A DNA stretch of 64,000 nt from Bispira polyomma (taxonomy: Eukaryota), in contig OZ287748.1 of the NCBI GenBank assembly GCA_965649765.1, positions 75,330,001 through 75,394,000 on the forward strand, in the 5' to 3' direction. The notes below the pieces were generated by a model. The model was not told where the DNA came from. It was given only the letters and a program-made list of their open reading frames with translations, and made no database searches. The translations under genes and the position numbers were made by a program. Positions 1 to 64,000 of the stretch are shown one piece after another; position 1 is the first letter of the stretch; every line of letters begins with the position of its first letter.

Positions 1-5
1 TTAAG

Positions 6-808
6 GAATGCATCCATTGGACTTTTCAGAGAGATTGCATTTTGATTTTGCTGAGTCTACAGCCAGGGCTTATGATGCCATGTTTAGGCTTTTCCTGGTC
101 CTTGGGGCCTTCATGCAGTGGCCACTACATCAGATGATTGTTCTTTGAATTTTGTCATTCTTAGAATTTCTGAACTTTAATCATATCTCAGCTGCTAAAA
201 CAGCTACTCATCTTTCGGCTGTTAAAGCTAAATGCATTCTTTTCCATGTTAATGTGGACTGCTTTGCAGATCCGTGTGTATCTTACTATAGCAGGGCTCT
301 TGCCATTAACAAACCTTTACAGGCAAAACATAAAACACTTTTTGATATTCTTTTGTTAACTGCCTTGGTTGCTAAGTGCGACAGTACTTATATGGGTCAG
401 ATCTTTAAGGCTGTCCTCTTGACCGTTTTTTTCAGTTTTTTAAGGCTTTCTTATTTGTGTCCACACTCTGTGGCAGCGTTTTCTCCCCTTAAACATTTGG
501 CCAGAGGGGATGTGCTATTTAAACCTGGTTACATAACCCTGCTAGTTAAATGGTCGAAGACCATGCAGACAAATAATCAGATTAAGAAACAATTCAGATT
601 GGGTTGTGCCCATACTAATCTTACCTTTCACACTTTCCGACGTTCAGGTGCTACGTTTGCATTCAATAATAATGTCAACATACAGGACATTCAGCGGCAT
701 GGCACCTGGATGTCGGATTGCATCTGGAGGTATATTACAGATTAAGCTCAGACGGGAACCCAGGTTGCTGATTGTTTCAAGCTTGACCTTCAGCCAACTC
801 CTAGGTAA
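6..808 (+). pseudogene. Tyrosine recombinase of DIRS-order retrotransposon (YR element 1, 5' part outside window)
   Basis: Frame from ATG at 8 continues into ORF 152-745 (nonsense TGA 146-148, TAA 743-745, natural stop 806-808). Catalytic motifs FLRLS, HTFRRSGAT and HGTWxSDCIWRY; clearly homologous to YRs at 33797-34741 and 51725-52600; large in-frame internal deletion after KWSKTMQTNNQIK. Confidence 0.9.
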
Positions 809-912
809 CTCTGGTGTTTGGTGACTTCTATGGGTCAATGATTAAAAAATAATATATCAATGTTAATGTATAATAAATATAAATTTGGACAGTTCACAAC
901 CCCCCTGTTCTT

Positions 913-1298
913 GGGCATAAGGTCACCTTATATCTCAGTACATTATGTACTCTTACATCACTTATCTTCCAATCACTTCGCAACCTGCATAGTATCCTTT
1001 AAATCAACCTTAAACTCAAGGTAGGGCCAACAGTTCGTGCCCATATACTTGCATACTGACTCAAACTCAAGGTATGCTTTTAATTAATCTCAAACTTAAC
1101 TTGGGCTCACTAATGATGCCCCTTAATTGGCATACTTTTGACACACAGGTTGCTAATCTTAAACTCAATTTAGGGCCATCGTTAGGCCCCTCAAATTCTT
1201 TACTTAAGGTGACCTTAAGTCAACCTTACTGTCTTAAAACTTAGGGTGACTATACGTTCACTTCAAACTCCTACTGATTGTAAGGTGACCTTATGCCC
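913..1298. repeat. 18-bp perfect inverted repeat pair and palindrome-rich 3' terminal region of YR element 1
   Basis: gggcataaggtcacctta (913-930) is the exact reverse complement of taaggtgaccttatgccc (1281-1298); internal palindromes AGTACAT-T-ATGTACT (937-951) and ACTTAAGGT-G-ACCTTAAGT (1202-1220). Confidence 0.85.
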
Positions 1299-4221
1299 TC
1301 AACTGAAACTTGAAACTGTATATACTACACCTGTAGAGCTAACCACGCTAGTCATTAATAAATACATATCCGAAATTTCTTTTACTATGTTGCTTAAAAC
1401 TACAATGCTATTAAATGTAATGATATTGCCAACCTTCCCTGGACCACAGGGAACTTTGGGAGATAGTGCAGGAAAATACATCAAATAACTTCACAATGGG
1501 TTGTTGTTACGTATCAGGTTGCGTTTAGTTTCGGTCCCATAGTCTGTGATGACAATAAATTGAACAGAACAGCCTTCATAAAGGCTTATTATTAGTGGCC
1601 ATTGAAGATCTGTAGTATTAAATGCTACAGTCCAGAAAAGGCAACTATATGTTCAATTTTGAAAGTAGAAAGCACATTAGTTTAAACTATATGAGTTTTA
1701 GTTGAAGCTGCTGCTTTCAGTGGATCATCTGACAACCCTTACATGAGTCCATAGGAGCACTAACATGCTACAGAATGAATCACCTATTTCTTCCTGAGAT
1801 TTAATTGACAAATTATCATTATTTGTATCATATTGTTTACAAATACGTCATTGTACAGTTGGGTTGTTGGTAAGGCAGCATCAAACTCTGAGTTAAGGAT
1901 TCTCTTACGAGTGTGGAACAGTTTATTTTTGTTGTCCTGAGTGTAGAGTTTTATAGGTATGCAGATAAAAGTGGCAACACACAGTTACCCACCTCTACAG
2001 GCATGCTTTTCAATCATGGTCCTCGTGTGTGAACGTTTGGCATTTGGCACAGGACTTGCTGAAGGACATCGGTTTTTGCAAAGGAGAACAACTTGAACAA
2101 CTACCCTGCTTTGTACTAGAGAACTAAACATTTTGATGCAACAGAAAACGCTTTGAAAGCTACATTTCAACATACCTAGAAGATAGAGAACAAGAGCAGT
2201 GTTTTAGCAGTTCTGATAAATATTTATATATCTGGACTGTTTTGTTAAGTGACCATATTGTGCCTGGATTTTGAATTTCATCCAGACACGCTCATACCGG
2301 TGATGCAGCACTTTAGCCAGAGTACCATTATGTTGCTGTTTGGTCTTATTAAGGTGCTTTTAGTTATCTATGGAGCATACTTAATCAAGCAATAAAAAGT
2401 TCTGGACAACATTTTTACAATTTATGCTCCTTCACCAACGCTATTTCATTTTTTCTGTCCATTGCCAGAGTCTGTACATCAGCAATGGTCTTCATCAAGC
2501 ACAATGTAAAAATATATAAGTACAATAAAAAATCTAACCTCCTCAGCAGTGTAGGGTGTGAATCTAGGCCCGAGTGTATATACATTCGCATTGCAATAAT
2601 CATAACCAACTAACTAAATTGGTTCTTATAGTGGTCAACTGCGGACAAAGTTATTGGGGAAGGGTAGTCAGTAATAAATTTGTCAACTTAAACTGGCATG
2701 CTTTATTTTAACTTTTAAGCCCAAGGTGGAAAATTTTAGGGTCAATTAGGACAGTGGAACGAATTAATTAAGAGGTCAACTGGGAGATTATACTTAATCC
2801 ACAGGGCAGCACTGACCTTACTAGTCCCCAAGCGCTACTTTGCACATTTGGTATCATGCTGCTGCCTCTATAAATATGCAAAATATCATCACCAAGATTT
2901 ACAAAACATTTTCATGAAAAAAGTTATAATTTCTTTTTCTACTTATATTTGGTTTACAAATTAAAAATGGCATTCTCATAGATTACTGTAACAGCAGATA
3001 TTTCCAATAGAAGTTGATTTGAGCTATTTTAGCGAATGTGCTAGAATAATCATACATAATAATACCTAGTGACAATTTAAAGGCATTACTGAAGAAGTGG
3101 TAATGGTTAATTAAGAACTAAAAATTGTAAATTAGTTCAACTTTTTTCAAACTAAAACGTGCACAGTATTTGTCAGTGGTTGCCATCAGACCGATTTAAT
3201 GCTACGTGTAGAGCCTTAACATATTTTGAAATAAAACTCAATACTTAATATGTTAACTTAATATAAACCTTTCAAGACGTTTCAATAGTAATTTGTTTTA
3301 ATTTGAAATGGGTTATCACCATTTGACTTCTGTGTTCCTTTTAATTTAACTTAAGATTACCAAACCTTTGCTGTTCATTTTGGCTTCCTTGCACTTCAGA
3401 GATTCCCATTATAGACGCAGCCTCATTATTAGCCACAAAAACTGTCACTCACACTAATTATACTGTTCCCTAAAGCAGCTTTGGTATAAAAATAACAAGC
3501 AAATAAAGCATCAGGCTTTTAATAAACCACCAAATTTGCAAGTGCTGGCAATGGAACACTATTATCATAGAGAGTGAAGGCATTTCAGGGATATTATCCA
3601 GCCAGCAGGAAATTAGTTGTCTGTATTTATAGGTTAATAAGAGTCTAAAAAGTTCATCGAGATTCTTACTGGGCCAACAAGTAGTAAACTAGTTGTCTGT
3701 ATGTAAAGGTGAATAGAGGTCTAAAAGGTATTTTTTGGGAACACCTGTGGTATGTTGATTTGTAGGACAAAGTTGCAAAACTTACAAAGTTGCAAAAGTT
3801 ACAAAGTTATGTCTCTATTCTGAAAGGTGAAAATATTATTAAGTATGTTGTTATAATTTAAAATAACTACATATGCTACCTAAAGCAAAAGGTTAATATC
3901 ATTTTAGCAATGGGTAATCAATAGCATTATTTTGTGCTTGTGTGTTTGTACAATAAAAAACATATGAGGTCTGTCATTTGTTGAATATATTCATAAGAAT
4001 AACTTCCACTGGGGCCTAGTAGGTGATTAACTCGCCACGGGACTGCTGAGGACCTTAGTTTGATCCCAGCGAGGGGCCCCCAGGTACAGCGAGAAACATA
4101 GTGGCTTGGAAGATTGACTAAAGCACTTTGGGAAAGTTGATAATTGGTCATCCTCTGCTATGGCTTTACAGAATTTAATAATTCGGTGTTTATCTTATAA
4201 GTTGAAGTAACATGCAGAAAC

Positions 4222-4428
4222 TTGGCCTAGTGGTTAAAAGCTTGACTGTAATATCACTAGCCACTCACCTTTCAGAACAGTACAATGGAATCCCTCTACA
4301 ACCTTAATGTGAGAAAGTTTGCCAGGTACTTTTTGTGGGTCGGAGGTTTCCAGTTCAAATGGTACTTTCTATTCCTTTACTAAAAATCAGAATATGACCA
4401 ACCATGTTGAAGGGATGTAAAACTCAAT
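4222..4428 (+). mobile_element. Degenerate tRNA-derived SINE (V-domain-like body)
   Basis: A-box tggcctagtggttaa, body tgtgagaaagtttgccaggtact...ggtcggaggtttcc, tail tgttgaagggatgtaaaac; the paralogous copy is split (15314-15355 and ~17510-17675). Confidence 0.6.
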
Positions 4429-4844
4429 TATATATTTTATGTGAGCAAAGAACCCAAAAATATTCAAATATGAAGAAAGTTATATCCTGATATATAAAAC
4501 TGATGCAGTCTGGACATACTACACACCTTATTCATTGTTTTAGCTAGGTTTTAGATTTGGGTTATTTGGGTCAGGAGTCGCCAGTGTGCTGCCAATGGTC
4601 TTTCCTTTTACAAAGTCATTTTCTTATCAATGCTAATTATGTTGTTCTCAAACTCCATATTACATGTTCTCATAACACCTGATGGCTTACCAAAAACAAG
4701 ATTAAAATACTTCTATAATAACCTGGGATTACTATTGTGGACATCTTCCTTAAACAGCTCATATGTACATGGATGATAAACTATAAAGGGCACAAAATAA
4801 ATTTGATATTGTATTATTCCAGCTGAATAACATTTTTCATTTAT

Positions 4845-5150
4845 AATTGTAATAATAATTGAATTATTACAAAACGGCAAATTGATGAGAACATCCTCTA
4901 AGGCTCTGATATCCAAAACGGGAAAATCCAGGGGAAAGCCAAAGGTAGTTACCAGAAAAGCATCCACCAAGGGAAGTGTGACTAAGAAAGGGTTAGGCCA
5001 ATCTGAAAGTTTTCAGATGGGTTCAGAAACCAGTAATTTTATCCTATGATCTGACAGTGTGTGGGAGTTTGTTTCATTCAACAGAAGTCGCAACGGCAAA
5101 ATAGCGCCTTTTCTGTTTGGTCGGGTTGAGGAGACGGAGAAGCAGTTTCA
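4845..5150 (-). mobile_element. L2 LINE 3' end fragment
   Basis: Minus strand shows a decayed ORF2 C-terminus-like stretch followed by a 3' UTR (ctggtaactacc...gccttagag) resembling the L2 tail at 22750-22850; absent from paralog A'. Confidence 0.55.
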
Positions 5151-5251
5151 AACAATTATCATATTTTCTTTGATGCTATAAAGTTCTTGATGAAAATATT
5201 TCACATGATATTGGCACATTTTTCTCCTTTATAAAACAAATATACCTATAC

Positions 5252-5253
5252 AT

Positions 5254-5323
<70 letters not shown>
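5252..5323. repeat. (TA)n microsatellite
   Basis: About 35 TA units; only a few units at the paralogous site near 19992-20008. Confidence 0.95.
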
Positions 5324-5326
<3 letters not shown>

Positions 5327-6879
5327 TCCTTGTTAATTTGAATAACCTATATTTGTTAGTATTAATTGTCATAGAGTTTTCAATGAATAAATATGCAGTC
5401 AGAATTTAGAAATATTTCCTGTACCCTACTATACATTACATAATAATGTGTTTGAGACAGTTTAATAATATGGTCCCATAAGTGGAACTAAATCCTGTGT
5501 CTTAACATTGGATTACTTACTCAAAATACTATCAATCTTAAAATTACATCTCAGTCATATAACACCAGTATAATAAAATCAGTTCATCTTGCTGTGCAAA
5601 GTATCCATGGATATGGTGTTCAACAGTGTTTTCTTTTGCAAATGAAGGACCTCGCCCAAAAGACAAAGATGTTATTGTGTTTTTCGAATTAGTTTCCCTA
5701 GGCTTAGCTTATTAGTTTCCTTGACAAAACCTATAGATCCAATATTATCTATAAATTTTGCATAATATGTTTTATGGGTGTATTTTTATCTCTGCTTGGT
5801 AAGTGAAAGTCGTGATTTTAAAAAATGTCTAAATATTGACTGGCAATTAAGTTTAAATAAAGGCAAAATACTTGTTTTTCAATTAACATTTGATAAAGAT
5901 ATTTCATCATGATATATCTTCATAACTGTCAACTATAAAAGTTAAGAAATATTTGTGTTTTAATATCAATAGATGTTCAATTGTTGTTTTAAGTTCATAT
6001 TATAATACGGTACTCATTTATCACTGCTTCCATAGTTCGACTATTGTAGCATCTTAAGAAACACTTGCGATAAAAAGTTCAAAGTGAAGCTATTTTTTGC
6101 TAAGGTACTAAATTGTGCAGAAGAGGCATGCTTTAACCAGATTCTGTATTTATGGACAGTTTTAAACTGATTAAATTCTCGAAATACACTGGGATCTATA
6201 TTTAAGTTAGTGTATGTTATATATTTCAGCATGACTTTTGTGGTAAACACCTTTATAAGCACGGCCATGTATGTTATTTTTGTCCATAGTGACAGTATAA
6301 GAAAATGCAGTCCAGCTTAACGGCTCTTAATAAATTGAGTTGCATACCACATTCGGTTAGGTCTGTTCTGGAGAGGAAGTAGAAGTGAAGTAAATTATCT
6401 TCAAAATGATGACCCACTTGTTGATTGGCTGCATGTTAATGACACCAAGCTTTAATCCCCAATAAATTGCAACTACCGGGCATTAAGTAAAACACATCAT
6501 GGCAAATATTTCCAGTTGGACAATACATACAACATATATATCATTAGAAAGCTCTCATCAAACATTATACAGTTATATAGCTGTAATATCCATTCACATA
6601 TGTGAAAAGCTACAGTACTTCATAAAATATTGAAGTTTTCAGAAAACCTAAACATAATTTTTTTTGTTATTGTTTATGATGCCTATTTCGTGACATTTTA
6701 TAACGAAAGACCAAATACCCTAGAATCTGAAAGTAAATAGTATTTCAATCTATCTATTCACCAATAAAAAAGGGATGAATTTCAGTATGTAAATGGTCTA
6801 TTATTTTGATAAACTCGTTCCCGAAGTTACTATACAATATGTAGTTCTGATCAAGTTAGCCACAGCTTGAATATAGAAT

Positions 6880-8620
6880 AAACAAACAACTGACACAACA
6901 ATTGCAACAGTATTTTACTTAACCTTATTAGTACCATTCATCAATATAAAAGGGAGCTGTAGAAATTTAAAGGTGTCCTTGTTTATTACTATGCCTAAAA
7001 AAATGCTGCTTTGTTGTGATATCAAAAAAAATCAGACATCACTTGTCACTGGATACTGCTTTTACTGTGGCTAGTTCCCTTGTAAGTAGCCGCCTTGAAT
7101 ATTACAATTCCCTTTGGTTTAGATTTAAAATGCCTCACATAAATAGGTTACAGTCCATATGGAACTATCTGTGCGGAGTAATTTGTGTCTGGGTATTCAT
7201 ACTGATGTCTCTTCATACCTCAAAATTCTTCTTGGCTTCGCATTCATTATCAAAAACTTTCAAAGCTGTTGTCTCTCAACAGCTCTTCTACCCTGCTACT
7301 CGACTTTTCTTTAGTAACCTCATAAGAGGAAAGATACTTTCTGTTTCCTTTTTTTAAACCCACCAAGAGGGCAGGATTGAGAGATTTCTCAATCGTCATG
7401 GAACACAAGTCTCTTAGTTGAGCTTAGATCACCAGAAACACTTTGTGGATTTAGGGGATAACTGAAACTGTATCTTGTTTACCGCCTTAGTTCACTCCCC
7501 CATGCACTCTCACACCATTCCTTTGGACCTGCCTATGTTTTTAGACTAGGTTGATTGATTCTGTTCTAGTGCTTCTAAAGAAGACTCACATTAACAAGGT
7601 TCATTATAATGCAAAATACGATACAATTCATCAGAGAGAAACCTATACCTGTAAATCGTCCTTTTTACATTTCCAGGGATCGAGTCTGCAAAGGTCACAT
7701 TGGTTTTATATTATGCTGTGTGGTCCATTGAGTACTGTACTGGATTGTTTAGGGTTTTTGAAATGAAATAAAACATCTTCTGACACCATATTGTTTTGTT
7801 TTTTTTTGGTTTTTTTTTGGTAAGCCCCCAAAATAAGATAAAACCCAGTCAGAATACCAAGTAAACAACATTATTCTAGATTTAGACACTAAATATTTCC
7901 CACCACTACTTAAATCACACCTTGTTGCTATTATGGAAGCTAAAGCACCGACAAGCACTTATTAGAATAAATTCACAGACAATTTTCTGTTGTCACTGAA
8001 GGTGTTTTAAGTGTAGTTTACTCTGCCATCACCAGTAATAACAAACAACACTCTAATATCTATTACCATAAATATTAGAGGTTTTGGATGTCCTATATGC
8101 AATGTCTATGTCACTCTATGTGGAAGTAAATTCACAAACAATGACTTTGTGCAACAGTTTGAAAGTCTTTCTTAGTTATTAGTTAATTATCTGGTTGCTG
8201 TGTGTCCGAGGGATTTACAAAGGCCCTGTAAACACAAAAATATTATGCTGAAACTACTACAGATTTTCAAATATATGCGAGCATGAGCAAAGTAAAGGTG
8301 TTTGTTACTAAATAAGTGAGTAAAAAAACCTTTGAGCTGCACAATAAGATCAACTGTCTAACATGGACGCCTAAGGTTGTGGAGCAGAAGCCTGGCATGA
8401 CACACTGTACGTTGGTTTGGTTTTAGAATCAGGATAAGGGCTTATCATTGGTTGTCTTCAGTTTAGTTTTTTCCCAGTTGGGAAAAAATATTGGCACAAT
8501 TTCTAAACTATCTCAAAGTGAATTCATGTTTTGTGTCCAAAATAGTTTTTAAGCTATTGTAGTGGTATAACAGGGATTCAAATACAATACTTTTTTCTCA
8601 AAATGCAAATGCAATGTATG
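6880..8620 (+). repeat. Segmental duplication block B (paralog of B' at ~9360-11280)
   Basis: Shared strings acttaaccttattag (6917 / 9396), gagtctg.aaaggtcacattggtt (7682 / 9561), ttattagaataaattcacagac (7959 / 9867), ggcacaatttc.aaactatctcaa (8493 / 11187). Confidence 0.88.
7016..7625 (+). mobile_element. L2 LINE 3' fragment (decayed)
   Basis: KIRHHLSLDTAFTVASSLVSSRLEYYNSL matches the L2 ORF2 C-terminal motif (LVSSRLDYCNSL); absent from paralog B'. Confidence 0.8.
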
Positions 8621-8669
8621 TTCAGTCTCTTGCACTTTTTCAACCATTGTTTTGAAATAGGAAATGGGA

Positions 8670-9170
8670 GTGTGCACGAGGGAAGCTAAGGTGGGTAGGC
8701 AAGGGTTAAAAAGATAGGTTTTAAGTTTTTTGCTAAAACCGATAAGTGTATCAACTGATCTGAGGTCAACTGGGAGACTGTTCCGTAACGAAGGAGCTGC
8801 AATGGAGAACGTTCTGGATCCTGCCTTCCTGATGGGTCTGACCGAAGAAGCCTATTGCCTTTTTTACGGTTACTGAAGGAGAGAAGTGATGCAAGGTAGG
8901 AGGGCTGTTGAGTGACTACAGCCTTAAAAATAGTAACGTGAATCTTAAGCAAAATACGAGATTGAATGGGCAGCTAGTGTAATTTTTTGAGGTAAGGAGT
9001 GACGTCTGTGCTTAGCCACAGTTATTGCTGTGTCTATTGACAGGTGGTTTTAAATTTATTTGATGTCGCATATATGGTAATAGCAGGGGTGACAGATGTT
9101 GGCAATATGAGTGTCGAACAAAAAGGCCGAATCAAAGGTGATACCCATATATACTGTATGTTAAATTTAG
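8670..9170 (-). mobile_element. L2 LINE 3' fragment
   Basis: LHWLPI-like, KIHVTIFKAVVTQQPSYLASLL and LKPIFLTLAYPP motifs; very similar to the copy at 59800-60560. Confidence 0.85.
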
Positions 9171-9359
9171 AGCCACTTCCTTACTTAGCCAATTTCTCGT
9201 TCCTACTGATGTGCTTCAGTTTCTACCTCAAAACATGTATAAAGTTAAGTCTGGCAACTGAATTCCAGTCTAGCTACTTTAACTAGTGTATTCTTAACTT
9301 AATCTTAAACAATTTAAGGTGGCTCTACACTGAGTATGTAAATAAATATTCAGTTTAAA

Positions 9360-11280
9360 CAAAGAATAGACTAACAATTGCCACTCCTGTATTTCACTTA
9401 ACCTTATTAGTGTCATTCATCAAGGTAAACAAGGACTGTGGAATTTCTAGTACAAGTACAAATAAAGGCGTCCTTGTCTATTACTAAGCATAGAAAAACT
9501 GACCCCCTTATTAGTGGCAAAGCTTCCACTGAGAAATTGCCCTTTATGTTCCCAGAGCCTGAGTCTGTAAAGGTCACATTGGTTATATATATTATGTCAT
9601 GTTAGTGGTCCATTGAATACTCTGCTGGATGTTTTAATGTTTGTAAATGGAGTAAAACAGCTTCTGACCCCATATAATTTTCTTCTTTTGGCAGGAGAAA
9701 ATTACATTAACCCCAGTAACACTGACATGGGAACTACATTATTCTTGCTTAAGTGATACTTAATCAGATAATTTGGGCACAAAATATTACACAAGCAATA
9801 TTTGAATGAATAACTGCTTATTGCTATTGTGTAAGAGGAACCCTTAGCATTAAATAAAAAAAAAGGTTATTAGAATAAATTCACAGACTATTTACAGTTG
9901 ACACTTAAAGTGTTTTAAGGCTTTAGTAACGTAAATACGAAAAAAAATCACTGCTAATCCACGTTATATGTGTTCGAGCTTCTCAGAAACTGCACAACCT
10001 TTTTTTGTAGTCTTAAACTCGATTTATGGATAACGTATTTACATTTTCATGAGTAGAAATAATAAAAAAAATTACATATATTTTAATTATATACTAATTA
10101 ATATATTTTACGGGTCATTTTAATAGGTATTTTGAGACATACAATGCATATAACAGTGTGTTAAATTGTAACTAAAATGGGTAATATTTTTAAAGTACAT
10201 GCTTTACAAACGTGACACATTTCACTTACCAAGAAAAAAATCAATACTAGAGTATTGTGCATGACGAAAAAAAGGAAAACGTCAGCATCATTTTGAATGA
10301 ATTAGTTTTTAAGAAAAGGACAAAAACGGCGAAAATTTTAGAAGTTATACTCTTCTAAACAGAAAGATGTTTGTATTCTTTGTTTTTATAAAATAAGGAA
10401 ACATATTGAAAAATGTAAATCATTCAAAATGATATACATGTTTTCTGGAGTTGTTTAGCCTATATTATATCTATATATATATATATATATATGCTGGATC
10501 AATACTCGTATTGTGTCACAATAGAAAGGGCTCTCTGCGGGAATTGTTTACAAATATAACGTTCCACCACACAATTTCAAATTATGTGACGTCACAATAC
10601 AAGAATCGTTATATGACTTTTTAAATAACTATATCAATAAATAATAAAGTTTTAAATTGTATTTGCATATAAAAATGTGTAAAACGGGCATAAAAGAACC
10701 ATTTTAGGTCCACTGTAGTAGGTATATGTGCTAAGGTTAAATTTCAGCTTAAATGCAGTATGATTTATCGGCAACGTTTTGTGTGTTTACGTCACTAAAG
10801 CCTTAAGTGTAGTTTACTTGATGACATTTTCCACCAGTCCGTTATGCAATAAAGTAGTGCTTTGTTATTCATCATTAGTGTGTGGTAATTGGGTGTCACA
10901 GGGACATATAAAGTCTCTGTAAAATACGAAACATTTTGGCACAATGTGATGATAACATTAGGTAAGCAAGAAAGATGTTTAATATAGTTTCTTACATATC
11001 ATGGATAACATAGGGCAAGCAAAAAGAAAACAACCTTTGAGCTTCACATTTGGTCAGCTGCCTGACAGGATAGCCTAAGGTTGTAGAGCAGGTGCATATC
11101 ATGACACAATGAGGCTTGGTTTTAGAACTAGGACAGGAAAGGGCCACCTTTAATTAAATAGTATTCCCCACTTGGGGAAATTTAGTGGCACAATTTCCAA
11201 ACTATCTCAATTTACTATTTATATAATAGTTTTCTAAGGGATTCACATACAACACGTTTTTCAAAAAGCAGTGTACTTTT
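9360..11280 (+). repeat. Segmental duplication block B'
   Basis: Colinear with 6880-8620, carrying an 884-bp TIR insertion. Confidence 0.88.
9919..10802. mobile_element. Non-autonomous TIR DNA transposon (MITE), Kolobok-like
   Basis: TTAA duplicated at 9915-9918 and 10803-10806; TIRs GGCTTTAGTAACGTAAATAC and (revcomp) GGCTTTAGTGACGTAAACAC; empty site gtgttTTAAgtgtagttta at 8002-8020 in paralog B. GG..CC (RR..YY) termini with TTAA fit Kolobok rather than piggyBac. Confidence 0.85.
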
Positions 11281-14200
11281 CAGCATCAAAACGAATTGGA
11301 GAATTTGTTTTTATTACAGTACAGTTACCTTTAAAGCTCTAGAAAATTGCTGTATTATTGATTTTGATTTGCAAGGTTTTAACTGATGTGCTTGTAAATA
11401 TTATCCTCTTTAATTCTCTTTAACCTATGTTGACTTGGCCATCAATTACTTGATCTTAAACCAAGCACAGTTTGATGACTCCTTGATGACTCGTTCTATG
11501 GAGCGTGGGATGGACAATAAAAAGGAATAAACATAAACATGAATCTGCATGCTATAAACATTAAAACTATAGATATAAATGAATCACAGTAATTTCTAAA
11601 GAAAGATAATTAATGTGTTTTACTACATGTAATTTAGTGAACCAATCATAGCTTAAAATAATTTGTAGCATAATCATTTTTTCACTTTCTATGCATTGTA
11701 TTAGTAGAGTAAAATAAGTCCATGGAGGAAAATTTTAGCAAAAACAGGTTATAAAACAGATTATAAAACAGGAGCAAAAACTATGGAAAATGTAATTTTA
11801 ATTAAGTATTGGATGTGGGAAGATAAATTGTCGCTAACACCAGTAGAACCAAATCAGCAGATACAACATTGTGACACATAGGTAGATATATTGTTGTTAC
11901 ATAATCAATTGTTTTCATGTGGCCCAATCGTTAAGGAGTTTGTCTTGTGATAAGAAGGTCTCGGTTTATAACATGCTCGTAACATCATAATGGTCACTTA
12001 GACACTTGAAAGGCTTTGTCTTAACATAATAAATTTTGAACAGGTGTATCTTAAATAATTCCATCTACATGTACAACGTTATATATATATATCTAGTATT
12101 TGACTTTAAACATCAATGTGATTTTCATGCTATTCATATATCATTATGACTTTTGGGTGTGGGTAGATAGTGCAGACAAAAATACACAAGAATGGGATGT
12201 TGCTACCTATAATAATCTCTGACAATGGATTGAGCAGATTTTCAAACCTGCTTATTGTGAGGGATAATTTTGTGGGTGGTAAGAGATCAGAGGGTTATTC
12301 AGATGCCAACCTTGGGTGGAGTTAAATATGTGCACCATGTGCTTAAATATTACCTTTTCCAAACTGGAAACTAATGGAGAAAATTAAGTAAGGTTTGCTG
12401 CCTTCGGGACCATAAAAGACAAATTTGCAGCAGCATTTACCACTGTAGTTTTCTCAGTTACAATAATCTAGCTGGGATGTAATAAAATCAGACTAGTGCT
12501 ATCCAAAACCAATGACAATGCTTTTGATGTACAACATATCCATTTTCATCTCAGCATAAAATAAAAAAATTATCAGCTTTTTACTCCAAGGCTGTCCTTG
12601 TTATATTGAACCAATTTTATAGGCGGAAGAAGGCACTTGCTAATTTATAGTATCTAATGCTGCAGTGCAGAAAGAAACAAGGTGACAATAAGTATATTTT
12701 TGAGAGTAGAAAGGACATCAGTTTAAATTCTATATATGGTCTTAGTTGCAGCGACAGTTTTCAGTGGTTTAACTGACAAACTTTAAATGAGTCACCTATC
12801 GAGTCTGGTTTAGTTCCGGGCCCAGGCCTTATATACAGGGTGGAGCACTAACACGCTGCAGAAATGAATCACTTATTTCTTCTTGAGATTCCATTGATAA
12901 ATTATCCTTTTTTGTATCAGCTTGTTGATAAACACATCATTATACTTTTGGGTTCGGGTAAGATAGCATCAACATCGGAAGAGTGTTGGGTTTATTCCTG
13001 TTCTGAATGTCAAGTTTGATATAGATGAAGGAAAATCTTGGTAGTATAGTGGTAACACACTCACCTCCTACCTCTACAGCCTCTGGGTTCTAATCTCGAT
13101 CTGACCTGTATGTGGTAAATTTGGCAGCAGACTAGATAAATGCCGGTAATTTTGCAGACTACCCTGCTCTTAGATCCTCAACTGGGGAACTAAACATTGT
13201 GATACAACACAAGATGCGTTGAAAGCCAAATTTTAACAGAACTAGAAGTTAGAGAACAAAAGTAGTGTTATAACAGTTCTGATGACCACTTCACATATCT
13301 GGAATGTTTTGTCAGGTGATCATAGTGTGCCAGGATTATGAATTTCATCCAGACACACTCATACCGGTGATGTAGCAATTTAGCCTGAGTATCATTATGT
13401 TGTTGTTTGATCATATTAAAGGGCTTTTAACTATCTTTGGAGTATACTTGTTCGAGATATGTTTCACTTCAAAATCAAGCAGGTAAAAACGTCCTGTCAA
13501 CAGTTTTGGTATTTGTGTTTGCTCATTTGCCAAATTTATATTTTAGTTTTAATTGCCAGAGCCTTTAGTCTTTAAAGCACAATGTAGCAATTCTTCGCAT
13601 GGCGGTGTCATGATAAAAATCTAAACTCCCACATTTGCAGTGGTAGGTCTGAATCTAGACACATGCATGCAATCACATTGCAATAATGATGGCCAAAAAA
13701 CCTGTACTAGTTCTTCCACTGGTGACCTGCAGACAAAGTTATTGGGAGAATTGGAGTGTGCAATAAATTTATAACAAATAGTAATCTTGGTTTTTATCTT
13801 TCAAATCCAACATAGGGGTACCCACTAAAAAGGTGGTATATTTTGGGGTTGATTAGAACAGTGGAACTAATTAAAACTGTCAACTGGGAGAGATAAGGCT
13901 TAACTTACATAGCAGCTCTGACCTTACTAGGGACCAAGGGCTACTTCACACATTTATTATCATTTTTATCCTATAGCCTCTATAATATGCAAAATATGAT
14001 CACCAAGGTTTATACAAATTTTCCTTGGCGAAGTATGTTCAAAATAAAAAAAAAACAGTTTTCCATTTTTATTCTGATAAAATATTGTTTTTAAAATTTA
14101 GCATGGCATTCTGATAGATTATTATGAAATTGATTTTAGCTATTAAGCAAATAAGCTAGAAAAATCAATCTTAATTTCCAGTAAACGTTTTATGGCATAA

Positions 14201-15361
14201 CTGTAGAAGTGGCAATGTTCACTAGGAACTCAAAATTGTACATTAGTTCAACTTTCTCACAACTAAAATATGCACTTATACAGTACCCCCAAAAAATACT
14301 GGTAAGTCAATATCTCAACTTGATGTAAACCTTCCATTACATTTCAAAAATAATTTGTTTGAATTTGAATTTGGGTTATCATCACTTAATTTTTCTGTCT
14401 CTGCCAATTTCATCTGATGTTGTCAATACGTTGCTGTTACCTTTGACTTCTTTGAACTTCAGTGAATCCCATTATAGACGCAGCCTCATTATTAGTCACA
14501 AACAAATGTCACTCACACTAATTATACTTCGGCCTAAAGCAGCTTAGATATCAAAATAACTGGCAAATAAAGCATCAGGCTTTTAATAAACCATCAAATT
14601 GTCAAGTGCGGGCAATGGAACACCATTATCATACAGTGTGAAGGCATTTCAGAGATATTATCCAGCCAGCAGGAAATTAGTTATCTGTATTTATAAGTTA
14701 ATAAAAGTCCCAAAAAGTACATTGAGATTCTTACTGGGCCAGCTGGTAAAAACTAGTTGTCTGTATGTATAGGTTAATGGAGGTCTAAAAGGCCTTACTG
14801 GGGAACGTGTGTGGTATGTCTTTTTGTGGTTAACAACACTGGGGACAAAGTTACAGAAGTTGCAATGCTATGTCTTTATTCTGAATGGTGAGGTTTAAGT
14901 ATATTGTTATTATTATTAATTGCACATATGCTATTTTAAGTATAAAGTTAATATCATTTTAGCAACGGGTAATCGATTGCTTTATTTCATGGTAATTTGT
15001 TTGGATAATAAAAACATAAAAGGCCTGTCTTTTAATGCATATATTCTTAAATGTATCTTCCACTGTGGCTGAGTGGGCAACAAACTGGCCTTGGATTACT
15101 GGGGACCTCAATTTGATCCCCGCCAGAGGCTCTAAGGTACAGAGAAATTACATAGTGGACCGGATGACTATTTAAATTGGCTATAATGTTATTCATTAGC
15201 AAGATAAAGCACCTTTGAAAAGTTGCTTAATGGTCATCTTCAACTAAGTCTTCAGAGAATTTTATACTTTATCTTCAATGTTAATATTAAAAGTTCAAGT
15301 AACATGCAGAAACTTGGCCTGGTGGTTAAAAACGTTGACTGTAATACCACCAACCCATTTG

Positions 15362-16740
15362 CTATTGTTTTTTTTTTCTATAGCACTTTTTTCTAATAAA
15401 AGCTCAGAGTGCTTTACAAATACTAAAGACAACCTAACTTAAAAACAGATTTTAAAAAGGTAAAACTGTTCATCCAAGCCAAACAGGTAAATTTTGAGTT
15501 TTTTCTCTGAAGAAACAACATTGTCCAGACTCCTATTGTGGAAAGGAAGGCAGTTCTAATTTTTTTGGGCAGACAGTACAAAGCATTTATCCCTATATCT
15601 ATTCTGGTCCTAGTAACATCAAACTGGGGTATATTAAAAGAACAAACCGCTGAAATTGTTCTTCCGTACGGAGGAAGATAATCAGACAGATAGGAGGGGG
15701 AGTTCCCTCTGGTGGTATTGTACATAAAAACCTTTAAAGACTTTAAATACTATTCTTATCCAAATTGGAAGCCAGTGAGGCTGGTGTAGAATGGCATTGA
15801 TATTTGAGTCCTGTTGCGCGGTATAAGCAATACTTGCAGCTGCATGTTGAACATTTTGAAGCTTTCGCAGAAGACCCTTGCTAATGCCAAGTAGCAGGCT
15901 ATTGCAATAGTCTAAACGTGATGTGACATAGACATAAATGAGAGACTTTGTGGCCTCTACTGTGAGAAATTTCCTGATTTTGGCAATGATTTTAAGGTAA
16001 AAGAAAGTTGAAGACACTTTTTGATGAACAAATATTTCCATTGTCATACATAAATCAAATATTGCACCAAGATATCTAGCATGTGTTTTACTGTCAGTCG
16101 GGGATATTGCTAACTGTTACTGAAATAGAGGGATGTTTCCTGAGAAAATTTGGAGAAGTGAATAAGAGTAATTCAGTTTTATCATCATTTAACTTTAAAA
16201 GATTCGATAACATCCATTTCTTTATGTCCACTATACACAATTCTAATGCAGCCATACAGCATTAATGAACATCATGTGGGTTGAAATTCATGTATAGCTG
16301 AGTGTCATCTGCATAAGAGTGGTGGTCAATACCATGGCGAGTTGCAATCTCACCAACAGGGGCAGTATACATACTAAAAAATATAGGACCGAGAACCAAA
16401 CCCTGAGGGACACTAAAATGTAGTTGGATACTTGAAGATAGTTTTCCAGACACAATTACCGATTGTGAACATGCTGATAAGTATGACTTAAACCACTCCA
16501 GGGCATTTCCAACTATTCCAAAACAAGAATTCATCTGAGCGAACAAGATGCCATGATCAATTGTATCTAAATTGTTTGTTATAGAGAATTTTTAGTGTAT
16601 CACTCTGAACTTTGAACAAGGCTGCTTCTGTTGAGTGATATCGATAGTTAGCTGACTGCATTTTCGCATTGAGATTGTATGAATCTAAGTTGTGTTCTAG
16701 ACGTTTGGCAACAATTTTCTACAGTAGTCTTCTGTTTACA
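15362..16740 (-). mobile_element. 5'-truncated L2/CR1-group LINE (RT C-half, frameshifted)
   Basis: VPQGLVLGPIFFSMY, SYADDTQLY, VTSRLDYCNSLL and HWLPI motifs; L2-type 3' tail tgtaaagcactctgag...aagtgctatagaaa on minus strand. Confidence 0.9.
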
Positions 16741-18727
16741 TAACTAATTGCCTGTGTTTGTTGGAAACATCAACGCCAACCTGAAATACACAGTAACTTT
16801 TACATTATATACAACCTGTCATTTTTAAGATAACCTATGGATTTTAATGTATTAACTTACTCTCCATTATATGTGAATATCTATTTTAATTATAACCTAG
16901 CCAGTATAGACTTGCATGTGTTAATCAGTCAGCACCAAGTTCTAGTTATTATGTGCTGAGACACATATTTCACATGTGAGGTTGTTCTCATGTTAACCAG
17001 TTAACACTAAATTCTAGTTAGTATATGACTTTATATACATTTTGCATGTCAAACAATGGCATTTGCTTACCTGGTTTGGCCAGTACAGGCCATTTACCTG
17101 CTGAGTGATATCGACAGTATACCTGCAAGATAAATGAGTTGGCTTTACGGCTGAACCGGTTTGGCTGGTACAGGCTCTAATGGGTTAAATTAATCATGTG
17201 AGTTGTCACATCTGCCGCCACTTTCCTTGTGCCAGTACAGGCCATTAACCCTTACTGCATTAATTCCAATAACATATATGTATAAATAGTATGTAAATAA
17301 CATCAGTGCATCATCACAATGCACTTTAATTATAATAACCTAATGTCAGGTTGGGGCATAATGCCTACGTATGTTTCACCTTGTACATGGTTCTACAGTA
17401 ATATGCATATTATATACATGTATAACCGAAAGAAAAGTTGATTAGAAGTAAATTTTTATTTTAGTTTATTTTTAATGTGTTTTTAGGAGTTGGGGAATGC
17501 ACTTGCCCCTCATCTCTCAGAACAGTGCAATGAAATCCCACTGCAACCTTAAAGTGGAAAAGTTTGCAAGGTACTTGCTGAAAGTCAGTCCTGTCTAGTT
17601 TAAATTGTACTGCTTTGCTCCACCAAAACAAATCACAAGATGATCAACGATGTTCAAAATGACGTAAAACCCAAATATATATTTTATATGAGCAAAGATG
17701 TTGTGAATGTAGTAACCGAAATATATTAAAATAGGAAGAAAGTTATATCATGAAGTCTTCACCTGATTCATTGTTTTAGCTAGGTTTTACCCTTGGGTTA
17801 TTTCCATATATCAGACAATAAGTCAGAAGTAGCCAGTGTTCTGCCAATGTTCATTTACTAAGTAATTTTCTTATCAATGCTAATCAACATACTTCAAGAA
17901 TAACCTGGGATTATTATTGCAGATATGTTGTTAAAACAGTTCACATATACACTATATATCTTCCATTGTTATCCCAGAAAATATTTTGGGCCATTTTTGT
18001 TTTTCAACAATCTAAAACCATTTTTTCTGATACATTGAAAATTATTATGAATAAAATAAGAATGCATGTTAGTTTAACTTAAGCCCATTTAAAATTAAAA
18101 AGTAAGTCTTTGACATGAAAAAGAAAAACATTTTTGTCCAATTACTTTGTGAGAATATTTTTAATGAAACAAAAACAATGAATAAGTAGAATGAGTCAAA
18201 GAGTTAGTTAAATTTTATATTGTTTAGTTGATGTGACAACTGAAATATTTATAACGATACTTATGTACATGTATTAAAGAACTGACAACTATTGTACTAC
18301 ATATACCTCTTTTCCTTTATACACACTAGTATTTCCAATATTTGACACTCATATTACTATAACTTTTGCGATCTGTGTCAGCAAACCTTTCACACATCTT
18401 GTACTATTTCTGCTTTAAGAAGTATAAACTGAAGATTTTTTCAACCCTTCTCTCATTTGACATCGTGCTTTTGCTGTAGTCTGAATTGATTAAAGCCATA
18501 GAATAGAATTAATTAGAAACCTTGATTGACATTTGATATTAACCTTTCATGATGATTATGAGAATAAGGTAAACTACTCTTAATAAACCTGGATGAAATT
18601 TCAACTCAATTATTGTCTCACAGGATTGAAATATCAATACATTTAATTAAACAGGAGCAGAAGTTTTAGTCTTTCTGTAAATGATAAATATTAGGCATTT
18701 CACACAGTGTTTTAGGTATAAAAGTAA

Positions 18728-18780
18728 ACTAGGAATGCCACTTAGTAGAGCACATCCCTCCGCCAAAGCACCACAGTAAT
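18728..18780 (+). mobile_element. Terminus of Helentron-associated (HINE/DINE-like) non-autonomous element
   Basis: actaggaatgccacttagtagagcacatccctccgccaaagc matches the terminus of the copy at 53530-53735; family assignment from recollection of the cctccgccaagg subterminal motif. Confidence 0.45.
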
Positions 18781-20537
18781 AAAAAGTGAAAAATTTTGTC
18801 TTAGCAATCTAAACACCTTTTTCTCCGATACATTAACATAGCTTTAGTTTTGTTTTGTAAAATTGTTATTTTAAACGTAGTGACATGTGTAAACATTACA
18901 TTTAATATGATATAACAAACATTATATACAGCACCCTGGGGATTATATGTCAGTGTAATCTAAACATAAAATGTAATACATGTTGTGTAAAGAATACATG
19001 TACTACACAAATATACACATCTATATTGAGCCATGCTTCAAGCATCAGCAGCTCTGAATAGGCTACAATATCTTTTATTGAAAACAAATAATAACATAAA
19101 CTAAAACAAGCAAACTAACGGGCTTATGAGACGCTATGGACACATTTGATAAGTGACATAGTGACATGTTAAAGTATAATTTAGGAAGAATATATGACAA
19201 AAAGAGAAGCGGTTAATCTAAATTGTAAATTTTTTATACCATGCTTTTGTATAAAGGATCCTGAGTCTTTATATAATGTACATGATGTCATCAGAAAACA
19301 ACTTCTTTCATTTCCTTAAATGTACTTTTGCTGATCCAAAGAATCCTCTTAGTTGTGTAGTTAAACCCTAACTGAACTCAGTAATATTCACAACATGTAG
19401 CAGACTGTGTATAACAAGATATATATCTCTACGGCCACCTAAATGTGGACAAGTTTTTGTGTTAGTTAATCATATTTGTAGTTTTAGGAAAATGTGAGAT
19501 CAATGCCAAAATAAAGTGGCCAAATAACACCCAGGACTGTGTCCGTCTTCTGGGTTATATATTTTTTTTTTTGGGGGGGAGCTATTGAGCTTGGAACTGT
19601 ATATAGATATCTAGGCTTGATGTTATGTAACATTTTATTATAAAGAGACTTTTTAGCTCTCACATTTTCCATTAAGATGGTAGACTAAAGAGGAATCTGG
19701 TATTGTAGGAAAACATATTTTTTTACATCATTAAGAAATCTGGGCATTATAAACTAGTTCTCAATCATGTTGTAGTTTTAATTCAGGACGGAATATATAT
19801 ATAAGAATTATGTCTAGACATATTTGTATGGATGATAAGCTATAAATAGCAAAAAAATAAATTAAGCAAAAGAAGTTTGAAATTATGTTATTCCAGCTGA
19901 ATGACATTTTCTATTTCATATGATAAAAAAATATTTCCTTTGTTACTATAAAGTTCTTATTAAAAATCTTTGATATTGGCACATTTTTCTTTATATATTT
20001 ATATATATGTTTCCTTAATATTGAGAATAAAATATAAATATATTAGTACTCATTTTTATAGGGCTTTCAGTGAATAAGTATGCAGCCAAAATTTACAAAT
20101 CTTTCCTGTACACCACTATACAAAATTACAAATGCGACCCCATGAGTAGGACTAAATTTGCTATCCTTACATTGGATTACTTACTCAAAATACAATCAAT
20201 CTTAAAATTACATCTCAGTCATTTAACACCAGTATAATAAAGTTAATTCATCTTATGATGCAAAGTCTCCATTTGTCATGTACGTTATCATAGGCACATG
20301 GATATGGTGTTCAACAGTGTTTTCCTTTCCAAATGAAGGGCCTCGCCCAAAACACGAAGATGTGACTGTGTGAGTTTCAGGTAAACACCTTTATAAGCAT
20401 GGTCATAAGTTTATGTTCTATATTAAGTACTCAACTCTTTTTAAATTGAGTTGCATACCACATTTGTTCAGGCTTGTCTAGAGGAGAAGAGCAGGAAGTG
20501 AAGTGAATTTTCTTTATAATGATGTCCCATCTGTTGC

Positions 20538-22850
20538 TATTCCATACCCCTTGTGTAGGTAAACAGGGTGCGGGGGTGGGATTTTTTATTAAGAAAAACT
20601 ATGAATGTCGATTAGTTGCTACACCAAGTTTTACATCTTTCGAACTCATCCTTGTCTCTGCTGACTGGAAAAACCACTGTTTAAATTTTGCAACAGTTTA
20701 TCGGCCTCCTGGCTCAAATCTCACTACATTTTTCGAAGAATTCATGTCTTTTGTTGGGTTTACTTGCTCGTTACCCTCTACTACTGTATTCTGTGGGAAT
20801 TTTAATATTCACATAGACACCGCATGGCGCCGAAACAAAACTACTACAAATAGATCTAGACTATGCCAATCACCTGGTGCAACAACACTATAAATGACTC
20901 AAAACATGCCTACTATGCCAACATGATATCACAAAGTGAGGGTGACCCGAAGAAACTTTGGCAAAAACTAAATAGCACCCTCCACTGTAAAAAACAGACT
21001 ATACTACCCGAAAATTGCTATAGCAACTCACTGGCAAACATTTTTAGTACTTTTTTCACTGATAAAATTACCAGAATCCGTTACGGTTTTATATTAGCCG
21101 CCCCAAATGCTCCTTTACCAACAGCTCAACTAACCATCTTCGACTGTTTCTCCACAGTAACTGTTGATGAAGTCAGGAAAATTATACTGGCATCACCTGT
21201 AAAATCTTGCTTGCTAGATCCGTGGCCCACATTCCTTGTTAAGGAATGTACTGACATTTTATTGCTCTCAATCACAAAGCTTATCAACCTCTCGTTGGTA
21301 AATGGCGTCTTTCCAGATGATTTTAAAAAGGCCATTGTCACTCCTTTAATAAAAAAAGCCTTCTCTTCCAAAGGCTGACTTGAAAAATTACCGTCCTGTC
21401 TCAGACCTTTGCTATATCTCTAAGTTGGTAGAACGTGCGGTTGCCTTACAGATCAAACAACATGTTGACGTCAGCAATCTGTCCAATAAGTATCAGTCAG
21501 CGTACAAAAGTGGTCATTCTACTGAGACTGCACTTCTCTGCATCAAAAATGATGTTCATACATCTTTATCCAAAGGTATTCCTACTGCCTTAGTACTGCT
21601 GGATCTGTCAGCAGCCTTTGATACTATTGATCACAAAGTTCTTCTTGAGTGCCTATCGTCTTGGTTCGGTATCAGCGGTATGGCGCTTAAGTGGTTCACG
21701 ACATATTTGTCTGATAGATTCCAATCAGTCAAAATTGGCAATATCTTATCCGACCCAACATGGTTAAAATTTGGTGTTCCCCAAGGCTCCGTCCTGGGTC
21801 CCATTTTGTTCTCCATGTACACCACTCCACTCAGCAAGATTATTACTGCATACAAAAACATAAACTTTCACTTCTATGCTGATGATACCCAACTGTACAT
21901 CCACCTTACACCTGACTCTGCTCAGGCAGCTTTCACTTCCTTACAGAACTGCCTTGTTGATGTACAACACTGGATGGCAGCAAATAAACTCAAGCTGAAC
22001 CCTGAGAAGACTGAGTTTATTTTGTTTGGCTCCAAGTCGCAACGGGAAAAATTGTCCAGCTGTTTTCCACTTGACATTCTTGGCAGCAGGTTTTTTCCAG
22101 CTGACAAAGTACGAAACCTGGGGGTGGTGTTCGACTCTGAATTCTCCTTCTCTAACCATGTCGCATCGGTGTGTAGATCATGTTTTGTTGGCCTCCGTGA
22201 TTTCAGGCGGATTCGACGTTATCTTTCCAAATCCACTGCAATCACTGTTGCCAATGCTTTGGTCAGCAGCAGGCTTGATTACTGCAACTCTCTGTTCCGT
22301 TCCTTATCTCGTAGTGATCTCAGACGCCTACAGAATATCCAACACTCATTGGCACGTATTGTGACCAAAACTTCTAAATTTTCCCACATTACTCCTGTAC
22401 TCAAGTCACTGCACTGGCTCCCAATAAAATATTGTGTTGCTTTCAAAACAGCAACAATAATATATAAATTTCTAAATTCTGGATTACCCACTTATTTTAG
22501 CCCCCATCTATCAAAATATACATGCTCAGTTAGGACAAGGCACAGTAACCATGATAAATTATACCTTAACATTCCCACTTTCGACCCTCGCATCCACAAA
22601 TCCAAAGTTCAGTTCAATCACTGCCTAGCTCATGATGGCCCCCTCATTTGGAACAGCCTACCTGATCCTGTTCGCCTGGCTCAAACTTTCTCCTCTTTCA
22701 GGAGTAAGCTGAAGGCTTATCTTTTTGAACAGGCTTTTCCACCTTAGCCGTCGCAACCATTTACGGTAGTCTCCCTGGTTACAACTTCCATCCGCCCACT
22801 ATTTTTGATTTTCGATTAATGTTTTGGGTTTGTTGCGCCTTAGAATTTGT
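20538..22850 (+). mobile_element. L2-clade LINE, internally deleted endonuclease, near-intact RT
   Basis: APE fragment (GVGFF, VYRPP, GNFNIH) joined by deletion near 20820; homopolymer frameshift near 21355; ORF 21380-22747 with NYRPVS, LDLSAAFDTIDH, GVPQGSVLGP, YADD, SRLDYCNS, LHWLP; 3' UTR to ~22850. Confidence 0.95.
21380..22747 (+). CDS. L2 ORF2 reverse transcriptase domain (455 aa open segment of a disrupted ORF)
   Basis: Uninterrupted non-LTR RT motifs including YADD; not a complete ORF2. Confidence 0.85.
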   Translation: MKNYRPVSDLCYISKLVERAVALQIKQHVDVSNLSNKYQSAYKSGHSTETALLCIKNDVHTSLSKGIPTALVLLDLSAAFDTIDHKVLLECLSSWFGISGMALKWFTTYLSDRFQSVKIGNILSDPTWLKFGVPQGSVLGPILFSMYTTPLSKIITAYKNINFHFYADDTQLYIHLTPDSAQAAFTSLQNCLVDVQHWMAANKLKLNPEKTEFILFGSKSQREKLSSCFPLDILGSRFFPADKVRNLGVVFDSEFSFSNHVASVCRSCFVGLRDFRRIRRYLSKSTAITVANALVSSRLDYCNSLFRSLSRSDLRRLQNIQHSLARIVTKTSKFSHITPVLKSLHWLPIKYCVAFKTATIIYKFLNSGLPTYFSPHLSKYTCSVRTRHSNHDKLYLNIPTFDPRIHKSKVQFNHCLAHDGPLIWNSLPDPVRLAQTFSSFRSKLKAYLFEQAFPP

Positions 22851-22854
22851 TGCA

Positions 22855-25740
22855 ATGGTATGGTGTTCCTTAAATGCTATCAGAATATCTACCACAAACA
22901 ATTTTGATGGTTGTTGTCGTGTATGGTTTCATGTTAATGGCCATACAAGCTCATAACTTAGGGCTCATAAAACATTTTAAATGGAAATAGAACCCTCAGT
23001 TATCCTAATAAATTTATCAAAAACCCAGAATACAGTACCGAGTTGTCGCACAGGGCTTAACAAAGGACAGGACATTTGGTCAAAGAAACAAATTCAATTA
23101 TAATTTACCACAGTAAATAATACAATTTTTTTTTGTGTTCATCAAGAATGGTATGACTTTATGGAGAACACTTTCTTTTTATATTTTTCATTTTTATGGT
23201 TCCCAGCTTTATTAGTTTTTGCTGTATATGCTATCCATTACTCATATAAAAAGATGCCATGCTCCACCCATCCATTTTGTCAACCACATTAATCCCTTCC
23301 AAACTCTCAGTGGTATCAAACGGCATTAACAAGTGTCTATTATTAGTCCCTCCTAAAAACAAATCACTAAGCACAATTTGTATAGTCATTTTGGAAATGC
23401 TGGGGCATGTATGACAATTTTAACATATTAAGACATATCATAATGATTAGTTTTTGATGGCGAAGAATATTATATAGAAATCCATTTGGTACTGTTAATT
23501 ACAGAACTACAGCAAGTACATCGTGACAAAAGTTATTACATGACGGTATCATTTTGGAGTCAAACAATTGTGTGGAGTGATTTTATAGTAAATAGGGTCA
23601 AGATGCAGGGAAGTGATAATTCTGTATGTGAAAGAATGGTGGTACATATATGTTGTTGTCATATGTGTAACTTATTCCAATGACTTGGAAAAGAACTTTG
23701 AGAATATTGATATATGCTTGTCCACAAGCATTTGTTTAATATCTGAAGAATGACGGTAACTACATAAAGAAGTGTGCAGTAATGAACAGGGAATTAATAT
23801 AGGTTTCCATGCCACAATTATCAATTAAAATCAACCACATTTTGACAATGGAGCCATGGTACAGGAAATTATTTAAGAAGGAACAAAAAACAAAGAAGAA
23901 ACAGTCAACTGAGAAATATGTAATCAAAAGAAGGTAGAATTATCAAGATAGTAAATTTTCATTTAGTTGACCCTTTATGTACATTTGATTACATGTATTC
24001 GCTATGTGCTGAAGCACTAAGTACATATTAATTGTAGTCATTGAGGTCAGTTTGGAACTTATTTGCACTGGGAACAGTAGGTTAATGTTAAGGAAAGGCA
24101 TATGAAGCTCCCAAAATAGATACCATCATCCAAGTTAATATTATTAATATTGTTATGGAAAAATATATCAAGCTGACAGATAATCTTGTTGATGACTAAG
24201 ACTAAAGTCTTACAAATCTGCAACACCATAAAGTGCCAAGTGCAAGTCTGAAACAGTAGTATTGTACTTCTTTATATGGTAGCTTATGTGTTTTGTTATA
24301 AAGTACTGGATTAGACTTAGGATTATTGGGGAAATTGCACAATTGCAGCAAACTATTTTATAATAATAAAATTGGCCTAAAATGATGCATTTATGTTAAA
24401 AAGAGAGGACCTTAGCACATGTTCTAAATATTGCTCGAATGATATTGCAGATGAATACCATGCCTTATATATTTTTATATACACAGTTTTCTTAACTTAC
24501 TTATTACATCTAATCTCCATTTTATATTTTTATTATCATCAAATAAATATATATGACACATTTGGGACTGAAGAAGCATTGACTGGGCAACTGGGTTCAC
24601 TGTTTATAACAATAATAATAATAATATGTTGTTGTTTTTCCCTTTTTGCATAATAGGTTATATTTATGGATGTTTTAGATTTTTAGAATTATTTGCGGTG
24701 ACAATGAAGACCTATAAAAAGTCACAGATAGTTAAATGCTTTCAGAAGATAATGCAAATATGTTGAATATGGTAAACTGCATTGATATTCCAGTGAGATG
24801 ATAATTGTTGCCACTTTTTAAATAATATTCTATCCTTTGTTATTCCCATAGTGAAGGAAATAACTCCTAGGTGACAATACGGTTCTACGTACATTCCCAG
24901 AGGAAACTGAAAAAAACATCTATTTGTGGGTTTTTTTAGGGAACAATAATAAAGAAGAACAAAAGACAATCCATTTTCCTTGGCTGCAATGTTTTGTGGC
25001 TTGTCTGAGATGCACTTTGTGAGTATTTTATTGTCTTTCTTTGCTTTGTGATAAGCTGAAAAGTAGAGATAAATTATTGCATGTACTTTATGTTCACGTC
25101 TATGTTTTCCCATTGTGATTGCCTTTTAGTTTTGGTACAAATATGATTTCTTGTTAATTGGAAATAATCTGATAGCCCCAACAAGTGCAAATTTGAAAGT
25201 CCCAAGCTAGAATCTTTAAAACAGAAGCAACAATACCATAATATTATGGTTTATTGCATTGAGGAAATGTTTTAACAATCTATATTTTTGTAGCATATGG
25301 AGTATTGTAGTAAATTATTCTGTTAAAAAGTTAATTAAGATAATAAATAAATCTTCCTGCAACAATATTACCAACACCAGTTCCTGTCTCATAGTTAGTC
25401 AGTTTTGTTGTAAATAGTGATGGGGGCTGGGGGTGGTCGGCCAGTGTGTTACCACTGCACCATCAAGCCCATCACCTCACCTAGTAGAGAGCCAGTAATT
25501 ATATGTTAATTAATAATGTTAGGGTCTCTATATTTTTAACTATGGTAAAAGTACTTAGAGCTACAATTTGTTCTTGAATTTGCTGATGACTCATGCTTGA
25601 CATTATATGGTTTAAAATAAATAGTTAAAATCATCATTATTAATAATGATATACACGTACTAGTCTAACCATAACATAGCTTATATGTAAGTTTGAACTC
25701 ACATATAAAGTATATATACCCAACTGAGTGAAGGGCTATA
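22855..25740 (+). repeat. Segmental duplication block C (paralog of C' at ~26177-30955)
   Basis: Shared strings gttccttaaat.ctatcagaata (22865 / 26187), gtaatcaaaagaaggtagaattatcaag (23920 / 27741), caacaatattacc.ac.ccagttcctgt (25360 / 29608), agcttatatgtaagtttgaact (25678 / 30900). Confidence 0.9.
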
Positions 25741-26176
25741 TCGACAGTTTCATTAGGCCTTGGTTTACATGTATTTTCTCTCTTAACTTATCATTAACAA
25801 TTGCAATAAGTGAGTATTTTACTGAGTGGTACATATCTGAATTAGTCTTGTATATAGATCTCACCAGAAGACATTTGATGAATGTTTCTGTTTATGTACA
25901 TTTATAGTGAAACATATATGTTTCAAGTACAAATATACCCATGACTTGATTTTGAAGTAATTGTATTATTCCACTAGACAATAAAGCTGTAAAAGTTATT
26001 ACCACTCTGATGTAGCACAAAAACATCCTGGTTGTGTAGGAGGGTGGTGTCATAAGCCAACATCATTACTAGTAGGCCGCTAACAAAGGACTTCTCATAT
26101 TGCTAAATATCTTGTTGAAAATAGAAGCATGTGACAGACCAAAAGTACACCACCAACACTACATTATGATATTTTA

Positions 26177-29100
26177 ATGGTATTAGGTTCCTTAAATCCT
26201 ATCAGAATAGCTATCACAAACAGATTTTATGGTGGTTGTGTATGTTTTTTTTTTTGTTAATGGTCACACATGCTAACCATTTTTTTTATTAAATAGATTA
26301 AAAAACCAGTATACAGTATACTGTCATGTCACTGGGCTTAACAAAAAATGGAATTCCACCAAAATCTAATGTTTAATACAATAAATGTTAGATAGTATAA
26401 CTACTTGATTCACAGGTTATCCATTACTCATATGAAAAAGTACCCTGTTCCTCCCATCCATTTGTCATCTATTGTAGATTTGTTTAAGAGTCTTAACCAC
26501 GTTACCCCTTTTAACCTCTCAGAGGTATCCTGTGGCCTGAAAAAGTGCCTATCATTAATTTGTATCCCTCCTAGGAAATGTTGCAGACAAAATTTTCAAC
26601 TTGTTCAGTCCAATGGTGACAGCCAGTATTTTGTTAGAGAAGAGTAGTATATACAAAATTATTTGGTACTGTTACTTACTGATGTACAGCAACTACATTA
26701 TGACATAATTTATCACCAGGAACTACTGGGAGTCGAGCATTGTGGGAAGAGTGTGTGAAATCAATGCGGCTTCTGGCGAGGTCTGTATGCAGTGTAACAA
26801 TGCTCATTTTGTATGTGAAAGGATGGTGCCATTGGTATTCAGCTTGAAGAGGTTGCTATACTCCCCTGCCATGCCAGTGACTTAAAAGAGAACCTTGAGG
26901 GTATTGATATTTGGTTGTCCTCAAGCCTTTGTCTGATGTCTAAAGAATGCCAGTTAAAGGAGTGTGCAGAACAGGTTAAGTAGTCCTTTGAAATAAAATG
27001 ATAACACATAAGTTAATTACTGGGTTTGCAGTAAGAAAAATGTTATTTAGTACAATAAAATTAAATTATAACACATAATATTATAAAATTAATTTAAACT
27101 TCAATACTTCATGTAAATACTAAATGTTCTGGCCTGATACATTCCACCTTCTGAATTGGCCCAGACCACACTGACGAGTGGTTATAACCACTGGCTCCAC
27201 TGGCTCCACAACACTCTTTTTTACAGGTGATTCTAATCCTCCTGGTTACAAACCCACAAACTAGTAACCACTATTATAGTACATCAGTATGTTTGGTGTA
27301 TTTGTAAAGCATAACCTTATACATTTTACTGGTAAGTATAATTATAAAAATGTTCATAAAATAAAAGTATATTTTAGAAAATGGTATTTAGGAGAGAATT
27401 CAGAAGACACAAAAATACAGACTTGCTTCCAGGTTTCCATACACAGGTAACCTATTTGAGAATGTGGCACAGCAACAACAAATAAACCTGTTATAAGTGG
27501 GCGTAATATTATCCTGGAAGGAATTTTGTATCAACAAGTTAACAAGACAGATTGAAATAATCTTAACTTTTAATATTACTTAAGGATATCCAGTTTTTAG
27601 TATCTTCATAATATTATATATCTATGTTGTGTTTTTGCACAAACAGTTACCAAACATGTGACAATTTTATCAAGATTCATTAACTTATCTAAGAAGGAAA
27701 GAAATACACAAAAGATCTAGAAGAAACTGGTGAGAAACAGGTAATCAAAAGAAGGTAGAATTATCAAGGCAGTAAATCTTCATTTAGTTGACCCTTTATG
27801 TACATTTAATAACATGTACTTGTCCTGTGTTGAGGCATTAAGTGCATATTAATTGTAGTCATTCGGGGTCAGTTTGGAACTTTTTTGCACTGGGAACAGT
27901 AGGCTAATGTCAGGGCAGAGTGATCTGAAGGTGAGCACATAAAAAAAATCATTATTATTATGGAAATAAAATATCAAGCTGACAGAAAATCTTATGAAAG
28001 AGTAAGACTACAAAAAGTCTTACACGTCTTCATCACCACACCATGAAGTGCCAAAAAGTATGGAGTCTTGATAAGCAAGTAAACAGTAGTACTTATGAAT
28101 ATGATAACTTTTGTCTGAGATCATCAATTGAAAGACAAGCTATATATTTTGTTATAAAGTATTTAATAAGACCTAAGGGTGTCAGGGAAAGTTTCACAAT
28201 TGTAGCAAACTATTTTAAAATAAGACTGACTACACAAGAATTAAACTAAAGTTATGTATTTATAGTAAAAACAAAGGACATCATTGTTATGAAAAAAATG
28301 TATTAAGCTGACAGATAATCTTCTTGATGACTAAGACTACAAGAGTCTTATAAATCTGCATCACCATGAAGTGCTAAAGAGTATGGAAGTAAATAAGGTA
28401 AATAAGTCTGCAACAGTAGTATTTCTGAATATGGTAAATTATGTATTTTGTTATAAAATACAAGATCAGACTTAGGGTTGCTGGCAATGGCAGAAAACTA
28501 TTTTTAATAAGACTGATTACCCAAAGAATTGGGCTAAATTTATGCATTTATATTTAAAACAAAGGAGCTTAGCACATGTTTTGATTATTGCACCAACAAA
28601 ACCGCAGACAAATGGCATGCCTTATATGTTTTTATATGCAATGATTTTTTAAAAAATTATTACATCTAATTTCCATTTTATGTTTTTATTATCACCAAAT
28701 GAATATATATGACACATTTGGGAGTGAAGATGCATTGACTTGACTGAGCAACGGGGTTCGCAGTTTATATATATAATAATACATTGTAGTTTTAATTTTT
28801 TTTCTCAAAACCGGCTTTATGGACGTTTTAGATCTCAGAATTATTTGGAATGACGAGAAATGCCTATAAAATGTCACAGAAAGTTAGATGCTTTCAGTAG
28901 ATCAATGCAAATATGTGAATAGGGTGAGATATATAAGGTATACTACAGTGATACTCCAGTGAGATGCTAATTGTTTACACTTTTTAAATCAAATACTATC
29001 CGTTGTACTTCCCATAGTGGAGGAAATAACTCCAAGGTGACAATAAGATTTTTAGCACGTTCTGAGAAGATGACTAAAAAAACATTTATTTGTGTTTTAT

Positions 29101-30955
29101 CATGGAATGATAATAAAGAAGAACTAAAGACAATCCCATTTTTCTTGGCTGCAATCTTTTGTGGTGCATCTTCTCTGAGGTGTACTTTTGTGAGTATTTC
29201 ATTGACTGTCTTTGCTTTGTGATGAGCTGTAAAGTACAGATGAATTGTTGTTCTTTATGTTCACGTCTATACTTTTCCTATTGTGATTAAGAGTCCCTTA
29301 GTTTTAGCACAAAAACCCATTGCCATTGTTGAGTGAAGCTAACCCAATGCAACAAAGAAGTGTAATTTGTAAGTCTCAAGTTGGAATATTTAAGACACAA
29401 GCAACAACACCTCAATGAACTAGATTTAGTAAGCTTAAAACATACAGCCAACATCCTGAGTTTTTCAAATATACTGTTATTTTGAAGAAATGGTTTCATT
29501 GCATTCAAGAAAGTTCTTAACAATCCATATTTTTGTAGCATATGGAATATTGTGATAAATTATGTGGTAACAGTCATTTTAGATAAAAAAAAAAATATAC
29601 CTGCATACAACAATATTACCGACGCCAGTTCCTGTTACACAGTTAGCAAGGTTTTTTGCAAATACACTAAATATGCTCATAAGTATAGTTTAAGAAGTAA
29701 GCTTCTATTTATTTCCAGTGTTTACTAAAAGAAGAAATAAGGGATTCGAGAAAGTCTCAGGAAGTATAATATAGAGCAGTAATCGTTTTTATCAAAGCTC
29801 TTTTATATAAAGATATACTTTGATATAATTGTGAGTTTCAGTTCAATTCATTTTGATAATAATTGCTCCATGTTACCAATAAAGCCTAATGTATTCCTGA
29901 ATTATATTCTGTTGTCTGTCCAGCTGTCCAACTACACCACCAAGCCCATCCCCCTGAAGACTGGTAGAGAGCTAGTAATTTGAGCCTGTAGTTGCAATAT
30001 AATAAATGGTTCAACAATACCTTTTATATGTGATATATAACTACTCCGTTTGACTATGCATGGCAAAATGTGATAATATAGGATAAAAAAAGAAGCTTTA
30101 AATTAATAAAGGAAAAAACCTTATCAGGTTGTATTTCCGCATTTCAAAGTCCAGTGATAAAGTCGTGGAATATTAATATCACACACAAACACCAACATCC
30201 ACTATACAGTTTCAGCAAGGCCTATTGAGAACTACTTGCTCTATTTAGCCTATGTAATTGAGTAGACTCTGTAAATATAGACTTTATAAGACTCGATTTT
30301 AGCTGAAAGGAAATTAAAAAAAAAATTAATTTACAAATTCAATAGTGTAATAATTTTCTCCTAATAGACACTTGAGGTTGAGGGGCTGAAAACAGCAATA
30401 TAAAGGTTCACTGCCAAAAACCATTAGGTTAAATAACCTCCGCTAATTCCCAGTAAAAAATTCCACTTATATCATCCTAGTTATTAGACCTGATAAGTAC
30501 CCTTCAAATAACACTTGACAAAGAGGCTTTGTAGATGTAAGCTGACAGTATTTGTGTCATGGGGCAGCATAGATCCCCACTAGTTTATCCCTGATTGGCT
30601 GTGACAACTCATCCCATTCATTCTGTAGTAGTCTGAATGTCAAGGCCATCTATCTGGCTGATGTCAGGAACACATACATGGCCTACGGTAAATAACAATC
30701 TTTAAGACTTAGACTCATTATTTCTTGTAAATTCAAAGTTTTAGGTCTCTATATTGGTGACGATAGAGAAGTATTTAAAGCTGGATTTGTGAATTGCTTT
30801 TGCAATTCATTGATGACGTGAGATTATATGGATATTAAACTAAAAAATGAACATCATTATTTTTATTAAAATATCCATGTACTAGTTGAACCTAAAGGCA
30901 GCTTATATGTAAGTTTGAACTTATGTATAAAGTTAATATCTAACTGAGTCAAGGG
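26177..30955 (+). repeat. Segmental duplication block C' (with internal ~330-bp tandem duplication ~27955-28560)
   Basis: Colinear with C; aagctgacaga.aatctt...taagactaca occurs at ~27976 and ~28305 versus once at ~24170. Confidence 0.88.
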
Positions 30956-31889
30956 TTTAAGTATAAAATGTTTTGAGTTGATTTGGATTTAAATGTTGCG
31001 TCAACAGCTCAAATCGCCGGTTTGTGTATGTTGGAAATAAAAAGTGTGATACAGTAATCTTTAAATTACACAAAGGAAATTTTCCATTATGAAAAATTGT
31101 TCACTATTTTTAAATATGATTAAAACTAACCATTAAATAAATGAGATGTAGGACACATATATATAAGTATACCTGTAGAGGTGCAATTTAATTAGACTAG
31201 GATACTCCTCAAAAAGATTATTTAGCATTCTGAACAGCCGACCAGCACTGATTTCTTATGTGTACAAACTGGGTCAAAGGTGCAGGAAACAGTCCTTAAG
31301 TGACTGGTTTATCATTGTAAACTGTCCCACCTTACCACTCGTTTTATAGAATACTTATTTAGATACTACACCAAACCTGTGCCCCCTTTTCTAAGAGTGC
31401 ACCACTCTGACCACCAGAGACTACATAATAACAATGTGTGCAGATACTGATGTTTTCCAGAAAAAAAGGGCCCCAAAGTGGTGTACACGTGACAAGGTTG
31501 CCTCCTGCCTCAACACAGTTGTGGATTCGAATTTTGATCACGGCATTTATGTGGGCAAATTACCAGTAAAACTGCACCATGGCCGGTGGTCGGCAGTTCA
31601 GAAACCCTCAGAAACCCTCAGAACCCTCAGAACGTCAAACCTGAAGATAAATCTAAAAATCAGACGTATATGCAAATAATCTTTGTGACATTTGGCTGTG
31701 TGAGGAGTGACATTTTCAGACTGAAAGATTGAGGCAATTTTGTAATTCCCTGCTTTAACTCACGCCTTCTCCTGTCTGACCTTTGGTAATGAAGGTAAAT
31801 CTGACACAATGAACACTTTTTAGTGAGTGGAATCTAAGCTGTATGTCAGGTGGGTAAAAAGATATACATAAATCTATTAAATTGTTGTT

Positions 31890-32945
31890 AGCCTACCTGT
31901 TCTCATGTACACGATTTGTGACAACCAACTGCGGATATGTAAATGAAAATGTTTACTTCTATAGCACAACAATCGATGACCAGGCACCCTTTTTGGTACA
32001 CATTCCAGTCAGTATGCAAAAGTCTGAGATGACAAAAAATTTGTGATCAGAGTCCAGTCGTAACCAGGAGACATATGATACAGATGTGTTTTGAGCTTTT
32101 CCTGAGGCCTGCAATCCTTGTTCATACTAGTAGGACGAATATTCCACTCAGTGGTTGCTGCAACATTGAATGATTTAGAAGCAGCCAGTTTGTAAGTATG
32201 AAGTCAGAGGTGGAGAGATGATTTCCTCTGGTGACATTACTGTGGCGACAAAGACATAGATGATAAATATGCTGGCTGCTGTACCTGGAAAGTCCTTAAA
32301 ATGAGGACATTTACCTTGAATTTTGAATTTTACACAGAGCTAAAATAGACAGCCAATATTTAAAAAATTATCTTGTACTTTCCATGTATTGGAATGTGAT
32401 TTGAGACATCTGATGTCTGAATTGTACAATCTATAGTCATAATCATGAAAATCGCCTTTAAGACGGAAACATGTGCTATGGATATTCTGAAATACTAAAT
32501 TTTATTAAAATATAGCATTCTGGTGTCATTTATACGAGGACAACAACATCTAAAATGAACATCGGAAATCAGTCATACATTGCTTGTGCAAAATCATGCA
32601 AATCATGTACATAGCAATGTAGGCCAACACTTCATAACTTTCCAATGAGGATATTGGATCCAAAACTCTGTGGCCATGTCCACCTACAATCTCAAGTTCA
32701 AACTTAGCCTCAACTCGAATCCAGCCTTTTTCAAAGTCCTTATATAAAAAAATACCCATTCCTGTGACTATGTCAACAGGGCTCTTACAGTACTGAATTT
32801 AAATATGCAGTCAGATTTGATGTATGTTCCCTCTTGTCAGAGGTAATGATACCTTAAAGTTGAGTTTGAGAATCGTCTCAGAATATATGGCCACTGGTAA
32901 ACAAAAGTGCAACCTCAGATGTTGAGCTTACATTGATATATCATC
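31890..32945 (-). pseudogene. Decayed intron-containing coding relic, possibly KDZ/HMGXB3-like transposase
   Basis: Minus-strand ttttcag|exon|gtatc...ttcag|exon joins in frame (PVAIYSETILKLNFK|YCKSPVDIVTGMGIFLYKDFEKGW); downstream EKLKTHLYHMSPG. Resemblance to KDZ-type motifs is weak and from memory only. Confidence 0.25.
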
Positions 32946-33796
32946 TGAAAACATAAATAAATATGTCGGATGTTGTAGAACACATGTCATAAAAAAGCTA
33001 TTTAACGCTTAGGTTATTGGTTAGCAGTCGACGGAATTAGTTACTCCCACAACCTATATGTCTGTTGACAAACAATTCGACACCCCAAAAAATATTATTA
33101 TATTTTCCTACAGTTCCTTGAAATAGAAAATTGTTTGTACAGCACAGCGCCCTATAGTGTGACCTTGAGAGTAATTACAAAAGGTAAAACCACAGTAATT
33201 AAAAACATGCCAAGTGGGGGTATTAAGTTTATTTCTGCATTTCCCAGCCCCAGGCCAGAGGGGTCAGAGGTCAAGAAGACAAGATAATAATACTACAGAA
33301 TGCGGTAAAACATTTATTGTTAGACTACAGGTTAGACTAAAACTATCTACAGGCAACTTAAGGTCACCAGAATTACAAACAATTATTTACAGAACTTATG
33401 GTGGCTTAAGGCCACCTTAAATAAATGTTTTAGCGTTGCCAAGTGATTTGGTAAGGTCACCTTAGATAAACAAAGTCCATTGTTCAAATTAATTCACTAT
33501 GACAAAGGTGACCTTAAAGTGAAAAGGTTAAGTTGAATTTCCACAATTAATTACTATAAGACAAGTAACCTTGGATTACTATTTAACAGTTTAAAGCAAA
33601 CCTCTATGCGTTAAGTAGTATTGAAGTAAGGTACTAGTGCTTTACAATTACTGTTTAATAGTTAAGCACACGCTAAGTTGGTAGCAAGTCATATAGAAAT
33701 GTTTCAATTACTGCTACAGAAAGAAGTTCTTTAAAAAAGATACGTGAACAAAGGCTAAAAAATGACTAAAAACAGCCAAACCCCAATGTAGTAGGG

Positions 33797-34741
33797 CTAG
33801 GAAGGTAAGGAAGAAGACAGCTGTTTTCGAAAGGTGTCAGCCACCTGATGGCCAGCATCAACAGTGTCAGTGACGTACCTCCACACGCAGTCCGACGTCC
33901 AAGTGCTAAGTTTTTGTATGTTCTGAATGCTAACGTTACGGTTAAATGCGAAAGTGGTACCTGAACGACGGAAAGTGTGGAAGGTAAGTCCAGAATCTTG
34001 TAATTGTAATCTGGTAAGGATATTTTTGAAATGCACTCGAACCTTGGAATCAGCCAGGGGAGTCCATTGGGCTTTAGTTTTAATTTGGAAAAGGGGAGAA
34101 TTTGGTCCAGAAGGGGTGAGTGCCAAAATATCTTCTAAAGCACGCACAGGGCACAATGGAGAGTGTACCAATCTAGGGACAGTAATGAGTTTAATTTGTT
34201 TATTGTTTTGCATTGTTTTGGACCATTTTATGAGAAGTACTGCGTTGTGACGATGAATCATGACGTCAGCTTTTGCCAAATGTTTTAAGGCAGAAAATTG
34301 GTTAACAGAATGTGGAACCAAATTTGATAATCTAAGGAAAGAGAAATAACTAAGCAAGTAAAGGGCTTTGAAGACAAAGCCCATATATGTGGTATGACAC
34401 ATTTGAATGATTTTTCCCAAGGTTGGAATGTCAATTTTTTTTTCAACTTACCATGGAGAGGCGCAGCCATCTGCACTGCTTTCTGGTAGTATGCAATACA
34501 GGGGTCAATAAATGCATGAATATTTACATTGTGAATTATTGACTTAGCTTTAATTGTAACAACTCTAGAAATCACAAGAGGTCAAACACAGTCACCTGAT
34601 TTAACTGCATGTCCATGAAGGCAGCATAGGCCCGAAAGACTGTATACATTGCATTATAGGATCTTGCAGTGGATCTGCAGAAAGCCAGGTGTAGTTTTTC
34701 TGTTGCCTTTTTATATAATAGTTGTTGTACTGGGTTTTTGT
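33797..34741 (-). pseudogene. Tyrosine recombinase of element 2
   Basis: Three frames join (34572-34790, 34285-34575, 33797-34420); R-K-HxxR-W-Y catalytic set recognisable. Confidence 0.9.
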
Positions 34742-34786
34742 CTGAAAAAATAAGAACACTACCAGAAGCATTGTGTGACACAGTTA

Positions 34787-37240
34787 TCATATGTGCACAT
34801 TAAGTAACAGATGTTTCTCAGTCACTGGACACCATTGGACGTCACCTGCAAGACTATTTAATCGATTAATGTCCTGTGCAGAGTTGATCCATCTGGACAG
34901 CAAGTCAGCTACAGTATTGTTTTAACCTAGGATATGAATCTTTCAATTCAACATCAAAGTGGCTAGCCACCATGAAAATGTTTCTGGAACATAGGGCTAA
35001 GTCAGAATTGCGCATTCTGCCATGAGTAATAACACTAACCACCGCCTGGTTGTCACATTTTAGGACGATTTTTTGTCCTTTCCAGAGATGAGCCCATAAC
35101 CTTAATGCTAGTAGAATGTTCAACATTTCCAGGAAGGCTATGTTGTGATGATGCATATTTACAGGCAGAGGCAGTGTATAAACCTGTTTCCCATAAACCC
35201 ACCCATTCCTTTTAGGCATGCGTCCAACTCTAAAGTGGCACTCACAGGTTTATGATAAAAGAAAGACAAGCCATTATACTTTTTCAAAAATGACCTGAAC
35301 CAAGTCAAGTCTTGCCGAAATTCAAAAGAAATTTTGAATGATTTTTTGTTATGGTTACTACTAAGAAGCTGGAGCATGCGGTTAAGGAAGAACCTGGAGT
35401 ATTTCACACATTTTGATATGTATAAAAGAGAACCCAGCAAACACTGGAGCTCACTTTTTGTACAGTACTTTTTACTCGCCCACTCATCACACATAACTTG
35501 TATATTTTCCAGCTTTTCGGCCGGTATCGAGGTGGTAAAGTCTACTGTGTCTATGTCAATTCCTAAACAGGTGACCCGAGTTGTTGGAGGGACTAGTTTT
35601 TTCTGGCTCAAAGTAAGACCTAGTTCTGCCAGAATACTTTGCAGGCGATAATAGGTTTTGTATATTTTTGTGGCAGTAGAACAGCATGATAGATCGTCGA
35701 TATTGTTCAATATATGGTGACCTTCACCCTTCATTATGAACCGGATACTATCTGAAATTCGCTAAAATATTGCCAAGCCATGCTTGTAGCCGAAGGGGAG
35801 GGAGCCGTCCACATAGTAACCATCCCAATAAAGTCCCAATAAATTGACATCCTTAGGGTCCATGGTCACATGCCTAAAGGCGCGACTGATGTCCGCTTTA
35901 AAGATCAGAGAACCCCTCCCCCGGCTATAACTTGATTTGTTATAGTGTCAATCGATGGATATGTGAATATAAAATCGCTGTTCAAATACGGGATACTGCA
36001 GCATTAACCGAATGACCTTCTAGCCAGCTGAGATCAATTATAACTCAACGGTTAGACGAGCTGGATTTATTTCTGGTCATAAATGGGAAAGTATGTAACT
36101 TGATGTCAGGAGGTGTGGCAAAAGGGCCATACATAGCACCCAACTTGCATTCCTAGTGGCTCACTCATTCTGGGTATTGTACAGCTGAGGAGTGATTGTT
36201 ACGTTCTGATTTAAATTCGTGTACGTCATCACAATCAAGGGGGAATCCAAACTTGATTAACAAAGGGAGTTCCCAATCCCAGTAACCTTGCAAGTATTCC
36301 GCCCATACATTGGCATTAAGCGGAGTAATAACAGGTAACTGAAGGCCCCTATAATTAAGGCGACCATCCAGCACAAGACACTGGTGTAGAGTCAAAGCAT
36401 GTTCAGGTAGCTTATCAGCTGAGTTATCACTAATAGGGGAGTCCCACTGTGTCAATGGAATAAACCCAAACTTGCCCTCATTCTGCACATCCCACAAATT
36501 ATAAGTGCTATGTTGCTTAGCTTTGTTCAATTGTTGTATTTTGTCAGGGCGCTTATGCATGTCTAATGAATACTTGTCAACACAGTCAGTCAAGTTCAGT
36601 TTGCTTGTTTTGCGACCACCAGTCAACTTCTTTGCATTATCAGAACAAACACGACCCCCACACTTGTTGACCTTGCCAACACGGTTTATTGTTTCACTAG
36701 AGGCCAAAGGCTCTGCAGAAGTGACACTTTGAACACAGTTTTTCCCCACATCATCTACACAATGGCTTAACGCAGAAAACTTATTAAGGAGGAACAACTG
36801 AAAAACACCACTCCCCATTCCATTGTCCCCCCCCCCCCCCCGAGTTCACACCTTTTGTGACATAATTGAATGGTTATTGAGGTGCCCCCCTTGGGGGAGG
36901 CTTGATTGAAAAGTTGTTGTGTGTACTTCACACCGTTTTGTAACATTGATTTGTTCATTTTCGACACAACTAACTTGTTGGCAACTTTTTGTTTACACTT
37001 AACAGAGGGTTTTGGTCCCCTGCTATTTCTCCCAATGTCGCCCACCACAGGTCGGCTAGTGTGGACTCGAGAATTACCTTTTTTCACATCCACTACCACG
37101 TCCCACGTTTGTTACACATGAGATATTTAACATACAATTGATCACACAATTTAGAATCTTTAAAGTTAGAGTTGTACACCAATCTAGAATATATCACATC
37201 ATTTTGACGTTTAGGGTCCACTGCAGTACTGCAGTGGCCA
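34787..37240 (-). pseudogene. pol (RT + RNase H) of element 2
   Basis: NYRGLQLPV..LN..W..GFPLD, NHSSA, LGLTLSQKK..CLGIDIDT, LLGSLLYISKCV, RNase H motifs; several stops and frameshifts; ends ..LLLNVHI*. Confidence 0.9.
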
Positions 37241-37251
37241 CTCAGTTTTTT
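37218..37251 (-). promoter_or_regulatory. Putative -1 ribosomal frameshift signal (A_AAA_AAC + hairpin)
   Basis: Slippery AAAAAAC (37251-37245) in gag phase before TGA; 7-nt spacer; perfect palindrome CCACTGCAGTACTGCAGTGG (37218-37237); homologous cassette at 49831-49864. Confidence 0.65.
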
Positions 37252-38210
37252 ACTACTGATTTTTTAGTACATCACAGTTTTTGCAGCAGTGTTTAAACTA
37301 CTGTCCGGAAGTACGGTGGCTAGTGTTGAACTTACAAGTTCCTTCCCGGAAAAACCGACAGACAACGCCTTGAGATTTAAGTTGACTTTTTGGCTTGGAA
37401 TTGGACTTTGAAGCGCCTGAGTTATTTGTACTGTTTGGAATATGGCGTTGAGCGTGAGCTCTACAGACACGGTCTACTTTGTCGACGTCCATCCACTTAA
37501 GGTGGTGAAGTTCCATATTAGTAAGCAAAATAGCGTGAGACGCTTTGGCGGCTTCCCACGAGAAATCATGGGCGTCATCCATCAAATTGGCAAGATACTC
37601 AAGCATTGCCTCCCGTACTTTTGCTCCTGTATGCATCGAACAAATCCTAAAGTAAATTCCACTAGGGTTAAAGCATCGTATGTGGGTCTGGTTTTTTTCA
37701 CTTCCGACAGTACAAAATTCTGAGGCCGATCAACGCTTTTCTTAATAGGGGCCTCAGCACCACCACGCTGTGACTTTAATTTACCTCCGGTAAATTCATT
37801 GAGTTGTTGCAACTGCACTAAACGCTGGTCTACCTGGGCCTGTATTTGATCATTTAAGCGCCAAAAAATTTTGGGAAAGGAACCACGGTTTCTATTACTG
37901 GCTCAGATACTTTTGCAACATTAATACTGGATATAGAAGGGTTTGTACATGCCTTATTGGCACTGGGTAGACACAGCGCCGCCTCCGTGACTTGCAAACG
38001 TCGATCCATGCTCTTCATTTTTTTGTTCAACGCCTGGAGTTGTTGTAATATTTGTCCAGACACAGAATCAGACAAACCATTGGTAGAAGCAGGATCAACC
38101 GTGGTCACTTTCTCGGCAACGCTGTCCTCCAAGTAAAACCGACAACGCCTTCCAACAGGCCTTTCATGCTTGCCCGAACACCCATTACACTGATATTCCT
38201 TTTTAGGCAT
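37242..38210 (-). pseudogene. gag-like ORF1 of element 2
   Basis: N-terminal CNGCSGKHERPVGRRC, coiled-coil-like segment, GKLKSQRGG, YDALTLVEF..GF, YLANLMDDAHDFSW, C-terminal Cys/His motifs; ends AAA AAC TGA. Confidence 0.8.
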
Positions 38211-38341
38211 TTTCAGGTATATTTCAAATAAGCTTTAAACTAGAAGTTAAAATCAACGTAGGGTAGTAAAGCCCCAATTGTTAAAACACTCTTTCTTTGA
38301 GAATGTATTTGTTTTAATGATGGCGCTTGTTGGATGCCAAA

Positions 38342-38351
38342 CCCTTATATA
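38342..38351 (-). promoter_or_regulatory. TATA box of element 2 internal promoter
   Basis: TATATAAGGG ~135 nt upstream of the gag ATG; equivalent TATAAAGGGCG at 49338 and TATAAAAGGCG (minus, 57184-57194) in elements 4 and 5. Confidence 0.55.
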
Positions 38352-39685
38352 CTTGTCCTCGTGACCCCAGGTGGCCTAATTGGCCCCCAGTAGCCTGGTG
38401 CCAGAATTGAGGGGACTGTTGCCGAGGCGTCAGCCCACCATTATAACTAAAACATCATTTACATACACAGGTAAGGGTCACCTAAAATTATTAGAAGATA
38501 AGTTTTTAGACTAAGGTAGCCTTACCTTTAATTCCAAGATAAAGTAACCAAAGTTAGGTTAAGGTAGCCTTAAGATATAACCTTACTTTGTTAAGGATAC
38601 CATAAGTTAAATATAAGTTTGAGTTAAGGTAGTATAACCTATTTGTTAGGTTATCCAAAAAGAATTATAAGAAGTATATATAGATTATAATAGAAAAAAA
38701 GACAAGATAAGGTGGCCCTAAAAATTGATAATTAAGGATAATTATCACATATAAAATAAAGTTCTGTAAAATGTATGTAAAGAAAAGCTCGAAAGCCCAA
38801 CTGGGCGCAGCAGACTCCTTTGTTTGAAAGACTTAACATGAGACTGTTTTTGAATGGCGGAAGTAGTCTGTGGTGTGGTATTTTAGTGACTCCAGATATC
38901 TGTAACCGATTACCTGAAATGTCCTGCTGTTTCCAGCGTTAGTTTTTTTTCTTGGAGTCAAAAGGGATAAGTTTAAGGAATGATGTTTAACATTTGCATT
39001 CATAAACCCATGTGGAATTTCTGTTCTCAGGCAGATATCTGGCCATTTTAACTGTACAGACATACCTAATAGTGACCCAAAGTTAGGATGGCCCAACGAG
39101 GGATGTACTGGGGGGTTTGCCAAGAAACGCCCCGTGTATGATGATCTGTCACTACCCCAATGGGCTGCTGGGCAGCTAACCAACCCCCTCCAGGTAACCG
39201 ACCCTGTAATTTCACGTGAGATAATTCAACAAGTTGTTTCAGCCTTATGAGATGCTTCATCTCTACCATGGGAAGTCATATGAACCGCATGGGCGCTTAA
39301 CATGACGGAAATAGAGGAAGGATGGCTCTCCTGGGGCGACTCGACACAATGGGCACTTAATTGCCTAAGTGCGTCCCAGACGGCGATGGTGAACACAAAG
39401 GGAAACTTGATGTCCACGCTTTCTAACTTAACTACTAACTCAACAGCAGCTAGAGTAATTTTCAAGTTATTTAATAACAGCAAATGCTCTCATAAGTCAG
39501 ACCACGCACAGTACAAACACGTGTACTGGCACGTCTGTTCGACAGTTCTCCACAAGGAATCTCAACACCCGGAGTTTAAATGCAATAAGGCAAACTCTTC
39601 CAAACAGATGGAAACAGGGCTTAATCCAAATAAATAGGAATGTGGCCGACCACCAGTAGTAGGCAGATGTTACATATAAGGACAT

Positions 39686-40273
39686 TGTGGTATGTTAAAG
39701 CACTAAAGTGATCTATTTATAGATTTGGGGAACCCCTAAGCTTCTAGAAGCTGGTTCTATTTTGTTTCTGTTGTTATTGAAGTTAGTATAATTTGTTTAC
39801 AATTTTATTCCGGAAAGTTCTAGCGATTGTTGTTTACATTCTCTAGCAGTGGTATATATAAGGGTTGACAGCCCGGCCACAGACTAGAGTTTATTGAGTT
39901 GGTGTGCCATGCTATACTGTGAAACATTTTATTTCTTCTCCTGTGGATATAAACTGATTATTATATACATTTTGTGGTAAACTCATTGAAGTGAACTGGA
40001 TATAAAGTTGTGGATCTACCAGAGATTGGATTTGCTGCATATCGGATATTGTTTGCATCCTGGACTGGATAGCTTAGTTGTGCAGACTCTCTGGATATAT
40101 ACATTTTGTGTTTGTAGACACCGAACGGATAACAGGATACAGACATTGTGTGGACACCGAGCGGATCTCAAGACAGATTGCTGGATACAGTGGACAAACT
40201 TGTTTATTGTTATTTATGTGGACAGGACTGTGGTCAGGTCAGATCAACCTAAAAGTAACCGGTAATTGCTACC
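39686..40273 (+). mobile_element. Solo-LTR-like insertion with HSE/FoxO sites and TATA inside element 3
   Basis: Interrupts pol N-terminus; TG(TGGTA)...TACCA ends, TATATATAAGGG at 39853, internal short repeats (gacaccga.cggat x2, tatatacattttgtg x2); no clear TSD found. Confidence 0.35.
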
Positions 40274-43087
40274 ATGCTTGCTCCCGTGACCGTAACAGCA
40301 GATATTTGAACAATAGGGACAGTGTGGTTTGTGGTTTTAATAACCTTAAAGTAAAAGACGAAGTTTGCAAACTTGCAACCAATAGTATAAATAGTAAATA
40401 TGTAAATGAATCATGTAAAAATGTTAATTGTAATAAGTTAATGGAAATATCTAGTTGCACCAAAAGTGAGACAAATAATGTAATGCAAAGCCCACACAGG
40501 CACTTAGCTATAAGTACGACTGTGACTTTATGTAGTGAGAGAAATAGAAATACTGGTATATTGAACCAGGCCACAAAGGGTAACGGGTTTCCTGGGGGCA
40601 CTGCTAGTACTAGCAAACCCACACAGAGTATCCAACAAAATACTTAAATACTCTCAAACATTTGGATTATCATGAGGGCTATGTTTACCATGGGATGTAC
40701 GACGAAACTGTACCAGGAAAAAAATCAAAAGGGGATAGGGATACATAATACTTGGGATAACAATTACAACTTAAAAAACAAGGATATACTTCGAGTATGT
40801 CAAGAGTCTGAAGGAAATAAAGTCAGGATTTCTACAGCCAACTGGGCGTTTTATATACCAGAAAAAGGATATAATATCCAGGTAAGTACGTCCAAGATTA
40901 TGGGCACAGGTTTTCAGGTTTTTATATGCAAGGGGATGGGCTGTGGGGCCTACAAGGCCACTACTATAGATGCGATGATCCCTCACCGGGTGAGATACAC
41001 ATTATCCACTCAGTAAATTCATTCCTGACTTTTATTCCTATGGTACCTAGAAGGGGTCATTATGTGACTAATGTAACTGATGAAAATTTGTACAAGGCCA
41101 AAGAGTCTTGGCTTGAATATAATAAATATGTATCATATATGAAACAGTACAATGTGAATTACACAGATTATATAACCAATGTGATTGACATATTGTTAAG
41201 TGAATGTTCTGATGTCTTACCCTCTCAGATAAAGAGAGATGTGGCTACAGGTATAGTTACACCGTGCGACCTCTTCATCGAAAAGCATGAACATGCTATA
41301 CAAAGCACTAAAGAAATTGCTACCATAGATAGGGACGTTAACTTACCCAACAAGACCAAAGGGTTTTTGGCATTATCTGACACCAAATTTAAATTTTGTG
41401 GACCCGACAGGGCTCCCATAAAAATTGATTCTATAGAAGACTAAATGACTAAATGGGCAAAAATCATCAGTGACACGAAATGTCCTAATTACAGAGAGGC
41501 AAGAATCCCTCTGCTTTCTGGACTTAACATCCCAGCATGGAAAAACGTACTTAAAGATTACCCAGATTGCTTTTACAAAATCTCAAATTCGGTTTCCCTC
41601 TCTCACTTCAAAACCCACAAATTTTAAGGAACTTTGAAACCACTAATCACCACTCTGCTCAGCAGTTTAAACTGCTATTGTTTAATATCTGGATAAGGAG
41701 AAAAAGTGTAGTGCAATGTTAGGCCCTGCTACTGATTCTTTAGATAAGGAAAGTTTCCACTGCCCTCCACTGTTAACCAGACCAAAAGACAGACAAAAGA
41801 CGAGTTATCTTAAACTTATCATATCCTAAAGGAAATTCCAGTAACGACAATGTTGACAAAGAACATTTTGACGGGGTACAATTCAAACTGTAATTCCCAA
41901 CAATCGACGATATAGTAGAGAAAATATGTAATACTAGGAACCAAAAATATGTAAACTAGATGTAGCACGCACTTTTAGAAACTTAAGGGTGGATCCAGCA
42001 GACGCTTTAAAACTGGACATTTGTTTTAAAGGCGGAAAATGTGTCAATCCGGCTGTTGCGTTCGGCTGGGTCCACGACTCGGCCATCCTTCATTGCTACT
42101 CTGACGTTGTAGCCCACTACATGGGCAAAATTGGACACACTGTTTTCTGTTACATCGACGATTACGTCGGTGTCTCCACTTCCGGTGAAGCGGACACAGC
42201 GTTTGATGAATTACATCAACTCGTTAGTGATTTAGGTGTTCCCTTGAATCTGAATAAAATCTCAAAGCCAAGCTCAAAGATAACTTGTCTAGGCATTGAT
42301 ATAGACATTGACAATGGCATTATAAGTATTACAGAGGAAAAAATCAGGGAAACATACCAACTCTGTCTAGACATACTGAACAAGAAATGGATTTCTAGAA
42401 CAAAATTCCAGTCTGTCCTTGGAAAACTTATATATACATAAATGTGTAAAACTTGCCAGAATTTTTAGCAATCGTTTACTCAGGGCTTTTAGAAATAACA
42501 GCCAAGCGAAGCGTTTTAAAGTAACAGAGGAAATGAAGGCAGGCTTGCTCTGGTTCAAAGGATGTTTACCTGCCTACAACGGCATTACCTTTATTAAACC
42601 TATGGACACGGCTTTGGAGAATGAAGTTTTCATAGACGCCTGCTTAACGGGCCTGGGGCAATATACATGAATCAAATATACGCGAACCCTCTGTATAACG
42701 TGTTCGGACGAGAACTTACCATAGTGCATATCGAAATGCTAAATATTTTGTTGGCTTTGAGAGTCTGGGGAGAGCAGTGGAGACATAGAAGGATAGTCAT
42801 AAATTGTGACAATATGACTGTCGTACTAGTAATAAGGTCAGACAAAACTAAGGACGAATTTTTATCACTCTGTTTAAGGAATATTTGGCTAATCGCATCA
42901 ATCTTTGATATTACTATTGAAATACAATACATAAGGGGCAAGGACAATATAATAGCAGATCTATTATCTTAATTATTTTCAGAAGAACCCCCCCAAGGGG
43001 GAACAAGTTAATATTCTAAGTGAAAATTGTATTTGGAGAAACATAACAATACAGGTTTTTAACCTAGATCTTACTGTGTAATTCCAG

Positions 43088-44063
43088 GTTCCACTCAAGT
43101 CACACAAGCTTTCACCAGTTCAGCATGGCAGAGAATAAACAACTCACTTCGTCCACAGTCTACAATGGCTTATAACAACCAGTTTAAGACATTTGTGTCT
43201 TTCAACTGTTATGCTAGCATTAAGGAAATTTCCACACATTCCATAGTAGCATTCCTGGAATACCTTTACAAACAGAATCTTCACCTGCCAGTATTAATAA
43301 TTATCTGGGCGCTATAAAACACATGGCTAAAAAATTATCATGGAACCTCAGCATGTTTGAGAACAATACTATTGCTATGTTTACTAGAAGCTTAACTCAC
43401 ACATCTTCCTTTAGACCACTTCCTAAAGGGATTTTCGACATGCAACATCTATCCTTATTTCCAAAGCATGTGATATCCTGAGTGATCCTTCACTATATAG
43501 AGCTATTTTTCTCCTTTCCTTTTTTGCTTTTCTAAGAATGTCCAACATTGCTCCCCACTCCAGGTCGAAATTTGACCCAACTAGAAATTTCCTTAGAAAA
43601 GATATAATATTTGCTCACCCAGGGGCTCACATAAATACTGAAATGGGCAAAAAATCTACAAATCATATCAAAATTTCACATCATTCAAATTCCACTGTTA
43701 AAAAATGCTGTCTTCTGTCCAGTCACAGCTCTACAGAACTTATTTAAGACCAGGCCTCTCTCTGAGGACCACCCTCTATTTGTGGACATAATTTACCCAC
43801 ATCAGATTATTATTGATTCACATTTGAGATTGGCCCTTTCCACAGTACTAAAACACATACGCATTCCACACACAGGCCATACTTTTCACGCATTCAGACG
43901 TTCTGGGGCCACTTTTGCTTTTGATTATAATGTCTCGCTCCAGAACATTATGTCCCATGGATTATGGAGATCCTCAGCAGTACGGTCATACCTTCAGAAA
44001 AATTCACAAGCTGTATCAGCAGTACCACTAACTTTTCCTGCCTCGATACCCCCCCTTGTTTAG
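43088..44063 (+). pseudogene. Tyrosine recombinase of element 3
   Basis: STQVTQAFTSSAWQRINNSLRPQSTMAYNNQFKTF start, several frameshifts, intact C-terminal HAFRR..HGLW..Y. Confidence 0.88.
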
Positions 44064-45049
44064 TTTGGCTTGGGCTTTTAAAAATCTCTGATTTTAAATT
44101 TGTCCTTTACTTTTACCCTGAATTGTATATACACTTTTACACTAACATGTACAGAAAATAAAAATACCTCAAACCATAAATTACCGTCTTGACTTACAAC
44201 CTGAAACTACCAACTGAAACTTCATATCACTTACTGACTTTACAAGGACAACTGTGCACAGCACGACCCAGCAGGGGTCTGGTGGTTCAGTTGTCCAACT
44301 AAAGTTGTCATACATCTTAATCCCTAGGGGCAGCACTGACCAACATTCGTTCTGTCCATCTACACAATGCTGACCAATGAAATTGCTTCTTTACCAAAAG
44401 TTTCCCTCCAAAAGCTAGGGCTCCTCAATCTTGGAATAAGATTCAGTGAAGAAACGCATACATTTTCCACCCACCTCCACTTTTACTACAATTATTACAT
44501 CTTAAGGGACATTTATAGATAGTTTATGGTCACCCCATTCACGTGTTATACATCAATTTATGGTACATTTATGGGCTTAGCTTCTGTTTCTAATCCACTT
44601 CAATATACTCACCTAGATAGCTCGCATAAACACCTTCTAGCGCTTCAAACCCTGGTTCGTGTGGTGCTGGTTCCTAGCTTCAACTGCCCCCTGGTGTGGG
44701 CTACCGGGTAAGTTAAAGCTCTGTGGGAATCTTCACTGCTATGCAACTAGGTGCCGTAGGACCGGGGTTCTAACCTTGGAGGTGGATCATCGTTGGAAAT
44801 GATGTAGTTAACCATACAGTTAATATATAAAATCATTAGTTAGGAGTTGTATGAAAGCGCTGCCTTAAGAAATATAATTTGTCAGCTGAAGTTGAAGTAC
44901 ATCCCTGATTAGATATAATGTCCCATGTCTCACCAACTGACCCAGGTGCCTTCTTGTCCTTGAAACCAGATTTTTGATAAAAAGATTTCAAAATGACCTT
45001 CCATGGCAGATTAATGCTGCAGATGCTTACATGTGACATGAAGGCTGAA

Positions 45050-45300
45050 TTTGAATTTGGATATTTAACCTCCACTCTAGTACCTTTTAGTAGGTTATAT
45101 TGGGATGAGTAGTTGGAAACACTGGAGGAAACACTGCATACAGTCGGTCAAGGTTCTGCAGAGAAACCAGCGGCCCACAGTAAGGAAGTACCACCTTTCC
45201 CACATAGGCATCGACGGGATTCGAACTCACGCCGCCCAGAGGTGAGAGACCAGTGATTATGAAGCGCAATGCTTGCTAACCACTAGGCCACCGCGGCCCC
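45050..45300 (-). mobile_element. Full-length tRNA-derived SINE with 15-bp TSD
   Basis: Head ggggccgcggtggcctagtggttagc (A box), gagttcgaatccc (B box); TSD gacatgaaggctgaa at 45035-45049 and 45301-45315; second copy at 62667-62926. Confidence 0.92.
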
Positions 45301-46254
45301 GACATGAAGGCTGAAAGGTGTATACCATTTGCTTCCACCAATGCATCTAAAGTTTTGCTTTATTAGATATTATGGCCAGGTTTCAGGTTTCAAAGTGATC
45401 ACTATTATTATGTAGCAGAAAGACAGCAAAATTATCTCATTCATGATCCATATGTTAGACTACAATTTTCCTAGTTCTAGATCTTGTTTTGCAGGCAAGA
45501 CAAACCATGAGAAATACCACTAGGAATTATGGCAGTAAACAAAGAAATAGTTTACTTTAACTTTCTGTTTATCCCAAAATCAAAAATGGGTCAGAAAGGA
45601 AACATGCAAATTCTTTATTTAAAGTAAATTAGTTGTTCAGGTGACCTGGTTTGGATATATTTGAATATATGCGGATGTATAGATTACAATATAGACAGTA
45701 AGGATTCTGCAATAAATCGTTTGCTATTTAAACAATCTCTCGGGAGAATGTCCAGATGATATACAAAACTACTAGTTGATCATGTTACAGACCTTTCTAT
45801 TCAGTATCTACATGGCAGGCATTTACGTAAAGGATACATCTAATTCTTGAAGAAAATCACTTGCTTATGTTTTATTTGTTTTGAACTTTTACTAATAGAT
45901 CAGACTTTTCTCTTTTTTCCGAGTTGGTCTTTAGTACAGTGTTTTTGCTGGTTTACTATAGACTCCTATAGTGAGACACAATGATATGAGTGATAGTGGT
46001 AAATATTAAAATTAATATGGTTATAATAATTTCCATTGCCATAAGTCATCTACTTCAATAGTGCTGTAATGTATATGTTCCTTATCAACATACATAAATA
46101 CACTTTATCAATATAGATTCTTGAAGTGAGACACATGTACAGTCATATGAGTGAACTTTTGCCAAAGCCAAAAAGCATAGCTGCAATATTGTTAAAGGAA
46201 TTTTTATTAGCACAGTCATCTACACCTGTCTGTTAGAAATATATATGATAATCT

Positions 46255-47481
46255 TTATCCACAAGGTGGTGACTTTTTCCTGTATCTTTTGTATCTGGTA
46301 CATATTAACACTCGGATAAGCTCCACACGGAACATCTTGGCACAGAGATTGTACAGGATAAAGTTAATAAAGTAGTTCAAATAATAGGGCACAGAAGTCA
46401 GATATTTAGCAGCAAACAGATGCCACTGGGGGTAGATGCCACTGAAGCCAATCAGTCCATAATATTGGGCAAACAACAACACCCATGTGATACAATATGG
46501 CAGGTTAAGGACCACAAACGTCATGGAGACAACTAAAAGTAATGTAGCCACATTATAGTCATTCTTCTTTCTGTACTGTATGGGTTTGTCGTTGCTAAAA
46601 CTGACTCTCCTCTGTATAAAGTGCTTCTGCTTGGTGTAGATTTTACTCAGTATGTAGACATTTAATGTACATATAACCATAATGGGGATGATTATAGATC
46701 CGAAGATTAATACTATCACCGTTAATATAAAGTAGATCCCGGCTCTGCCTGGCAGTACATCACATTCATTGCCATATGGTAAATCCACAATGCCCACGGT
46801 AAAGACAGTGAAGGAAGTGCACAGGAAACATAAAATCCCTGCAATGGCAATGACCTTTCTCACGTAAAAAGTACAGCTGAAGCCGGCTCTTTTAAGGGGA
46901 TGTATCACCCCGATAAATCTCTCCACCGTAAAGGTTGTCACCAACAGAGCTGACATAAGCCGACTGGTGTAGGACAAGTGGGTGATAAGCACACATACCA
47001 AATAGGAGTGCTTAACAATATCCAAACCAATGTGAGGATGCTTTAGGCAGTAATCAAACAAAACCGTCATTAGGGAAATGTTGTCGGACACACCCAGTGC
47101 AGCAAGGTACCATGATGTTGCACGCTTACGCATGCGCATGTTCAAGAAGACCGTGATTGATAGACTGTTGCATATCAGGCCTAGTGGAATAATCACCAAC
47201 AGAGAATAGAGCATAATATCCTGACTTAATGTGTAAACACCATTTACAGTTTCTTCCTGAGTTAAGGTACTGTAGTTTACTAATGTCCCGCTGAAGTTGT
47301 CAAAGTCATTATCCTTCCGTAGCTGCGCTCCAAACAATTCAAACCGGTTGTTTGCAACAAATGAGGAGGCGGTGAGATCCTGGTTGGGGTCCATTGTGGA
47401 AGAATTCCTCAGTTTGAGAGTGTTGTCCAGTTGGTCCAGGCTGAGACTTCTGGCGGTTGTGGTGTCATTCATTTTTGGCAT
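46255..47481 (-). CDS. Rhodopsin-family (class A) peptide GPCR, FMRFamide/sex-peptide-receptor-like group
   Basis: Intact ORF with seven hydrophobic segments, TM1 GLICN, TM2 LAALGVSD, TM3 TVERF, ECL2 Cys, TM6 FVVLNLPY, TM7 LNYFINFILY, N-glycosylation sites in N-terminus. Likely start ATG at 47481 (MPKMND), downstream of a pyrimidine tract + CAG acceptor at 47514-47512; the ORF track start is 47577. Confidence 0.92.
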   Translation of the reverse strand: MPKMNDTTTARSLSLDQLDNTLKLRNSSTMDPNQDLTASSFVANNRFELFGAQLRKDNDFDNFSGTLVNYSTLTQEETVNGVYTLSQDIMLYSLLVIIPLGLICNSLSITVFLNMRMRKRATSWYLAALGVSDNISLMTVLFDYCLKHPHIGLDIVKHSYLVCVLITHLSYTSRLMSALLVTTFTVERFIGVIHPLKRAGFSCTFYVRKVIAIAGILCFLCTSFTVFTVGIVDLPYGNECDVLPGRAGIYFILTVIVLIFGSIIIPIMVICTLNVYILSKIYTKQKHFIQRRVSFSNDKPIQYRKKNDYNVATLLLVVSMTFVVLNLPYCITWVLLFAQYYGLIGFSGIYPQWHLFAAKYLTSVPYYLNYFINFILYNLCAKMFRVELIRVLICTRYKRYRKKSPPCG

Positions 47482-49264
47482 CTGAGTTTTATACCGAATG
47501 GTGCTAGTCCTCTGATGAATAAAAGCAGTATGAGGAAAGTAAAATTTAGGAGTGGTGGTACAATTGTATGACAGCATCGATCATTATTTTTGCCTTGAAA
47601 TACTAAGAGTAAAGCTAGCCTTCTATAAAGACTACTTTAATATATAAAAATATCTGTTCGTCTTAGTTTTTCTGAATGATAGATGATACATATGATCACT
47701 GTCATAAATATAAAATCCAGTACAAATAGTTGATACATACATATTTTTTTAATAAAAATAAGTTTCACATAGTAAAGGTCACAATAAAATTCTGCAACAG
47801 TGTTGTCCCAGACAATAAGGGATAGGTGCTTCTAATCTAATTGTTTGATTACTGTCCATTGAAGGAAGGAAATACGACAATTTACTCAATGAGAAGCCTC
47901 TGCATTTTTCTGGGTGTTCAACCGGTCACAAGATAAACACAGACTGCAGTCATTGTTTGTCGAAGTAATGGAACTCTGTTTGCATACCATGGTCTGTGGA
48001 TTTGAACCATAAATTGTGTTATTTTGTAAAACTACTATTAATTAACAGTTATTGTGGGTTAAATTTTATCAAATAATATTTTAATGACAAAAAGTTCCCA
48101 TTAATATATGCGTTCACTATCATAGGTTTCTGGAATATATGATTTGCGAAGATTAGTTTTGTATAAATACAAAGACTTGGTGGAGAAATAGTTAAAGCAA
48201 ATTTTAGGATGGGCAAGTAGAGATTTTTTATAAAACTAACAAGAATATCTCTTAACTACAGACAGATTGAGGGACTGTTAAGTTGTGATATGTGAATCAA
48301 CAGTGCTGCCATTTTGCTGCTATTAACAGTAAGATGATGATGGCAGGTACTGTCTTTACAGCCGACCACTTTTTGTATCAAACTATACACATAAAATGTA
48401 CAAAAATCCTCACAGTAGTGCATAGTGAAGTTAAATATATTTAAACTTCAATAACAAGCTGAATATCAGTTAGACATATTGATGTGTAAAGCTGATTTAA
48501 AGTTAATGCCTGCCTCTAAATAGTTTCCTGTCTCATGCGTCTTAAAATCTGCTAAGCATGGAGATAAGCGCTATAAAAGTTAGATTAGATTAGTTGTCTC
48601 ATTTAGTGTTAACATCCACTAAACCAAAATGTTTGTTTCTGTGTGGTGTATTGTAATAATCTAGAATCAACAGTAAATCAATCTTAAAATCTGAAAATGT
48701 TAAAGCATTGACACTCTATTTAATAAATCATGTGGTTACTATCAGTCAGTATAAGTGTACACCCAACATTGCAAAACACACTGGAAGAAAATATAAAAGT
48801 TAAAAATAGGTTGTGAAATATAGTATTATTATAAATATTTTCTGATATTAAAACAAACAGTCAGTAATAAGTTCGCTTTGCTATTTTTCTCAGCATCACA
48901 TAATTTTGTGGACACTGCATATATTTGGACAAAGTGCATTTGTAGACTAATATATTTACTGTCCATACATTTGTGACAAAACAAAATAATAAGATAAAAT
49001 GAATAGTGAGCACCACTTTTGTCTGATATTTTTGCAGGAACATGTAAATAATTAGACAAGACCTTTCTTTAGCAATGGATACATACCATCGAGACAAATA
49101 TGACACATTGCAATAATGACAACGATTAAGAGGTTAGTCATTAAAGTGGGAAAATAATGGGGAAATAGATCATTCACCTAAAAAAACATACAGTAAGTAT
49201 ATTGACTAAAGTATAATAATTTGCTGTAGAGTGTGTACCTTGCATTTACTGGGTGTAGTTTACA

Positions 49265-52200
49265 ATGCAACGACAAGGTGCTGGCGATTTTAGTTCTGGT
49301 GTACCAGTCTTATATAGTCACAGTTGATTGTGGCCAGTATAAAGGGCGATGCAACATAAATCTTCCCGCCTTCTCGCAAAATGTTTATGATATGTGATTT
49401 CAGTAGACAGTTGATGTGTTTTATCTGTTGTATTTTAAGTGTTTTAGTACCCTATTTTAATCATACTCTCTTAAAATGCCGCGTAATAAAGTATATAGTT
49501 ATTTAATGTGTACGAAAAAGCATGAAAGGCCAATTGGCAACAGATGTGCATATAATAAGGATGTCTCATTTGAGGAATCCATCACCGACGCTGACTCGAG
49601 TGATGAAGCACAACAAACTTCAGCTTTTGATGGCAACCAGTAACCAGCAGTACTTCTCAGGGTGTAGGGGCACGGGGTATCAGTAAGGGGCAAATATGGC
49701 TAAGCAGGACTCAGCAAATTGCACATTTTTTCAGGATGGTATGTGTAAGTTCTCCAACAGTGAGGAAACGCCTATTTTAAACATGTGTTAAGGAGCCCAT
49801 GAAAGCAACACTTGCAGCTACAAAAACAGTAAAAAACTGAGGGGCCATTGTTACAATGCAGCGGGCGATAAAAAGTAAAAGAATTGAAGTATACAGTAGA
49901 AGTGTATATATGACAGACTTTCAAGCATTTCAGATGTTTGACAAGGCTGTCATTTCTCAAATGTGTAAATATAACAGGGGTAAACAGCTTCAGTATAGTT
50001 ATAGTAAAGACGTGAAGAAAGTATGGAGAAGTAGTAGAATCAATACACAGAGGTTTGAACAATACGAGGGAGGCAGTAAACCAAATGCCAACAATTAATA
50101 TTGTGGGAAAATTAGAAAAATGCAACATAAACAAGGGTTCAATTACCACATCTCACAAAAGCACCTGGGTTAAAAACCACGTAAGTGTCAACTTTCTATT
50201 GTTTAGGTTGAAGAGGGCGAAAACAATATCCAAACTCACAAGGCAGAATGCAGTGAGGGAGGGAAATCTATTATGAAAGGCCGGGTTGGCCGAAACAATA
50301 CAAAAGTAGAACTAAAAAATGTCAACAAGAAAGGGGCAAGTATTATGGCAAGTGTGGAAACACACAATAGATTAGATTACTCAACAGCCAATGTGCCTTA
50401 GTGTGGTCACTGATATGGGGGAGGGGTGTAATGAAACAACAAAGGAAACAAACATTGCAAGCGACAACCGAATTTGTTTCAAAACAAACACAAACGTGTC
50501 TGACATCAATATGAAAATCAATAACCCCAAGTGCAAAGACGTGTATTGCTCCAGCATAGACAATACAATACAACAACTATTAATGATAAATATGCCTTAG
50601 AACTTAAGCGAAAAATCAACAACCTTGAATTGCTGAATAAAGCTTCAAATGATAATACTTATTTTACTCCTCTGTCAAAACCTCTGCTGCAAAGTATGAG
50701 AAAGTAAATCCGGAAATTATTGCCTTGATGTGCTACAAATGCACATTGTAGACCTCAGTTGGCCTCTGGGCCAATCTAAAATGGGACTCCTATTATGAAG
50801 ACAGAGCACTTCCTTTCGGTTAACAAAACAGATCTTATATTTTCCAGAAAAGAAAGCATCCACAATTATGTTGACGATTATTTATGTATATCGTTACTCA
50901 GCAAAATAAACACAATTTACACTAGGGCTCACTATGAGCAGTAAAAAATTTATCGACCCTAGTACCAATGTTGTATGCTTGGACATTCTCATAAATACAG
51001 TAGACTTCCCCACTTTAATCATTGAAGACAAACTCAAAATAGTAAAACAAATGTGTCAAAATTGGTGAGACAATGACTATTGTAACAAACGAGAACTGCA
51101 GTCCCTACTTGGCTCATTAAAGTACATCTGTTCATTCAAACAGAATGCTACAATTGCTCAGAGATAATCATGATATGAAAATATTTTGCATATAACATGA
51201 CATTAAGATAAAATTAAAATGGTTTACTACATCCATGAAGCAATTTAATGGCGTTGCATTCTTTTCACACAAACCGGTTGATGCCCAGATCGAACTCGAC
51301 GCTTGCCTAACTTGTACGGGTGTCATATATATAGTCTATAAATTATCCATACAATATCAAATGTCTCAAGACAAGATTGCTTCCCTTTAAATGCTCAATA
51401 TACTGGTTGTTTTGAAATTATGGGCTAGAATATAGAAGGAAAAAGGGTAATTTTAAATTTGTGACAACCAAACCGTGGTCAGTATATTGGAGACTGGCCG
51501 CACTAAAGATCTGATTTTAGCCACATACACCAGAAATATTCATTCATATACTGGGTATAAAAATAAAGTCGCCGACCTGCTTTCCAGATGAGACAATACT
51601 AAAAATAATAACCAACTCTTAAGTGAATGGGGAGGGGGCTGTAACATGGCTCTCAACAAATGTGTCATTATTAAATATAGATAATCATCTATAGCATATA
51701 TAGTATTATTGTTATATATTCCAGGTGTAAACCCATTGGGCACACTGCTGACAAAAGCTGCTTGTAAACGGATGCACACTGCTTTTTGGCAGCAAAAGCC
51801 TATCATAGCATGTTTAGGCTCTTCCTCGATTTTGGCGTTTTCTTGGAATGGCCTGTTGCTCAGGTGAAAGTATTTCCATTGCTGTCTTATTTAGAGTTCT
51901 TAAATTTTAATAGTGTGTCTGCTTCCCAAATTGCCAATCATTTGTCGGCAGTTCAAGCCAAATGTATTTTGTTTCATATTAAAGTAGATGTATTATCTGA
52001 CCCAAGAATCTCTTATAGCAGAGCCTTGTCAATTACCAGACCCTCCATACCCAAAATTATGTTTGACATATCATTATTATTACCTTGGGTTAAAAGATTT
52101 GACTGTACCTACATGGGACAAGTCTGCAAAGTTTTATATTTGACAATTTTGTTCAGCTTTCTGAGGCTGTCAAATTTGTGTCTTTATTCTGTTGACAGTT

Positions 52201-53230
52201 TCTATCCACTGAAGCACCTGGCCAGAGGGGACGTGCTTTTGAAACCTGGGTATGTAATAATTCTCATTAAACGGTTAAACACCATGCAAACAAATGACAC
52301 AGTCAAGTTATTGACACTGACTGTTTTGCCTAATTCTAAGCTATGTCCAGTACCTGCCAGTTGTTCTAGATATCACACCCTCTGGCCAAAATATTTCCTT
52401 GTTTCAGTACAAATTATCTGGTTCCTGGGTGCCCATGATTGACATTCGGGTTTTGGAAAATGTTAGGTCTCACTGTATGCCTTCCAGCTCAACTTTATTG
52501 CACCTGGACGTCAAGCTGTATATGGCGGTATATAACAGACTCGGCTCAAGTCGAGTCCCAGGTAGCTGATTCCTTCAGCAAGGCGTTATAACATACCTGT
52601 TAGTTTATCTGGTGTTCTGGGACATCTTATGTCCCCCTGTAAATTTATTATATACAAAGATTAATGTGATCAAACAATTAAAGATGACAGTAATTATTTG
52701 ATACTGTCTCGGGGCATAAGGTTAACTTACATTGGGTAGTACATAATGTACTCATCCATATAACTTTAGACTTACCTGAAAATTCAGTCAACCTTAACTT
52801 AATCTCTTACATTCATTTATGGTAACCTTAGCTAAATTACTCACCTGAATTTATGGTAACCTTAAGTAAAATCCTTACCTTAATTTATGGTAATCTTATG
52901 CTCTTATTACAAAATGGCTGTCAAGTCATTTTACTCGGGCTGTGTGCCCTCAAAGACTTGCGGTGTTGTATATGTATGGCTAATACTTGTAAATAGCACC
53001 GAATCCTGCCAAGAAAATCTCAATTAACAGAATGCTACGGGACCTGCAAGCTGACCATAGAACAGCTTTGCACAATTGAAGCACACGTCGTTCTAACTTT
53101 CCATGAAAGACACTTAAAAGACCTATAAATTAAGTTAACCTTAACTAAATCTTTTACCTGAATTTATGGTAACCTTAACTAAATTCCTTACATGAATTTA
53201 TGGTAACCTTAAGTGATATAACAATAACCT
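49265..53230 (+). mobile_element. DIRS-order (Ngaro-like) YR retrotransposon, element 4, multiply deleted
   Basis: TATA 49338, gag ATG 49476 (..CTKKHERPIGNRC), AAAAAACTGA 49831, NYVDDY at ~50864, ELDAC RNase H, YR 51725-~52600 (FLRLSNL, LARGDV, KLCPV), palindromic 3' region. Confidence 0.88.
52815..53215 (+). repeat. 34-bp minisatellite (two blocks of ~3 units) containing TTAxGGTAACCTTAA
   Basis: Unit atttatggtaaccttaactaaattccttacctga at ~52815, 52849, 52883 and ~53128, 53162, 53196. Confidence 0.85.
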
Positions 53231-53529
53231 AAGTGAGTATACGTGACTATATTGACCATACTACAGTAATTTGTTGTAATAGGTGTGCCTTATATTTCTG
53301 GATGTAGTGTAGTTTTACATTAAAAGCCAAGAAAATAGCTGCAATTTATGTGGCCAATAACCATAGAGCTATGACCTAATTATGCACAAACACGCAAGGC
53401 CCCTCATATCAGGAGGGAGATTGCTAAACCTTAAGGGCTATAAAAACAATAAACATACATCAACATTAACTCCCAACTAGTATTATCTAGAGTAATAGGA
53501 GAGAACAATGCATGGCTTTCATGGAATAA

Positions 53530-53735
53530 AATAGAGGGGTACTCAGTAGAGAGCATACTTCCGCCAATGCCCCTCAGTCCAAATAATAATTGGTATATTC
53601 GCTAAGATTTAATAGATTCTTCTTTGGCCCATATTCCATGCCTTCCATCAAAATTCTTGTAAATTGGTAGTTTTGTGTACTCCTAGTAACAAATAACCCA
53701 ACGTCTGTAAAAACATACCCTCCTCACAAGTAATA
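53530..53735 (+). mobile_element. Helentron-associated (HINE/DINE-like) non-autonomous element
   Basis: actcagtagagagcatacttccgccaatgcc head, ttcttctttggcccat..ccttccatcaaaatt body, aaacataccctcct tail; related reverse copy ~60957-61090. Confidence 0.55.
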
Positions 53736-54084
53736 AGTAGGACCTAGCTAATAGGATACAATACTTTAAAATCACATTAATTCCAGCACCACAGATATTT
53801 ATAGGCATCTTTCACTGTTAATCCGTCTTTGGAATTTCCTGTGACATCACTTTTTCGCATCATACACAAGTAGACAAATACATGTAACAAAAAGTCATGA
53901 ACACATCACTAACGCTTTACGAATACACACTTATGCTCACTAATCCACACTTCAGGCCATGTTTACACATGTATACATCGTGTACATGACATATACATGG
54001 CACTAATCGCCACCTGTACAGACAAATGATCACACAAATGGATCTACATCACTCTGAACTTTTTCTCACTTTTACAGACATATA

Positions 54085-54390
54085 GACTTTATTTCAACTA
54101 CAAAGGCTTCCTACATTCTATATTGATGCTGGTACTAATGGATGCTGGCTATAAGTTTATCTGGTTGGATTTCGGCAGTAATTGTGCCTGCAGAAATGCA
54201 CAGATTTTTAATAACTGTCTTCTCAAACATATGATCTATGACGACACCATCAGGCTCATTCAGCCTGACTTACTGCCACATGCTCACAGAGCCATGCCAC
54301 ACTTTATCATTGCTGGTGATGTCTTTGCCCTTGCTCATGAAACCTTTCCCCAAGTGTAGCTTAACTGTTACTGAGAATATATTCAATACC
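54085..54390 (+). pseudogene. PIF/Harbinger (HARBI1-like, DDE_Tnp_4) transposase fragment
   Basis: FNYKGF, DAGYKFIWLDFGSN, AQIFNN, MPHFIIAGDVFAL, LMKPF..LT..ENIFN; catalytic Asp positions degraded. Confidence 0.85.
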
Positions 54391-55029
54391 AATACCTTAA
54401 CCCATCAGTGGAGCCTTCAGCTTTTAACAGATAGAAAAAAGGGCATATGAACTAAAATCAAGGAAAATCAAGGTTGAATGCAAATACATAGGAGCCTGTC
54501 ACAACTGCTCAATTGTCGAATTATATTTGCATTTCTTCGTTTACCATTCTCAATTACAGTTCTGATTATCCGAACAACAGTAAGAGGCTACAAATTATGT
54601 TAAAATTACAAACTGCAGGGCATAAACATACAGAACAATATATCCAGCCTTTTACCAGCATTAGTTTAAAAGTTCAGTGTATTACTTATGTTAACAGATG
54701 ATGGGCTACTGAAAAACCAAACCAAATTTACAGAATTCAATGGATATCAGTATTGCGTGTGAATCAATACATTGCATGTAATAGTTTTGTTTCATTTACT
54801 TTAATAATTTATAATAAATTTACTTTAAATCACATTAAATTTAGATTGTAAATTCTTGGCATCCTTGTCCAGTTCATTGGTGTCAAGTCAAGATATCTTG
54901 AATTTGAAGATATTAAACACAATAAAAGATTGCGTTAAAATTACTTATTAGTGACGATGTTAATAAATTTTAATATTGGTAGATTATTCCTTGTATATAT
55001 TATATTTGCAGGAGATGTTCTAGACTGCC

Positions 55030-57270
55030 AAACACCAAAAAGACTATGAGGTATGCTGTAATGCCTGGCTGAAGGAATTGACTACCTAGGTCCCGACTGG
55101 AGCCTGTATTTTCCACCTACCATATATGACACTACATACTGTACATACTATATATAATTATCTACATTTAATAATGACACATCAACTGGGAACCATGTTA
55201 CAGGGCCCACCCATTCATGTAATAGTTAATTATTATTATTGTCTTGTCTCATCTGGAACATAATCATCGATATAATTGTGGATATGAAACCCTTCTTTGA
55301 GCATTATAAACCTAACTGCGTCCGATAATCGCTGAAAAATAGTCGTCTATTACTGGAGCTTGATTTATTGTGCGTCATCATTGGTAAAAAGTGCAGGCTT
55401 TCTATTAGAGGACTTTTTAACGGGTCGAGTATGGCCCCGAATTGGCATTCTGCGTTCAAATATATATCGACGTGTTCGGAAAAGCCATTAGATGACTTGT
55501 GATTAGTACCGTCTAATTGGCTGATGTTTTTGCACTCACGATCATGGGGAAACCTGTATTTGACCAATAAGGGCAATTGCCACTGCCAGTACGACTAGTA
55601 ATTGGGGACCTCTGTAATTGTGTCTTCCATTGTTTGCAAGTTTATGGTGCATTTGTAGCACATCAAGGCCATAATTTCCGGATTTACTATCCGGCAATCT
55701 AAAACCAATTTTTTTTATGCCATTACATTATGTTTCATCGTTTTTGGCTTTATTAAAGAATTCACACTTTTTCTATTTTTTGTTTAAGTTCTAAAGCATA
55801 TTAATCATTTGAAGTGACGCCTTCAGTGTTGATAACTGATGTATTGTTTATGCTGGAGAAATACACATCTTTGCCCTTGGAGTTATTGAGTTATGTATAT
55901 ACACTTTTTGCTTTAGGGAAAATCTGGTTGTCGCTTGCAGTGTTGGCTTCTGGTGTTGTCTTATTACCCCCCCCCCCCCCCCCCATATTATTAACCACAC
56001 TGGGGAAGGTGGGCTGACCAAGAATTTGAAATTTATTGTGCAACAAGATTTGCCCGAGTTTTAACACCTGCCACAATACTCGCCCCTTTATTGTTAGCAT
56101 TTTTATTTGTTACTTTTGTATTGACCAGGCCTTCCACAATAGATTTCCCTCCCTTACTACATTTTGCCTTGTGAGTTTAGCTATTGTTTCGGCCCAGTTC
56201 AATCTGCACAATAGAAAATTGACATTAACTGCGTTCTTCAACCTGGGGGCTTTTGTGAACTTTTGCCAAGTTTGTTAGTTGAATCCTTGTTTGTTTTATA
56301 TTTTTAATTTTTCCCACTAAATAATTGTTGGCATTTGATAAAAAAATTCCTGGCAGTCCTCCATCAGACTAGCCATATACTCTAACATTTTTCTTTAATT
56401 TAGTACGATTTCTCATCCTGGTTAATTCTAGTAAACCCACATACTCACTGGTTGAGCGACAAATCGTTGTATCTTAGCCTTGTTTTTAAGTTACCTGCTA
56501 GTATGTAATTTTGAGGCCACTCTACCACCTTTTTTTACCAATATGTCTATACATAAACCTCTCTGGGGTTTCACCTTAACTTAAGTAGGGTTTTCATTTA
56601 ACTCTTTTAATTTAACGAGCATCTGCTCGACTTGACTTTGAATACTGGTATTTTTTCAAAGAAATTCGACACTAGGAATGACACTTTCACTGACACTACT
56701 TTCAATTTTTTTTATTGCTAATGTTTACAGAATTACTTGTAGAATTGGAACTACTCACTTGTATTTTGCTGAGGTATCTAGCCAACGCTGCCTTCGTAAG
56801 AAGCACCTGCTGGTCCATGCACTCCATCATTTGGCCATAGGTTGTAATAAGATCTGTTTTAAAACTATCGCGAGGTTGACATCAAGAGCTGGATTTCGTA
56901 GTGCTTCCTCACTTGGGACAAAGTTGGTGGCAGATTCCTCAAACAAACATCCTTATTAAATGCACATCTATTGCCAATCGGCCTTTCATGCTTCTTCATG
57001 CATTTTAAACAATTGTATACTTCATTAGTGACATTTTAAGAGAGTATGATTACAATAAAGTACTAAAAATACTTAATATCTAACAAATAAAACACATTAA
57101 CTCTCTAATAAAATGATGTATAGTATTTTGATGTTGCTATTCTGTAAATATTTCATGAAAAAGCGGGACAATATCAATTGCATCGCCTTTTATACTGGCC
57201 GCATTCGACTGTGACTGAATAAGACTGTTACTCCAGAACTGAAAACGCCAGCGCCTTTGCATTGCCTTCT
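55030..57270 (-). mobile_element. DIRS-order YR retrotransposon, element 5 (close relative of element 4, inverted)
   Basis: 56920-57270 is the reverse complement homolog of 49265-49590; gag CLKCMKKHERPIGNRC; RT N-part (NHKSS..GAILDP..MMTHNK); RNase H tail VTWFPVDVSLLNVDNYI*; most of YR deleted. Confidence 0.88.
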
Positions 57271-57639
57271 AGTAGTTGGCCATGTCATACAGGATGTGGT
57301 TAGCTAGAACCCATTTAAGGATGTCAGTCTCAGTGTCTAAGTGCAAAATATGTGGTTGGTCTCTCACGTTACCTGCTTTTTTTTGGTGCTGTTTTGAGTT
57401 TCCTTTGGGGTGGGGTTTTGGTTATCTTCTGCAGCTTGTGTGGCTAGTGTATCTCAACAAATTAGTTGCATATCACTAAAAATACGTCATACTTTGTCAC
57501 AGTATGGGCACTATGTCACAACTCGTGGCAGAATAGAATTTGGCAGCCTGTAACATGTTCATTGTGATAGTATAATTATAACAGACCTCCTTGATTTTTA
57601 GGCCCAAGAATGTATTTAGAAGAATGTAACCGAAATGTG

Positions 57640-57777
57640 ACTGGGCTTAAGCTAATATAGCACTGTGTTTCATGTATTAGGTTGAGGGATATTACTGCTC
57701 AGCTTAGTGTAACTGGGGTTTAAAGCTAATGTAGCAGTGGGTTTCATGTATTGCGTTAAGGGATATTACTGCTTAGC
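57640..57777 (+). repeat. ~72-bp tandem duplication
   Basis: actggg..aagctaat.tagca.tg.gtttcatgtatt..gtt.agggatattactgct.agc occurs twice. Confidence 0.85.
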
Positions 57778-58011
57778 AATTTAAGGCCTTACTTCTTTAA
57801 GTTAGTGACGCAGTTATTTGGGCCCAAAGTATTTTACTTTTCTTAGATTCAGTTTGTCTTTCTATTTTGGTATATTTAACATCATGCGACCTTATCTTAA
57901 AGTATAACCTTTTTAGTATGTGAACCCTTTCGTCACCTATTCACTTAATGTGACCTCAATTTTAGCAGTAGTTCAACTTAGTTAGAAATGTAGTAATGCT
58001 ATTGTATATCT

Positions 58012-58150
58012 CCCGTGGCCTAATGGTCAGGAAGTTGGTTTTGTGGTCGGAAGGTGCAAGGTTTAGCTCCTGCTAATGCCCAAAAGCAGGTTAACATCAT
58101 TTGGCAAGATGTGAACACGTCATTGCCTGCTGTTGACGACTCAGACTTTT
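58012..58150 (+). mobile_element. Degenerate tRNA-derived SINE
   Basis: gtggcctaatggtcagg A-box, ggtttagctcc B-box-like, tttggcaagatgtgaac..ttgcct CORE-like body. Confidence 0.45.
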
Positions 58151-59799
58151 GTTGTAGGAGACAGAATTGGTTGATTGCAATTTAGCATATGCCTCACACC
58201 AATAAAGTGTGTCAATTTATAATATACAATAAAATATAGTTAAATATACTGTACAATACAGTATATAATAGACTGACATTATAGTCATAACAATAAATAG
58301 TTATCCCATTTCTTATGTTTGTGCGAATGTGACCTATTTTACTTGGTTAATAGGGATTGTACTTACTGTTAGTACTAGTGCTTAACGTGACCTTATACTG
58401 AAAAGTGGTATGAAAAAATCTACTTAGGCTGCAACGGTTGATCGTGACTTCAACAGTACCAATGTCCCACCCTCACCATTTAATGTTTGTCACCCGCTGA
58501 TACTAAGCTGATGTCTCACTGGGTTTGTAACTGTTTAGTCCTGTTTTACAAAACAGAGAAGACCATTACTGTATAATTGTTGTTGTTTGTTTTTGCACCG
58601 TTAAAAATGTAATTTTGATTTTATGCCATTATTAAAGGTGTGGATTAAATACATACGTAGGTTATTAAAAGAATGGATGATATACAATTAAAGAATAATG
58701 TTTACGTATTAATGTCCCATTTATGATGCAACATGTTACTTTAATATTAACTTATAAATACTAAATCAATATAACTGGATGTCATTCTGGACTATAACAT
58801 TAATATTTACTCTAAAAGCTATTACATTTCACAAATATATTAACAATGTCTCATTTCTCATGTGTGTTTTTTTCAATTCTTACAAGAAATTAGTAAGCAC
58901 TTTACTATGATTAAAACGTCTACCCAGTTGCAAACATATGAGACATAAACTTTCATTTCCAGAACTAACTATAGTGGAAAAAATATAGAAAATTACAATT
59001 CGTCAATTGATGTTTACTACAATGGAAACATTCAACCCGAATGTCATCTTACTGTCATTTCACCCCAAACTAGTTCCTTCTGGGCTAACAAAAAACATAT
59101 TTTCACCCACTTTTCATTATAGTGCTGTTTGATGCACACAGGCCATACAGGTTCAGGTCAAGAAAGGTCAACACCCAATAACACAGGAAAAACACAGTAA
59201 TGCATGAAATTATATTTATTTACAAAATCTCTAAACTAATAATTATGTACACGTCCAAGTTACTAAACTACATTATGGCTGTTAGACATTTATTAGAATA
59301 TACAGTAATACAGGCTAATATATAGTGCCAAAACAAAGCACAACAACTCTATCATAAGTGATAAACAAGACAATTCCAAAAGGTTATAGGCCTCCATAAA
59401 CAAAATTCTGCATTGAACATTCAAAAAAGTTCTCCCCATAAATCACTGTCTTACACTTTTACCAGATAAATTTGGAAATTTTTTTATTGATAAAATCAGC
59501 AACATTTGTGACTGTTTTTAGAGATGTATCATTTCTGTCCTCCAACCCCAGGGTATAAGGTTTCTAACCTGTGCCATTTCTGCACACTTTTCCGAGCAGG
59601 ATCTCCTAAATCTAGATCCTATTCAAGCCGTTATGCTAAATCAATACTTCAACATTCTAGTCACACCCATAACCAACATAGAACATTTTTTCTCTTTAGT
59701 ATGGTATTTTTCCCACCTGTTTCAAGTGTGCAAAAGTAACTCTCTTGGTAAGAAGCAATGGCTTGATTGGAACCAGCTCAAAAACAACAGACAGGTGTC

Positions 59800-60560
59800 A
59801 ACCTCAGCTTTGTCTTTAAAGTCATCAAGAAAGCTACCTTCCGAAAATGTCAAAAACCTGGGTGTCACTTTTGATTCGGCTTTTTGGTTTGACACACCTA
59901 TTGCCAACATCTGTCGCTCTTACTATTTCCAAATACACGACATCGAAAGAATCCGAAACCACCTGTCAATGGACACTGCGATAACTGTGGCTAACGTCTT
60001 TGTGAGCAGCCGCCTTGACTACTGCAACTCTCTTCTGTTTGGAGTAAACAAGTCACAAATTAAAAAACTTTAGTCTATTCAAAACTACCTATGCAGTGGG
60101 ATTTTTTGCATGGGTGATCGCACAGACGTCATTCCTTACCTCAAAAGATTACACTGGCTGCCCATTCACTCTCGAATTTTGTTCAAAATTCACGTTACCA
60201 CTTTTAAGGCTGTAGTCACTCAACAGCCCACCCTTCTCTCTTTCAGTCACCATAAGAGAGGACTCTCTGTTTCTTTGGTCAGACCCATCAGAAAGGCAGG
60301 ATCCAGAGCTTTCTCCATTGCAGCTCCCTTGATATGGAACAGTCTTGTTATGGAACAGTTGACCTCAGACCAATTGTTACACTCATCAGTTTCAGGAATA
60401 AGCTTAAAACCTTTCTTTTCAACTTTGCCTACCCACCTTAGTTGCCCAGATTACGCTCCCACATCTTTTCTTACGACTTTGCTATGCCTATGGACTTTAC
60501 GATTGGATCAGTGATTCTGCTTTAGAAGATGCCTAGCATCAATAAAGCACGTTAAAAATT
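59800..60560 (+). mobile_element. L2 LINE 3' fragment
   Basis: VKNLGVTFDS, VSSRLDYCNSLL, LHWLPIHSRI, GSRAFSIAAP..WNSL; same family as 8670-9170. Confidence 0.9.
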
Positions 60561-60956
60561 CATAATAAAAAACACTGTTACAATGTTTAAGTCACATGGT
60601 TTAGGTGTACTCAATGTCAAGTTCAAGTTAACTTCAACTTGAGTTTTAAGTAGACACTAAATTAAGGTCTGAGGTGACCTTAACATCAGTGTAAGGTTAC
60701 CAAACATTGTTTCTCAAAAGCAAAATTAATTAAGATATGCAACATTTTGTCGCTATATAAGCCTAAGCTAACTCGATTTATTTGTACCGATCAGATAAGT
60801 AATTTTGTCAGACACTGAAATATTTATGCTTCCATACAGCCGATAAAATATGTGTGATATTTCATTGGAATCATTTTATAAAAATATATATTCCACAAAA
60901 AAACACCAAAAAATCTGCAAGAAGTGCCAATACAGATAAGTTTTGGGAAAGTCTCT

Positions 60957-61090
60957 ATTACATCCACCAATGGCAGTCTGTTTGGCCTGTTTGAGAGCAA
61001 GCTTAGATAAAAATTTCTGAATGTAAGATTTTGACAAATTTTTGAGGAGGGCTAGGTCATTGGTTACAAAACAAGCCAGTAAGTTTTAGT
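60957..61090 (-). mobile_element. Decayed HINE-like element
   Basis: attacatccaccaatgg...gattttgacaaatttttgaggagggctaggtcattgg resembles the reverse of 53530-53735. Confidence 0.4.
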
Positions 61091-62269
61091 GCATAGTGAG
61101 TAGCTATTATGTATACTGTAATGAGTATTTAGCTTATACCTCCAAAACTAATGGCTAGAAATGGTTGTATTGGTCAACTAAATTATGCATCTACTTTTTG
61201 GTGTGTTTTTTTTTGTATTTTAACTTCTTGTGCATCTTAATTCTTCATAAGAAAATACAGATTGTGTTGGTTTCCTGTACGAATATACAATACATTACCA
61301 ACTCAATAGCTTATGGGAAAGCTTTAAAAATAGTGTCATTGTCAAATGCATACATAAAATTGCTAAATCTGAAAATCTTCACCAGTTGTAATTGGAAACA
61401 TGATAGGGGTGGTTCCTTCTGCTCCTTTAAAAGAAATTGTATCACTTGTTCTGACTGGATGCTCAACTGGTTCTAAGTTTATCGGTGCACAGCTTGCTTT
61501 AGTGACAGGCTTAACAGATACCTAAGATGCATATGTTTCACAGTAGTTGCAATACACATATTGCCTTACCAAAACAATTTTTCTAACTTGTATGTTTACC
61601 CAAGGGTTCCTCGGTTTAAAATAGTGTGGTGCCTACGAGGGGGTTCACACAAGCTAATTAAGGCAGTCTTAATTGCTGATTGCCCAATAGCCAATAAATG
61701 AGAGACAAAGGAGGGAACAAAAATAGTTTTATAAAAGGGGGTTAAAACTGAAGGGGGTAGGAACTAAAACAGCAGGCCCCCCGAAGGGACCGTGCATACT
61801 GCAGTAAAAATGCTTTTAGACTATTCATAAGATTATTCATAATATGGAAATAGCCAAAATGCTGTAGTTATATTTTTTAGTTTTAAATATAACTAATAAA
61901 TCAACTGTTGGTAATATTTACAGATAAACAAACTTTTAATAAATTTTGTTTTCCCATTGGAAAGTAAAACTGAGAAAAAACCTAAAATAAACAATCCAGG
62001 GGCTTGGAAAGCTCTCAGTGAGCCTATAACTTTATCATTATTCTTAACAAACAACCGACATTTTCCAACATGAATCATATTTAGCTGCTTAATGCTGTTA
62101 TTATTTTAATCTCTCTAACCAATAAACTTTCATTTATAAGTTCCTTAAAGGAAAAAAATATTAATTCTGTTAAAAGAACAAAGGACTTGCTAATGAAGTG
62201 TTATGGGGACCTTTGAAAGGATTCTTTTTGATTCGAAACATAAAGCAAATTTTACTGAACAAGAAAAAT

Positions 62270-62660
62270 AAATTGGTTTATGTCGTAAAGAATTCTGCAC
62301 TTTGTCCGGTTACATCTATCAAAAACCTCTTAGCCACAATCCCATCAAGTAACAATAATCCTTTGTTCCAGGAAAGTACAGGAATAAATATAATTGGGTT
62401 CCCCTAACGGAGACCACAGTTAATCACCATCTTAAAAATGTGTTGAACATATTAAGTTAAAATAATTTTAAATTAACAATTCATTCTCTCTGATGTTCAG
62501 GTGCCACATTTGATTCCAACCATTATGTTGAGATTTAAAACCTTCAACGACATGGCATCTTCAGCACCTGGATGTTGGATTGTATTTGCCGACGTATTGC
62601 AGATTCACCTGATGCCAGCTCTGAAGTAGCCGACACCTTTAGAATACATTTTACTCCTAT
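62270..62660 (+). pseudogene. Tyrosine recombinase C-terminal relic (YR element 6)
   Basis: NSALCPVTSIKNLLATIPSSNNNPLFQ, HSL*CSGATF, LQRHG..TWMLDCI..SEVADTF homologous to the other YRs. Confidence 0.85.
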
Positions 62661-62666
62661 CTTATC

Positions 62667-62926
62667 GGGGGCCACAGTGGCCTAGTGGTTAGCAAGCATT
62701 GCGCTTCACAATCACTGGTCTCTCACCTCTGGGATTGGTTGGCATGGGTTTGACTCCTGTTGATGCCTATGTGGGAAAGGTGGTAGTTCCTTACTGTGGG
62801 CCGCTGGTTTCTCTGCAGAACTTTGATGAACTGTATGCAGTGTTTCCTCCAGCGTTTCCAACTACCCGTCCCAATATAACCTAAATAGGTACTAGAGTGG
62901 ATGTTAAATATTCTAATTAAAAAAAA
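62667..62926 (+). mobile_element. tRNA-derived SINE (same family as 45050-45300)
   Basis: A box tggcctagtgg, B box ggtttgactcc, very similar body; flanked by tactccta direct repeats (62652 and 62927). Confidence 0.9.
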
Positions 62927-64000
62927 TACTCCTACTCCATCCACCTGAGTCTGGTGTTAGTCCGCAAGATGCTATGATTTTTACTAATGGTATGCACAGC
63001 GAGGGACAGAGCTGTTACCATAAGCAAAATTTCACAAATCTGACACAGTAGATTACTATGTTTTATACAATGGGAAAATATACAGAAATATTTTTAAGCA
63101 GATAAGTACTTACAGGCTGGCCATAAGTTGTAATATTGTGTACGGCTATTGGATTAATCAATATACAACCACAGACTAAATGGAAAGATAATACCTCATA
63201 GGTTGTTATAGGTGCCATGTCAGATTTGTCAAGTTTTGCAAATGGTAACCCCTCTGTCGCCAGTCGCTACAAAAGCCATAAAACGTTAGCAGAAAACTCG
63301 GTCTAGGTGTTTGGGTGTTTTATGCTACAATTTTTAATAAGTTTCAACATTTTAGGTAAATCTGTTGCTCTATTCATATCATAAAGATAACTAAGTAAAC
63401 CATTTCATTTGATGGTCACTTTGGAAGCTTTAAAATGAAAAATTTAAAGTGGCCTAAATTTAAATGTTGTAGATTACGTAAATTCAGAGTATGTAAAATT
63501 GTATTGATATTTTGTATTTTATATTTATGAGGTTAAGAATACTTGAACTCATTTAGTCACTTTTTTGTTTTTATTGTGAAATAAGAAATGTAAATAATCG
63601 TAGTATTAGAATAAATTTTATCAGCAATTTTTATGAAATAACAAACCGTAAACATGTGAATAATGGAAGTGAAATTCCATATTAGTATTGTGTAGTATAT
63701 GACCAGTTTCCAGGACCAGTGATTTTCTTTACTTATGTGTATACATGCTTTTCAAAGTATTCGCTTTAGGTATAGCTGTTACAGACTGTTTACATTGTAT
63801 TTTGTTTGTATTAGATGTTTTTTTAAATATACTTTATAGATGCGAGGCAATGTCTAAGGCACCACAGGAGAATCAGCAAACCAATTGTGTAGTGCACAAA
63901 CATAGCCAAGTCATAAGGAAGGATGTAGGGTCTAGGGATCAATACGGAGGGAATAAGGCCCGGTAAAAAAGTTTGAACAGATAGGTTTTAAGTTTTCTTT

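Follow-up and report, generated by a model that had tools for sequence, protein, structure and literature searches.

Comparison of Ngaro-like retrotransposons from the genome of Bispira polyomma with relatives from metagenomes suggests that an intron of about 3 kb is probably removed from part of the element RNA, yielding a fusion of the N-terminal part of Gag with the tyrosine recombinase (YR). According to the proposed mechanism, one transcript of these elements would give three proteins. Gag would be made from the unspliced RNA, and Gag-RT/RNase H would arise through a -1 frameshift at A AAA AAC. In a fraction of the RNA, a phase-1 donor (..AG/GTAAN, the slash marking the splice boundary), situated where the N-terminal Gag module ends, would be joined to a phase-1 acceptor at the first YR codon. 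This splice would take out about 3 kb and leave an mRNA that starts at the gag ATG, encoding about 138 Gag residues (a zinc-knuckle-like motif and two long helices) followed by the complete recombinase. In most lineages, the recombinase has no start codon of its own, and the gag ATG would supply the start.

The window is a stretch of 64,000 nucleotides (contig OZ287748.1, positions 75,330,001 to 75,394,000). Element 2 in this window, on the minus strand, is a decayed copy of a Ngaro-like retrotransposon that shares 92.7% identity with its sister copy L002 and differs from it by 22 indels. Its gene order is gag, -1 frameshift, RT/RNase H and YR, with split direct repeats, and its DNA identity to copies bearing RT/RNase H, such as L032, is 69-90%. 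The features of element 2 and the homologous acceptors of elements 3 and 4 are as follows.

37785..38210, minus strand: proposed exon 1, starting at the gag ATG (38210) and ending on base 1 of the donor Gly codon; broken here by a 2-nt insertion near 37863
37779..37788, minus strand: donor motif GGAG/GTAAAT, phase 1, cut between 37785 and 37784 (GT at 37784-37783)
34742..37784, minus strand: proposed intron, 3,043 nt, joining 37785 to 34741
37216..37251, minus strand: gag/pol -1 frameshift cassette, made up of A AAA AAC, the stop TGA and a downstream G+C-rich hairpin; within the proposed intron
34784..34789, minus strand: end of pol, tandem stops TGA TAA after the conserved ...LLLNVHI; sister copies have TGA TGA
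34742..34783, minus strand: spacer with pyrimidine tract and putative acceptor, ...gtgttcttattttttcAG, AG at 34743-34742; a single T or A missing from the tract here (about 34749)
33797..34741, minus strand: proposed exon 2, the entire YR and its stop; broken here by a 46-nt deletion at 34556 and further indels
43070..43087, plus strand: homologous acceptor of element 3, ctgtgtaattccAG/GT TCC ACT
51705..51724, plus strand: homologous acceptor of element 4, attgttatatattccAG/GT GTA AAC CCA

The proposed intron begins in gag, of which it takes the C-terminal two thirds, and runs through the -1 frameshift site, RT/RNase H and the stops of pol up to and including the pyrimidine-rich spacer; the YR of exon 2 has an N-terminal core-binding-like part followed by the catalytic R..HxxR..Y. 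The heptamer A AAA AAC also precedes the gag stop in L032 and L035. The splice-site letters given in the first-pass annotation, namely GGA G/GT AAA T in phase 1 and ttattttttcAG/AC AAA AAC CCA, are present on the minus strand as described. The AGs that it placed at 43086-87, 51723-24 and 4-5 in other copies of the window are real as well, and YR homology starts right after each of them. Compared to L002, element 2 has gained 2 nt near 37863, so that its donor codon and the gag ATG are no longer in the same frame; it has also lost 1 nt at 34749, in the tract of pyrimidines, and a further 46 nt at 34556, within YR. Because of these changes and the rest of its 22 indels, element 2 is a dead copy that is unable to make the fusion product; its splice signals are simply preserved.

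The assignment of the elements to the Ngaro-like members of order DIRS is based on several features of the copy L032. First, RT and RNase H occur together in one ORF: the L032 pol of 878 aa matches Pfam RVT_1 (E 3.7e-8, above the cut-off), and its RNase H-like matches, RVT_3 and RT_RNaseH, are weak. Second, a tyrosine recombinase is found in place of a DDE integrase. The Phage_integrase match of the L032 YR is weak (E 0.0027, below the cut-off), relatives of the YR carry PF00589 and PF13495, and R179, H297, R301 and Y331 (R, HxxR, Y) are invariant in the YR alignment. Third, the element has split direct repeats in the order A1 - ORFs - B1 - A2 - B2, and not inverted repeats with an internal complementary region. 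One copy of the 165-nt A repeat is at the 5′ end and the other downstream of YR (100% identity), and the 307-nt B repeat directly follows YR and recurs at the 3′ end (99.7% identity); with B1/A2 and A2/B2 spacers of about 370 and 570 nt, the arrangement is looser than the textbook layout. Fourth, no methyltransferase family in Pfam matched the L032 pol past RNase H, and pol ends about 35 residues beyond the RNase H-like match; the absence of this domain separates Ngaro from DIRS1/PAT.

Ngaro is placed in the DIRS order in passages of PMC9210276 and PMC3783388 that cite Goodwin and Poulter 2004, and the order gag, RT/RNase H, YR, the missing methyltransferase and the A1...B1...A2...B2 split direct repeats are common to Ngaro and the present elements. 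In the literature, the Ngaro YR ORF is either in frame with RT-RH or shifted against it (PMC3783388). In contrast to the splice proposed here, these published passages present YR as a separate, often overlapping ORF and make no mention of splicing. No splicing of DIRS/Ngaro elements was found in the papers examined.

The putative donor is strongly conserved in gag. The donor Gly codon is GGT followed by A (G/GTA) in every one of about 19 lineages, comprising 8 families of the genome and metagenome relatives; GGA GGT AAA is invariant at synonymous sites in the 8 families, and G/GTA is retained in L035-L042, L044, L049 and L066. GGT accounts for just 40% of the Gly codons in these gags. Among 150 aligned gag codons from 9 lineages, a fully conserved degenerate residue occupies about 46 columns, and the donor GGT is the sole column written with a single codon. 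The base preceding the G of the donor is A in all nine lineages of this alignment, and the next codon begins with A. Residue changes from GGK to RGR leave GAG/GTA intact, and remoter lineages have (T/S/Q/H/E/N)-G-(N/K) encoded as NNN G/GT AAN. The donor is also the sole phase-1 GT with a purine at +3 that is conserved through gag, so that the 5′ end of the proposed intron shows the exon AG, the GT and the +3 purine of a GT-AG intron. Conservation of both sites had been named in the first-pass annotation as the check on its proposal. Carried out by comparing copies, this check bore out G/GTA in the donor lineages and YAG in all families of the genome. Speaking against the splice, the donor is of moderate strength, with mostly A rather than G at position +5.

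The putative acceptor consists of a pyrimidine tract and a YAG in phase 1, located at the onset of YR homology, with G as the opening base of a YR codon. This acceptor is present in all families of the genome and in 24 of 30 distant metagenome loci (26-39% identity), in which a phase-1 YAG behind at least 12 pyrimidines in 20 positions was required. Control windows satisfied this requirement at a rate of 9.1%, giving a binomial P of about 3.5e-20, and YAG in the other two phases was found at only four and two of the same 30 loci. In at least 12 lineages of the genome and in L033-L035, L037 and L041, the first conserved YR codon begins with G and is invariably preceded by an N-Y-A codon; the residues encoded by the N-Y-A codon vary (S, P, L, A, V, T, I). 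The 3′ end of the proposed intron thus carries the conserved pyrimidine tract and YAG of a GT-AG intron. The phases match, so that the joined frame would stay open: in every lineage the donor comes directly after base 1 of a gag codon, and the G of the acceptor occupies the first position of a YR codon. By eye, YTNAY-like words, the kind expected at a branch point 18-40 nt upstream of the AG, are present, for example TTTAC in L002 and L032, such words being too common to count.

Taken across many lineages, both splice signals are conserved at synonymous or non-coding positions beyond chance, and we infer that the spliceosome uses this donor and this acceptor. The intron of about 3 kb fusing the N-terminus of Gag to YR, as put forward in the first-pass annotation, is indirectly supported by the comparative conservation of both sites, by their matching phase and by the missing ATG.

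The relation between the pol and YR frames is not accounted for by splicing alone. In undamaged relatives in the genome, pol and YR are in the same frame with a single stop between them; the element-2 family has two (TGA TGA). In the families of the genome and in L033, L034, L041 and L061, the spacer from stop to AG is 19 to 79 nt long and always 1 mod 3, and not 0 mod 3 as the first-pass annotation had read from copies in the window. One shared frame and spacer steps of three are unexplained by a splice-only model. They would be expected if the stop were read through to give a Gag-Pol-YR polyprotein, with the pyrimidine tract and the AG being incidental: in those same families and loci the frame is shared across one stop, and the spacer contains no further stop and changes in length only by multiples of three. 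We nevertheless consider readthrough an unlikely explanation. The element-2 family has two consecutive stops; the stop can be TAA, TAG or TGA, in no known leaky context; and no stable RNA structure was found after the pol stop in six lineages (z from -0.81 to +1.45). L035 has YR out of frame with pol, all frames of the 227-nt spacer of L037 contain stops, and long spacers interrupted by several stops are found in L044, L046 and L050 as well as in L037. In the wide set, in which spacers reach 318 nt, the frame of pol and YR is the same at 6 of 22 loci and different at the other 16, and readthrough is therefore not the general route. Moreover, it leaves the invariant N-Y-A G and the invariant gag GGT unexplained. 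Readthrough could serve as a second, lineage-specific route.

Another reading accepts the acceptor and gives it a different partner, either a trans-spliced leader or another donor, for instance one in the 5′ untranslated region, so that YR would not be fused to Gag. The acceptor is indeed better supported than the donor, with more lineages and a control test, and spliced leaders are used by some marine invertebrates. However, exon 2 contains no ATG in most lineages, and an upstream exon would have to provide one in the right phase. The gag G/GT is in phase 1, as the acceptor is, and no other phase-1 GT with a +3 purine is conserved in gag. A partner other than the gag donor is accordingly held to be improbable.

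Production of free recombinase through termination-reinitiation, or through non-AUG or internal initiation, at the pol stop is very unlikely. The idea draws on ATGA-type overlaps: in L035, ATG ATG overlaps the TGA stop in the YR frame, L034 has TAA ATG, and the spacer of some lineages contains an in-frame ATG. This ATG is not conserved, however. Between the last stop and the AG, an in-frame ATG is absent at about 17 of 27 distant loci and in the L025, L018, L033 and L037 lineages, and elements 3 and 4 lack one over the same interval, in agreement with the first-pass annotation. The ATGA stop/start overlap that the annotation had described in element 2 is in frame with YR only through the 1-nt deletion of this damaged copy; in other copies of the family, the frame opened by this ATG differs from that of YR and closes after about 24 codons. 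Initiation at the pol stop also gives no account of the nucleotide-level conservation of either splice signal. The frameshift or reinitiation alternative raised in the annotation for the RNase H stop is ruled out in many lineages, by stops or a change of frame between pol and YR.

That the GT and AG are chance features without function, drawn from a conserved Gly codon whose commonest form in these gags is GGT (40%) and from the T-rich spacers common after ORFs, is hardly credible given a donor invariant in all its lineages and an acceptor that is phase-specific and far above its control rate. A short local intron that would take out the pol stop was considered separately and rejected, because no phase-1 GT is conserved around the end of pol; in L032 this part contains no GT of any phase.

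The closest analogue of the proposed Gag-YR splice is the SD' splice of MLV, the RNA of which (SDARE) gives P50, in which the last 116 aa of integrase follow in frame on MA, p12 and 110 aa of CA (PMC10496198). In both cases, an alternative donor within gag would be used with an acceptor far downstream, N-terminal Gag would be joined in frame to an integration enzyme, and the gag ATG would start a third product of one transcript. In MLV, by contrast, the fusion includes only the C-terminal piece of integrase and acts as an accessory regulator, Gag-Pol being the source of full integrase. Here, the recombinase would be fused in its entirety, splicing would be its main or only expression route, and the enzyme is a tyrosine recombinase rather than a DDE integrase. 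In avian retroviruses, splicing gives env the first gag codons. According to passages of PMC5580714 and PMC3735527, env-type subgenomic mRNAs and the spliced gag mRNAs of copia/Ty1-copia and BARE resemble the proposed splice in that the intron is kept in the genomic RNA and partial splicing sets the product ratio; they differ in making Env or extra Gag instead of an integration enzyme, and none of those described there is in a tyrosine-recombinase element.

No explanation of recombinase expression in DIRS/Ngaro elements was found in the papers examined; annotations give a third ORF, often without a start and in any frame relative to pol. The conserved intron, if real, provides a concrete and testable expression route for YR. 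It would also add Gag(N)-YR as a product to the replication model of DIRS/Ngaro elements, make partial splicing a gene-expression device beyond LTR elements and retroviruses, and alter the annotation of the elements, as ORF finders miss the fusion. It is an evenly poised question whether the proposal extends to animal Ngaro-like elements at large, such that YR is never a free ORF and is made only as Gag(N)-YR from a spliced subgenomic mRNA, the zinc-knuckle/helical module loads YR into Gag/RNA assemblies, and retrovirus-style partial splicing arose independently. If so, the start-less, variably framed YR ORFs long noted in order DIRS would be explained. A phase-1 G/GTAA after the second Gag helix together with a phase-1 YAG at the start of YR could serve as a marker.

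A Gag(N)-YR fusion protein was searched for with the exons taken apart, using a YR query, Gag residues 1-140 and a Gag-N profile against 1.84 billion representatives. None was found in two large protein libraries, which consist mostly of ORF calls on DNA; the search returned plain Gag or YR ORF calls only, the longest Gag match being 354 aa. In contigs of unknown kind from three sequencing runs of one study, the entire young copy L032 was covered evenly, as by DNA, and the joints in these contigs were short-sided and of low depth, none being at the predicted L032 2720/5957. The copy L012 was rejected as a retrotransposed spliced copy: its deletion joins the YIDD region of RT to a point 15 nt past the AG, with ACAA microhomology and without a GT.

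In intact relatives, the exon 1 product is about 138 aa long, with an N-terminal CCHC-like knuckle and two long helices. A complex prediction for two copies of Gag residues 45-138 gave a score of 0.02, which speaks neither for nor against self-association. The Gag module common to both products may bring the recombinase to Gag/RNA assemblies. In a structure model of the 138 homologous residues of L032, helices span residues 45-78 and 110-137, and the chain ends at the donor. Also in favour of the fusion, the exon ends coincide with domain ends: in this model the exon 1 product closes with helix 117-137, and exon 2 is the whole YR.

The first-pass annotation proposed that splicing in a DIRS-order retrotransposon copy on the minus strand of the window (element 2) would fuse the N-terminus of Gag to the tyrosine recombinase (YR). 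All of its coordinates were correct, and the proposed Gag(N)-YR splice is probably genuine, a reading whose broad support is comparative. The features concerned are as follows.

Window 38210-33797, minus strand: element 2 retrotransposon copy, with a Gag-like ORF, an RT/RNase H ORF and a tyrosine recombinase
Window 37251-37216, minus strand: gag/pol -1 frameshift cassette, made up of A AAA AAC, a stop and a G+C-rich hairpin
L032, a related young copy, about 2605-2650 in reverse-complement numbering: slippery heptamer A AAA AAC directly before the gag stop
L035, another related locus, about 7490-7510: slippery heptamer A AAA AAC directly before the gag stop

With 92.7% identity to its sister copy L002 and 22 indels between the two, element 2 is a decayed copy. 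A 2-nt insertion near 37863 puts the proposed donor codon out of frame with the gag ATG; the pyrimidine tract has lost 1 nt at 34749, and the YR has lost 46 nt at 34556. About ten copies of its family, at 87-90% identity, are found in the Bispira polyomma genome (1.04 Gb in 75 contigs), together with many related families at 67-73% identity. Two long ORFs of the window lying outside the YR elements, 21380-22747 on the plus strand (455 aa) and 46255-47577 on the minus strand (440 aa), probably belong to other mobile elements.

The undamaged layout is visible in a young family represented by L031 and L032, which are 98.7% identical to each other. The order is gag (331 aa), a 58-nt overlap, pol (878 aa) and YR, with a single TAG closing pol and the YR continuing in the same frame. 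The repeats are split direct repeats, of which A (165 nt) occurs once at the 5′ end and once beyond the YR, and B (307 nt) follows the YR and recurs at the 3′ end; no methyltransferase is present in this layout. The layout is that of Ngaro elements of the DIRS order. The heptamer, stop and hairpin constitute a textbook -1 frameshift cassette; the G+C-rich hairpin follows the gag stop in both L032 and the window copy, and the -1 frame is open through pol. In L031 (G000:C12:38416000-38424000, minus strand), a single uninterrupted reading frame of 1,239 codons covers both gag and pol and needs no frameshift; L032 keeps the usual arrangement of two frames. The region of L032 pol upstream of the RT domain (residues 1 to about 480; L032:2803-5436, minus strand) matches no Pfam family. 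In several metagenome contigs, among them L037 (YR 529-1497, gag 2026-3090), L043 and L049, gag starts within about 0.5-0.9 kb after the YR; such contigs represent either elements in tandem or assembled circular or permuted forms.

The proposed donor is located at the end of the N-terminal Gag module, for which a structure model of 138 residues predicts a small knuckle followed by helices at 45-78 and 110-137; beyond the site, distant lineages have a low-complexity linker that varies. Across eight families of this genome, the donor codons GGA GGT AAA show zero synonymous changes while the adjoining codons vary freely. In a gag alignment of 150 codons from nine lineages (seven of this genome and two of another species), about 46 columns keep an unchanged residue that has more than one possible codon; of these, only the donor GGT column uses one codon throughout. 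The preceding codon ends in A in 9/9 lineages, and the next begins with A. The other species has the residues R-G-R instead of G-G-K, and GAG|GTA is nevertheless kept. More distant lineages carry ACA G|GT AAT, TCA G|GT AAC, CAA G|GT AAT, CAA G|GT AAG, CAT G|GT AAT, GAA G|GT AAA, AAT G|GT AAC and TCA G|GT AAT. Since GGT accounts for 40% of the Gly codons in these gags, its presence at the donor in all of about 19 lineages can hardly be due to chance, even when shared descent is taken into account. No second conserved phase-1 GT with a purine at +3 was found in gag. The donor is only moderate in strength, with A as the usual base at +5; this would fit an element needing most of its RNA unspliced.

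At the acceptor, every lineage whose junction is undamaged has an N-Y-A codon followed by a first conserved YR codon that begins with G, in the same phase as the donor. The amino acids encoded there differ between lineages (S, P, L, A, V, T or I before; D, E, A or G after), and the pyrimidine-rich stretch upstream is variable in length and unconserved in translation. Scanning the YR alignment against JGI metagenome contigs yielded 44 loci at 26-39% identity, 30 of them with enough upstream sequence. A YAG in the right phase, with at least 12 pyrimidines in the 20 positions before it and no more than 8 codons from the start of homology, was present in 24/30, compared to 9.1% of 5,729 control windows taken from those loci (binomial P ~3.5e-20, with loci not all independent) and to 4/30 and 2/30 in the other two phases. 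These counts make the acceptor a real, phase-specific signal in the nucleotide sequence. L012:4000-4110, considered as a splice product, was rejected as a plain deletion through ACAA microhomology; its breakpoints lie just past the YIDD motif in the RT region and, in the YR, 15 nt 3′ of the acceptor AG.

An upstream exon would be needed for the YR because, in many lineages, the stretch from the last stop to the AG lacks an in-frame ATG. This holds for about 17 of 27 distant loci, for L025 and L018 in this genome, and for L033 and L037 elsewhere. The first Met of these lineages falls within the conserved N-terminal domain. Of the family's copies, just the damaged one in the window has the ATGA overlap, which the first-pass annotation offered as a possible start, in the YR frame. 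The others have a tract one base longer, and reading from their ATG runs in a different frame and ends after some 24 codons. As a general route to the YR, readthrough or reinitiation at the pol stop is excluded. The YR of L035, a locus with all three ORFs open, is out of frame with pol; every frame of the 227-nt spacer in L037 is interrupted by stops; the element-2 family ends pol with two consecutive stops; and no stable RNA fold follows the pol stop in six lineages. In the wide set, the pol and YR frames are the same in 6 loci and different in 16, which is the chance expectation, with spacers of up to 318 nt. What speaks for some readthrough is that pol and YR share one frame in every family of this genome, as they do in L033, L034, L041 and L061. 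In the frame-sharing copies (L002, L018, L020, L023-L026, L031, L032, L033, L034, L041 and L061), the spacer from the pol stop measures 19, 31, 34, 40, 46 or 79 nt (16 nt in L041). All of these lengths are 1 mod 3 and differ solely by multiples of three, whereas frames in the wider family are random. This shared frame is not predicted by a splice-only model. Low-level readthrough to Gag-Pol-YR may accompany splicing in this clade, or else the frame may reflect inertia.

Three sequencing runs, consisting of contigs of unknown kind, cover the element evenly, with no joint at the predicted place. The protein libraries, searched with each exon separately, contain no Gag(N)-YR fusion among their entries, which are mostly ORF calls on DNA. 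The papers covered by the literature search describe the YR ORF of DIRS/Ngaro elements as separate, overlapping or frame-shifted and do not mention splicing; a prior mention in the original descriptions is possible. Partial splicing is well established in retroviruses and in some LTR elements. [quoted passage not shown] Unlike P50, the fusion proposed here would make a complete integration enzyme, a tyrosine recombinase, dependent on the splice.

Follow-up and report, generated by a model that had tools for sequence, protein, structure and literature searches.

How a retroelement produces the polymerase encoded behind gag, in another reading frame and with no shared start codon, is the question raised by a short segment (37218..37251, minus strand) of the window, the 64,000-nt stretch of DNA analysed here, which sits on one contig of a 1.035-Gb assembly. 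Mapping with natural proteins from intact relatives identified six tyrosine recombinase (YR) retrotransposon pieces in the window. These comprise a YR end (26-796); element 2 (33228..38453, minus strand), a decayed Ngaro-like YR retrotransposon of family A, delimited by 89-90% identity to three relatives; element 3 (39021..44500, plus strand, right end approximate), an Ngaro-like element that is truncated at its 5' end and belongs to another clade, family B; element 4 (about 49470-52588, plus strand), a decayed copy with the same -1 cassette as element 2 at its junction (49831..49864); a minus-strand fragment (55200-57020); and a YR fragment (62180-62658). The minus-strand fragment is 75-96% similar to element 4, inverted relative to it, and lacks the gag-pol junction. 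The window also holds an ORF of 441 aa (46255-47580, minus strand) that has no introns and encodes a rhodopsin-family 7TM domain, probably a host gene amid the transposons, which together with the genome size points to an animal host, and an RT ORF (464 aa, RVT_1) with related fragments (20860-22747 and 59522-60514, both plus strand), probably belonging to a non-LTR element.

The gag-pol junction of element 2

Domain identification with tblastn and Pfam gave the ORF order gag - RT/RNase H - YR for element 2, all on the minus strand. Its broken gag (37242..38210) encodes an N-terminal zinc finger and C-terminal CCCH and CCHC motifs; the likewise broken pol (34787..37251), entered in the -1 frame, comprises a long N-terminal region, RT and RNase H, and no methyltransferase; and a broken tyrosine recombinase ORF follows (33797..34741). 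At the junction, and just where the initial annotation had placed them, lie a slippery heptamer A_AAA_AAC (37245..37251), which forms the gag codons Lys-Asn in intact relatives; a 7-nt spacer (37238..37244), whose first three nucleotides are the gag stop (TGA at 37244-37242 here, and TAA, TAG or TGA in relatives); and an 8-bp hairpin with a variable 4-nt loop (37218..37237), a predicted frameshift stimulator. The junction folds with z = -4.84, none of 200 shuffles being equally stable. Relative to two close relatives, the gag of element 2 lacks 22 bases between 37272 and 37271, gag and pol carry further reading-frame breaks, and the copy is out of phase at the junction, a point overlooked in the initial annotation.

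For element 4, the heptamer, TGA and spacer (49831-49844) are present as previously described; the stem, with 6/8 pairs left (z = -0.02), has decayed. A single indel had been assumed to restore its phase, and one extra base is indeed found upstream, with a second phase break right after the stem as well. Both window copies are dead fossils of the frameshift signal.

We consider it very probable, from comparison of the aligned sequences, that the 37218-37251 cassette is a conserved gag-pol junction carrying a programmed -1 ribosomal frameshift signal that gives a Gag-Pol fusion. The rule for -1 frameshifting, as set out in the available text of PMC3542737, asks for a heptamer X_XXY_YYZ, a spacer of 5-9 nt and a structure; the layout in element 2 fits this rule and supports a -1 frameshift, and A_AAA_AAC is listed among the shiftiest sites in the accessible sections of PMC5009743. 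In relatives, the heptamer lies in gag phase, the structure lies 6-7 nt downstream, and the -1 ORF is open without a shared start. The majority of ribosomes would read AAA AAC and then the stop, yielding Gag, and a minority would pause at the hairpin while tRNA-Lys and tRNA-Asn re-pair one base back, the slipped ribosomes continuing through K-N/K-L-x-x-H-C-x-x-A-V into RT/RNase H. The 'perfect 20-nt palindrome' earlier singled out in element 2 is incidental: from one subfamily to the next the loop changes without constraint, conservation being confined to the arms, which rules out the palindrome as a special feature and, with the loop sequence free, a pseudoknot through the loop as well.

Abundance of the cassette and phase of pol in family A

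A cassette pattern that let the spacer span 5-7 nt and the loop 3-6 nt returned 446 exact matches genome-wide, none with a reversed-pattern control and none in viral contigs; among the 100 of these 446 matches listed, inspection by eye found a spacer of 7 and a loop of 4. Part of the family A sample was picked by the motif itself: 40 stretches were fetched with it, and 38 of them carry the cassette (L052 and L070 do not). The -1 frame runs unbroken from the heptamer to the YxDD motif of RT in five of these 38 copies (593-866 aa), and no frame 0 or +1 ORF spans the same interval in any of them, the longest +1 ORF reaching 104 aa. Across the 38, the RT motif lies in the -1 frame in 10 (the five unbroken copies and five more), in frame 0 in six and in the +1 frame in seven; we attribute its position in frames 0 and +1 to later indels. 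One copy, L053, carries a 633-bp pol segment in tandem at 100% identity, either a recent duplication or an assembly artefact.

A second set of 61 loci, which includes elements 2 and 4, was fetched mainly by DNA similarity. A zinc-knuckle match was found in 55 of the 61, and 48 of these 55 show the heptamer and stop with at most one mismatch (43 exactly); at least seven of the eight stem pairs form in 41 of the 48. Most copies are broken, elements 2 and 4 among them. Single-ORF Gag-Pol fusions were absent among 1574 candidates, which is weak evidence. Outside this assembly, 120 pol homologues were compared; four of them contain the peptide KKLxxHCxNAV, and these group with family A in a 64-row tree, from which seven rows were left out, whose thorough search was incomplete, and whose place was taken by the 27-row tree described below.

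Nucleotide-level conservation and stem pairing

Codon usage was analysed in 16 dereplicated members of the similarity set, which were not chosen by motif. Codons that form the stem are frozen at their silent sites (GGC 12/12, CAC 16/16, TGC 14/15, AAT 11/11, GCA 14/15 and GTG 15/15), and the final two gag codons are AAA AAC in 9/9 sequences, other gag Lys codons being split. Further downstream, most conserved residues are encoded by more than one codon (Val 8/7/1, Ser 6/4/3/1, Lys 5/5), and Asp31, Phe32 and Cys45 are single-codon too, all T-ending. Frozen silent sites in the heptamer and stem, set against mixed codons downstream, point to coding in the -1 frame from the heptamer onward and to selection on the heptamer and arms as nucleotides. 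The earlier proposal that pol is made by programmed frameshifting is supported in the lineage to which elements 2 and 4 belong: its pol is in the -1 frame, coding constraint is not enough to account for the conservation of heptamer, spacer and stem, and no ATG is shared.

Covariation, suggested earlier as a check on the stem, gave a divided answer: no compensatory change was found within the 8-bp core of family A, and compensatory pairs were found between clades A and C. The latter clade emerged when a gag protein from a metagenome contig served as a query blind to the motif and the first 30 loci were classified, of which 19 fell in clade C, eight in clade D (pol in -1) and two in the +1 clade, one remaining without a clade. 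In clade C, the hairpin occupies the same position, the gag stop lies one codon further on, and the heptamer is intact in most copies; the clade C pattern gave 363 matches and none with the control. Among 28 aligned sequences of A and C, 92.9% of cells pair, with one stem pair being C-G in 14 and G-C in the other 14, and the loop-closing pair occurring as A-U, U-A or C-G. Because the C-G/G-C swap represents a single event between clades, the shuffle numbers overstate the covariation. Pairing that extends the stem past 8 bp is weakly supported (13/37 and 29/37).

In further clades the heptamer is also in phase, at a distance of 7 or 28 nt from the gag stop that follows it, and the downstream sequence is different. 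In clade D (L226, L199, L188, L196), the heptamer lies 28 nt before the stop and no strong hairpin adjoins it. This retention of the heptamer without a strong adjoining hairpin, and the origin of the main covarying pair in one inter-clade event, count against the frameshift reading. L195 and L201 have the same heptamer, then 7 nt, then an unrelated hairpin with the gag stop in its upper part.

Probable splicing of the recombinase and alternative routes to pol

Behind pol, the recombinase raises its own problem of expression. Its frame relative to pol is 0 in 13, +1 in 10 and -1 in 20 of 43 copies, and it nearly always follows the pol stop. In element 2, a predicted phase-1 splice donor GT lies at the gag Gly-Lys codons (37783..37784, minus strand) and a predicted phase-1 acceptor AG where the YR frame begins (34742..34743, minus strand), both conserved in relatives. 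The donor is present in 26/33 family A, 16/17 family B and 19/28 copies of other clades, no GT donor being found at the gag motif searched in clades D and E, and the YR frame opens at a phase-1 AG in 43/45 and 30/33 copies. These conserved sites make it likely that the recombinase is translated from a message in which Gag(N) is spliced to YR. For family B, no copy of the Gag-YR junction was found in the genome, which is no evidence either way.

The same gag donor could in principle serve pol, which would then be translated from RNA spliced to a CAG|TG in the 3' arm of the hairpin, the hairpin controlling access to the splice site. That CAG|TG is invariant in 28/28 aligned sequences and lies in phase 1 of the pol frame, compatible with the phase-1 donor. 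As an acceptor, however, it scores poorly: on a matrix built from the inferred YR acceptors, the stem CAG has medians of -4.3 in one set (n=38) and -4.2 in another (n=31). The YR acceptors themselves reach +5.8 (leave-one-out, n=34), all YAG together have -7.5, and the stem CAG's T fraction is 0.18 compared with 0.54 at YR acceptors. Splicing also leaves unexplained the fixed spacing and the frozen in-frame heptamer of clades with unrelated downstream sequence. Chiefly because of the low acceptor score, we regard splicing into pol as very unlikely.

A start at an ATG of its own, whether by reinitiation, internal initiation or a subgenomic RNA, would free the hairpin for packaging or replication or for a role as a DNA-level palindrome. 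In many subfamilies the -1 frame does contain a Met at codon 33-44, and a stem that is invariant and does not covary within family A would suit a sequence-specific site equally well. Yet family A has no pol ATG in common: an ATG in the -1 frame just upstream of the heptamer occurs in only 9/37 representatives, and the first downstream Met falls anywhere from codon 10 to codon 155 in these 37, several subfamilies having none before codon 69-155. Moreover, the 40 codons ahead of the Met at codon 33-44 are conserved as protein with silent sites free, the stem arms covary between clades, and the heptamer would be left without explanation; an independent start is also very unlikely. Transcriptional slippage on the run of six A's at the site has next to no probability: besides being short, the run is invariably closed by a C and keeps its phase relative to gag, and the structure 6-7 nt beyond it matches ribosomal geometry (PMC3542737). 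Programmed -1 frameshifting thus remains the preferred explanation for pol in the lineage of elements 2 and 4.

An in-frame UAG-G in the clade of element 3

Element 3 had been grouped with elements 2 and 4 as a third carrier of the -1 cassette, a claim that is confirmed for the latter two and not for element 3. Its junction contains no X_XXY_YYZ heptamer and no -1 phase, and the '7/9 stem' described there, whose loop is only 2 nt long, is no more stable than shuffled sequence (z = +0.32). In intact relatives, gag and pol share a frame with an invariant TAG-G between them, the very arrangement named beforehand as speaking against programmed frameshifting, which is refuted here. What element 3 carries instead is an in-frame TAG followed by G (39635..39637, plus strand), a predicted readthrough site between gag and pol.

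This stop is constant across family B. TAG closes gag in all 18 fetched relatives that have a gag end (two of the 20 stretches were fetched for the LTR), in all 25 located among 29 family B loci, and, as TAG-G with the longest following ORF in frame 0, in 30/30 further diverged loci recovered with the foreign gag query, many of which read AAA-UAG-GUA. Three of six extended family B copies retain a frame-0 pol of 915-947 aa with YxDD, the other three being broken. Invariance of UAG-G in this family, while families A and C use all three stops, points to selection, and readthrough of UAG-G is the likely route to pol in the element 3 clade as judged from these junctions. Local folds are no more stable than those of shuffles, and no conserved stable structure was found 3' of the TAG. 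The segment after the TAG has a pN/pS of 0.65 in frame against 0.59 in the control frame, from pairs that are non-independent. Use of the family B TAG-G as a splice acceptor is ruled out by its score (-13).

Several subfamilies (L228-L257) show by eye a motif resembling C(A/G)AC-N-A(C/G)CAG 10-22 nt past the TAG, three to four codons after UAG-G, and in some the variant CAA-CUA, a candidate readthrough enhancer. Just behind the element 3 junction lies a solo LTR (39668..40297, strand not given; TG...CA with a 5-bp target duplication) for which the empty-site joint was found. It is 630 bp long, and its summed contig depth of ~427,000, compared with ~20 for the unique flank (run X1), marks a very abundant family.

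A first scan of metagenome contigs gave no loci. A second recovered six related loci, three of which cover the junction, all with an in-frame TGA-C. One metagenome element (L155:264-3821) pairs an unusually short first ORF of 155 aa with an in-frame TGA-C and a 1029-aa pol.

A +1 clade and the distribution of junctions on the RT tree

Outside the window, a third clade has a gag that ends in GTT-stop and a pol in the +1 frame, which in one copy is open for 584 aa through YxDD. In nine loci of this clade, GTT is followed by one or another of the three stops. Thirty further loci (four of them repeating the nine-locus set) were compared, and 25 read GTT TAA C with pol in +1 and a variable Arg codon ahead. 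GUU_stop_C is the motif proposed for closterovirus +1 slippage (PMC3542737, in the portion available), and a +1 slip on it is likely to be the way in which this clade reaches pol. Slippage by -2 is ruled out by the variability of the Arg codon that precedes GUU.

An RT tree of 27 rows separates the UAG clade (100/100) and the +1 clade (99/96) from the remaining rows, each by a single branch; the UGA loci group together at 91/91, and three label changes suffice for the gag-pol modes. Neither a root nor an order of events is claimed for the RT trees, and their rows are without named reference Ngaro sequences.

Comparison with known systems

The elements described here share with Ngaro retrotransposons (order DIRS), as defined in the available text of PMC4157794 and PMC8547959, the gag - RT/RNase H - YR order on one strand with YR last, the YR Pfam matches lying below the curated cut-off, and the absence of a methyltransferase, pol ending after RNase H (no methyltransferase Pfam match in two full-length pols). 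The gag proteins gave no Pfam match. Split direct repeats of the Ngaro type (A1...B1A2B2), with extra sequence between A2 and B2, are present in family A (L040, L047) and family B (for example L103, L105 and L112), and none were found in element 2 (33228-38453) or its closest relatives (L258, L259, L261). According to a quotation in the accessible part of PMC13003380, Poulter and Butler 2015 proposed programmed frameshifting for the Ngaro YR ORF. In contrast, the predicted frameshift signal here lies at gag-pol, YR lies beyond the end of pol, in any of the frames and preceded by a splice acceptor, and the gag-pol phase differs by clade (-1, 0 or +1); the published proposal would accordingly be redirected to the gag-pol junction.

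The partial texts available of PMC3783388, PMC6681497, PMC8547959, PMC3266345, PMC9210276, PMC13003380, PMC7192593, PMC9341512, PMC4157794, PMC3542737, PMC5009743 and bioRxiv 10.1101/2022.06.16.496473 describe no gag-pol slippery, readthrough or +1 site in a DIRS-order element, and nor do they show how YR retrotransposons make enzymes from start-less ORFs; Poulter and Butler 2015 and Goodwin and Poulter 2004 may discuss gag-pol. A -1 gag-pol frameshift alone would be an ordinary retroelement device. On balance, we favour a broader view, in which Ngaro constitutes a natural library of recoding that uses -1 on A_AAA_AAC, +1 on GUU_stop_C and UAG-G readthrough by RT-defined clade within one genome (with UGA-C in metagenome relatives), most clades at least also splicing the recombinase onto the front half of Gag. 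If true, this would supply a full retrovirus-like expression plan for the Ngaro group, including short, exactly defined signals by which the RT step can be tested, and the occurrence of three recoding modes among sister clades within a single genome would mean that the Gag:Gag-Pol ratio, and not the mechanism, is conserved.

Among known -1 cassettes, those of retroviruses and LTR retrotransposons (gag-pro of betaretroviruses and deltaretroviruses, gag-pol of lentiviruses) share with family A the heptamer, the 5-9 nt spacer and the 3' structure. MMTV, HTLV and EIAV use exactly A_AAA_AAC. The host here, unlike theirs, is a YR element in which no protease or DDE integrase domain was detected, and a short hairpin, its loop unconstrained and showing no sign of a pseudoknot, serves as the predicted stimulator, the gag stop falling within the spacer. 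Retroviral cassettes of this kind set the Gag:Gag-Pol ratio, as stated in the available sections of PMC3542737 and PMC5009743. With type III readthrough, for which the text available of PMC3542737 gives the motifs UAG-G and AAA-UAG-GUA, the element 3 clade shares an in-frame UAG-G in 30/30 loci, like the UAG-G of gammaretroviruses and the AAA-UAG-GUA of luteoviruses; it differs in having no conserved stable 3' structure and in being predicted from sequence. Finally, the +1 clade shares with closteroviruses the GUU_UAA_C gag end and a pol in +1 (25/30 loci). The closterovirus +1 mechanism is called a mystery in the portion of PMC3542737 available, and the motif here, in a retrotransposon of an animal-type genome rather than in a plant virus, could, if the reading is true, provide an animal-cell system for studying this mechanism.
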